Origin: a virus
Lineage: Duplodnaviria > Heunggongvirae > Uroviricota > Caudoviricetes
DNA length: 29,722 nucleotides
Reading direction: 5' to 3' (one strand)
IMG/VR virus record: IMGVR_UViG_2740892236_000001
Span: 1-29,722 of that record
Within the stretch, counting starts at the first letter, position 1, and every line of letters starts with the position of its first letter. Under the pieces are notes generated by a model. It was given only the letters and a program-made list of their open reading frames with translations, had not been told where the DNA came from and ran no database searches. Below are positions 1 through 29,722 of the stretch, one piece after another. The position numbers and the translations under genes were made by a program.

Positions 1-1048
1 GGTATGTGAGAAGACCAGCTACATCCTTTCCACTCAAATTGGTAAGCGTATTGTCCAGCGGTTGTTTACCTGCCAGCGCATTAAGCATTGTCGTGGCAAA
101 GTTCGGATCATTCCCCAGTGCCGCCGCCAGTTCGTTCAGTGTATCCAGTGCAGCAGGTGCAGAACCCACCATTCCTGCAATCGCCGATTTCACAAAAGCC
201 GTAGTGGCAATCTGTGTATTGTTGACCGACTGCGCCGCCGTGGGGGCTGTTGGCGTTCCGGTGAGTGCCGGACTCGACAACGGTGCTTTTAGTGCCAGCG
301 CATTGTTAATGGTAGTACTGAAATTCGGATCATTGTTAATGGCTGCGGCTATTTCTTTCAGCGTGTCCAGCGTGGCTGGCGCACCATTAATAAGGGCCGT
401 CAGTGCCGCCTGTACAAACGCAGTGGTCGCAACCTGCGTGGTATTATTCCCCGCCGCTGGCGTCGGCGCTTTGGGGGTTCCGGTAAATGTCGGGCTTTCT
501 TTGGGTGCATACTGTGAATGCGGGTCCGGTGCGGCAAGATGTTTTGCCATCTGATCATCCGCGTACACCTTCAGCTCCAGTGCCTTGTCATCCACATACT
601 TGCGGGTTGCCAGCACTACAGCAGGGTCGATTTTCAGGGTGATATTGTCCGTGCTGCTGGTAATCAGCACCATGCGCACGGTCTGAGTGCGCCCGCTACC
701 TTCAGCCAGTTGCGGCTTATAGCTTTCCGGGCAGTTTCCCACGGCAATCAATGCCCCGGATTCATCAAACAGGCCCACTTCACGTATCCACCAACCGCCC
801 TCGTTTTCAGGGATCACCTGTTCAGCAATAATCTGGCTGCTGTTCTGTGGGTCGATATAGAGCATATTCAGCGCAGCCCGACGTTTCTCATTTACCAGTG
901 CACTCTGCTTTGCGTCCGGCGTCGGCAATGTTCCGCCACCATCGCCCACCGCCATATGGGTAATTTTTAGCGGCACACCGAGCGCGGCGGCGCTGGCAAG
1001 TTTCGCCGCGCCAATATCCGTCAGCAGGGTATAAAATTTTGTGCTCAT
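1..1048 (-). CDS. H: tail fibre protein (gpH-like), N-terminal ~349 codons; gene runs off the left edge
   Basis: Not in the ORF track because it has no stop in the window. Manual minus-strand translation from the ATG at 1046-1048 gives MSTKFYTLLTDIGAAKLASAAALGVPLKITHMAVGDGGGTLPTPDAKQ..., resembling P2 gpH N-terminus. Start overlaps the gpI stop (ATGA). Confidence 0.8.
   Translation of the reverse strand, partial: MSTKFYTLLTDIGAAKLASAAALGVPLKITHMAVGDGGGTLPTPDAKQSALVNEKRRAALNMLYIDPQNSSQIIAEQVIPENEGGWWIREVGLFDESGALIAVGNCPESYKPQLAEGSGRTQTVRMVLITSSTDNITLKIDPAVVLATRKYVDDKALELKVYADDQMAKHLAAPDPHSQYAPKESPTFTGTPKAPTPAAGNNTTQVATTAFVQAALTALINGAPATLDTLKEIAAAINNDPNFSTTINNALALKAPLSSPALTGTPTAPTAAQSVNNTQIATTAFVKSAIAGMVGSAPAALDTLNELAAALGNDPNFATTMLNALAGKQPLDNTLTNLSGKDVAGLLTY
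88..520 (-). repeat. two diverged ~215-bp tandem units inside the tail fibre gene, encoding phage tail-fibre repeat motifs
   Basis: Segments ~88-300 and ~306-520 are visibly similar. Reverse-complement translation of one unit gives LDTLKEIAAAINNDPNF, a motif type seen in tail fibre proteins. Confidence 0.45.
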
Positions 1049-1650
1049 GGATTCACTCTCATTGTGTCAATAACATGGACCGCCCCGCCTTCATGCGCGG
1101 TGCCGCCAGAAATAATTGTTTCGTTGATATACGGATAGATCGTGATTTCTTCGCCAAGATAGCTGGCGGCTCCCACCCAATGCGGGCCGCTGGTCTGCAG
1201 ATTGATGGACATGCCGATCATGTGGCGGCTACATGGTTTGGCATCGCTTATCAGTCGCTCAAGTTCCAGATAGGTATCTTCAGTGATGCCCTGGTCCTGC
1301 ACACCGATATCCAGGCGAAACGTGCCCGGAGCCTCTCCGGTCTGCCACCACTCAATAATGCGGATCAGGAATCCGAACGGTTCCACCACCCGCCGCACGG
1401 CACTGGTGGTTCCTTTATGCTGATGAATATAAAAAGCATCCTTCACTACCTGGCGTTTGACGCTTTCTGTCCAGCCCTCGTCCCAGCGATCCACAGAGAA
1501 CGCCCAGGCGAGATAAGGCAGGAAGCTGACCGGACAGGTAGCCGGATTCCACAAGTCACGCAGCGGCACCTGCAGATCAGAAATCCCGCTACAGGTTTGC
1601 GCCAGTCGGCGCTCCAGTGAAGTTGAACCCGGTGGCAGCAGACTATTCAT
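1045..1650 (-). CDS. I: baseplate/tail protein I (gpI-like)
   Basis: 201-aa ORF in the position and size of P2 gpI, overlapping J upstream and H downstream. Confidence 0.8.
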   Translation of the reverse strand: MNSLLPPGSTSLERRLAQTCSGISDLQVPLRDLWNPATCPVSFLPYLAWAFSVDRWDEGWTESVKRQVVKDAFYIHQHKGTTSAVRRVVEPFGFLIRIIEWWQTGEAPGTFRLDIGVQDQGITEDTYLELERLISDAKPCSRHMIGMSINLQTSGPHWVGAASYLGEEITIYPYINETIISGGTAHEGGAVHVIDTMRVNP

Positions 1651-2590
1651 CCGTTCCTCCGTTGGTTACGCTCCACTGCGTACATGATGCCGCCTGTGTT
1701 TTGTTCAGGACCACATCCGCCAGAGGAGAAGCCAGCTCCACACGCTGCACACCCTCAACATGCAGGGCGGCAAAGATGGCGCTACGGCGAATATCCCGAC
1801 CAAGACGCGTCTGACTGGCGATGTACTTCTGCAGGCTGGCTTTTGCCGCTGCCATTACCGGCTCTGCTTCCGGTCCCGGATAGAGAAAAATGGTGGCTTC
1901 CACGCGATACGGGATGATTTCTGCGCTGCGAACCGTCAGACGGTCAGCCACCGGGCGGACGTTCTCACTGTTCAGAGCTTTTTCCACCACGTCCAGCAGG
2001 TCTTTTTCTGCAGTTCCATCGCCTTCGCGGCTAAGGACAGTCAGCACCACCTCTGCAGGTGCCGGGCTGGTTGCACTGGCATCCGCCACCCTACCGTCGG
2101 CGCTTCGGGCATGAAATTCATAAGCTGCAGTTGGCCCCGCAACAGAAAGCCCTTCAAAGGCTGCAGGCACACGCAGGCGTAACGCTTCATCGCTTTCCAT
2201 CACAGCTGCAACGGGCGGCACAGCATCATTATCAGCAGGCGTCACCGTCAGGCGTGTCACGTTGTAGTTGGCAGCGAGCTGGTCAAGATCGCCGCCCATC
2301 GCGTAAGCCACCATCACCGCCTGCGCGGCTTCGTTAATGCGCTGGCGCAGAAGCAACTCACGGTAAGCGTTCTCCTGCAACAATTTAGTGACGGGTTCAG
2401 ATTCCAGTTCCAACGTTCGGATCACGGCTTCCTGCTCATCTTTCGGATGAAGCGCCACAAATTCTGCCTTGCGTTCGGCAAGCAGCGTCTCAAAGTCCGG
2501 CACATCCACAATCTGCGGTGCGGGCAACTGCGAAAGGTCAATCACTGCCATTCTCTGCTCCTGTTGATACGGAAAGGGACACAGGCACAC
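1643..2590 (-). CDS. J: baseplate assembly protein J
   Basis: 315-aa ORF between W and I, size and position as P2 gpJ (~302 aa). Confidence 0.85.
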   Translation of the reverse strand: MCLCPFPYQQEQRMAVIDLSQLPAPQIVDVPDFETLLAERKAEFVALHPKDEQEAVIRTLELESEPVTKLLQENAYRELLLRQRINEAAQAVMVAYAMGGDLDQLAANYNVTRLTVTPADNDAVPPVAAVMESDEALRLRVPAAFEGLSVAGPTAAYEFHARSADGRVADASATSPAPAEVVLTVLSREGDGTAEKDLLDVVEKALNSENVRPVADRLTVRSAEIIPYRVEATIFLYPGPEAEPVMAAAKASLQKYIASQTRLGRDIRRSAIFAALHVEGVQRVELASPLADVVLNKTQAASCTQWSVTNGGTDE

Positions 2591-2897
2591 CGTTATTCCG
2601 CCGCCCGGTCAGCTCCACCACCATAGAACCGTCAAAGTTGCTGTTGATGGTGATGGAATCCAGCGTCAGCCGTGGCTCCCAGCGACTCAGCGCCACATAC
2701 ACTGCCGACATGACCTGCAGGCGTAATGCCGGATTTTGTGGCTGATCTATTAAAACCGACAGGAGGGAACCATATTCCCGGCGGGCAATACGGCTACCCT
2801 GCGGTGTCAGCAGAATGTCCCGCACCGACTGGCGCAGATGATCAATATCAGTAATGACTTTGCCGCTGGTATTGTTCATCCCGCTATAAGGCGTCAT
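2538..2897 (-). CDS. W: baseplate protein W (GPW/gp25 family)
   Basis: 119-aa ORF, MTPYSGMNNTSGKVITDIDHL...REYGSLL..., resembles P2 gpW; overlaps J as in P2. Confidence 0.85.
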   Translation of the reverse strand: MTPYSGMNNTSGKVITDIDHLRQSVRDILLTPQGSRIARREYGSLLSVLIDQPQNPALRLQVMSAVYVALSRWEPRLTLDSITINSNFDGSMVVELTGRRNNGVPVSLSVSTGAENGSD

Positions 2898-3472
2898 ACC
2901 GGGCCTCCGGTTGTATCGCCGCCTTTCAGGACGCCAGTATGCTGATGCGCATCAACCACGATCCCGTTAGAACTCATCGCTCCGCCGCCCTGGGTAACGC
3001 CACCATTGATCACCACTTCGCTGTTAATGCGCGTGCGGTCAGCCTCCAGTACAAACTCACTGGTTTTCATGGTGATGTTGTCAGCAGCCTCAATGACCAT
3101 TGATTTGATGCCCCTGACATACCAGCGCCCGGTGGCGGGTTCGTATTCAAACCAGCCACCGTCAGGATGTTCTGTCACGCAGGCGTCCGCCGACGTCGAC
3201 GGTGGTGCGAACTGATTCGAATAGACAGCGGGCAGCGCAAAGGCGGTTTCCAGATTGCCGCCCAGACTCAGCAGCACCACCTGCTCACCTTCCGATGGTC
3301 GCCACCATGTACGGGCATTCCCGGCACGCAGCGTCAGCCAGCTGATCCAGTTGGTTTCAAGCTCGCCCGTTTTCACCCGGCAAAGCCAGTTTTCCCTGTC
3401 CACTTCGGTGACTACCCCTGTGCGGATCAGGTTGGTGATAAGGCGCATGATTTCGGTTAATTGTGCGTTCAT
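2894..3472 (-). CDS. V: baseplate spike/assembly protein V
   Basis: 192-aa ORF with RTWWRPSEGEQVVLL and a C-terminal HQHTG...GG motif resembling P2 gpV. Confidence 0.85.
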   Translation of the reverse strand: MNAQLTEIMRLITNLIRTGVVTEVDRENWLCRVKTGELETNWISWLTLRAGNARTWWRPSEGEQVVLLSLGGNLETAFALPAVYSNQFAPPSTSADACVTEHPDGGWFEYEPATGRWYVRGIKSMVIEAADNITMKTSEFVLEADRTRINSEVVINGGVTQGGGAMSSNGIVVDAHQHTGVLKGGDTTGGPV

Positions 3473-3518
3473 AGGGAAAGGTTGCCATCAGGGGAAGAAA
3501 GGCGGCAGTGCTGCAACT

Positions 3519-3536
3519 TGTATCAGTGCTGATACA
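3519..3536. promoter_or_regulatory. palindromic TGT-N12-ACA element (TGTATCAGTGCTGATACA) upstream of V; candidate late-promoter activator site
   Basis: Read directly from the sequence in the S-V intergenic gap. Matches the TGT-N12-ACA dyad described for Ogr/Delta/B-activated P2-family late promoters. Confidence 0.4.
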
Positions 3537-3540
3537 AAGA

Positions 3541-3987
3541 TCACCCCGCCAGCCATTGCAGAATCATGTCGCGAGTCATTGCCTCAACATCATCATTTAC
3601 ACCCAGAAGGCGACGCTCTGCGTAACGCACCTCCGGTCCCTTACGACTGACGCGATCTCGCAGGCCGTAATGGTGAACGCGGGCAATGCGCTGCACCTTG
3701 CCTTCAAACTGCACGCTGGCAGAGTCGGTGCTGGCGGCAGTTTTCAGGTATTTTGTGGTGCGCAGCTTTGCAAACATCTGACGTTTGATACGGCCTTTTT
3801 TACTGCGTGCTGTTACCCGTCGCGGTTCATAGCTGCTGCCGTCAGGGTTGCGCTGCATCCTGATATTCTGCTGCTGTGTCCGGCGAAGTTCCTGCGCCAG
3901 CTGGCGCATCATGCGGCTTCTCGTGGCTGGTTCCAGATTCGCCAGCAAGGCACTCAGCCAGTCGTCCACCTTCTGCAGTTCAACCAC
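3541..3987 (-). CDS. S: tail completion / virion morphogenesis protein S
   Basis: 148-aa ORF in the P2 gpS position (~150 aa), overlapping R. Confidence 0.75.
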   Translation of the reverse strand: MVELQKVDDWLSALLANLEPATRSRMMRQLAQELRRTQQQNIRMQRNPDGSSYEPRRVTARSKKGRIKRQMFAKLRTTKYLKTAASTDSASVQFEGKVQRIARVHHYGLRDRVSRKGPEVRYAERRLLGVNDDVEAMTRDMILQWLAG

Positions 3988-4432
3988 GTTTCACCGTCCA
4001 CATTTCTTCAGGTGCATCAGGTTCCGCTATAGCTTCAACGCTCGACACACTGCCGTCAGTGCTGACCAGCACACGTTCCGTCAGTTGCAGGTTCAGGCTG
4101 ATATCACAGACATCGTTGCGCAGAATATCCACCTCAAAGGTGAATAGCTTTTCCCGTAACGCCGGGTTATTGATGGCATCGGGCTGGTTATCCCTCAGCC
4201 ACAGCAAAACCGGGGCCATCAGCAGATTCTGGTCGCCGCTGAAATCCTCTATCACCACGTTCAGGGTATAGCGGTACTCCCATGACATGGAGCTGGCCCC
4301 CGTGGCAACCAGCGAACCGTTATCCACAAACAGATGCAGTTTGTCCGGGTTATTGCGGACATAAGGCACCGCTTTATTGAGGGCGTGGCGCAGGGATTGT
4401 GGTTTGTTCACTGTTTCGCTCCTGACACGCAA
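3980..4432 (-). CDS. R: tail completion protein R
   Basis: 150-aa ORF in the P2 gpR position (~155 aa). Confidence 0.75.
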   Translation of the reverse strand: MRVRSETVNKPQSLRHALNKAVPYVRNNPDKLHLFVDNGSLVATGASSMSWEYRYTLNVVIEDFSGDQNLLMAPVLLWLRDNQPDAINNPALREKLFTFEVDILRNDVCDISLNLQLTERVLVSTDGSVSSVEAIAEPDAPEEMWTVKRG

Positions 4433-4664
4433 TAATCATGTCCACTTTGTCTGCACAGGCCGCCCAGGCGGCTTCCGTTTCATCCAGCAACGCGTTCAGA
4501 TCACCGTTAATGCGCGGCGCTGCCTGCTCCAGCCGACACGGCGTCACTCGCGGACAACCACTGACGGTAAGCTGCACCTCCGGTGAGTGCCGGACGTTCC
4601 CGCAGCCGGATAATGTCAGCAGGCAAAGGAGTATCAGCCCAGCGTCGTAAATCCTCGTTCTCAC
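4374..4664 (-). CDS. lysC: o-spanin lipoprotein (LysC/Rz1-like)
   Basis: 96-aa ORF with a lipoprotein-type signal (LLCLLTLSGCGN, lipobox Cys), overlapping the 3' end of the i-spanin gene out of frame and the start of R, as P2 lysC does. Confidence 0.6.
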   Translation of the reverse strand: MRTRIYDAGLILLCLLTLSGCGNVRHSPEVQLTVSGCPRVTPCRLEQAAPRINGDLNALLDETEAAWAACADKVDMIIACQERNSEQTTIPAPRPQ

Positions 4665-4935
4665 GTTTCAGTTCCTCAATCCGGCGTTGTCGTTGTCTCA
4701 GCAGTGCAATGGTCTGTTCTGCTTCGGCATAGAGCCGCGCCTGCTCCCGGTTATTGGTTTCAGTCAGAATGGACAGGCTGATAAGCTGGCTGTTGCTCTT
4801 TGCCAGCGCCTGACTTTTGCTCTGCAGTTCGTCTGCCTGCGTGCTGATGGTCTGGCTGGCATCAGCCAGACGCCACGTCTGCCAGCCCAGCGCCGCCAGT
4901 AATAACGCCAGCACAACCAGCAGCAACCGGTTCAT
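4507..4935 (-). CDS. lysB: i-spanin (LysB/Rz-like)
   Basis: 142-aa ORF with an N-terminal TM helix (LLLVVLALLLAALGW) and a charged coiled-coil-like region. Confidence 0.7.
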   Translation of the reverse strand: MNRLLLVVLALLLAALGWQTWRLADASQTISTQADELQSKSQALAKSNSQLISLSILTETNNREQARLYAEAEQTIALLRQRQRRIEELKRENEDLRRWADTPLPADIIRLRERPALTGGAAYRQWLSASDAVSAGAGSAAH

Positions 4936-5309
4936 GCGGCTACCTGTTGCGCCATCTGGTTACGTGTTATCCAGAAGGCAATAACGGTCAGCAGATAAAA
5001 GACCAGGGTAATGGCCCACCCCGTCCAGGCGAGACTGACGACAATCAGCAATCGCATCACCCAGCTGATAAATACGTTTTCTTTTCGGGTAATGCTCTTC
5101 AGCAAAGATGCCCTCAACTCCTGCCAGAGCGGGCCGTTCTTATTTAACGCAGCCAGTGCTACCGGAATTACTGCCCATGTCAGCAGACAGGCTACCCAGA
5201 CACCAGATGCTGCCAGTACCGGAAAAATCCCCTGTGGATACATCATTGTTGCGATCAACAGCCCCATCCATAACATCAGAAACAGCCCGCTGATTAATTT
5301 CTTTTTCAT
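4932..5309 (-). CDS. lysA: LysA-like multi-TM lysis protein (likely start at MKKKLISG)
   Basis: Internal ATG at 5307-5309 is preceded by GGGAG and lies just after the endolysin stop (TGA 5311-5313). About 125 aa with four predicted TM segments. The longer ORF to 5381 is probably an overcall. Confidence 0.65.
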   Translation of the reverse strand: MKKKLISGLFLMLWMGLLIATMMYPQGIFPVLAASGVWVACLLTWAVIPVALAALNKNGPLWQELRASLLKSITRKENVFISWVMRLLIVVSLAWTGWAITLVFYLLTVIAFWITRNQMAQQVAA

Positions 5310-5310
5310 T

Positions 5311-5823
5311 TCAGTTTGCTCCCTGTAAGCACCAGGCCATCTCCCGCGCACGGCGGTTATCCAGCCCCTGATTAAAAACACCTTTCACATAAACCCAGCG
5401 CGGCAACTGTCGGCACGCATCCGCCCAGCGCCGCTGGTTGAGTAATTTCACCAGCGTGGAACTGCAGGCATTGCCCGTTCCCACGTTGAAGGCAAACGAC
5501 ACCACCGCGTCATACACCTTCTGCGGCGGCTGTTGCTTCACACACCTTTCCATCGCCCGCTCCACACGCAGCACGTTGGAGATCAGCCCTTCCGCTGCCT
5601 GTCGTTCCGTAATGGTTTTGCCGGGAATGACGCCCGATGTATTACCAATGCCGTCGGTCCAGACACCCGCGCTGCACTGATACGGCTGCAGACGACAGCC
5701 TTCGTAATCGGCAATCAGTTTCAGCCCCTCCACGGAGGTGTGAAGCTGCTGAAAACCCGGCAGCGTGGCAGCAATAGCCAGCACGGTCCCGACAAGGCAG
5801 CGTTTAACGATTGATGGATTCAT
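5311..5823 (-). CDS. SAR-type endolysin (phage lysozyme, P21 R-like)
   Basis: 170 aa. Weakly hydrophobic Gly/Ala-rich N-terminus (LVGTVLAIAATLPGF) followed by lysozyme-like motifs (YEGCRLQPY...GVWTDGIGNT; FNVGTGN...STL) resembling the P21 endolysin. Confidence 0.8.
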   Translation of the reverse strand: MNPSIVKRCLVGTVLAIAATLPGFQQLHTSVEGLKLIADYEGCRLQPYQCSAGVWTDGIGNTSGVIPGKTITERQAAEGLISNVLRVERAMERCVKQQPPQKVYDAVVSFAFNVGTGNACSSTLVKLLNQRRWADACRQLPRWVYVKGVFNQGLDNRRAREMAWCLQGAN

Positions 5824-6019
5824 AGTCCTCCCGCGAGATCTGCCCGTCGCGCAGAAGCTGGTAGGCTTTGTGTTTGTAGTACCAGTTGATAGCCAGCATC
5901 AGCACACCAATCATCAGGCCGCCCAGCGTTGAGGCATCCTTGATGGACAAATCGCCCAGCCAGGCCAGCACGACGGCGATGCAATACGTGATAAAGGCGC
6001 TGATTCGCTCAAGCGTCAT
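5804..6019 (-). CDS. holin (2-TM, pinholin-like)
   Basis: 71-aa ORF with two predicted TM helices, immediately upstream of and overlapping the endolysin gene. Confidence 0.65.
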   Translation of the reverse strand: MTLERISAFITYCIAVVLAWLGDLSIKDASTLGGLMIGVLMLAINWYYKHKAYQLLRDGQISREDYESINR

Positions 6020-6022
6020 AAT

Positions 6023-6226
6023 TCAGTCCCATAGCTGGACGGTCTGCACGGTGGTGGTGGTCGGAATGTCCGGCAGCTCCACCTGCAGCCCGTGAGGTAA
6101 AAAGGGGCCGTATTCGGCAAGCCCCGGATTTGCCTTCAGTACCTGCTCCGTGACACCCTGCGTGCGCCCGTAATGACGCCAGCAAAGCGCGTCCACCGTG
6201 TCATACTGATGCGCACGCACTTTCAT
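6023..6226 (-). CDS. X: tail protein X
   Basis: 67-aa ORF MKVRAHQYDTVDALCWRHYGRTQG...NPGLAEYGPFLPHGLQVELPD, same length as and resembling P2 gpX. Confidence 0.85.
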   Translation of the reverse strand: MKVRAHQYDTVDALCWRHYGRTQGVTEQVLKANPGLAEYGPFLPHGLQVELPDIPTTTTVQTVQLWD

Positions 6227-6753
6227 CAGATAAGCTCCACTGTGCAGTGCGGCGCATCCTGCACCCGACTGATGGCCCAGCGGGCGTCACGCCACAAATC
6301 ACCGCTGGATTCCGCCAGTTCCTCGCCCCGCTTCACACCGGATGCCGTGGCGTCATAGTCCTGGTAACGTTCGTTGAGCATGGCGCGTGCCCAGCAGTAA
6401 ACCGCGTTGAAATAGTGCTGAATGCGCTCGCTTTTGCCGTCCAGTTGTTCCGCCGGGACTTCTGCCAGCGAGGCATACCCCAGCATCTGCTGGCGTCTGC
6501 GAAACTCATACAGCTCTGCGTTGACCTCCGAAATTGCCGACAGCGCAACCTGCTTTAAACGCGGCTGCGTCACCGTGCCGTCAGTGCGCATCACGCTGCG
6601 AAACTCCGACAGGTCCACATCAGGCCAGAACGGCGTGTTTCTGATGATTTCCGCCTGTTCCGGTGCCTGTTCTGGCGCAACAAACTTCATGCTGCTTTCT
6701 CCTGAAATAAAGGGCGGTGGACGGGGTTTTGATGTGGTAGAGCCTTTCGCCAC
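6226..6753 (-). CDS. L: head completion/stabilisation protein L
   Basis: 175-aa ORF in the P2 gpL position. True start may be the internal Met (MKFVAPEQ, ~6690). Confidence 0.8.
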   Translation of the reverse strand: MAKGSTTSKPRPPPFISGESSMKFVAPEQAPEQAEIIRNTPFWPDVDLSEFRSVMRTDGTVTQPRLKQVALSAISEVNAELYEFRRRQQMLGYASLAEVPAEQLDGKSERIQHYFNAVYCWARAMLNERYQDYDATASGVKRGEELAESSGDLWRDARWAISRVQDAPHCTVELI

Positions 6754-6785
6754 CCCGTGCCGCCCGTGCGCGGGGGCACGTTCTG

Positions 6786-7436
6786 TCAGCGGCTGTCATT
6801 GCGCAGTCTGCGCTCCAGCTGCTGTTTGTCTTTTTTCACGCCACAGCGGGGATCGAGCTGTAACGCATGGTTGAGATGGTTAAGGGCAGAAGCCGGATTG
6901 CTTTCACTCAGGACAGCGCCAATCGCTTTATGCAGACGCGCCCGTGACTGGTCCGGCATATCCAGACCGTCTGTCAGCTCCAGCGTCTGCAACAACAGAT
7001 CGGCATCAAAGCCGGTGGCGGCAAGCATTGCGCTCTGCGCCGCGTCTGCCATTTCCTCTGCCAGCACGGTCTGCACATTGCGGTTACCCAGCGGCATCAC
7101 CCAGCCATGACGCAGGGCATGACGCCCGATCTCCAGCGCCCCGGCATAATCTCCGGCATCAATGCGCCACAGCATCACGTACATCAGCACGTCATCCTGC
7201 TGTGCGCCTCCGGCAGTCAGGACACCCTCTGCCCAGGCGGCGTACTTCGGCAGCAGCTCCACCTTGATTTCCGCTTTTTTGACCGTGGACTGAACGCCCT
7301 TGAGACGGCGGCGGTCTTCCGCCAGTTGCAGCAGCATCAGGTCATAGCCCGACGCGTGGCGAACACTGCCGCCCTCGCGGGCGGCCTGTTCAGCCTGAAC
7401 GCGCAGGCGATGCTGCCGTGCGGGACTCAGGCTCAT
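6786..7436 (-). CDS. M: terminase endonuclease (small) subunit M
   Basis: 216-aa ORF; LRVQAEQAARE...GAQQDDVLMYVMLWRIDAGDYAGALEI resembles P2 gpM. Confidence 0.85.
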   Translation of the reverse strand: MSLSPARQHRLRVQAEQAAREGGSVRHASGYDLMLLQLAEDRRRLKGVQSTVKKAEIKVELLPKYAAWAEGVLTAGGAQQDDVLMYVMLWRIDAGDYAGALEIGRHALRHGWVMPLGNRNVQTVLAEEMADAAQSAMLAATGFDADLLLQTLELTDGLDMPDQSRARLHKAIGAVLSESNPASALNHLNHALQLDPRCGVKKDKQQLERRLRNDSR

Positions 7437-7439
7437 GGG

Positions 7440-8498
7440 TTACGCTCCGGTTTCTGCTGCAGCGGCGCTGAAATCGCCAATCTGGATGTTTTCCACCAGT
7501 GCAGCGCAGCGGTAGTCTTCAACCACATAGGCTTCGTTAACGGATTCAAAATTTTCAATCCGGTCACGTTTCGGGTTGTCGATAACTGAACGGCGGCGGG
7601 TGTCTTCCTGCCAGTAGATGGACAGGTTATCCAGACGGGTGATCAGCAGCGCATTCGGCGGGAAGAATGGCGCACGCACGGCCTGCAAGCCCCCCATGCG
7701 TTTCTGACTGATGATCATATCGGCAGCCAGTTTTTCACTGTTCTCCTGCTCTTTGTTGACCAGCGGGAAATACTTGTCAGACAGCAGTTCACGCCCGCAA
7801 ATCACCACCAGATCGTCATCGTCCTGGTAGACCACGTCGATAAGCTCATTGACGGCATCCATCACCACGGCGTCCAGGTTGGCATATTCGCCACCTTTCC
7901 CGACTTTCACCGTACCCGGTGTGGTTTCACCGCCCGTGGTGGTGCTGCCCATGACGTGATCCGGTGCATCCTCACGGATTTTCTGCAACCAGCCTTTGTT
8001 CACATCCTGCAGCAGCGGGTTTTCGCTACGGTTAGAGGTTTTCGCGCGCTTCACGCCGTTAAAGCCGATCATGATGCGGTCCAGTGCCTGACGTTTCACG
8101 ATGGCGTCACGGATACGCACCTGGAAATCCTGAAACTTCGCCCACAGGTCCAGCTTCGCGTAGGTCAGCACCGTGTCAAAGTTGGTCTGCTCGCATTTAT
8201 ATTCCACATCGACCATCAGCGTCGGATCGACAGGTTCACGCTCTTTCGCGGTGGTATCAGTGGTTCCGGCAATGGTGCTGCCAACACCCAGCCCCAGCAA
8301 CTGACCGGACTGCTCAGTCACTGGCGTGACGTTAATCAGTGTCAGGAAAGCGGCGGACTGCTGGATCTGGTCTTCCAGCGTCTGCTGCACGGACGGTTCG
8401 ACGGTGAACTTGCTGGACAGTTCTTCAACTGCCACACCGTTCAGACGCGCCAGCTGCTGCAGGTAAGCGTTAAAAGCAAAGCGGGTATTCTTCTTCAT
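7440..8498 (-). CDS. N: major capsid protein N
   Basis: 352-aa ORF, size and position of P2 gpN (~357 aa). Confidence 0.9.
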   Translation of the reverse strand: MKKNTRFAFNAYLQQLARLNGVAVEELSSKFTVEPSVQQTLEDQIQQSAAFLTLINVTPVTEQSGQLLGLGVGSTIAGTTDTTAKEREPVDPTLMVDVEYKCEQTNFDTVLTYAKLDLWAKFQDFQVRIRDAIVKRQALDRIMIGFNGVKRAKTSNRSENPLLQDVNKGWLQKIREDAPDHVMGSTTTGGETTPGTVKVGKGGEYANLDAVVMDAVNELIDVVYQDDDDLVVICGRELLSDKYFPLVNKEQENSEKLAADMIISQKRMGGLQAVRAPFFPPNALLITRLDNLSIYWQEDTRRRSVIDNPKRDRIENFESVNEAYVVEDYRCAALVENIQIGDFSAAAAETGA

Positions 8499-8514
8499 CG
8501 GGTTTTGTGCTCCA

Positions 8515-9348
8515 TCAGCAATTGGTCAGAGTGTCAGCGGGGGCGTTACCGCCTGTTGCACGCTGGCGGTAGTCCTGGCGGCTGTCTTCATGACTCAGCT
8601 TATCCACCAGTTCGTTAAAGGCGGCTTGTTGTGCCTGCAGGACAGTCTCCATCTCAGACAGGCGTTCTTCCTGCTCAGACAGGGATTTTTCGGTGCGCGC
8701 ACTCAGGTTCTGCTGCTCAGTGGCGACCAGTTCCACGGCCTTATGCACATCAGAGAACCGGGCGTCATCGGACTGCTCTTTTTTGGTGAACAGCGCCGTG
8801 ACACGGGCAAACAGGGACGGTTTGTCATCCTGGATTTCTTCCAGTTCGATCACCGTTTCCTCTGCAGCGGTAAAAAGATTGGCGGGATTCTGCTTGCGGT
8901 TTGCCAGCGGGTTATGGGCTGCACTGGCGCTGAATGTCAGCATTTCAGTGCCCAGACTGGCAGGGTCATCAGTGGCAGCCAGGCCGACCAGGTAGGCTTT
9001 GCCCGTATCAGCGAACTTCGGGCTAACTTCCATAGATGTGAATAATTTCTGGCCTTTTTTCACCAGTTCAACCAGGGACTCCGTTGGCTCAACGTCGGCA
9101 TACAGCGCCATCTTGCCTGCCAGCGGACCTTCCTTGATTTCTTCAGCAAACAGCGCCGTCACCTTGCCGTAGCGGTTAAAGGTGCTGTCCGGCAGATAAG
9201 ACTTGATGTGCTCAAGGTTAATCAGCGCGGTATACACCGCCGGGTTGTAGCTGGCTGCCATCTGTTCCAGCCATTCACGCTGGATTTCGCGTCCGTCGGT
9301 AGTGGCACCTTCCACCCCGATGCGAAAACGCTTTGCTTTCACTGTCAT
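8515..9348 (-). CDS. O: capsid scaffolding protein O
   Basis: 277-aa ORF; RFRIGVEGATTDGREI...LINLEH...YLVGLAATDDPASLGTE resembles P2 gpO. Confidence 0.9.
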   Translation of the reverse strand: MTVKAKRFRIGVEGATTDGREIQREWLEQMAASYNPAVYTALINLEHIKSYLPDSTFNRYGKVTALFAEEIKEGPLAGKMALYADVEPTESLVELVKKGQKLFTSMEVSPKFADTGKAYLVGLAATDDPASLGTEMLTFSASAAHNPLANRKQNPANLFTAAEETVIELEEIQDDKPSLFARVTALFTKKEQSDDARFSDVHKAVELVATEQQNLSARTEKSLSEQEERLSEMETVLQAQQAAFNELVDKLSHEDSRQDYRQRATGGNAPADTLTNC

Positions 9349-9426
9349 GAGCCGTGCTCCGTTAGAAAAAACTTACTGGAGCCTTATGGTTGCGGTGATG
9401 GGGGCAGTGAAACAATGCGCGGTATT

Positions 9427-9444
9427 TGTACCGATAACCACACA
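9427..9444. promoter_or_regulatory. TGT-N12-ACA element (TGTACCGATAACCACACA) in the O/P divergent intergenic region; candidate late-promoter activator site
   Basis: Read directly from the sequence. Lies ~80-95 bp upstream of the O start codon (9348, minus strand) and ~50 bp upstream of P. Confidence 0.35.
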
Positions 9445-9490
9445 AACCGCAGGCGGGGAAAGCCTTCATTCAAGGCTGTAGGTTTGTGCC

Positions 9491-11257
9491 ATGAACACCA
9501 CACTGACACCCGCAGATCTCGATCCCCGTCGGCAGGCCATGCTGCTCTACTTTCAGGGATACCGCGTAGCCCGCATTGCTGAAATGCTGGGCGAGAAAGT
9601 TGCAACCGTTCACAGCTGGAAAAAACGCGACAAGTGGAGTGAATATGGGCCGCTGGATCAGATGCAGCTCACCACCGCCGCACGCTACTGCCAGCTCATC
9701 ATGAAGGAGCACAAAGAAGGGAAAGATTTCAAAGAGATTGACCTGCTGGCGCGCCAGTCTGAGCGCCACGCGCGGATCGGCAAGTTTAACAATGGCGGCA
9801 ACGAAGCCGACTTAAACCCTAACGTCGCCAACCGCAACAAAGGCCCGCGCCGTCAGCCGGAAAAAAATGTCTTCACCGATGAACAGATTGAGAAGCTGGA
9901 AGAAATCTTCCATTCCTCCATGTTCAACTACCAGCGCCACTGGTGGGAAGCCGGAAAAACCAACCGCATCCGCAACCTGCTGAAGTCACGCCAGATCGGC
10001 GCGACCTTCTATTTTGCCCGTGAAGCCCTGATTGACGCCCTGCTTACCGGACGTAACCAGATTTTCCTTTCTGCCAGTAAGGCACAGGCCCACGTCTTCA
10101 AACAGTACATCATCGACTTTGCCAAAGAAGTGGAGGTGGAGCTGAAAGGCGATCCGATGGTGCTTCCCAACGGGGCCACACTGTATTTCCTCGGCACCAA
10201 TGCCCGCACTGCCCAGAGTTATCACGGCAACCTGTATCTGGATGAATATTTCTGGATACCGAAATTCCAGGAGCTGCGCAAAGTGGCTTCCGGTATGGCT
10301 ATTCACAAGAAATGGCGACAGACCTATTTTTCCACGCCATCCAGCCTGACACACAGTGCTTATCCGTTCTGGTCCGGTGCGCTGTTCAACCGAGGGCGCA
10401 ACAAAGCCGATAAGGTGGACATCGACCTGTCCCACAGCAATCTGGCCCCCGGCCTGCTGTGCGCAGACGGGCAATACCGCCAGATAGTCACCGTGGAAGA
10501 TGCGGTACGCGGCGGCTGTAACCTGTTCGACCTCGACCAGTTGCGCATGGAGTACAGCCCGGACGAATACCAGAACCTGCTGATGTGCGAGTTCGTTGAC
10601 GATCTCGCATCTGTGTTCCCGCTCAGCGAATTGCAGGCGTGCATGGTGGACAGCTGGGAAGTCTGGACCGACTTTCATGCACTGGCCCTGCGCCCGTTTG
10701 GCTGGCGCGAAGTGTGGATCGGTTATGACCCGGCAAAAGGTACGCAGAACGGCGACAGCGCCGGATGCGTGGTGGTGGCACCGCCAGCCGTGCCAGGCGG
10801 TAAGTTCCGCATTCTTGAGCGTCACCAGTGGCGCGGGATGGACTTCCGCGCCCAGGCTGACGCCATCAAAAAACTGACCGAACAGTACAACGTGACCTAT
10901 ATCGGTATCGACTCAACCGGCGTCGGTCACGGGGTTTACGAGAACGTGAAAGCGTTCTTTCCTGCCGTCCGGGAGTTTGTCTACAACCCCAACGTTAAAA
11001 ACGCCCTGGTACTCAAGGCCTACGACATTATCAGCCACCGCCGTCTGGAGTTTGACGCCGGACATACCGACATTGCGCAGTCATTCATGGCAATCCGTCG
11101 CGCCACCACCGCCAGTGGCAACCGCCCGACCTACGAAGCCAGCCGCAGCGAAGAAGCCAGCCATGCCGATCTGGCATGGGCAACCATGCACGCACTGTTT
11201 AACGAACCGCTGCAGGGCGAGTCCGCCAATACCAGCAATATTGTGGAGATTTTTTGA
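9491..11257 (+). CDS. P: terminase ATPase (large) subunit P
   Basis: 588-aa ORF (P2 gpP ~590 aa), divergent from O and followed by Q. Confidence 0.9.
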   Translation: MNTTLTPADLDPRRQAMLLYFQGYRVARIAEMLGEKVATVHSWKKRDKWSEYGPLDQMQLTTAARYCQLIMKEHKEGKDFKEIDLLARQSERHARIGKFNNGGNEADLNPNVANRNKGPRRQPEKNVFTDEQIEKLEEIFHSSMFNYQRHWWEAGKTNRIRNLLKSRQIGATFYFAREALIDALLTGRNQIFLSASKAQAHVFKQYIIDFAKEVEVELKGDPMVLPNGATLYFLGTNARTAQSYHGNLYLDEYFWIPKFQELRKVASGMAIHKKWRQTYFSTPSSLTHSAYPFWSGALFNRGRNKADKVDIDLSHSNLAPGLLCADGQYRQIVTVEDAVRGGCNLFDLDQLRMEYSPDEYQNLLMCEFVDDLASVFPLSELQACMVDSWEVWTDFHALALRPFGWREVWIGYDPAKGTQNGDSAGCVVVAPPAVPGGKFRILERHQWRGMDFRAQADAIKKLTEQYNVTYIGIDSTGVGHGVYENVKAFFPAVREFVYNPNVKNALVLKAYDIISHRRLEFDAGHTDIAQSFMAIRRATTASGNRPTYEASRSEEASHADLAWATMHALFNEPLQGESANTSNIVEIF

Positions 11258-12297
11258 TGAAAGAACATATCGCGCCAGGCGAAACCGTAACTGCAGAAGA
11301 AACTAAAAAACCCGTTGCGGAGGCTTTCAGCTTTGGTGATCCCATTCCTGTACTGGACCGCCGCGAACTGCTGGACTATGTGGAATGCGTACAGACAGAT
11401 CGCTGGTATGAGCCGCCCGTCAGCTTTGACGGACTGGCGCGCACCTTCCGCGCCGCTGTGCATCACAGCTCCCCCATCAGTGTTAAACGTGACATTATCA
11501 GCAGTACCTATATTCCGCATCGTCTTCTCAGTCAGCAGGCATTTACCCGTTTTGTGCAGGACTATCTGGTTTTTGGTAACGGCTACCTGGAGAAGCGCAC
11601 GAACCGTTTCGGTGAAGTTATTTCGCTGGAGCCTGCACTGGCAAAATACACCCGGCGCGGGCTTGACCTTGAAACATACTGGTTTGTGCAATACAGCCTG
11701 ACGACACAGCCGTATCAGTTCACAAAAGGTAACGTCTTCCACCTGATGGAGCCGGATATCAACCAGGAGATTTATGGTCTGCCAGGTTACCTTTCTGCCA
11801 TTCCATCCGCCCTGCTCAACGAGTCCGCCACGCTGTTCCGCCGGAAGTATTACATTAACGGCAGCCATGCGGGCTTCATCATGTACATGACCGACGCCGC
11901 GCAGAACCAGGAGGATGTGAACAACCTCCGCAACGCAATGAAAAGTGCCAAAGGTCCTGGTAACTTCCGTAACCTTTTTATGTACTCGCCTAACGGCAAA
12001 AAGGACGGGCTTCAGATCATCCCGTTGTCGGAAGTCGCGGCGAAGGATGAATTTCTGAACATCAAGAACGTGAGTCGGGACGACATGATGGCGGCACACC
12101 GCGTACCGCCGCAAATGATGGGAATCATTCCCAACAACACTGGCGGCTTCGGTGATGTGGAAAAGGCGAGCCGTGTTTTCGTCCGCAATGAGCTGATGCC
12201 ACTACAAAAGCGACTGCAGGAGCTTAACAACTGGCTGGGTGAAGAGGTGATCCGTTTTGAAACCTATGACTTAGGACTTAAGAGCAAACGAGGCTGA
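11254..12297 (+). CDS. Q: portal protein Q
   Basis: 347-aa ORF (P2 gpQ ~344 aa); start overlaps the P stop. Confidence 0.9.
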   Translation: MMKEHIAPGETVTAEETKKPVAEAFSFGDPIPVLDRRELLDYVECVQTDRWYEPPVSFDGLARTFRAAVHHSSPISVKRDIISSTYIPHRLLSQQAFTRFVQDYLVFGNGYLEKRTNRFGEVISLEPALAKYTRRGLDLETYWFVQYSLTTQPYQFTKGNVFHLMEPDINQEIYGLPGYLSAIPSALLNESATLFRRKYYINGSHAGFIMYMTDAAQNQEDVNNLRNAMKSAKGPGNFRNLFMYSPNGKKDGLQIIPLSEVAAKDEFLNIKNVSRDDMMAAHRVPPQMMGIIPNNTGGFGDVEKASRVFVRNELMPLQKRLQELNNWLGEEVIRFETYDLGLKSKRG

Positions 12298-12335
12298 CAT
12301 ACTCATAACATCAATAACCGACCAACTCTCACAAC

Positions 12336-12369
12336 GCCTCAGCAGCATTCTGCTGGGCGTTTCTTTTTG
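12336..12369 (+). terminator. rho-independent terminator after Q
   Basis: Hairpin CAGCAG-CATT-CTGCTG with flanking GC pairs, followed by TTTCTTTTT (12360-12369). Confidence 0.5.
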
Positions 12370-12454
12370 CCCTGACATCTCCCCCCCTCCACTAAATGAG
12401 GCCGCCAGCGGGCCAGAGGCTGTGCCGGATTTTGGCCATTTTACCCCGTTGCGC

Positions 12455-12480
12455 GCGCTCGTATCCCCGCCACGCCTGCC
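12455..12480. other. candidate cos (cohesive-end) site
   Basis: Minus-strand GGCGTGGCGGGGA (complement of 12465-12477) matches the start of the 186/P2-type 19-nt cohesive end as I recall it, and sits just downstream of Q as in P2/186. Recalled, not searched. Confidence 0.4.
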
Positions 12481-12520
12481 CGCTTTGTGTAGTGGTTTTC
12501 ATGCACCTGCATGAGATATG

Positions 12521-12545
12521 AAAAAGCCCGCCTGAACTGGCGGGC
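12521..12545 (-). terminator. rho-independent terminator for the hotspot operon
   Basis: Perfect 7-bp stem GCCCGCC / GGCGGGC with 6-nt loop; on the minus strand it is followed by TTTTT (A-run 12521-12525 on plus), ~50 bp downstream of the 280-aa gene stop. Confidence 0.55.
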
Positions 12546-12593
12546 CGGAGCTAAAACGATCCTCAAACGATCATGCAAATTCATGCAGCATAG

Positions 12594-13436
12594 TCATGCA
12601 CTACCCTGCTCTGCGTCGCCAGCAGTCTTTCTCCTGCGTGCGGATGGCTTTTTACCACCCAACTTGCGGCAGTCTTTCCGGTCACGCGCTTCGTTTTCTT
12701 TAAATTTGTTATACGTTTCAGTATCAAAAAACGAGATGGTTTCAACTTCGTCTTTAGGGAGCAGCACACGGAAATCCTGGATATTCAGGCGCGACATCCC
12801 ACTGATAACACCGCTTTCAAGATAGTGCTGATGATAGTTTGTCGTGATATTTATCGTTAGGTCGTCTTTATCACGATATCCGCTCAGCAAGGGGAGAATT
12901 TCAAGGTGTTCCGACAATCCATTTTCCAACGCAGGGCAAGTCACCAGCCCTACATAGATTTTGCGTGATGAAAGTGTAGCAATGATAGGAAACTGGCGAG
13001 CTGATGCTTCCATGAGCAGCGATTCAAAAGCATTGTTTCCCACTGCCTTTGCCAGTGCATCCCAACGGCGATCCCCCTTTGAAGTACGGCGTTTGTTTAG
13101 CCAACCGAACAGCGCCGCGAGAACTATTGAAATCACAACCCACGCGATTTGCTTAATTTCATTGATGCGCTGCGGTTTATCGGTTGTGGTGGATAACATC
13201 CCGTTAAAGCTGTCTGGAGTCAGATTCAGCGCATTAGAAAACCAGCGAAACCCACCGCTGATGTTAAGAGCGAAGGTAAGGAAGCCGCCAGCGAGGAAAA
13301 AGACAATTCCCCATGCAGCCACAAAAAAATAAGCGTCCCAGCCATTGGAACGCTTATATCTATAACGTGTTGAAAGTGATAGGTTTACATATATAAAACC
13401 ACTAACCAAAATCACTGCTAAAAGTAATGTTGCCAT
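12594..13436 (-). CDS. uncharacterised membrane protein (3 predicted N-terminal TM helices + ~160-aa soluble C-terminal domain); hotspot cargo
   Basis: 280-aa ORF; TM candidates LLLAVILVSGFIYVNL, YFFVAAWGIVFFLAGGFLTFAL, IAWVVISIVLAALFGWL. Start ATG overlaps the upstream gene stop (TAATG). Lower GC than neighbouring phage genes by eye. No recognisable catalytic motif. Confidence 0.7.
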   Translation of the reverse strand: MATLLLAVILVSGFIYVNLSLSTRYRYKRSNGWDAYFFVAAWGIVFFLAGGFLTFALNISGGFRWFSNALNLTPDSFNGMLSTTTDKPQRINEIKQIAWVVISIVLAALFGWLNKRRTSKGDRRWDALAKAVGNNAFESLLMEASARQFPIIATLSSRKIYVGLVTCPALENGLSEHLEILPLLSGYRDKDDLTINITTNYHQHYLESGVISGMSRLNIQDFRVLLPKDEVETISFFDTETYNKFKENEARDRKDCRKLGGKKPSARRRKTAGDAEQGSA

Positions 13437-13654
13437 TATCGGGTTCTGTAATAATATTTTGCTTTAACAGTGCTCGTTTTGATGCCTTCAAGCTTATCCA
13501 TCTGATCTCGGATGGCTTTCATAGCTTCTTCGTTGGACAAATCTACGGACACAAAACCATCTTTACTCAGATTGAGCTTGTCCTGGTTCTCTTTCAGAAC
13601 CCGTGCCAAACGTTCAACTGGATTACCCAGCTTCAATGCGGCGATACTTGACAT
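13436..13654 (-). CDS. small uncharacterised protein, first gene of the hotspot operon
   Basis: 72-aa ORF with a strong SD (AAGGAGG, complement of 13659-13665) 4 nt from the ATG; translationally coupled to the 280-aa gene. Confidence 0.7.
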   Translation of the reverse strand: MSSIAALKLGNPVERLARVLKENQDKLNLSKDGFVSVDLSNEEAMKAIRDQMDKLEGIKTSTVKAKYYYRTR

Positions 13655-13829
13655 AACCCCTCCTTCTTATACGGCGCGGAAGTGTACACTTCGTCACCAG
13701 CAACCACAACAGCAAGTTCCTTATAACTAAGACAACCGTTTTAACTGTTGGTTGCGTTACTTAACTTAAGTTCATTGCCCCTAATCGCGCAAGATGTTTC
13801 TGCCTTAAACCACTGCATTTAGCATATAT

Positions 13830-13855
13830 AGTGCCTCTTATGAGAAGCAGGCACT
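13830..13855. promoter_or_regulatory. perfect inverted repeat AGTGCCT-N12-AGGCACT upstream of the hotspot operon
   Basis: Read directly from the sequence. On the minus strand it abuts a TATATAT -10-like stretch (complement of 13823-13829). Confidence 0.3.
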
Positions 13856-13940
13856 AACAAAGGCAATTTCTAACGCCTCGCACGGCTCGTTGTTCAACCT
13901 TGCGGACGGTAAAAGCCAGTTTTATCGTCCGCAACGTTCG

Positions 13941-14174
13941 CTAATGCAGCCAGCTGTCGTCTTCCCACACCTTCTGCATAATTTTCATCACTTGTTTTCT
14001 TTCTTCGTCCAGTTGCAGTCCGGTCAGTTCCACACCGTTATAGCTACCTTTGCGGATACGAATTACCGTTTTTGGATACAGGGGGCGCAGATTGCGGTAA
14101 AGCTCGGATTCAAGGGCGTCCAGGGTAGACTGGCTAATCTTCTGCTCTTTATCGATCATTATTTCAATGCGCAT
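13941..14174 (-). CDS. DinI-family protein (Tum-like SOS module)
   Basis: From the internal Met: MRIEIMIDKEQKISQSTLDALESELYRNLRPLYP...WEDDSWLH, aligning with E. coli DinI as recalled (MRIEVTIAK...DALAGELSRR...WESADDW). SD GAGGTG upstream of the ATG at 14172-14174. The 101-aa ORF in the track is probably an N-terminal overcall. Confidence 0.75.
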   Translation of the reverse strand: MRIEIMIDKEQKISQSTLDALESELYRNLRPLYPKTVIRIRKGSYNGVELTGLQLDEERKQVMKIMQKVWEDDSWLH

Positions 14175-14184
14175 AAAAGTCACC

Positions 14185-14373
14185 TCAGCTGATGACATCC
14201 ATTGAGCGGTTGTATTCGTGGCTTCTGATTTTTGCCATGAGTTCATCAGTCAATTCAGAAACCCACTGCAGAGCCAGCCCCTTCTCTTCATCACTACACT
14301 CACTAGCCGCTACAAGCTTAAGAAAAAAATCAATGCGCTGGAGCTTCAAAGACTCCAAAAAATAGTCCTGCAT
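14185..14373 (-). CDS. small protein (62 aa), first gene of the SOS-box operon
   Basis: Internal ATG at 14371-14373 is preceded by AGGAGGA. The 96-aa ORF in the track extends upstream across the LexA box and is probably an overcall. Confidence 0.55.
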   Translation of the reverse strand: MQDYFLESLKLQRIDFFLKLVAASECSDEEKGLALQWVSELTDELMAKIRSHEYNRSMDVIS

Positions 14374-14416
14374 CTTTCCTCCTATGACACCACAAGCAAT
14401 ACTGTATACATAACCA

Positions 14417-14432
14417 CTGTTTATATTTACAG
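14417..14432. promoter_or_regulatory. LexA box (SOS operator) CTGTTTATATTTACAG
   Basis: Perfect CTGT-N8-ACAG match to the E. coli LexA consensus, ~45 bp upstream of the 62-aa gene start and next to a TTTACA -35-like element on the minus strand. Confidence 0.6.
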
Positions 14433-14526
14433 CATATAATAATCTTACTGATGTAAAACGTTTTTTTACGTTCATCAGCCTGATATGCCTGGTATTATTA
14501 AGAGCACGAATTGTTAACCCGCGTAA

Positions 14527-16941
14527 TTAATACAAGTTTCGCCACTTATCATCTTCCTGCAAACGCTGGTTCCGATAGAAGATACGCAGGCCTGCTCCTG
14601 ACGGAATACTGCCGCCGCGAAGGAGTAAATCGACCTCTTTCTCGCTGCCATCAAATCCTCTGGACTTCAGTTCGTAGACGAGCTGCTGTCGCTGATGGTC
14701 TGTAATTCGCTGTTTGTAGTCTTTACGCCGTTTCGGTTTCACCAGGCGTAACCTTGCAGCCAGTTCCCGGCGCTCTTTTTTGCTCATACTGTGCAGGTAA
14801 TCGTGCAACTCCTTGTCATCCATGCGGGTAATGTCCGTCCTGGTATCCCCATCAGCTGATTTGTCTTTCCCTTGTTGGTTCAAATTTTCAGCAAGGGGAC
14901 AGTTATTGCCACGAGTCCAAGGGGCGCAAGCGCCCTGGTCGGCTGCCGCCTCCTGAACGTCAACGGCCTTACGAACCATTTTCCACTTCACCGCATGAGT
15001 GCAGATCTTGCCCTCTGCAATGGGTGACCAGATGCCATAAATACGAATACCGTGATCGCCATATGCGGTCGGTTCTTCGTTGATTTCATAAGCAGTTCTG
15101 ATGAGGTGATATTTGCGGGGAACCAGTACGCCGCCCTGCTTCATGATGTAGGTGGCAAAACAACCAGCATCAGCAGCAGCCAGGATTGCATCAAGGCGCG
15201 GGTTATCCAGTACCGGCGCACCTGCTTTTTTGTCCCCCTGTTGCCTTGCCGCCTGACCAGCCAGCAATCGCAGTTCACGGTAAGCCTGACGCCCCGGAAT
15301 GCCAAAGAAGCGGAATTGCTGAACACGATGCAGAGACGCCCAGGCATTAACGTATTCAGCGTTATCACGCAGGGATTTACCCGTTTCCTTGCTGATCTCG
15401 CCAGCCAGACCACGCCCGTCAATGTTCTTACTGATGTATTTCGCGATGTAGCTTGTTGGCGTACCTTTGCGCGGGTTTATCAGCTCAGACTTAAAGCGTG
15501 GCCCCGTGTTATTGCCCAGCTCCTCGCGGTCTTCACGGATGGCAAACTTACGCAACAATGCAGTAATGGCGCGGCGGTCTTTTTTACGCATGAAACACAA
15601 CAGGTGCCAGTGAACTGTGCCGTCATGATGCGGCTCAGCCACCCGCACGCCATACCAGCGCAACCCGGCTTTGTGCATAGCCTTACGAAATGCAGCAAAC
15701 ATGCCGACCAGATAATCGCTGCTTTGTCTTACTGTCGCGTTGGTCCAGGTCGGGTTTGGCCTGCCGTTATTTAGCGTGGAATGGAAACGTGACGGACAGG
15801 TGATGGTGTAGAAAACGGCGCAGTCACCACGCATTTCCGCGATAAGCTCCAGGCCTTTAACACAGGCCATCATCTCATTGCGGCGATGCGCCGGGTTGCT
15901 GCTGCTGGCGTTTACCACATCCTCCATGTTCAGCGTGTCGCCGTCTTCGTTCACCAGTTCATGAGAACGGAAAAACTCCAGCGACTTACGGCGCTGCTCA
16001 CGTTTATGCATCACGGCTTCATAGCTGACATAGGGAGATGCTTTTTTGCTGACCAGGCAGACAGCACGCAACTGCTCTTCCCGCCATTCGCAACGCATCT
16101 TCCATAATTTCCGATACCACCAGTCGGCGCACAGCATACGCGCCAGCGAACCCGGAATGAGTTCATAGGGCACAGGTTTGCGGCGGTTTCTTTTCCGGCG
16201 GAGTTGCTCAAACGCAGGCGGTATGACATCCAGTCGCAGGGTTTCTGCAGCCACCTTTTCCCATGTCTTGCGGATTTCTTCTGGCTTAACATCATCGGAG
16301 GCGTACAAATCACCACAAGCGGCATCAAGACACATGCTCATATGCGCAGCGACAAGGGTAGACAGGCGTTTCACCTGATCCTGACTCATTTCAGGCAGGA
16401 TCAGCAGACCGTCCAGCCCTTCATGGCTTGCCATAAAACGAAAAGATGCAGATAGCTGGCTGTCGCGTACATGCTCCAGTCGTTCCAGACATGGCTTAAT
16501 CGTCTCACGCAAATAGCGGGAATAAGCCTTTGGCCTGCCCAGGCTGCTGAAATATTCAATACGTTGCATCAGCGGCTTGCTGATATGGGAAGGCTGGGCG
16601 TTGACGTCGGCCAGAATGACCATGTCCGGATTAAAACGCTGCTGCTCATGCGCCATCTTTGCCCGGCTAATGAGCTTATCCTGCTCCATTTCGCGTTGGA
16701 CAGGATCACGGGATTCATTAAAGAAATAACGCTCCCAGACCTGATCACTCAGTGCCTCGCGGCGCAGTTGTTCCTGCTCGTTATCAGTAGCGTACAGAGT
16801 GATCAGGTTTGAAAGCGCAGAAACCGGCGCAACTTCCGCCGGGTCCAGATAAGGGTTAATGGCCTTTTTCGGGCTGTTCCATGAGAACGATGCGGCAGCT
16901 TCGTTAAAGCCGCAGCAGTTGTTCATATCGGCATGACTCAT
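14527..16941 (-). CDS. A: replication initiation protein A (rolling-circle HUH endonuclease)
   Basis: 804-aa ORF with HUH-like motif ([10 protein letters not shown]) and paired tyrosines (YIAKYISK) as in P2 gpA. Start overlaps the dam stop. Confidence 0.85.
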
Positions 16942-17795
16942 GCACGTACTCCGTACACGGCAGAACTATCCACGCCACGCGAATAATCAAATCCCACCCA
17001 GCAGCGCGGCCCGGAAACAGCAATGATTTCTGTTGCTGATTTACCCTCGCCAGCTGCCACACCGATGCTGCGTTTTGCCTTGATGTAGTGGTGAGTAAAA
17101 TTGCGATACAGCGAACGGATCAGGGATGTGTCACTGTTAGAAACAATGACCGGATGTCCTTCTGATGACCGATGTTCAAGAACGGATGCCAGGTGATACT
17201 GGTCATCTTCAGTGAAGCCGTCAGTGTGATAACCGGAAAACGTGCCGTCATACGGCGGATCGCAATACACCACATCCCCCGCCTTCAACATCGCCAGCGT
17301 TTCATCAAAGCTGGCGCAGATAAACGTTGCCCGCTGGGCTTTTTCTGCAAATGCGCGAATTTCTTTTTCTGGGAAATACGGATTTTTATAATTACCGTAG
17401 GGAATGTTGAAATGCCCGCTCTTGTTATAGCGACATAAACCACGGTAACCGTGACGATTGAGATACAGGAAATATACCGCTTTCATGAAATCAGTAATTT
17501 CAGTTGAGTAATTAAACTCCTGCCTTATGTTGTAATAAGCCACCTCCCTGTTTGCTTCCTTAAATAAAACTCTGGCGCGAGATATAAACGATTCACAATC
17601 AGCGGCAACCTTTTTATAGAGGTTGATTAAATCAGGATTAATATCCGCAACCAGATAGCTTGGATAATCCGTCTCCATCATCACAGCACAGGAACCCGCG
17701 AAAGGTTCAACCAGTCGCGGGCCAGCAGGAAGGTGTTTTTTCAGTTCGGACATAATGGCAGTTTTATTACCCGCCCATTTCAGGATGGTGCTCAT
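16938..17795 (-). CDS. dam: DNA adenine methyltransferase (Dam family)
   Basis: Start at internal Met [11 protein letters not shown] with SD GCAGGAGG; contains FAGSCAV and DPPY motifs typical of Dam/N6-adenine methyltransferases. The longer ORF to 17867 is probably an overcall. Confidence 0.85.
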
Positions 17796-18094
17796 ACAGC
17801 ACCTCCTGCAATAACATATCCTAAAGCTTCTAATGGGGTTAATGAGCGAATTGATAGCATCACCCATTGTTCTGAAACTGCCATGACGTCATTAACCGGA
17901 AGCACATGAGAGATAACCGCGGCCCATTCCCTACCCGTAAATACGCCATGCTTCCATTCGCAAAGAGAAAGAACATCACCAACTTTATAGCCACGATCGT
18001 CTTTACGAAGTTCAGCCGTCTTTTGACCTGCAACCACAGCATTGAAATACTTAGGTGCAATTTTTAATTGATGGATACGCACAGCCCCTGTCAT
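17792..18094 (-). CDS. small phage protein, possibly ASCH/DUF3850-like
   Basis: ~100 aa from Met [42 protein letters not shown]; SD ACGGAGG; stop overlaps the dam start (ATGA). Family assignment is tentative. Confidence 0.55.
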
Positions 18095-18318
18095 ACAGCA
18101 CCTCCGTTGTAATGTTTGCCTTTCAGCTCTACGATTTCCTGGCAGGTAATGCAAAGCTGCACTCCCGGAATGGCGCGGCGTCGTGCTGGCGGAATTGGCG
18201 CTTCACACTCAATGCAAAGCACACGAGACACGCCCGGCGTTCTGGCACGGGCAGCACGGATATGGCGCTGGCGTTCTTCTTCAACGCGCTGCTGTACGAG
18301 ATCCATTGCATCAGCCAT
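18091..18318 (-). CDS. TraR/DksA-family C4 zinc-finger protein
   Basis: 75-aa ORF with CIEC-X17-CITC arrangement ([27 protein letters not shown]). Confidence 0.7.
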
Positions 18319-18557
18319 TAGTGGATCTCCTGCGCTTCGTTCTGGATTGCTTCAGCAGTTACACGCAGCAGTTCTGCCGCTTCGACGTGGTTTAGCTGGC
18401 GGGATGTGATATGACACGCCAGGCTATCAAGGCGAGCTGCCATTGCTTCAGCCCTTGCCCGGCGTTCTTCCAGACGAGCCTCTGTCAGTAAAATATTAAG
18501 CCCTGCGTCATCCGGTCCGGTTTTAGTCGAGAGGGTTTCAATATTACGCATAATCAA
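18318..18557 (-). CDS. hypothetical early-region protein
   Basis: 79-aa ORF; stop overlaps the downstream gene start (TAATG). No family assigned. Confidence 0.5.
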   Translation of the reverse strand: MIMRNIETLSTKTGPDDAGLNILLTEARLEERRARAEAMAARLDSLACHITSRQLNHVEAAELLRVTAEAIQNEAQEIH

Positions 18558-18618
18558 TTCTCCTGAATTTAGATAAAGGGATGCCCGGCGGGTTTACGCC
18601 ATTAATTTCATTAGTTGG

Positions 18619-18960
18619 TTAATTCGGCATGGTTAGCCGTCTGGGAAATAAGCTCACCACTGCACGAAAATGATTCATTGCTTTAATCAACTCCCGCTTT
18701 TCGTCAGTGGTCAGCTCATTAATGCTGATGCTATGACGTTCAGCTGGAATTTTTGCCATAAAGAATATGGCAGCCAGTGCCCGTTTATTTTGTTCATTAT
18801 TGATATCCCGTGGATCACGCATATCTTTAATAAACCGCTCAAGCTCTGACTCAATATTAAGGCCAAATACTTTCGCCCTTAACTCCGCAATATGATTAAG
18901 TCCATTCAGGCGTTCACCGGGGCTTAATGGAACAGTCGCTGCAGCGCCATTAATTGCCAT
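18619..18960 (-). CDS. hypothetical early-region protein
   Basis: 113-aa ORF in the operon between cII and A. No family assigned. Confidence 0.5.
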   Translation of the reverse strand: MAINGAAATVPLSPGERLNGLNHIAELRAKVFGLNIESELERFIKDMRDPRDINNEQNKRALAAIFFMAKIPAERHSISINELTTDEKRELIKAMNHFRAVVSLFPRRLTMPN

Positions 18961-18982
18961 AATTCATATCCCCAAAACGCAA

Positions 18983-19207
18983 CTATTGTTCTTTGTTCTT
19001 ACGGTAACGTTCGAGAGGAGATACATTTTTTCGTATCGTTTCTTTAACCTGCTCTCCCCGTAAAAACGTCCCATCCTTTAGCGTGAAAAAGTAACTGCCA
19101 TCGCCCGACAACGACGGATAACAACAGAGCAAATCATCTTCAGGTACTGAATAACTCTCCCCTCTGTAACGAAACTGATAAACCACTTCACTTTCCGCTG
19201 CATACAT
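18983..19207 (-). CDS. hypothetical early-region protein
   Basis: 74-aa ORF with SD GGAGAAAG upstream of the ATG at 19205-19207. Confidence 0.5.
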   Translation of the reverse strand: MYAAESEVVYQFRYRGESYSVPEDDLLCCYPSLSGDGSYFFTLKDGTFLRGEQVKETIRKNVSPLERYRKNKEQ

Positions 19208-19381
19208 TTTGACTTTCTCCGTTTCCCCGTGGTCAATTCAGACAGCAATTCATCTTGTGAACGGCACGGATGCCAGCGTTTACCATCCTCACCCATGATC
19301 CAGCCGTGACCGTAGTGCATTGCCGGGCTTTGTTTTACCAGCAGCGATGCAAATGATGGTTCTTTCGTCAGCATAAGCACC

Positions 19382-19891
19382 TCACAGCAAACCGAATGAA
19401 GCACCGAGGCCAGTCACGGTATCAACTGCACTCGCCATCGCAGGATTAGCCTGTAAACGGGCCTGCAATGAAACAGCCGCCAGCGCCATCAGTCGTGTTA
19501 CAGAGTTAATGCTGCTGATAGCATCACGACGACCGGCACAGGTTTTTACATCGCCAGATACCGCACCTGCAGCAACACGCCCGATCTCTGCGGTTGCACT
19601 CATGACGTAATGTGGCAGTTTCTCTTTTGCCACCTCATTAATCGGTACACATGGCAGACAATGAATCTGTGCCAGAAAACCATCTACCAGCGTTGAATCT
19701 TCAGTCAGATCGGTAAGCAGCCAGATTTCTGGTGCGGTTAATAAATGAGGCTGAGCTGGGTTCAGCTTGTTCCGCAGAATCTGTACATTCATGCCTGCAC
19801 GTTCTGCCAGTTGCACCAGGTTGTGACGCAGTGCAAAAGCCCTACAGGCTTCATCGAAATGCGGATGTTTGGAAATCTTGTAATCAAACAT
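19382..19891 (-). CDS. cII: CII-type transcriptional activator (phage 186 CII-like)
   Basis: 169-aa ORF starting [45 protein letters not shown]..., resembling 186 CII as I recall it (also 169 aa). Confidence 0.75.
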
Positions 19892-19923
19892 GGTGCCCCC
19901 TTAGAAAGTTCCCATAATTGAAC

Positions 19924-20166
19924 TTACTTACCAACAATGACGCGGAAGTTGGAATGACCGAGGGATTCACGGACCTGATCAGTTTTGTACATCAGATAAC
20001 GAAGGTTTACGCGGCCTTTATTTTTTTCTTTCTTGACCATGTATTTAGCAAGCTGACCATGGTGAATTTTTTGATACACGGAGCCGCGGGAGATACCTTC
20101 CCATTCCGCGAACTCTGCAGGCGTAGCCATCTCTTTTGGTACACGAATTGAAATATCAGTGCTCAT
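19924..20166 (-). CDS. apl: Apl/Cox-type excisionase-repressor
   Basis: 80-aa ORF divergent from cI and immediately upstream of cII, the position and size of 186 Apl. Confidence 0.65.
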   Translation of the reverse strand: MSTDISIRVPKEMATPAEFAEWEGISRGSVYQKIHHGQLAKYMVKKEKNKGRVNLRYLMYKTDQVRESLGHSNFRVIVGK

Positions 20167-20223
20167 AGTGCAGTATCTCCCGATTAAGGTTTGGTTTACG
20201 TCGTTTTATCTCGTTTTAATTGA

Positions 20224-20273
20224 TTCAATATTTGATACATCGAGATACTACGATCCAATATTTGATACGTCAA
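20224..20273. promoter_or_regulatory. lysis-lysogeny switch: two direct repeats CAATATTTGATAC (candidate CI operators) overlapping a sigma70-like promoter facing apl
   Basis: Repeats at ~20226-20238 and ~20256-20268, 30 bp apart. Minus-strand TTGACG (complement of 20268-20273), 17-bp spacer, TAGTAT (complement of 20245-20250). Confidence 0.45.
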
Positions 20274-20285
20274 CAGGATTAAAAA

Positions 20286-20918
20286 ATGATACAGGTAAAG
20301 GCTGGAGAGAATACAGGGGGAAGAGAAGCTATCCATAGACTAATGGCAGCCTATGATTTCAAGTCCAGACAGCAACTTTGCGATCACTTAGGCGCATCAA
20401 AAAGCACCATGGCAAACAGATACTTAAGAGATAGTTTTCCTGCAGAGTGGGTGATTCAGTGCGCCTTGGAAACAGGAGTTTCTTTACTGTGGCTAACCAC
20501 CGGACAGGGGGAGCCAGGTCCAAACATTGAACCCAAAAAAAATATCAATTCCGTGAACTCCAGCAAGGTTGTACCTCTTTCTGAACTAGTATCTCCTGAA
20601 ATTGACAAGGCGACTCTCAACGGTGGTTTATTGGTCGATGCTGGAAAAGCAATCATTGATAGCAGCATACTCCCCTCAGACTCAAGCAACCTACTGCTGG
20701 TGACTACTTCTGGTGATTCTTATTTAATAGATCGCAACCAAACACCACCAGTGAATGGTATGTGGTTAGTCGATATCGACGGGATAAAAAGCATTGTTAA
20801 ATTGACTCGACTCCCGGGAAACAGATTAGTAGTGCATCAGGATGATTCATCGTTTGAGTGTGGCCTGGGTGACATTGAGGTAGTAGGCCGTGCACTGAAA
20901 ATCATTAAGAGCCTTTGA
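20286..20918 (+). CDS. cI: CI-type immunity repressor (186 CI-like)
   Basis: 210-aa ORF divergent from apl and immediately upstream of int; N-terminal region consistent with an HTH DNA-binding domain. Confidence 0.75.
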   Translation: MIQVKAGENTGGREAIHRLMAAYDFKSRQQLCDHLGASKSTMANRYLRDSFPAEWVIQCALETGVSLLWLTTGQGEPGPNIEPKKNINSVNSSKVVPLSELVSPEIDKATLNGGLLVDAGKAIIDSSILPSDSSNLLLVTTSGDSYLIDRNQTPPVNGMWLVDIDGIKSIVKLTRLPGNRLVVHQDDSSFECGLGDIEVVGRALKIIKSL

Positions 20919-20919
20919 T

Positions 20920-21936
20920 ATGACCATCAGAAAACAGCCGAACGGAAAATGGTTGTGTGAGTGCTATCCCAATGGACGCAATGGCAAGCGCGTGCGTAAG
21001 CAATTTGCCACGAAAGGCGAAGCCATAGCATTCGAAAACTTCACCATGAACGAAGTAAACAAAAAGCCATGGCTTGGTGAGAAGGAAGATCGGCGGCGAT
21101 TATCAGAAGTGATTGAGCAGTGGTATTCCCTATATGGTCAAACACTCGCAGACCCCAAACGCCTGATGGCGAAACTTAGAATTATCTGTAATGGTCTAGG
21201 CGATCCCATCGCCTCTGAGCTGACAGCAGGTGATTTCACAAAATATCGGGAAGCCAGATTAAAGGGGGAGGTCCAAAATGAAGACGGCTCGTTCATGTCA
21301 CCCGTTAAGCCCCGCACGGTAAACCTTGAACAGCGCAACCTATCATCTGTTTTTGGTACACTGAAAAAGCTGGGCCACTGGTCAGCCCCCAACCCGCTTG
21401 CCGGGCTTCCAACATTTAAAATTACGGAGGGTGAACTGGCGTTCCTAACCCCGGAGGAAATTAAACGTCTGCTGGATGCCTGTGCTGATTCTCAAAGCCC
21501 CAGTCTGCTAATGATTGCAAAAATATGCCTAGCAACCGGTGCTCGTTGGAGTGAAGCTGAAAACCTGCAGGGCCATCAACTATCGAAATACCGGATTACC
21601 TATACAAAGACCAAGGGTAAAAAAAACCGTACCGTACCGATATCTCAGGATCTGTACAACGAGCTACCCAAAAACCGAGGGAAATTATTCACACCATGCA
21701 GAAAAGCCTTTGAACGGGCGGTAAAACGGGCCGCTATTGAACTACCGGAAGGCCAATGCACCCACGTCCTGCGCCATACATTTGCCAGCCATTTTATGAT
21801 GAACGGTGGGAACATACTCGTTTTACGTGATATTTTAGGGCACTCAGATATTAAAATGACGATGATTTATGCACACTTCTCTCCAGACCACCTGGAGGAT
21901 GCAGTAACAAAAAACCCTCTTTATAACTTAATTTAA
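20920..21936 (+). CDS. int: tyrosine integrase (P2/186 Int family)
   Basis: 338-aa ORF with C-terminal HVLRHTFASHFMMNGGNILVLRDILGHSDIKMTMIYAHF (catalytic R/H/Y region); N-terminus resembles P2 Int. Confidence 0.9.
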   Translation: MTIRKQPNGKWLCECYPNGRNGKRVRKQFATKGEAIAFENFTMNEVNKKPWLGEKEDRRRLSEVIEQWYSLYGQTLADPKRLMAKLRIICNGLGDPIASELTAGDFTKYREARLKGEVQNEDGSFMSPVKPRTVNLEQRNLSSVFGTLKKLGHWSAPNPLAGLPTFKITEGELAFLTPEEIKRLLDACADSQSPSLLMIAKICLATGARWSEAENLQGHQLSKYRITYTKTKGKKNRTVPISQDLYNELPKNRGKLFTPCRKAFERAVKRAAIELPEGQCTHVLRHTFASHFMMNGGNILVLRDILGHSDIKMTMIYAHFSPDHLEDAVTKNPLYNLI

Positions 21937-21950
21937 GTAAACAATGGATC

Positions 21951-22601
21951 ATGAACATAAACGAGATAATTAAGTATTCTGTCGCGATAATTACCCCGAT
22001 CATACAGATGCTCGCGGTAAGATCCGGCTGGGTTTTCCCCAAAGATAAGATTTTCAACTCGCGCAAAAACATTAGCGAGTTTGCATACAATCTATATAAG
22101 AATACTGAAGATCCCAAAATCAAGAAAGTTGCATATAATTATGGTATTGCTGCAATAACAAAAGATAAGAACCTAACTCCAGAACAGAGAGAGATTCTTT
22201 TAGGTGTTAACGATCCAGTTAATGACATTGATAACTATAGCAAGTGTCAAAAACTAATTTCTATTAGTAGTGAAAAACAAATATTTAAATGGACAAAAAA
22301 AAGATATCGCTTTTGGATATATAGAAAATCTATAAAGCTGATAAGCTTAACATTCTATTTTATTGGCGGTTTTATAACTTCCATACCTTTTGTATACGAA
22401 GGATTAGTAACCCAACATATTTTAGAGAAAATTAATAAACTTACTGATATGCAAAGATTAGGAATGTCCAGCTACTTTTTTGCACTTGGGATTTGTATAG
22501 CACTGATGAACCTGCATAAATTTTCGACTATTCGTATCGCTGAAAAAACCATAAGATCTAATCTCCGTAAACCCACAGATTTCAACTCAAGCAGCGGATA
22601 A
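21951..22601 (+). CDS. uncharacterised membrane protein in AT-rich DNA between int and att
   Basis: 216-aa ORF with two predicted TM helices (LISLTFYFIGGFITSIPFVY; MSSYFFALGICIALMNL). Markedly AT-rich relative to the prophage core, by eye. Confidence 0.6.
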   Translation: MNINEIIKYSVAIITPIIQMLAVRSGWVFPKDKIFNSRKNISEFAYNLYKNTEDPKIKKVAYNYGIAAITKDKNLTPEQREILLGVNDPVNDIDNYSKCQKLISISSEKQIFKWTKKRYRFWIYRKSIKLISLTFYFIGGFITSIPFVYEGLVTQHILEKINKLTDMQRLGMSSYFFALGICIALMNLHKFSTIRIAEKTIRSNLRKPTDFNSSSG

Positions 22602-22603
22602 TG

Positions 22604-22624
22604 TGGCGACAGATTGGCGACAGA
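22604..22624. promoter_or_regulatory. direct repeat TGGCGACAGA x2 (11-bp periodicity); candidate integrase arm-type sites
   Basis: Read directly from the sequence, ~100 bp from the att core on the int side. Confidence 0.3.
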
Positions 22625-22716
22625 GCATTAAAAATGAGTAAAACGGACAAACATAAGATAATACTAACTTGATGATTTTAAACGCAAGTTAATGTTTTTG
22701 TTATAGTGAAAATGGT

Positions 22717-22754
22717 ATGTAGGAATTTCGGACGCGGGTTCAACTCCCGCCAGC
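22717..22754 (+). other. partial tmRNA (ssrA) 3' end: candidate prophage att core
   Basis: ATGTAGGAATTTCGGACGCGGGTTCAACTCCCGCCAGC matches my recollection of the E. coli tmRNA 3' end (T-arm and acceptor strand) but lacks the terminal TCCACCA; upstream is phage DNA, not tmRNA. Confidence 0.6.
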
Positions 22755-22883
22755 CAATCATGATTGGACGGTGTAAGGACAACACCAACAAAAACAGGAA
22801 GTTAGAAGTCTCAGCAAAACACCGACCAGACGGTGAGGAGACATAAAAGGATACGCAAAGGAGCCGCGGCTCCTGGTAACATG

Positions 22884-22908
22884 AAAGCCCACAGATGTGG
22901 GCTTTTTC
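22884..22908. terminator. hairpin terminator between the att segment and the autotransporter gene 3' end
   Basis: AAGCCCAC-AGAT-GTGGGCTT followed by TTT on the plus strand; could terminate either convergent transcript. Confidence 0.5.
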
Positions 22909-22916
22909 GTTGATGG

Positions 22917-25900
22917 TCAGAACGACCAGTTCACACCAGCTACCGCGTTCCACGGGGATTCCACACCGGCACTATGGCTATACCCCACCCCAAGATGCCC
23001 GCTTAACGTACTGCTGAATGAGGCTTTAATACCTGCCTGGTATATTCCACGTCTGCCCGACAAATAATTGACGAAATTACCGTCACTATTCACTTTCACC
23101 CGGTTATCATCGACAAATTCTTTGCGCACAGCCGCCTTCAGCCACGGCTCAACTTCCATACCGTTCCCCAGACGCATGTTGTAACTCAGCGTTGCGCCCA
23201 GTTCACGATATATACTGCGGGTATCGACTGATTTCGATTTCATGCCATTGGATAAATGATATTCGGGGTTATCAGCGGTGAACCCCGTTAACGATGCATA
23301 CGGCGTCAGGTTCCAGTTACCATCGGTAAATCGCATCCCGGTTTCAATGTGACCGCCCAGCCCGTTGCTGTGGTAACTGCCATTGGCGGCTCCACCGCTG
23401 CTCATTTTACCTGCTACGTTACTTTTAAAACGGTTCAGCTTCACGACACCGTCCAGATAGAAACCACTTTCATGTTCCCAACTGGCATAGCCGCCCAGAG
23501 AATAACTGCCCACACTGCCATGTCCTCCGCGATCAAAACCGATATGTGAATGGGAATAGCCCATAAAAGCGCCTAGCGTGGTAATTCCTTCAGGAATATC
23601 ATTACGGCTGTCGATCCCCACTGTCATTCCGGTCAGCGTCTGCTCAAACCCGGCACCCGCATCGGTGGTGACATTATTACGGGTGTTATACGTCGCCCCC
23701 CAGACATTATTGTTGTGTGGACTCGCTTTCATTATGTTCAACCGCTCGCGAATACTGTTTAGCTCAGCATCAAATACCAACGGTAATGTTGCTGCCATAT
23801 TGAGTACGGCTGCCGTAGAAGGCGTAATGCGTTTCTCCGGAACGGGTGTCGGCGTTGGATCGGGAGTAGGGTCTGGTTTTGGATTTGGGTCTGGCTTTGG
23901 ATCGGGTTTTGGGTCTGGCTTTGGATTTGGGATGGGGTCCGGGTTGGGTTTGACATCATTGGTCAGGTTCCAGTTGCTGTTGCCGTCACTTTTCAGGACA
24001 TACTCATAGGTCCCAAGATCAACGAAACCGCCGGTATTGCCCAGCGTAAACGAAGCATCCCCTCCCCCTGTTTTCACCAGCGTCATCGCGTCGTCAGACT
24101 GTGGGCTGACGCCGGTATCCTGAACAAAGATTTTAAAATTACCAGTGGCGTTGTTGTTGACGACCAGTTGATCGCCCCGGGAGCCTGCAACGTTGGTATG
24201 CAGGTAGAAATTACCGCTACCGGAAAGTTCATTGGTTGTCAGCGTATTGTAGATACCGTTAGTTGTGGCAGGCGCTGCTGTTTGTGCTGACAAATAAACA
24301 TCACCGTCGTTGAGTAGCAAACTGTTTACTCTATATTCGCAGTTGCTGGTACCTGCACAGGAATTATTGCTGTTAAGCCAGACACTGCCCCGGCTGGCAG
24401 CCGTCAGGTCGGCAAGCGTGGTATCGACGCCATTTCCCAGAGTCAATGTCGCGCTATCGGTAATCCGGACCGCCCCTTCGAGTTTAACTGGCGTAACATT
24501 ATCCCGTGGCGTCATTAACGACAGGCTTCCTGTCGCGCCACTGACCGATGCATCCGCCAGCGTACCTGCGTAGACGATTGCCGTACCGCCAGCGACCTGG
24601 AGATCTTCTGCCCGGGCCAGAGCCTGAAACTCATCTTTTGACCGCCCAAGGGTATATTGCCCGCCAGAGTTAACCTTTGTGGCGGAGTCCTGACCCAGGT
24701 TTTGCATTGCCCCACCCTTGCCAACCGTGGAGTCGCGAGCTTCGGTACCTGCTAATACCAATAAATTACCGCCATTTTCCAGCAACATATTGGTCGCTAA
24801 ATTGCCGGAAATGGAAAAAGTACCGTACTGGTGAGTACCGCTGATTTCAATACCGTTAGCCGTGCTCGTCTGGAGAGCGGCACCGCTGTTCTGGACGATA
24901 TCTGTCGCTTTGCCATTATCGTTGACTGTCAGCGTACCGCCTTCATTGATCTTTGTTTTTATTGCCTCTCCGTTAGCTGAAACTGTTTGTATTCCGCCGT
25001 CGTTAATTGTTGTCTCATTCGCCACACCCTCGACAATTTGTTCACCGCCGGTGAGCGTCGTGCCTGTCGCAGTGGCTTTTGTTTTGACGATCTCCCGTCC
25101 GCCCATATTGACCTGTGTTTTGTCAGAAGAGGTGTCTGACTCCACGGTTAACACGCCGCCATTTGCCAGCAGGATATTGTTCGCCGCACCCTGCTCGATG
25201 CTGAACGCGACGCCATCCGCGCGTGTTCCTGTGACCCGCGTCGCCCTGGTGGTTGCAACCAAAGCGCCCTGGCTACTCTGCTGTATCCCCGTTGCGCTGC
25301 CTTTCTCCCGCACATCGAGTGTGCCGCCGTCATTAAGCACCGAGTTTTCAGCCAGACCGCCCTCATTAACTACCTGTGAACCCCCATTAATAATGGAACC
25401 TTCCGCTGTCCCGTTTGCCATAATTTGTTGTAGGCCAGAGACGATATCGGTATTGATTGCCTTACCATAATTCTGAACGGTTTGCGTGCCACCATTGATG
25501 TGTGTTTTCTCTGTTGACCCACCATCAACAATTTGTTCACCACTTTCGATATTTGCTTCAGTGGCTAAACCATATACCGTTTGCTTGCCACCTTTGATAT
25601 TTGCTTTATCAGAAGTGGCACTGGCATATATTGTTTGGGTGCCAGCACTATTGAGTACAGTGCCAACATCTTTTCCATAAACATCCATTTTGCCGTTGGC
25701 ATTAATAATCGTGTCAACTGCGCGGGAACCAGTGACGACTGTTAATGAGCCAGCGTTTTCCAGCACTACATTTTTAGCTTCTGAATTCCTGATGTAGAAA
25801 GCATCACCATAACTGTTGGTTCCTTCGATAAGTGTTCCGGAGGTCGTGGAAGCAATTAATGCGCCGCCGGATTGTTGCTCAACATGCTTAGCCTCACCAC

Positions 25901-27506
25901 CGTCCTGAACCTCCAGAACGCCGCCATTATTAAGTCTGGTGCTATCTGTTTTAGCCTCCTTCTGGACAATCAGCTTACCGCCAGTATCAATGGTAGTATT
26001 TTTCGCCGAGGTTTTAGCCACTACCGTCAGTTCGCCGGTATTTTCCAGCACAACATAATTAGCCTCCCCTCCGGTAATAGTGAAGTGAGAGAGCTTGTTG
26101 TATCCTTCGATATCAGTCCCTGCACCCGTGTTGGCAACTAAAGCACCGCCCGTCTCCTGGTTAACCCCATGTGCAATACCGCCGGTATAGACAATCAGCG
26201 AGCCTCCGGCGCTAATATTGCTGCCAATTGCCGTACCATCTTTCTCAACAACCTGCCGGCTCCCGGAGGATATAATTGTTGTGTCAGCTTTCCCGCCGCT
26301 TTTGATATTTTGCGTTCCGCTGTTGATATTGGTGCCTGTGGCTATGCCATAATTATTAATATTCTGTGTGCCACCATTAATTATGGTATTTGTCGCGTTT
26401 CCTGCAACATCCATAACCCCGCCATTATCTATTCGGGTCGCATCAGCTTTAGCATTGGTTAAAACTGACATTGTTCCTTTATCTTTAATAATCGTCTTGT
26501 TTGCCGAACCATATGCGTTTATGTCTAAATGACCACCGTTTTCCAGCAACACATTGTCTGCCACGTGATTGTGGATGGAGAATGCACCTTCACTATTCGT
26601 ACCGCTCACCGTCGTACCGTTAGTGTTAGTTTTTAAAATTGCACCATCGTGCTGGGTAACATTTGTTGCCGTACCACCACTAACATCAAGCACGCCACCA
26701 GAATAAACTTCAATAACATCCGAGGTGCTGGTGTTATCAACAATTTGCGTGCCACCAGAATAGATATGCGTATTTTTTGCCGTTGACTTACTATTCAGAG
26801 ACTGAGTTCCGCCTTCAATCGTCGTGTCCAGCGCACGGCTCTCATATACTCTTTGCTCACCGCCATTTTTAATGGTTGTTGTTTCTACTGTGCTCTGTTC
26901 AACATACTGTCGACCACCATTTATGGTTGTGTTCGTTGCCAGACTTCCTTGTACTACGTCCTGAGAGCCAGACTTATTTATCGTTGTACCATCAGCATGC
27001 CCTTGAACTTTTACTATCTGGCTACCACCATCAATGAGTATTCCATTCGCACTCCCTCCCTCTACGCGTGAAGCACCGCCCTTAATTGTCGTTCCATTGC
27101 TGATACCCCCTTTATAAACGTCCTGATTGCCACTCTCGATTGTCGTACCTGTGGAAATACCCCCGTCATGAATTGACTGTCTGCCACCGTTAATGGTTGT
27201 ATTATTAGCCTGCCCCACAAAATTGTTATGACTTCCTATATCTTGATATCCACCAGATTCAATAAGACTTCCATTAGATACCCCGCCATGAACATTCTGC
27301 TGGCCATGGTTGATAATATGAGTGTTATTTGTTGTACCTCGTTCATCCACTTTTTGGTTGCCATCTACAGTCTCATCGTTTACCACACCAATAACATTAG
27401 TAGTGAAGGCAGCCATCCCGGGCGGGGCATATATCAAGGCAGATATCAATAAGGAAAGTACTGAGCGGCGACAATAATAGGGACTGGTCCTGTTCATAAA
27501 TTTCAT
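22917..27506 (-). CDS. large AIDA-I-type autotransporter adhesin (YpjA-like)
   Basis: C-terminal beta-barrel ending ...AGVNWSF, Pro-rich (PxPKPD) linker, long repetitive passenger domain. Probable start at MKFMNRTSPYYCRRSVLSLLISALIY (extended signal peptide); the track ORF extends to 27626. Resemblance to K-12 YpjA is from memory. Confidence 0.85.
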   Translation of the reverse strand: MKFMNRTSPYYCRRSVLSLLISALIYAPPGMAAFTTNVIGVVNDETVDGNQKVDERGTTNNTHIINHGQQNVHGGVSNGSLIESGGYQDIGSHNNFVGQANNTTINGGRQSIHDGGISTGTTIESGNQDVYKGGISNGTTIKGGASRVEGGSANGILIDGGSQIVKVQGHADGTTINKSGSQDVVQGSLATNTTINGGRQYVEQSTVETTTIKNGGEQRVYESRALDTTIEGGTQSLNSKSTAKNTHIYSGGTQIVDNTSTSDVIEVYSGGVLDVSGGTATNVTQHDGAILKTNTNGTTVSGTNSEGAFSIHNHVADNVLLENGGHLDINAYGSANKTIIKDKGTMSVLTNAKADATRIDNGGVMDVAGNATNTIINGGTQNINNYGIATGTNINSGTQNIKSGGKADTTIISSGSRQVVEKDGTAIGSNISAGGSLIVYTGGIAHGVNQETGGALVANTGAGTDIEGYNKLSHFTITGGEANYVVLENTGELTVVAKTSAKNTTIDTGGKLIVQKEAKTDSTRLNNGGVLEVQDGGEAKHVEQQSGGALIASTTSGTLIEGTNSYGDAFYIRNSEAKNVVLENAGSLTVVTGSRAVDTIINANGKMDVYGKDVGTVLNSAGTQTIYASATSDKANIKGGKQTVYGLATEANIESGEQIVDGGSTEKTHINGGTQTVQNYGKAINTDIVSGLQQIMANGTAEGSIINGGSQVVNEGGLAENSVLNDGGTLDVREKGSATGIQQSSQGALVATTRATRVTGTRADGVAFSIEQGAANNILLANGGVLTVESDTSSDKTQVNMGGREIVKTKATATGTTLTGGEQIVEGVANETTINDGGIQTVSANGEAIKTKINEGGTLTVNDNGKATDIVQNSGAALQTSTANGIEISGTHQYGTFSISGNLATNMLLENGGNLLVLAGTEARDSTVGKGGAMQNLGQDSATKVNSGGQYTLGRSKDEFQALARAEDLQVAGGTAIVYAGTLADASVSGATGSLSLMTPRDNVTPVKLEGAVRITDSATLTLGNGVDTTLADLTAASRGSVWLNSNNSCAGTSNCEYRVNSLLLNDGDVYLSAQTAAPATTNGIYNTLTTNELSGSGNFYLHTNVAGSRGDQLVVNNNATGNFKIFVQDTGVSPQSDDAMTLVKTGGGDASFTLGNTGGFVDLGTYEYVLKSDGNSNWNLTNDVKPNPDPIPNPKPDPKPDPKPDPNPKPDPTPDPTPTPVPEKRITPSTAAVLNMAATLPLVFDAELNSIRERLNIMKASPHNNNVWGATYNTRNNVTTDAGAGFEQTLTGMTVGIDSRNDIPEGITTLGAFMGYSHSHIGFDRGGHGSVGSYSLGGYASWEHESGFYLDGVVKLNRFKSNVAGKMSSGGAANGSYHSNGLGGHIETGMRFTDGNWNLTPYASLTGFTADNPEYHLSNGMKSKSVDTRSIYRELGATLSYNMRLGNGMEVEPWLKAAVRKEFVDDNRVKVNSDGNFVNYLSGRRGIYQAGIKASFSSTLSGHLGVGYSHSAGVESPWNAVAGVNWSF
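23857..23952 (-). repeat. tandem 6/18-nt repeat encoding the PDPKPDPKPDPNPKPDPTPDP linker
   Basis: Visible tandem GGGTCTGGCTTTGGAT-type repeats; the plus-strand 'GSGFGSGFGSG' ORF is its antisense image. Confidence 0.6.
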
Positions 27507-27899
27507 CCTCTGAAAAGTGAATACTGAGTAGCGTTTAAGCGACCTTAGCTTTGCTGCAACATCAGCCCACAGGCACCAGACCAGGGGATTCATCCTGAAG
27601 AGACAGCGCAAGTGTATTGTGTTCACCGCTCATCAAAGACATCATGATGAAATGATGATATTCCGCATAAGAATGAGGCATTTTTTAAACGCAGTGCGCT
27701 GAAGTGTGGTTGGATAAAAAAGTCAATCCATTCAGGAAATACGGGCGTATTCTTTTCTTTCGACAATGAGGCCGTTGGCAAAATAAAATGATTTACATAA
27801 TCGTTTCTGATGAATATCTTCTGCTCACATAAAAATCACACAATAACTTTGAGATCGCAGATTGTTTTACTTTTACAGCATTCGTCCCCCCATTGTTGG

Positions 27900-28135
27900 G
27901 CAAATATAGATTGGGCCAGAGCACGAAAGTTAATACCACGTTCGCACAGCTCCTCCAACAGCACGACAAGATGCCACATACTGCGCCCCAGTCGGTTCAG
28001 TTTACAGACTAGCAGTGCGTTCCCTGCCGATGATGTCCTGACCAGTTTTTTCAGTCCGGACCTCCTGCCACGGTTTTACGTTGAAGTGGTAACCCTGAGC
28101 ACGCAGTTCTTCAGTCAGGCGTGGTACACCGTAAC
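27900..28135 (-). pseudogene. serine recombinase (Pin/Hin-type invertase) remnant, frameshifted and truncated
   Basis: Manual minus-strand translation gives NRGRRSGLKKLVRTSSAGNALLVCKLNRLGRSMWHLVVLLEELCERGINFRALAQSIF, matching the conserved ...GDTLVVWKLDRLGRS...L..EL.ERGINF.SLTDSI core of Pin/Hin as I recall it. No intact N-terminus; stops and frame changes upstream. Confidence 0.5.
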
Positions 28136-28408
28136 GCTGTTATTGCTGGGTAAGATCAAAAAACTTTCAGGCAGCTAAGGAAAGTTGAACCAGACATTAG
28201 ATGAAATATTTCAACCAATTACAGCACCAATTCAGTCACTGCCAGCCCACCAAATAAATCAAGGGGTTACATGAAAACGTAGCCCCTTTTTCTTTGGTAG
28301 TGACACTAAAATGGATGTAGTGTGAAGAATAATCCCGTTTACTCAATCAATAATACATATTGTTTCAATCTACGTTATTATCTCTTTGTAAAAATTGCCA
28401 TTTATTAA

Positions 28409-29200
28409 TCATTGAAAACTGCTTTTAGAACTTGATACAACGGGACTAGTCACAACAGGACTATTCTCAACGGGATCATCCTCAGAGGAACTATCATCAA
28501 AGTCATCATCCATAAATAAAATATCATCGAATGGTGCCACGCCCGTGATGAGTTTTATTTTATTATTACGATCAGTCAATACTCCACTTAAACCGTTTTC
28601 GCTCACAGGTTTTAATGATTTTTCATTACTCTTGTTGTAAGCAGGCGCATTAAAAATACACGGAGTATCAACATCAAACAATGACGTTCCCCAGTTCACA
28701 TATTGAATATCATAGTTACTGAAGTTCTGTCCAGAAAAGAAGCACCCCTTAAAATCCAATCCACGTAAATTATATAAACCACCCTCTTCTTTTTGGAGAG
28801 TAATGTTAATTTTGGCTATCTCCCGGACATCATCGCCATTTTTGTATTTGAATACCGTTTCAAGATGTTCTCCAGACAGCTTGACTTCAGGAAATAATTT
28901 GAAATCAAAGCCTATATTATTATGTGTCAACGTAGATGAACAAAAAATGGAAAAAGCTTGCAGTGCTGAATTATAGCTATCGATTTTATCTTGAGGCTGA
29001 GCTCTTGGTAAAAACTTATAGCAACACTCATAAAAATTAAACAGAAGCTCTGAAGACCTTGTATTTTTATCAAATAATACCCCCTTGAACTCATTCACAA
29101 ACGCATCTTTTTTTTCTTGAATATCTATGGGGTGTTCCTTTGACTCTGACAAAGATGAAATCTCATCTATTTTGTTTTCATATGAATTACGTGATTCCAT
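28409..29200 (-). CDS. hypothetical protein with pentapeptide-repeat-like segment and acidic C-terminal tail; AT-rich island gene
   Basis: 263-aa ORF; NLRGLDFKGCFFSGQNFSNYDIQYV resembles pentapeptide repeats; C-terminus DDDFDDSSSEDD. Very AT-rich. Confidence 0.6.
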   Translation of the reverse strand: MESRNSYENKIDEISSLSESKEHPIDIQEKKDAFVNEFKGVLFDKNTRSSELLFNFYECCYKFLPRAQPQDKIDSYNSALQAFSIFCSSTLTHNNIGFDFKLFPEVKLSGEHLETVFKYKNGDDVREIAKINITLQKEEGGLYNLRGLDFKGCFFSGQNFSNYDIQYVNWGTSLFDVDTPCIFNAPAYNKSNEKSLKPVSENGLSGVLTDRNNKIKLITGVAPFDDILFMDDDFDDSSSEDDPVENSPVVTSPVVSSSKSSFQ

Positions 29201-29299
29201 ACAGACATTTGGCGGCGTTTCTAAAATAACACTACGCGTACTACTTGGCTTAAGTAAACCAACATGAAAATCACTTTTTCTTATATTATCGAAAAGGTT

Positions 29300-29608
29300 C
29301 TATTCATTTCTTTTAGCGCATTCAAAAAACTGATCGGCATTATTTTTATTCGATAATTTTTTAGTTTCAGAAAACACATTTTCATTGTTTTCCAGCTTTA
29401 GTTTAATGAGAAGATTTTCCCAGACCTGCTTGCTTAAACATATTACGTCAGGCTCACCAGAACTAACTAACTCGTGATTATTATTAAAGTGTACGTTGAA
29501 TACCTTTAAGTTATTTTCACCAACTTCATATTTAATACGTTTTAATTGTTCTCCAGCTCCCATAATGACAAAGGCGTTGCCTTCTTGATATATACATTCA
29601 GACATCAT
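29300..29608 (-). CDS. hypothetical protein (AT-rich island gene)
   Basis: 102-aa ORF in the same orientation and AT-rich context as the upstream gene. No family assigned. Confidence 0.45.
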   Translation of the reverse strand: MMSECIYQEGNAFVIMGAGEQLKRIKYEVGENNLKVFNVHFNNNHELVSSGEPDVICLSKQVWENLLIKLKLENNENVFSETKKLSNKNNADQFFECAKRNE

Positions 29609-29722
29609 TTTTTGTAAAGTTTCAAGAGCACCGCGATACGTCTCTGATGCAGCTTCCTGGTAATGACTCCAACTTATTGATAGTGTTTTATGTTCAGATA
29701 ATGCCCGATGACTTTGTCATGC

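Follow-up and report, generated by a model that had tools for sequence, protein, structure and literature searches.

The Two-Gene Cassette and Its Setting in the Prophage

The window (the whole stretch of viral DNA analyzed here, 29,722 nt) comprises most of a 186-like P2-family prophage. Its tail, lysis, and head genes are followed by those for the terminase ATPase and the portal, and the minus strand carries gene A along with a methylase and CII-, CI-, and integrase-type genes; the RefSeq annotation of a near-identical E. coli prophage agrees with these assignments. Between the packaging and replication genes, the order is terminase/portal, cos, a pair of uncharacterized ORFs, the dinI-like gene and orf62 with a LexA box, and gene A (Table 1), i.e., the P2-family slot between cos/portal and the SOS genes plus gene A in which an earlier note on this DNA had placed the pair. 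The probable cohesive-end sequence, which appears to resemble the P2/186 cos core, falls within a segment common to 1243 E. coli genomes, and the dinI-like/orf62 pair matches phrog_189 and phrog_698.

The ORFs of the cassette encode a basic, soluble protein of 72 aa and a protein of 280 aa. They are probably translationally coupled, as described earlier, the stop codon of the former gene overlapping the start codon of the latter within TAATG. The strong Shine–Dalgarno sequence and the terminator ascribed to the cassette are both present: AAGGAGG stands four bases 5' of the ATG of the small gene (GGAGG-type sites precede this start codon in each of the four diverged copies that were aligned), and a terminator-like hairpin located 48 bases 3' of the 280-aa stop codon ends the transcription unit just before cos. 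No Shine–Dalgarno sequence belonging to the 280-aa gene itself was found in the window, which is consistent with translational coupling. The impression of a low GC content was likewise correct (0.425 in the small and 0.463 in the large gene, i.e., 0.43–0.46, vs. 0.52–0.57 in the portal, terminase, and gene A).

A 285-nt spacer separates the dinI-like gene from the 72-aa gene. Its part next to the small gene travels with the cassette, since the 80%-identical E. coli allele can be aligned up to approximately position 13801, and harbors an element around the palindrome ACTTAAGT, copies of which include one from a phage-free islet of Pectobacterium. Directly after the dinI-like stop codon, there is a hairpin whose stem is preserved in the alignment despite sequence changes; it forms part of the predicted fold of the spacer, lacks a U-tract, and was not called a terminator by the scan. 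The consensus scan revealed no sigma-70 promoter upstream of the small gene. No late-promoter dyad (TGT-N12-ACA) was found upstream of the pair, the counts being at chance level, and the Rfam search of the cassette region returned no match.

Table 1. Coordinates of the cassette and of the neighboring features of the prophage (position 1 is the first letter of the window).
Feature	Position	Strand	Basis or remark
Terminase ATPase gene	9491-11257	+	
Portal gene	11254-12297	+	
Terminator of the portal operon	12338-12357	+	Between portal and cassette
Conserved cos-proximal segment	~12449-12604		Common to 1243 E. coli genomes
Probable cos cohesive-end sequence GGCGTGGCGGGGATACGAG	12458..12476	-	Within the conserved cos-proximal segment
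Intrinsic terminator-like hairpin	12525..12546	-	Terminator scan; 8 pairs (7 G-C), then TTTTTC
Large gene, 280 aa	12594..13436	-	ORF list; three-TM protein with Sm-like domain (predicted)
Small partner gene, 72 aa	13436..13654	-	ORF list; product basic, soluble
Upstream region co-travelling with the cassette	13655..13801	-	Alignment with the 80%-identical E. coli allele
Shine–Dalgarno AAGGAGG of the small gene	13659..13665	-	From sequence
Conserved element around palindrome ACTTAAGT	13764-13771	-	Kept in four diverged copies
Conserved hairpin after the dinI-like stop codon	13902..13932	-	Alignment, predicted fold
dinI-like gene	13941-14174	-	Pfam DinI 1e-22; RefSeq annotation of near-identical prophage
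orf62	14185-14373	-	RefSeq annotation of near-identical prophage
Perfect LexA-type box CTGTTTATATTTACAG	14417..14432		Sole exact match in the window
Gene A	14527-16941	-	

Predicted Structure and Topology of the Two Proteins

The AlphaFold2 model of the 280-aa protein (pLDDT 80) comprises three transmembrane (TM) helices, two linker helices, a beta-barrel spanning residues ~149–238, and a C-terminal helix, and the chain ends in a basic tail predicted to be disordered. Hydrophobic segments are situated at about residues 3–21, 36–58, and 96–113. The loops following TM1 and TM3 are rich in K/R, suggesting an N-out/C-in topology with the barrel on the cytoplasmic side. Hence, the product is predicted to be an inner-membrane protein possessing three helices and an external N-terminus. 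This prediction preserves the three N-terminal helices of the earlier description and departs from its “soluble domain with no motif”: in the model, the barrel, which begins with a helix and continues as an antiparallel sheet of five strongly bent strands, fits the Sm/LSm/Hfq fold. As to sequence membership, no family of the Pfam LSM clan was matched at E<=1; the Foldseek search against viral structures gave weak matches to Sm-like domains and no full-length relative, and the family profile found no match among all PDB sequences.

The most conserved parts of the protein are the TM1–TM2 loop (RYxxKRSxGWDAYF) and the barrel motifs TLxSRKxYVG and LSGYRDKD, all located on the cytoplasmic side in the predicted topology. 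The periplasmic loop is hypervariable, ranging from 19 to 80 aa. The model of the 72-aa protein, of moderate quality (pLDDT 72), consists of a helix, a short hairpin, and a long helix; it yielded no structural match and displays no DNA-binding or known antitoxin fold. The partner contains 14 K/R and 10 D/E residues and the cytoplasmic domain 13 K/R and 19 D/E, the charges of the two being complementary.

A Large Family with a Conserved Partner Gene

The pair, which the earlier note could not assign to a named family from the sequence, matches none in the searches either. Pfam and NCBIfam gave no significant match for either protein of the window, and the recommended PADLOC check (PADLOC-DB v2.0.0) returned nothing for either at E<=1. 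Ten distant family members, all named “hypothetical”, were without a PADLOC match at E<=0.1 and without a Pfam match as well. The small protein corresponds to phrog_9843, a PHROG of unknown function, and the large one also falls into a function-unknown PHROG. Public records nevertheless bear specific names: one E. coli copy of the large protein is “DUF2207 domain-containing” in RefSeq, and the small protein is entered at NCBI as “multidrug ABC transporter ATPase”. Either name is apparently an artifact of annotation. The identity of the large protein with DUF2207 was rejected, the match to DUF2207_C scoring 16 bits against a cut-off of 33, which amounts to noise from TM composition.

The family itself is very large: 3234 clusters, including 2476 at E<=1e-10, were recovered when 1.84 billion representative proteins were searched with a profile. 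Nearly all of them are 230–300 aa long and matched over the full length. Relatives are encoded by 241 IMG/VR viral contigs. A scan for the strict motif, built on a narrower alignment set than the full diverse family, gave 104 hits, corresponding to 103 loci, in ~100,000 species genomes (one genome per species), a low count indicating a patchy distribution. These loci belong to Enterobacterales, Vibrionaceae, Shewanella, Neisseriales, Pseudomonas, Legionella, and Alphaproteobacteria, with the addition of Acidobacteriota MAGs and one contig labeled Nostoc.

The combination of a small partner with a membrane protein, pointed out in the earlier note, is real and deeply conserved. Of the 96 matches to the large gene, 89 are immediately preceded by a small ORF (−38 to +14 bp), the exceptions being truncated or frameshifted copies, and the typical gap in relatives is −4 to +9. 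Two frameshifted copies of the large gene still keep the partner gene. An iterated profile connects the partners at 125 of 175 loci. At the others, the upstream ORFs are similar in size and pattern (..VVGRGTxxID..E..) and align in register with the enterobacterial partner (hhalign E 3e-4, which is suggestive, not conclusive); small upstream ORFs of the same pattern occur in Pseudomonas, Acidobacteriota, and others. Judged by this gene order, the partner is obligate, its pairing with the large gene being deeply conserved across the family.

Variability and Selection in the P2 Hotspot

In E. coli, the locus is a variable island, as had been supposed. Of 5426 complete genomes surveyed, 1243 contain the cos-proximal segment, and the cassette is present in 52 of the latter, with the small and large genes together in 52/52 cases. 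The allele of the window and the 80%-identical allele of E. coli CP8-3 differ by a pS of 0.71 (near saturation) and a pN of 0.064, pN/pS in the cytoplasmic domain being 0.04. By contrast, the neighboring dinI gene hardly differs from one prophage to the other (pS 0.08). A diverged cassette next to a near-identical dinI shows that alleles have been exchanged between near-identical phage backbones. The substitution pattern indicates that both ORFs are real coding genes, strongly constrained by purifying selection, and the cassette is one mobile accessory module of two genes.

A copy 99.7% identical to that of the window resides in the Klebsiella phage ST15-OXA48phi14.1, where the interval from cos to the portal has gained a SEFIR gene. 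This second cargo slot is empty in the window. In relatives, it harbors bSEFIR, Septu PtuA, a retron II-A effector, HEC-06, PDC-S49, PDC-S59, or a HEPN-like protein; the gene after PtuA is taken to be PtuB, and that after the retron effector is presumably the reverse transcriptase. Among the neighboring cargo proteins of P2-like relatives, six out of ten strongly match defense models and two more do so weakly. Known defense genes in the A-to-Q interval of relatives agree with the supposition that P2-like prophages exchange defense systems at this place.

The gpA–gpQ interval is an experimentally validated defense hotspot for which 1650 arrangements have been documented (Rousset et al. 2022, PMC9122126). 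Because the same hotspot also holds non-defense cargo, e.g., a toxin and partition systems (PMC9122126), location by itself argues only weakly for defense; activity was recorded in only three of eight newly cloned P2-hotspot systems (Rousset et al., PMC9122126). The E. coli homologs of the pair are entered in Table S5A of that survey simply as hypothetical proteins, and diverged family members are listed in Table S5B as systems #43 (93 occurrences) and #57 (75 occurrences) (Rousset et al. 2022, PMC9122126). The cassette is uncharacterized, as the earlier note had it, and diverged relatives had already been catalogued. Systems #43 and #57 share with the window pair the protein family (profile E values of 4e-66 and 1.5e-44) and the gpA-to-gpQ hotspot, and for #57 a small second protein of the VVGRGT type is listed. 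They differ in being deeply diverged alleles (34% and 21% identity to the window protein), annotated only as “2 TM” with no Pfam. The family motif is absent from Table S2, i.e., #43 and #57 were not among the cloned and tested systems (PMC9122126) and provide no functional information. Searches by accession and by peptide in Rousset 2022, Vassallo 2022, DefensePredictor 2026, Moura de Sousa 2026, and their supplements found no report of a family member tested against phage, the untested entries of Rousset et al. being the only mentions of the family.

Occurrence beyond the P2 Hotspot

Most phage copies of the pair occupy the gpA-to-cos slot of P2-like phages, including carriers whose portal is only ~50% identical to that of the window. 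Other placements, in known cargo positions of unrelated temperate phages, were also recorded: in the interval separating tail genes K and I; ahead of the tape-measure gene and next to lipoprotein genes (four loci, one of them from Aeromonas); between the genes for lysis and those for terminase; in the early region of a lambdoid phage (Vibrio); and between the integrase gene and attP (Cronobacter phage phiES15). The Aeromonas prophage, in which the pair is flanked by a tail gene and the tape-measure gene, brought up a tail-assembly chaperone as a candidate; this was rejected because the pair occupies quite different slots elsewhere and the protein is predicted to be membrane-bound. On IncC conjugative plasmids, the pair adjoins an AAA ATPase gene.

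The chromosomal copies are two-gene islets with no conserved neighbor. Their 109 flanking proteins match 133 Pfam families, mostly metabolic, along with four integrases, and in several species of Pseudomonas the pair has constant metabolic neighbors. A known defense system is located within two genes in about 7 of the 57 dereplicated chromosomal loci; these neighbors include a short pAgo, HsdR with HsdS (type I R-M), a CBASS cyclase with NucC, AbiLi, AriA, PDC-S42, and an SspH/mad-like protein. The excess of defense neighbors is modest, resting on 57 loci with no computed background. Overall, the family is not P2-specific: it is very large and is also found in chromosomal islets beside housekeeping genes.

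Such a distribution brings into consideration a membrane complex of host physiology or lysogenic conversion without a role in conflict, e.g., a channel for ions or solutes or a device for envelope stress, based on an Sm-like ring that is tethered to the membrane and might bind RNA or nucleotides. The taxonomic breadth of a very large family with one constant architecture would suit this explanation, and so would the housekeeping character of most immediate neighbors, the stable context in Pseudomonas, the very strong purifying selection, and the MscS-like domain order. It is at odds with the patchy distribution, with the repeated carriage of the pair by phages and plasmids in cargo slots, and with the lack of MscS homology and of a Pfam LSM match, and is considered rather improbable.

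Possible Link to the SOS Response

The LexA-type box of the window precedes orf62/dinI and lies ~760 bp upstream of the small gene, two genes being situated in between. The scan predicted no terminator between dinI and the small gene, so SOS-driven read-through is plausible; the first strong terminator after the LexA-boxed promoter is the one behind the pair. It is possible that the box at 14417–14432 marks the SOS promoter of the whole unit extending to the terminator at 12525, and the pair may belong to an SOS-controlled transcription unit rather than be a mere neighbor of it.

Diverged lineages lend support to the read-through: at six loci, a LexA box stands immediately before the small gene without an intervening dinI, in one case at 50 nt from its start codon. 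The order of LexA box, dinI, and pair is retained in the phage-free Pectobacterium islet. Across 68 sequence clusters, a LexA box is found within 1 kb upstream in 8, vs. 2 with a box downstream and 0 far upstream. The putative LexA link is, in other words, recurrent and not universal.

Two further explanations bear on this link. According to the first, the pair is an SOS-linked toxin–antitoxin or dormancy module with no phage-specific role: a membrane toxin would lower the membrane potential, with an effect like that of TisB/DinQ, and the small protein would be its antidote, so that the pair would stabilize a mobile element or aid survival after DNA damage. Besides the recurrent LexA boxes, this is favored by the classic type II gene order, with a small upstream gene overlapping the larger downstream one, by the complementary charges of the partner and the cytoplasmic domain, and by the presence of the pair on plasmids, phages, and islets. 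However, the predicted partner structure shows neither a DNA-binding nor a known antitoxin fold, the known small SOS membrane peptides do not resemble a 280-aa protein that has a conserved folded domain, and the LexA box accompanies only 8 of the 68 clusters; the retention of the partner beside frameshifted large genes is neutral evidence at best. This explanation is regarded as unlikely.

According to the second, the pair serves the lytic development of the phage itself after induction, by halting division or respiration, timing lysis, or preventing re-injection by the progeny. The position of the pair behind the SOS-controlled orf62/dinI genes, from which no predicted terminator separates it, would fit, and the same placement in P2-like phages with a ~50%-identical portal suggests a long association. 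Class I holins are small (about 70–110 aa) three-TM proteins with an N-out/C-in topology encoded in the lysis cassette, and the topology predicted for the 280-aa protein is the same. The identity with a class I holin was nevertheless rejected: the protein is 280 aa long, contains a folded domain, and is encoded beside cos, far from the lysis genes, which also weakens the lytic explanation as a whole. Moreover, the pair is missing from ~96% of the E. coli P2-type loci, hence dispensable, and is present on plasmids and at phage-free chromosomal loci. A role in lytic development is, therefore, deemed quite improbable.

Possible Function and Significance

By sequence, the pair is a prophage-borne cargo module for a membrane protein, with no homology to characterized members. 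The reading we favor, with a probability of about 40%, is that of an SOS-boosted membrane effector which its partner holds in check and which serves in conflict between phages. Translational coupling would fix the ratio of the two products. The Sm-like domains would probably assemble the 280-aa protein into a ring, since such domains normally build six- or seven-membered rings. The ring would gather 18–21 membrane helices in an MscS-like design through which a leak or pore could open, and the basic 72-aa partner could bind its acidic cytoplasmic face, holding the assembly closed or unassembled. A phage cue or the loss of the partner would lift this restraint, so the membrane would be depolarized or otherwise disturbed, which in turn might block the entry of the genome or abort the infection by a competing phage. 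The LexA-controlled orf62–dinI promoter would probably transcribe the module at least in part, with a boost upon DNA damage or prophage induction.

The defense reading is reasonable and rests on location and association; the membrane-effector model further draws on the obligate pairing, the strong purifying selection, the cytoplasmic placement of the conserved parts, and the recurrent LexA boxes. Several observations count against it. No PADLOC model or MscS profile is matched, and few of the newly cloned hotspot systems were active. Most chromosomal copies lie beside ordinary metabolic genes, and the constant context in Pseudomonas looks more like that of a stable physiological gene pair. SOS-dependent expression would also be unusual for a defense protecting a lysogen, which speaks against the favored reading in particular.

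A more far-reaching proposal is that the family represents a new class of immune effectors, i.e., membrane-tethered Sm-like ring proteins with an obligate small partner forming a gated, MscS-like pore triggered by phage or by the SOS response. We put it forward as a speculation that is unlikely to hold in full. The class so delimited would include at least 2476 sequence clusters with no Pfam family, carried by phages, plasmids, and chromosomal islets.

If active, the pair would add a compact defense or exclusion system to the known repertoire and assign a first function to a very large family, which lacks a Pfam entry and carries wrong names in public records. The predicted effector design, three membrane helices plus an Sm-like ring domain, is without counterpart among characterized systems. 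The LexA link, if true, would connect a membrane effector with prophage induction, a little-explored stage of phage competition. Even without a role in defense, a membrane-anchored Sm-like protein with an obligate partner would represent unexplored bacterial cell biology.

Comparison with Known Systems

The old and tin genes of P2 occupy the same slot between gene A and cos; their proteins and mechanisms are unrelated to those of the window pair. Superinfection-exclusion morons, such as HK97 gp15, P22 SieA, and T4 Imm, are single small inner-membrane proteins with neither a folded cytoplasmic domain nor an obligate partner. The window module resembles them as a predicted inner-membrane protein encoded in dispensable phage cargo and differs in showing no homology to them. 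The position before the tape-measure gene, taken by the pair in several siphovirus-type prophages, is also that of HK97 gp15.

Effectors of the Cap15 type from CBASS and Pycsar systems possess N-terminal TM helices followed by a small cytoplasmic beta-barrel, with ligand binding and oligomerization possible. The 280-aa protein is, by analogy, comparable in the combination of predicted TM helices and a small cytoplasmic barrel. Unlike these systems, the window module includes no cyclase or other signal-making gene, its barrel is Sm-like and not of the Cap15 type, and it has no PADLOC match. One chromosomal relative adjoins a CBASS operon, as a neighbor only.

The mechanosensitive channel MscS consists of three TM helices in the N-out/C-in orientation followed by a cytoplasmic Sm-like beta domain. 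The model of the 280-aa protein displays the same domain order and topology and a similar overall size, which is a likeness of design, not membership. Homology to MscS was rejected: there is no Pfam match, and hhalign gave a probability of 0.2% against the MscS-family protein of one of the loci.

A likeness in layout is offered by RexA/RexB of phage lambda and similar two-gene abortive-infection systems of prophages. RexB spans the membrane with four TM helices and lacks a folded cytoplasmic domain, and RexA, at about 279 aa, is large, the partner in the window being of 72 aa only. Neither sequence nor profile comparison gave a match between the two systems. By analogy, however, both are two-gene prophage cargo combining a polytopic inner-membrane protein with a soluble partner, and the window pair presents the RexAB-type layout of a (predicted) polytopic membrane protein and an overlapping, conserved partner gene. 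A loss of membrane potential is the outcome proposed for such systems and for the window pair.

Occurrence of the Pair in Other Genomic Settings

Relatives of the pair, i.e., the small gene and the large gene encoding the three-TM protein with an Sm-like domain, were encountered in loci of contrasting organization. In Pectobacterium (loci L004–L006), the pair, accompanied only by dinI and a LexA box, is flanked in the chromosome by a gene for an MscS-family channel on one side and a transporter gene on the other, with no phage genes near this islet. It looks like the right end left over from a lost P2-like prophage. In an Aeromonas caviae prophage (L008–L010), the pair occupies the entire interval from a 249-aa tail-region gene to the tape-measure gene. 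Tail-assembly chaperone genes are normally expected before the tape-measure gene, and no separate ones were called in this interval. A further copy, 24% identical, resides on IncC conjugative plasmids of Salmonella (L177), with a gene for a 547-aa AAA-family ATPase directly upstream and a mercury-resistance operon adjoining.

The large gene is frameshifted in three loci: in L029 and L048 it lies beside an undamaged partner gene, and in L073 no partner gene was detected next to it. Therefore, the module occasionally decays.

Upstream Elements and Annotation

The palindrome upstream of the small gene, ACTTAAGT, has conserved flanks and is present in four diverged copies, one of them a phage-free islet; it may act as an operator. 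The hairpin following dinI is conserved and lacks a U-tract; its stem is maintained despite sequence changes in the E. coli and Enterobacter copies. It may act as a terminator, as a pause site or as a stabilizer of the transcript.

Features of the window and of related loci
Feature	Location	Positions	Strand	Remark
Cos–portal interval	window	12298–12457		empty
Large gene	window	12594–13436	−	280 aa
Small gene	window	13436–13654	−	72 aa
Palindrome	window	13764–13771		within 13655–13801; ~110 nt upstream of small gene
Hairpin	window	13902–13932		directly 3′ of dinI
LexA box	window	14417–14432		perfect; in front of orf62/dinI
Integrase gene	window	20920–21936		
Presumed host DNA	window	21951–29200		past integrase gene
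1569-aa ORF	window	22917–27626	−	within presumed host DNA
LexA box, dinI and pair	L004–L006	7300–8820		Pectobacterium chromosome
Region of the pair	L008–L010	6809–8846		Aeromonas caviae prophage
Region of the pair and ATPase gene	L177	4872–7789		plasmid pSTY1-2010K-1587

The public names of both proteins look wrong: the small one is recorded as “multidrug ABC transporter ATPase” in many NCBI entries, and in RefSeq the large one, in one of its E. coli copies, bears the name “DUF2207 domain-containing”, although its Pfam score is 16 bits and the cut-off is 33.

Cargo Between cos and Portal

The interval from cos to the portal gene is a second cargo site and a far more variable one; the pair itself is constant. 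In the relatives L002, L014, L017, L018, L023, L032, L035, L039 and L046, the stretch that separates the portal gene from the pair holds bSEFIR, Septu, a retron II-A, HEC-06, PDC-S49, PDC-S59 or a HEPN-like gene.

Follow-up and report, generated by a model that had tools for sequence, protein, structure and literature searches.

The minus-strand region 13941-14434 of the window (the whole 29,722-nucleotide stretch of viral DNA that was analysed) reads, at a probability of roughly 0.88, as the SOS-induction operon of a P2-like prophage of the 186/Fels-2 type, in which a LexA-repressed promoter serves a split tum gene encoding a Tum antirepressor and a DinI-like protein. The operon type is already known and is the DNA-damage switch of 186/Fels-2-type P2-like prophages. 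The original prediction likened the locus to the LexA-repressed tum operon of phage 186, with its DinI-like Tum C-terminus, and this likeness is borne out by the 186 record and by alignment to residues 71-145 of 186 Tum. Its proposal of a split or variant antirepressor holds in so far as Tum is split here, but the arrangement is not new, having precedents in the tumA/tumB pair of PSP3 and in Fels-2.

The proposed mechanism would operate as follows. In an undamaged cell, LexA would occupy two overlapping operators that cover the putative -10 hexamer and the transcription start, and the promoter would be shut. DNA damage would activate RecA, LexA would cleave itself and the promoter would fire, giving one short transcript from which a 62-aa TumA-type protein and a 77-aa TumB-type protein are made. 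The 62-aa protein, a predicted helical-hairpin antirepressor, would then inactivate a CI repressor that does not cleave itself and so release the early lytic promoter. The 77-aa protein would tune the SOS response via RecA filaments, being neither needed for induction nor sufficient for it alone. An identical or near-identical module elsewhere has been shown to need both cleavage of LexA and the 62-aa gene for induction, and by analogy the promoter of the window is putatively LexA-dependent and inducible.

The window carries a 186/Fels-2-type prophage of the P2 family in reverse orientation. Capsid and terminase genes occupy about 6.8-11.3 kb, followed by the portal gene (11254-12297). On the other side of the operon lie the replication gene gpA (14527-16941, minus strand, PF05840; stop codon at 14527-14529), a Dam-type methylase gene (16938-17867, minus strand), CII (19382-19891), a Cox/Apl-type excisionase gene (19924-20166), the 186-type immunity repressor gene cI (20286-20918, plus strand, 210 aa) and the integrase gene (20920-21936). 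The SOS operon sits directly 3′ of gpA on the same strand, with variable cargo and the portal gene beyond it. This order of gpA followed by the SOS operon, the mark by which a 186-type tum operon was recognized, is the same in 186, PSP3, Fels-2 and DuoHS, a prophage of Escherichia coli HS.

The first gene of the operon (tum, tumA-type; 14185-14373, minus strand) encodes 62 aa, and its designation as an antirepressor or induction factor derives from homology and from identity with the DuoHS protein ECHS_RS04495, which it matches at 62 of 62 positions. The good Shine-Dalgarno sequences expected of both ORFs are present, as AGGAGG (14378-14383, minus strand) 4 nt before the ATG of the 62-aa ORF and as GAGGTG 7 nt before that of the DinI-homologous ORF. 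Listed ORFs of 96 and 101 aa were rejected as upstream extensions, the forms annotated in RefSeq being those of 62 and 77 aa; the start of the 96-aa ORF would precede the promoter, so that it reads through the LexA boxes. When tum (ECHS_RS04495) is deleted in frame from DuoHS, mitomycin C no longer triggers lytic replication, and the same loss of mitomycin C induction is seen in a lexA(Ind-) background (PMC12055606). The requirement for the 62-aa protein in SOS induction, shown in DuoHS, is presumed to extend to the window prophage, whose protein is the same. The gene occurs in phages or genomes of Klebsiella, Salmonella, Yersinia, Cronobacter and other genera, and in RefSeq ECHS_RS04495 is labelled 'hypothetical protein'.

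Upstream of the 62-aa ORF, by about 45 nt, the predicted perfect CTGT-N8-ACAG LexA box is found at 14417-14432 (CTGTTTATATTTACAG), the sole match in the 29.7-kb window when both strands are searched. It forms the core, CTGTAAATATAAACAG on the minus strand, of a distal 20-mer box at 14415-14434. The original prediction described a single LexA operator; the box is there, but the operator is double, with a second, proximal 20-mer box at 14400-14419 (CAGTGGTTATGTATACAGTA on the minus strand) whose core, 14402-14417, overlaps the distal core by 1 nt at a centre-to-centre distance of 15 bp. The proximal box has GTGG where CTGT is expected. The 20-mers were graded with a heterology-index-like (HI-like) score derived from a set of about 24 LexA sites of E. 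coli, which gives 4.2 for recA, 2.6 for umuDC and 6.8 for lexA box 1, against published values of 4.31, 2.77 and 6.39. On this scale the distal box scores 5.9 and the proximal box 10.3. These are the only two 20-mers below 13 in the 29.7 kb and lie next to each other, no further LexA-like site below 13 being present elsewhere in the window, where the 0.01 percentile is 14.6.

Both boxes are conserved, standing at the identical position in all Fels-2-type relatives compared, amid a flanking spacer that varies. The double-box loci comprise the window, the Klebsiella phages ST15-OXA48phi14.1 and ST437-OXA245phi4.1, Fels-2, SopEPhi, a Yersinia phage, three E. coli chromosomes and DuoHS. At each of them the second box, (C)AGTGGTTATnTnTACAG(T), follows the perfect box with 1 base in common and a 15-bp centre offset. 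A single LexA box is found in 186, PSP3, ESSI-2 and ESSI2_ev015 (HI-like 0.75 to 4.8), and it aligns with the proximal box of the double operators. LexA probably binds both boxes here, as their sequences suggest, binding to the proximal one being likely by analogy with colicin operators. By inference from the same analogy, a Fels-2-type tum promoter may be repressed more tightly, or released later, than one with a single moderate box. The primary paper on the split tum of Fels-2 is said to be that of Bunny et al. from 2002; it lay outside the literature searched, in which no account of a double operator in a tum promoter was found.

The promoter elements are putative, assigned by analogy and conservation. 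A -35 candidate, TTTACA (14452-14457, minus strand), is conserved in all Fels-2-type loci, and the 13 nt after it are variable across the group. At a spacing of 17 nt stands the putative -10 hexamer, TGCTGT (14429-14434, minus strand), with which the distal LexA 20-mer opens. The model for this assignment is p95 of 186, recorded with a -35 of TTCACA, a spacer of 18 nt and a -10 of TACTGT at which the LexA site begins. An alternative -10, TATGCT (TATACT in relatives), would have a 15-nt spacer. A generic sigma-70 promoter scan flagged no minus-strand promoter here, at neither -10 candidate. As far as these assignments go, the LexA operator appears to overlap the promoter.

One base of this promoter is peculiar to the window. 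Position 14433 is G (TGCTGT), where 11 of 11 related loci compared have A (TACTGT). The promoter/operator stretch of ~160 nt is about 95% identical to that of DuoHS, and the promoter region is present in 1100 of 5426 complete E. coli genomes (~20%). Over 166 nt, however, no complete E. coli genome matches at 100%; the best match is 99.4%, and in the closest genome, M7424, base 14433 is the sole difference. Likewise, the G variant appears in none of nine extended ORF calls in the protein database. The A-to-G change costs either candidate -10 a consensus base, moves the distal box from 4.8 up to 5.9 on the HI-like scale and could weaken the promoter.

These observations feed the alternative that survives best, although it is distinctly the less probable reading, namely that a known tum operon has been crippled or mismatched in this prophage, through the -10 change or through a mismatch between Tum and CI, and that induction by SOS is poor or absent. 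The isolation of the G among the 11 related loci, the complete genomes and the nine ORF calls speaks for such a lesion, as does a precedent in strain D23580, where one -10 SNP silences the dinI-gfoA promoter of Gifsy-1 and blocks induction (PMC5322425). For a mismatch it can be said that the window CI is just 44% identical to the CI of DuoHS, in which the same 62-aa protein is required. On the other hand, the -10 assignment rests on analogy, a colicin operator likewise begins with TGCTGT, and both ORFs are intact. Moreover, a Tum at least 97% identical accompanies many divergent CIs, which indicates that divergence of CI is tolerated.

The CI protein itself points to a need for an antirepressor. 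The window CI, 32% identical to 186 CI, consists of PF07022 and PF16452 and lacks the peptidase S24 domain expected for lambda-type autocleavage. It cannot undergo RecA-stimulated autocleavage, and SOS induction would therefore need an antirepressor. By analogy with 186, the window CI is the presumed target of the 62-aa protein; since it shares only 44% identity with the CI of DuoHS, the effect of this Tum on it is a presumption. In the Fels-2 group the same Tum (at least 97% identical) is paired with CIs that are 38-57% identical to the window CI, and within these CIs the N-terminal DNA-binding domain is 62-80% identical whereas the C-terminal domain is only 30-51% identical. The N-terminal domain of 186 CI is 39% identical to that of the window. 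The pattern suggests that Tum docks on the N-terminal domain of CI and could act across immunity types. For Gifsy antirepressors, such cross-action has been demonstrated (Lemire et al., PMC3121763).

The relationship of the 62-aa protein to Tum is a distant one. Its identity is about 22% with PSP3 TumA and about 20% with the N-terminal half of 186 Tum, and BLASTP of the ORF against 186 Tum returned no alignment. At the profile level the homology to this N-terminal half is nonetheless clear from comparison of sequence families: hhalign joins the 62-aa family and the Tum N-terminal family with a probability of 96% (E 4.4e-9) over columns 2-44 of both, and E7, L20, C26, A34 and E40 are invariant. 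Residues 1-69 of 186 Tum and the 62-aa ORF also hit the same three PHROGs (698, 8554 and 1993) in the same register and reciprocally, the Tum segment matching phrog_698 at 6e-6. Of the alignments proposed as a check at the outset, the one with 186 Tum succeeds for both small proteins, by profile for the 62-aa protein and directly for the DinI-like one, which also aligns with E. coli DinI. No model in the Pfam, NCBIfam and PADLOC libraries matches the 62-aa ORF, and a sequence search of the PDB was likewise empty up to an E of 10. AlphaFold predicts a confident two-helix hairpin (pLDDT 88) with the invariant Cys26 in the turn. This predicted fold is uninformative on function, because Foldseek against the PDB recovers only generic helical hairpins with E above 1.

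By analogy with the fused 186 Tum and with PSP3, the 62-aa protein would bind CI directly and block its binding to the operator. The basis for the analogy is the biochemistry of 186, done with the fused protein and taken here from PMC3121763, PMC7708051 and the 186 GenBank annotation, and a personal communication on PSP3 cited in PMC3121763. It is quite improbable that the protein induces the prophage without sequestering CI, through degradation of CI or by way of Apl, CII or a host factor. That route gains some room from the identity of about 20% to the N-terminal half of Tum, from the lack of a structure or family annotation for the 62-aa protein and from the DuoHS genetics, which establish a requirement and not a mechanism. 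Against it, the profile homology is with the N-terminal half of Tum, an antirepressor which binds CI and keeps it off the operator, antirepressor activity is reported for the upstream gene of PSP3 (PMC3121763), and the type of TumA tracks the type of CI at the family level, which TumB does not.

The second gene (tumB-type; 13941-14174, minus strand) follows the first after a gap of 10 nt that includes GAGGTG, and encodes a DinI-like protein of 77 aa, a presumed modulator of the RecA filament. The protein matches the Pfam DinI family PF06183 at 6e-23 (81.4 bits, the cut-off being 24.2; residues 14-76 align with profile positions 1-63) and phrog_189 at 3e-29. It aligns with E. coli DinI (PDB 1GHH) at E 6.8e-6, sharing family, length class and the acidic C-terminal W-E-D-D-S-W helix region, and is 41% identical to residues 71-145 of 186 Tum, 99% identical to the Fels-2 protein and 78% identical to PSP3 TumB. 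On the host DinI equivalog model of NCBIfam, NF007893, it reaches 40.9 bits, below the cut-off of 111. By these matches it is a phage DinI-like paralogue and not chromosomal dinI. Since the 62-aa protein matches the N-terminal half of Tum and the DinI-like protein its C-terminal half, the module constitutes a split Tum.

The target of DinI is the RecA filament, which is also named in the PHROG label of the 77-aa family. The 77-aa protein is most likely a binder of RecA filaments that tunes the SOS signal, and not an antirepressor. A role for it as the effector that inactivates CI, or a joint action of both chains as a two-chain Tum, is very improbable. The two parts do form one polypeptide in 186, and here the genes are 10 nt apart and probably translationally coupled. 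However, DuoHS loses induction when just the 62-aa gene is deleted in frame (PMC12055606), deletions of the dinI homologues of Gifsy phages leave induction unaffected (PMC3121763), the TumA-like gene stands alone in ESSI-2-type phages, and phages whose CIs differ widely share a conserved TumB.

The reading of the 62-aa protein as antirepressor and the 77-aa protein as SOS modulator fits the way in which the two have diverged. Between the window and PSP3, TumB is 78% identical, TumA about 22% and CI about 35%, and ESSI-2-type phages have a TumA-like gene without a DinI-like gene. In line with this, TumA would be the phage-specific part directed at CI, and TumB a modulator of a conserved host target.

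Induction of a related operon has been observed in Salmonella. Within the predicted LexA regulon, the STM2727 tag of the STM2726-STM2728 operon showed the most significant response to MX, a 5.5 to 14.8-fold induction (PMC2225428), and this tag probably sits at the DinI-like position of the Fels-2 operon. It is hardly credible that the LexA motif arose by chance in the AT-rich DNA between genes and that the operon lies outside SOS control: although CTGT-N8-ACAG taken alone is weak evidence, since 29 of 100 window shuffles contain at least one match (mean 0.33), the two best sites of the window adjoin each other, they are conserved in position in all relatives while the spacer varies, they lie at the position equivalent to the LexA site of 186 p95, lexA(Ind-) blocks DuoHS, whose promoter is near-identical (PMC12055606), and STM2727 is induced by mutagen (PMC2225428).

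Beyond the known operon type, three features may combine into a tentative proposal, which is held to be possible yet doubtful as a whole: the double operator would raise or delay the SOS threshold for induction, the near-invariant Tum would cross-induce heteroimmune prophages via the N-terminal domain of CI, and the private -10 change may blunt the switch in this prophage. In the literature searched, no description was found of a double-operator threshold, of cross-induction by Tum or of the private -10 change. The main value of the analysis is annotation transfer for a very common gene labelled 'hypothetical', one that decides the response of these P2-like prophages to DNA damage. Two smaller leads, the double operator and the association of one Tum with many CIs, touch on the threshold of induction and on how prophages may influence one another.

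Three hairpins on the minus strand border or interrupt the operon. After the gpA stop, an imperfect hairpin at 14447-14479 includes the putative -35 in its 3′ arm; the fold of 14440-14530 has -18.4 kcal/mol (z -2.5). It may end transcription of the early operon or insulate the SOS promoter from it. Terminator-like palindromes also precede the LexA boxes of Gifsy SOS loci (Lemire et al., PMC3121763). A small hairpin at 14179-14196 spans the tum stop and the Shine-Dalgarno sequence of the DinI-like gene and is followed by TTTT and the ATG. Kept in Fels-2 and E. coli M7424 and not clear in SopEPhi or the Yersinia phage, it could contribute to translational coupling or to weak attenuation. Finally, a strong hairpin at 13900-13934, 7 nt past the DinI-like stop, has no U-run and occupies the position of t95a of 186. 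It could act as a partial terminator or as a stabiliser of the mRNA 3′ end.

The genes beyond this last hairpin are variable cargo, comprising a 72-aa ORF (13436-13654) and a gene for a predicted membrane protein of 280 aa (12594-13436). Cargo downstream of the operon occupies a known P2 hotspot. These genes were rejected as a conserved part of the operon, as the 280-aa ORF and STM2726 of Fels-2 have no similarity to orf97 of 186. PADLOC returned no match for the downstream cargo genes.

Several known systems resemble the operon in part. The operator of the window, a 35-nt double box containing CTGTAaATAtAAACAGTGGTTaTgTaTACAG, has close counterparts in the operators that precede a pore-forming colicin gene (on a small Col plasmid) and the pesticin gene (on pPCP1), which are nearly identical to it both in sequence and in the geometry of the 1-nt overlap. 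As in the colicin type of double operator, the second box of the window begins (C)AGTGG, ends ACAG and overlaps the first by one base; the offset is 15 bp in all Fels-2-type loci. Colicin double SOS operators bind two LexA dimers, and their individual boxes have heterology indices of 7.5 to 13, those of the proximal boxes being 9.7-13 (PMC2994835), similar to the scores in the window. Cooperative binding of two LexA dimers and tight repression are known for colicin operators and, by analogy, putative for the window promoter. The colicin and pesticin operators drive toxin genes, whereas that of the window drives a phage antirepressor gene. In the colicin promoter the boxes lie just 3′ of a separate -10, whereas the distal box of the window apparently includes the -10. 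The likeness may reflect either common ancestry or convergence.

Among phage operons, the dinI-gfoA/gftA loci of the Gifsy phages 1 to 3 also place a small antirepressor and a DinI homologue under LexA control, with a repressor that is not cleaved (PMC3121763). In these operons, however, dinI comes first, the opposite of the gene order in the window, and the Gifsy phages are lambdoid with a repressor of another family. No evidence was found of homology between the Gifsy antirepressors and the 62-aa protein. Phage 186 is closer, with its LexA-repressed p95 directly after the A gene, a -10 within the LexA box, the antirepressor part ahead of the DinI-like part, and a CI without autocleavage, all as in the window. 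The differences are that 186 fuses the modules into one 146-aa Tum, has a single LexA box where that of the window is double, and continues downstream with orf97, which is unrelated to the downstream genes of the window. According to the 186 record, internal in-frame starts yield shorter tum products, down to the DinI-like part alone.

PSP3 shares the two-gene arrangement after gpA, again under a LexA box, and its record annotates the split genes as tumA and tumB, a pair of names for which a literature search returned irrelevant papers only. It has one near-consensus box (HI-like 0.75), whereas the window has two. In both Fels-2 and PSP3, tum is split in two, the upstream gene of PSP3 carrying the antirepressor activity (PMC3121763). 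In Fels-2 the two genes after gpA, STM2728 and STM2726.1, encode proteins 97% and 99% identical to the 62-aa and 77-aa proteins, with a CI type about 51% identical to the window CI (judged from RE2010). The closest match is DuoHS, where ECHS_RS04495 is a 189-nt gene between gpA and the DinI-like gene ECHS_RS04500, the same position as in the window. Its DinI-like gene is almost identical in DNA and has the same annotated length, and its operator is the same double LexA box. DuoHS differs in having TACTGT in place of TGCTGT, different cargo 3′ of the DinI-like gene, and a CI that shares less than half of its residues with that of the window.

The 62-aa Tum of the window (14185-14373, minus strand), a TumA-type antirepressor, is conserved far more closely than the immunity repressor that is presumed to be its target. 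Across the prophage loci compared with the window (L015-L020), Tum is 97-100% identical, while the accompanying CI is just 38-57% identical to that of the window (20286-20918, plus strand). In the CIs that are paired with a near-identical Tum, the N-terminal helix-turn-helix domain retains 62-80% identity, versus 30-51% for the C-terminal domain. This pattern hints at where Tum may dock on CI, and it likewise hints that cross-induction among heteroimmune prophages through a common Tum may be possible.

Genes of this type also occur elsewhere. The P2-like phages ESSI2_ev015 and ESSI-2 encode a TumA-like gene (41-49% identical) under one LexA box, with no DinI-like gene 3′ of it; in the ESSI-2 record, this ORF carries no annotation. 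In the E. coli B lineage used in laboratories (strain C2566, NZ_CP014268.2, 1602846-1606010), an intact tum/DinI-like pair with its double LexA box lies in a defective prophage, in which gpA and CII are truncated pseudogenes, and the pair is adjoined by a retron St85 effector gene.

The promoter of the window carries a private change. Position 14433 is G on the minus strand (C on the plus strand), versus A in relatives, so that the putative -10 hexamer reads TGCTGT rather than the TACTGT present in all of the relatives read (11/11). The same position also belongs to the distal LexA box (14415-14434) as a flanking base, and the 166-nt promoter region has no 100% match among complete E. coli genomes. 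The A-to-G change could be a promoter-down variant, comparable to the Gifsy-1 SNP of strain D23580. Operators vary naturally in relatives as well: ACAG is changed to ACAT in the distal LexA box of Klebsiella phage ST15-OXA48phi14.1 (L002, 4016-4035), and CTGT to CTGC in the operator of E. coli NGF1 (L013, 197-216), either of which could weaken LexA control.

Cargo genes on the minus strand (12594-13654) separate the SOS operon from the portal gene: one is a 72-aa ORF (phrog_9843), the other encodes a predicted membrane protein of 280 aa (phrog_3630), and Pfam, NCBIfam, and PADLOC assign neither of them. In ST15-OXA48phi14.1 this pair has two further genes after it, a 69-aa ORF and one for a TIR-domain protein, which the window lacks. 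The cargo may be part of a defence system located in the P2 hotspot, or what is left of one. At the other end, an unassigned 216-aa ORF (21951-22601) directly follows int. Past the integrase end of the prophage, the genes for an autotransporter adhesin of the AIDA/pertactin type (1569 aa) and for DUF5508/DUF5507 proteins, at 22917-27626 (minus strand) and 28409-29608, presumably belong to the host chromosome.

The two LexA boxes of the window overlap by 1 nt to form a double operator (14400-14434), unlike the single box found in each of 186, PSP3, and ESSI-2. Over about 35 nt, this operator is nearly the same as two other double SOS operators, one lying upstream of a gene for a pore-forming colicin (pF2_18C_Col), the other upstream of pesticin (pPCP1).

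What the first reader, a model, noticed from the sequence alone, without database searches (positions are those of the whole stretch)
22717..22754. Prophage boundary at a truncated tmRNA (ssrA) 3' end that lacks the terminal TCCACCA
A 38-nt stretch matches the 3' end of E. coli tmRNA (from memory) but is preceded by phage DNA and followed by CAATCATG instead of the tmRNA terminus. This is the signature of an att core at an ssrA-targeting prophage. The missing terminal bases suggest the junction derives from an earlier ssrA-site element, so the locus may have seen successive integrations; the neighbouring autotransporter and recombinase remnant fit that picture.
Basis: partly seen in the sequence, partly recalled or inferred. 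Interest (0 to 1): 0.5.

Follow-up and report, generated by a model that had tools for sequence, protein, structure and literature searches.

The report
Prophage end with truncated ssrA remnant
This is the right-hand attachment site of a Fels-2-like prophage in the E. coli tmRNA gene (ssrA); its leftover copy of the gene's end carries an already catalogued 5-base deletion, so clean excision of the prophage should leave the cell with a dead tmRNA gene.

Summary
Window 22717-22754 is an exact 38-nt copy of the E. coli ssrA 3' region. Phage DNA lies to its left and the conserved chromosomal flank of ssrA, then ypjA, to its right. It is the attR of a Fels-2-like (P2-family) prophage; the integrase is 94% identical to Fels-2 Int.

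Related phages carry a 45-bp ssrA block in attP, and a fresh integration leaves a perfect 45-bp repeat. Here five internal bases (TCCAC) are missing, not the last seven: the final CA and the native flank ATCATGATTGG are present.

The same 5-base-deleted remnant occurs in about 550 of 5,426 complete E. coli genomes. It sits beside unrelated elements (P4-like satellites, a lambdoid phage in UTI89, the O157 island) and once in a prophage-free ssrA (strain WB61). Strain SCU-172 has the same phage with a full attR, in tandem with a P4-like satellite that carries this remnant.

The neighbouring autotransporter and recombinase remnant are ordinary chromosomal neighbours, not evidence for it.

The remnant type and its effect (inactive tmRNA) are already published (Williams 2003; Onodera 2022). 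New here is its pairing with a P2-type prophage.

The parts
1..22716 (.). Right-hand ~22.7 kb of a Fels-2/186-like P2-family (Peduoviridae) prophage; its left end and the intact ssrA lie outside the window
   Evidence: 99% covered at 96% identity by the SCU-172 prophage, which has P2-type capsid, terminase, portal, tail and gpA genes. gpA replication protein confirmed by Pfam.
19382..19891 (-). CII-like regulator
   Evidence: Pfam PF06892 Phage_CP76, E 4e-42.
19924..20166 (-). Apl (Cox-like excisionase and repressor)
   Evidence: 78 of 79 residues identical to Fels-2 Apl. The homologue in Cartapus is annotated as a Cox-like excisionase. No Pfam hit.
20286..20918 (+). CI repressor (186 type)
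   Evidence: Pfam PF07022 and PF16452.
20920..21936 (+). Tyrosine integrase, full length (338 aa)
   Evidence: 94% identical to Fels-2 Int and 93% to Cartapus Int. Pfam Int_N and Phage_integrase.
21951..22601 (+). Cargo ORF of unknown function (216 aa) between int and the att site
   Evidence: No Pfam or PADLOC hit. This position holds a different gene in every relative examined.
22602..22716 (+). P arm of attR (phage side)
   Evidence: Aligns with the left arm of Cartapus attP and with the attR arms of LR-33, SCU-172 and USMARC-51688.
22717..22754 (+). 38-nt ssrA 3' fragment: the first 38 bp of the 45-bp att core
   Evidence: Exact match to K-12 ssrA. Core defined by Cartapus attP and by the Fels-2 attP annotation.
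22755..22756 (+). CA: the last two bases of the ssrA CCA end. The 5-base deletion (TCCAC) lies between 22754 and 22755
   Evidence: Alignment A1 against the unoccupied site, intact attR sites and attP.
22754..22767 (.). 14-bp perfect palindrome CCAATCATGATTGG spanning the gene end and the flank; it survives the deletion
   Evidence: Read from the sequence and checked by script. The flank is conserved next to ssrA in several genera of Enterobacteriaceae.
22757..22916 (+). Native ssrA downstream region (chromosomal), with a hairpin followed by a T run at 22884-22905
   Evidence: The first ~235 nt compared after the junction, which run about 75 nt past this part into ypjA, read the same as the flank of the unoccupied site L011 (compared by eye, no identity computed). 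Inverted repeat reported.
22917..27626 (-). ypjA adhesin-like autotransporter: a chromosomal neighbour, not part of the prophage
   Evidence: Pfam AIDA, Pertactin and Autotransporter domains. Lies directly beside an unoccupied ssrA in L011. The window flank 22755-29658 is 99.94% identical to K-12.
27836..28075 (-). pinH recombinase remnant: a chromosomal neighbour
   Evidence: Coordinates transferred from the K-12 and LR-33 annotations. Also present beside the prophage-free site of WB61.

Best explanation
The 38-mer is the core of attR, the right junction of a Fels-2-like P2-family prophage integrated into the tmRNA gene ssrA. These phages carry the last 45 bp of ssrA plus their own terminator in attP. 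The integrase recombines this block with the chromosomal gene. The phage copy then completes ssrA at the left junction, and the displaced chromosomal 3' end is left at the right junction. In this strain the right junction is a hybrid. Its left part (P arm plus 38 bp) is Fels-2-like. Its right part (GCCAGC, 5-base gap, CA, native flank) is the degenerate remnant typical of right ends of other ssrA-site elements, above all P4-like satellites. It most likely got there by element turnover. Either the phage integrated upstream of a resident P4-like element that was later lost by recombination within GCCAGC, or it integrated into an ssrA already scarred by such a loss and repaired it. The consequence is inferred. 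Int/Apl-mediated excision, with crossover near the 5' edge of the 45-bp block, would return an intact attP to the phage. It would leave the chromosome with ssrA lacking TCCAC. That allele cannot form the acceptor stem with its G-U pair and is inactive in trans-translation.
For: Shown: exact 38-nt match. Int is 94% and Apl 99% identical to Fels-2. The P arm is homologous to Cartapus attP, which carries the full 45-bp block ending TCCACCA plus a terminator. Fels-2 attP is annotated at the same place. The attR of USMARC-51688 and the phage-satellite junction of SCU-172 both hold perfect 45-bp copies. An unoccupied site has an intact ssrA followed by ATCATGATTGG and ypjA, and the same gene end and flank are conserved in other genera. 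The exact remnant with 5 bases deleted occurs in 552 genomes, in several contexts. About 150 have GGGTTCAACTCCCGCCAGC to the left, including UTI89, where the element is a different lambdoid prophage. About 56-60 have a P4-like arm. About 346 are O157:H7- or O55:H7-type. SCU-172 has ssrA, then a phage whose last 3.4 kb is 99.9% identical to the window, then a full core, then a P4-like satellite, then ACTCCGCCAGC-CA-ATCATG and ypjA. CFSAN051542 has a Fels-2-like arm joined to the P4-type remnant lacking one T. WB61 has no prophage, and its ssrA itself carries the 5-base deletion; ARAGORN cannot place its normal 5' end. From the literature: the remnant CGCCAGC-----CA is listed for Stm27X, Eco48X and OI-108, and the ssrA allele lacking these 5 bases gives no tagging in E. 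coli (PMC10107115). Excision of CP4-57 and of CP4So transfers the attR defect into ssrA.
Against: The window does not contain the left prophage end or the intact ssrA, so the full structure of this strain is not seen. None of the 5,426 complete genomes has this exact combination. LR-33 shares the phage end and the flank at 99.9% identity but has GCCCCCA instead of GCCA, and K-12, with a 99.94% identical flank, has GCCCACCA. So the remnant can change in place faster than its flank, which leaves room for local decay. The crossover position of the Fels-2-type integrase was not mapped. It is inferred from the rule that a phage must carry everything from the crossover to the gene end; that rule is my own knowledge of Williams 2002 and was not checked here. 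How the 5-base deletion first arose is unknown, and it recurs in Mangrovibacter and Salmonella. A recurrent mutational mechanism could therefore have produced it again here.
Confidence: 0.7

Rival explanations
1. Local decay: the phage integrated once into a virgin ssrA and left a perfect 45-bp repeat. The non-functional right-hand copy later lost TCCAC by ordinary mutation, with no other element involved.
For: The remnant is under no selection. LR-33, with the same phage end and flank at 99.9% identity, has a different length variant (GCCCCCA against GCCA), so changes in place do occur. Next to the native flank a series of lengths exists: CCACCA, CCCCCA, CCCA, CCA and CA.
Against: It would have to recreate exactly the allele already present in about 550 E. 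coli genomes beside unrelated elements, and also in Salmonella and Mangrovibacter. The deletion has only 1 nt of flanking microhomology, so it is not an obvious slippage product. Most Fels-2-like attR sites beside the native flank appear to keep the full core, judged from alignment lengths.
Confidence: 0.2
2. Sequencing or assembly artefact: the 5-base gap is an error in this window.
For: Short indels near C runs are common assembly errors. LR-33 differs from the window only in the length of a C run.
Against: The identical 43-mer across the junction is found in about 150 independent complete genomes, including UTI89, S88, APEC O1 and ATCC 11775. It is also catalogued in the literature.
Confidence: 0.02
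3. A functional RNA gene: a second tmRNA, a split tmRNA piece, or a tRNA-like small RNA.
For: The T arm and part of the acceptor strand are intact. PGAP annotates a similar attR in USMARC-51688 as a 177-nt tmRNA.
Against: There is no 5' half, no tag reading frame and no CCA end in context. ARAGORN finds nothing. Rfam gives 22.9 bits against a gathering score of 47. The upstream sequence is the phage P arm, shared with attP of a sequenced phage.
Confidence: 0.01

Closest known systems
Fels-2 (Salmonella LT2), Escherichia phage Cartapus and related Peduoviridae that integrate into ssrA through a P2-type tyrosine integrase
   Same: Integrase 93-94% identical and Apl 99% identical. Same gene order: cII, apl, cI, int, cargo, att. 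Homologous P arm. Same att core taken from the 3' end of ssrA.
   Different: Published Fels-2, SopE-phi and SpaX right ends keep CGCCAGCTCCACCA intact (Table 1 of PMC10107115), as do USMARC-51688 and SCU-172. Here the right end lacks TCCAC.
The remnant CGCCAGC-----CA at Stm27X (S. Typhimurium LT2, P4 integrase), Eco48X (E. coli RS218) and OI-108 (O157:H7 EDL933), from Williams 2003 as tabulated by Onodera et al. 2022
   Same: The same 5-base deletion at the same chromosomal position. The same predicted outcome of excision, and the resulting ssrA allele has been shown to be inactive. I re-found these contexts in UTI89, TW14359 and SCU-172.
   Different: Those elements have P4-type, CTX-phi-type or unclassified integrases and shorter cores. 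Here the left half of the site belongs to a P2-type phage with a 45-bp core.
CP4-57 (E. coli K-12; attR annotated as pseudogene psaA) and CP4So (Shewanella oneidensis): prophage excision as a switch that inactivates tmRNA
   Same: An imperfect right-hand ssrA copy, so that excision writes the defect into ssrA and rescue shifts to ArfA.
   Different: Those are P4-like cryptic elements with a 1-base (T/U357) deletion and experimentally shown excision. Here a seemingly intact P2-family prophage has a 5-base deletion, and no excision data exist.
[quoted passage not shown]
   Same: Several integrase families share ssrA. Arrays such as Fels-2 plus Stm27X in LT2 parallel SCU-172.
   Different: The window shows a presumed end product (a hybrid attR), not the array itself.

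Membership tests
attR of a Fels-2-like (P2-type integrase) prophage in ssrA | Orthologous tyrosine integrase and excision cofactor next to the site | tested here: met
   Int 94% and Apl 99% identical to Fels-2; Pfam domains present; full length.
attR of a Fels-2-like (P2-type integrase) prophage in ssrA | P arm homologous to the attP of sequenced phages of the family | tested here: met
   Aligned with Cartapus attP and with three other attR sites.
attR of a Fels-2-like (P2-type integrase) prophage in ssrA | 45-bp core identical to the ssrA 3' end | tested here: not met
   38 bp are identical, five bases (TCCAC) are absent, and the last CA is present. The site is a degenerate or hybrid member of the family.
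attR of a Fels-2-like (P2-type integrase) prophage in ssrA | Matching attL: an intact ssrA completed by the phage P' arm at the other prophage end | not testable with these tools
   The left end lies about 11 kb outside the window and the source genome is not in the collections. The feature is met in the closest relatives LR-33 and SCU-172.
Prophage excision switch that inactivates tmRNA (CP4-57 / CP4So type) | The attR copy of ssrA differs from attL 3' of the crossover, so the excised chromosome inherits a defective 3' end | tested here: inconclusive
   The sequence difference is shown. That the crossover lies 5' of it is inferred, not mapped. WB61 shows that such a product exists in nature.
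Prophage excision switch that inactivates tmRNA (CP4-57 / CP4So type) | The resulting ssrA allele is non-functional | tested here: met
   The acceptor stem loses two pairs and the G3-U pair. ARAGORN cannot place the normal ends in WB61. The allele is experimentally inactive in E. coli (PMC10107115 Fig. S1b).
Prophage excision switch that inactivates tmRNA (CP4-57 / CP4So type) | Regulated excision without cell lysis that yields viable cured cells | not testable with these tools
   This needs excision assays. The phage appears lytic-competent in the part seen, so induction may simply kill the cell.
Functional tmRNA gene | Complete tRNA-like domain, tag reading frame and CCA end | tested here: not met
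   ARAGORN finds none. Rfam finds none at gathering threshold and 22.9 of 47 bits for a partial match.

The most novel reading that the evidence does not exclude
The damaged ssrA remnants (missing 1, 4 or 5 bases) may not be random decay. They may be a systematic product of P4-type elements that is then handed on to unrelated phages. None of 29 P4-type right arms examined is followed by the T of GCTCC. The 1-base-deleted form is seen here in Escherichia, Citrobacter and Enterobacter and is tabulated in the literature for Salmonella Typhi, Shewanella and (with a slightly different core) Vibrio. The 5-base-deleted form is seen here in Escherichia and Mangrovibacter and is tabulated for Salmonella. 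If the T lies in the P4-type overlap region, the mismatch would both lock the element in place and make curing cost the cell its tmRNA. Through tandem integration and loss of the downstream element, any phage that lands at ssrA, such as the P2-type phage here, would inherit this curing penalty. Conversely, a phage integrating into a scarred ssrA would repair the gene and be selected for it.
Probability: 0.3. Interest if true: 0.55.

Novelty: new member of a known kind. Interest (0 to 1): 0.3.

Why it matters
It shows that a seemingly intact P2-family prophage can carry the same curing penalty at ssrA that is known for cryptic P4-like elements. Loss of the prophage would switch the cell from trans-translation to ArfA-dependent ribosome rescue. 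It also gives a concrete chain of natural intermediates for element turnover at one integration hot spot: an unoccupied site, a tandem array, hybrid junctions and a scarred gene. For annotation, the fragment should be marked as an att site or ssrA pseudogene (like psaA in K-12), not as a tmRNA. The general phenomenon is already published, so the gain is incremental.

Tried and rejected
ARAGORN and Rfam at gathering threshold gave nothing, as expected for a fragment.

I looked for the source genome or an identical junction among 5,426 complete E. coli genomes. None has a Fels-2-like arm joined to the 5-base-deleted remnant.

I first read the gap as loss of the terminal 7 nt. Alignment with unoccupied sites showed it is an internal 5-nt gap.

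I considered that ATCATGATTGG might be foreign DNA. I rejected this because it follows intact ssrA at unoccupied E. coli sites and in other genera.

I considered that an element with a crossover 3' of the gene might stamp the deleted sequence into the chromosome, with the O157 island as candidate. The O157 array is too degenerate to tell, so this is left open.

I tried to settle whether the missing T of P4-type right ends comes from the element or the host. Comparative data (0 of 29 with T) and the published excision products point in opposite directions unless the T lies in the overlap region. This is unresolved.

The IMG/VR contigs of about 12 kb are integrated copies, not free circles, so they do not give a clean attP.

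Pfam and PADLOC found nothing for the 216-aa cargo ORF.

Williams 2003 and Wang 2009 are not held in the library. Kirby 1994 was not looked up. All three are cited only through other papers or from memory.

Full report
**Observation**

Window 22717-22754 reads ATGTAGGAATTTCGGACGCGGGTTCAACTCCCGCCAGC. It is identical over all 38 bases to E. coli K-12 ssrA, ending seven bases before the gene's 3' end (L003:1412-1449; ssrA ends ...CCAGCTCCACCA). It occurs once in the window. ARAGORN finds no tmRNA or tRNA, and Rfam at gathering threshold finds nothing. With the relaxed threshold the tmRNA model matches 22668-22760 at 22.9 bits (gathering score 47, E 1.9e-7). That is the expected signal of a 3' fragment.

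**What surrounds it**

To the left lies a P2-family prophage. Window 1-22716 is 99% covered at 96% identity by a prophage of strain SCU-172 that has P2-type capsid, terminase, portal, tail and gpA genes. The last genes before the 38-mer are:
- CII, 19382-19891, minus strand.
- Apl, 19924-20166, minus strand, 78 of 79 residues identical to Fels-2 Apl.
- CI, 20286-20918, plus strand.
- A full-length tyrosine integrase, 20920-21936, plus strand, 94% identical to Fels-2 Int and 93% to Cartapus Int.
- A 216-aa ORF with no family match, 21951-22601.

To the right lie ypjA (22917-27626, minus strand), the pinH remnant, ypjB and ypjC. This flank (22755-29658) is 99.94% identical to K-12 MG1655.

**What a fresh integration looks like**

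The packaged phage Cartapus carries in its attP the arm ...TTGTTATAGTAAAAATGGT. This is followed by the last 45 bp of ssrA (ATGTAGG...CCAGCTCCACCA) and then by its own terminator hairpin. Fels-2 is annotated with attP at the same place. Window 22602-22716 aligns with that arm. In USMARC-51688 a related prophage has an attR with the full 45 bp followed by ATCATGATTGG and ypjA. In LR-33 and SCU-172 the left junction is an intact ssrA followed by the phage terminator AATAAATCAAGGGG.... The system therefore works as in the textbook case. The phage copy of the gene end replaces the chromosomal one, and the displaced chromosomal end stays at attR.

**What is missing**

Strain 720632 has an unoccupied site: intact ssrA, then ATCATGATTGGACGGTG..., then ypjA 160 nt downstream. 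The same gene end plus flank is conserved in E. ruysiae, E. whittamii, Klebsiella, Raoultella, Leclercia, Trabulsiella and Mangrovibacter. Against this reference the window reads ...CCAGC-----CAATCATGATTGG. Five internal bases (TCCAC) are gone. The final CA (22755-22756) and the native flank are present. The 14-bp palindrome CCAATCATGATTGG (22754-22767) survives the deletion.

**How common the deletion is, and next to what**

The 43-mer across the junction matches 552 of 5,426 complete E. coli genomes.
- About 150 match perfectly over the full length. These include UTI89, S88, APEC O1, IHE3034 and ATCC 11775.
- About 56-60 have a P4-like left arm.
- About 346 (O157:H7, O55:H7 and others) share only CGCCAGCCAATCATG....

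In UTI89 the element to the left is a different, lambdoid prophage with a 390-aa integrase and a core that starts only at CGGGTTCAAC. In O157:H7 TW14359 it is a degenerate array ending in an island with two tyrosine recombinases. In WB61 there is no element at all. There ssrA itself carries the 5-base deletion and abuts ypjA, and it is the only such genome of 5,426. By contrast, at least 1,659 genomes have the exact intact junction. No complete genome has the window's combination of a Fels-2-like arm with the 5-base deletion. The nearest is LR-33, with GCCCCCA.

**Evidence for turnover**

SCU-172 carries, in order:
- An intact ssrA.
- A Fels-2-like prophage whose last 3.4 kb is 99.9% identical to the window.
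- A full 45-bp core.
- A P4-like satellite. Its integrase is 61% identical to K-12 IntA, and it has psu, delta and a P4 primase.
- The sequence ...TTCAAACTCCGCCAGC-CA-ATCATGATTGG, then ypjA.

Removing the satellite by recombination within GCCAGC would give exactly the window sequence, including the CCC of ACTCCCGCC. CP4-57 excision crosses over in that segment. This follows from K-12 attL and attR, from the laboratory strain DTU-1, which has CCC plus the missing T, and from published work. CFSAN051542 is a second hybrid: a Fels-2-like arm and 38-mer joined to GCCAGC-CCACCA, the P4-type remnant lacking one T. The reverse order also exists: three IMG/VR contigs show a P4-like arm joined to a Fels-2-like P' arm. 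WB61 offers the alternative route, in which the phage integrates into a scarred ssrA and repairs it. I cannot tell the two routes apart for this strain. Both mean that the right half of the site predates the phage. This is inference from comparison, not observation in this genome.

**Consequence**

The following is inferred. Because these phages keep a 45-bp ssrA block, the crossover should lie near its 5' edge. A phage needs to carry only what lies between the crossover and the gene end; this rule is my recollection of Williams 2002. Excision would then give the phage back an intact attP and leave the chromosome with ssrA lacking TCCAC, which is the WB61 state.

The following is shown. That allele pairs only 5 of the 7 acceptor-stem positions and loses the G3-U pair. 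ARAGORN cannot place its normal 5' end. Onodera et al. 2022 built exactly this 5-base-deleted allele in E. coli tmRNA and saw no tagging (PMC10107115, Fig. S1b).

**Comparison with what is known**

Table 1 of that paper, citing Williams 2003, already lists CGCCAGC-----CA for Stm27X (LT2, P4 integrase), Eco48X (RS218) and OI-108 (EDL933). It lists intact ends for the P2-type elements Fels-2, SopE-phi and SpaX. CP4-57 and CP4So are the worked examples of excision inactivating tmRNA through a 1-base deletion, and K-12 annotates its remnant as pseudogene psaA. The window is therefore a new member of a known kind. The new element is that an E. coli P2-type prophage is paired with the 5-base-deleted remnant. 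ypjA and pinH are ordinary neighbours of ssrA, since they also sit beside unoccupied and prophage-free sites. They do not bear on the interpretation.

**What remains unexplained**

K-12, LR-33 and the window have nearly identical flanks (4-5 differences in 6.9 kb) but three different remnants: GCCCACCA, GCCCCCA and GCCA. Next to the native flank, P4-type right ends show a length series: CCACCA, CCCCCA, CCCA, CCA and CA. At junctions with other elements' arms they are CCACCA in 12 of 13 cases.

None of 29 P4-type right arms is followed by the T. The T-less and 5-base-deleted forms also recur in other genera: Citrobacter, Enterobacter and Mangrovibacter, and Salmonella, Yersinia, Vibrio and Shewanella. 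This argues against simple random decay and for a mechanism tied to P4-type recombination. It conflicts with the published transfer of the missing T into ssrA on excision, unless the T lies in the overlap region. I could not resolve this with sequence data alone.

Noticed in passing
L007 (E. coli WB61, NZ_CP020025.1) 5664-6022: A natural isolate with no element at ssrA whose ssrA itself lacks TCCAC. It is the only one of 5,426 complete genomes. It looks like a cured cell left with a dead tmRNA gene.
   Followed up: partly
L008 (E. coli SCU-172) 1237-47900: A helper-type P2-family prophage and a P4-like satellite sit in tandem at the same ssrA site. The satellite carries a NACHT-domain gene next to its integrase.
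   Followed up: partly
IMG/VR loci L041-L062; GTDB loci L017, L029, L034, L036, L040; K-12 L003:23460-23490: Every P4-like right arm (...AATTCAGACTCC-GCCAGC) lacks the T of GCTCC, 0 of 29. Further shortening (CCCA, CCA, CA) is seen only beside the native palindromic flank, including in Mangrovibacter. This looks systematic rather than random.
   Followed up: partly
window 22754-22767; L013-L040: The ssrA CCA end plus its flank forms a 14-bp perfect palindrome, CCAATCATGATTGG. It is conserved downstream of ssrA across several genera of Enterobacteriaceae. It may be a processing hairpin or a recombinase core site.
   Followed up: no
L010 (ATCC 11775) 2606-2780, compared with L011: The UTI89/ATCC 11775-type lambdoid prophage carries, after the ssrA end at its left junction, about 170 nt that copy the native ssrA downstream region with both hairpins. 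Its direct repeats are therefore about 200 bp, not about 27 bp.
   Followed up: partly
L002 (USMARC-51688) 5986-6162: RefSeq (PGAP) annotates a 177-nt tmRNA that is really the attR arm plus 45-bp core of a Fels-2-like prophage. It is a spurious partial gene call.
   Followed up: yes
window 21951-22601: The slot between int and the att site holds a different cargo gene in each relative: 216 aa of unknown function here, a RES-domain protein in Cartapus, 343 aa in USMARC-51688 and 309 aa in CFSAN051542. It is a likely hot spot for accessory or defence genes.
   Followed up: partly
L001 (E. coli LR-33) 17362-21260: The same prophage as in the window, reduced to a 3.9-kb remnant (one ORF, partial cII, apl, cI, int, cargo) between an intact ssrA and a GCCCCCA remnant.
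   Followed up: partly
L016 (Phyllobacterium myrsinacearum, 428-nt contig) and L032 (Ancylobacter MAG, 1,254-nt contig): Short contigs in non-enterobacterial assemblies carry an enterobacterial ssrA 3' end and flank. This is probably contamination.
   Followed up: no
L012 (O157:H7 TW14359) 4588-29130: The O157 ssrA has a C in place of T at the second base of the 45-bp block (GGACGTAGG). The 24-kb array behind it mixes a decayed effector-carrying lambdoid prophage (espM2, espW), IS elements and a two-recombinase island. No internal ssrA fragments are left.
   Followed up: partly
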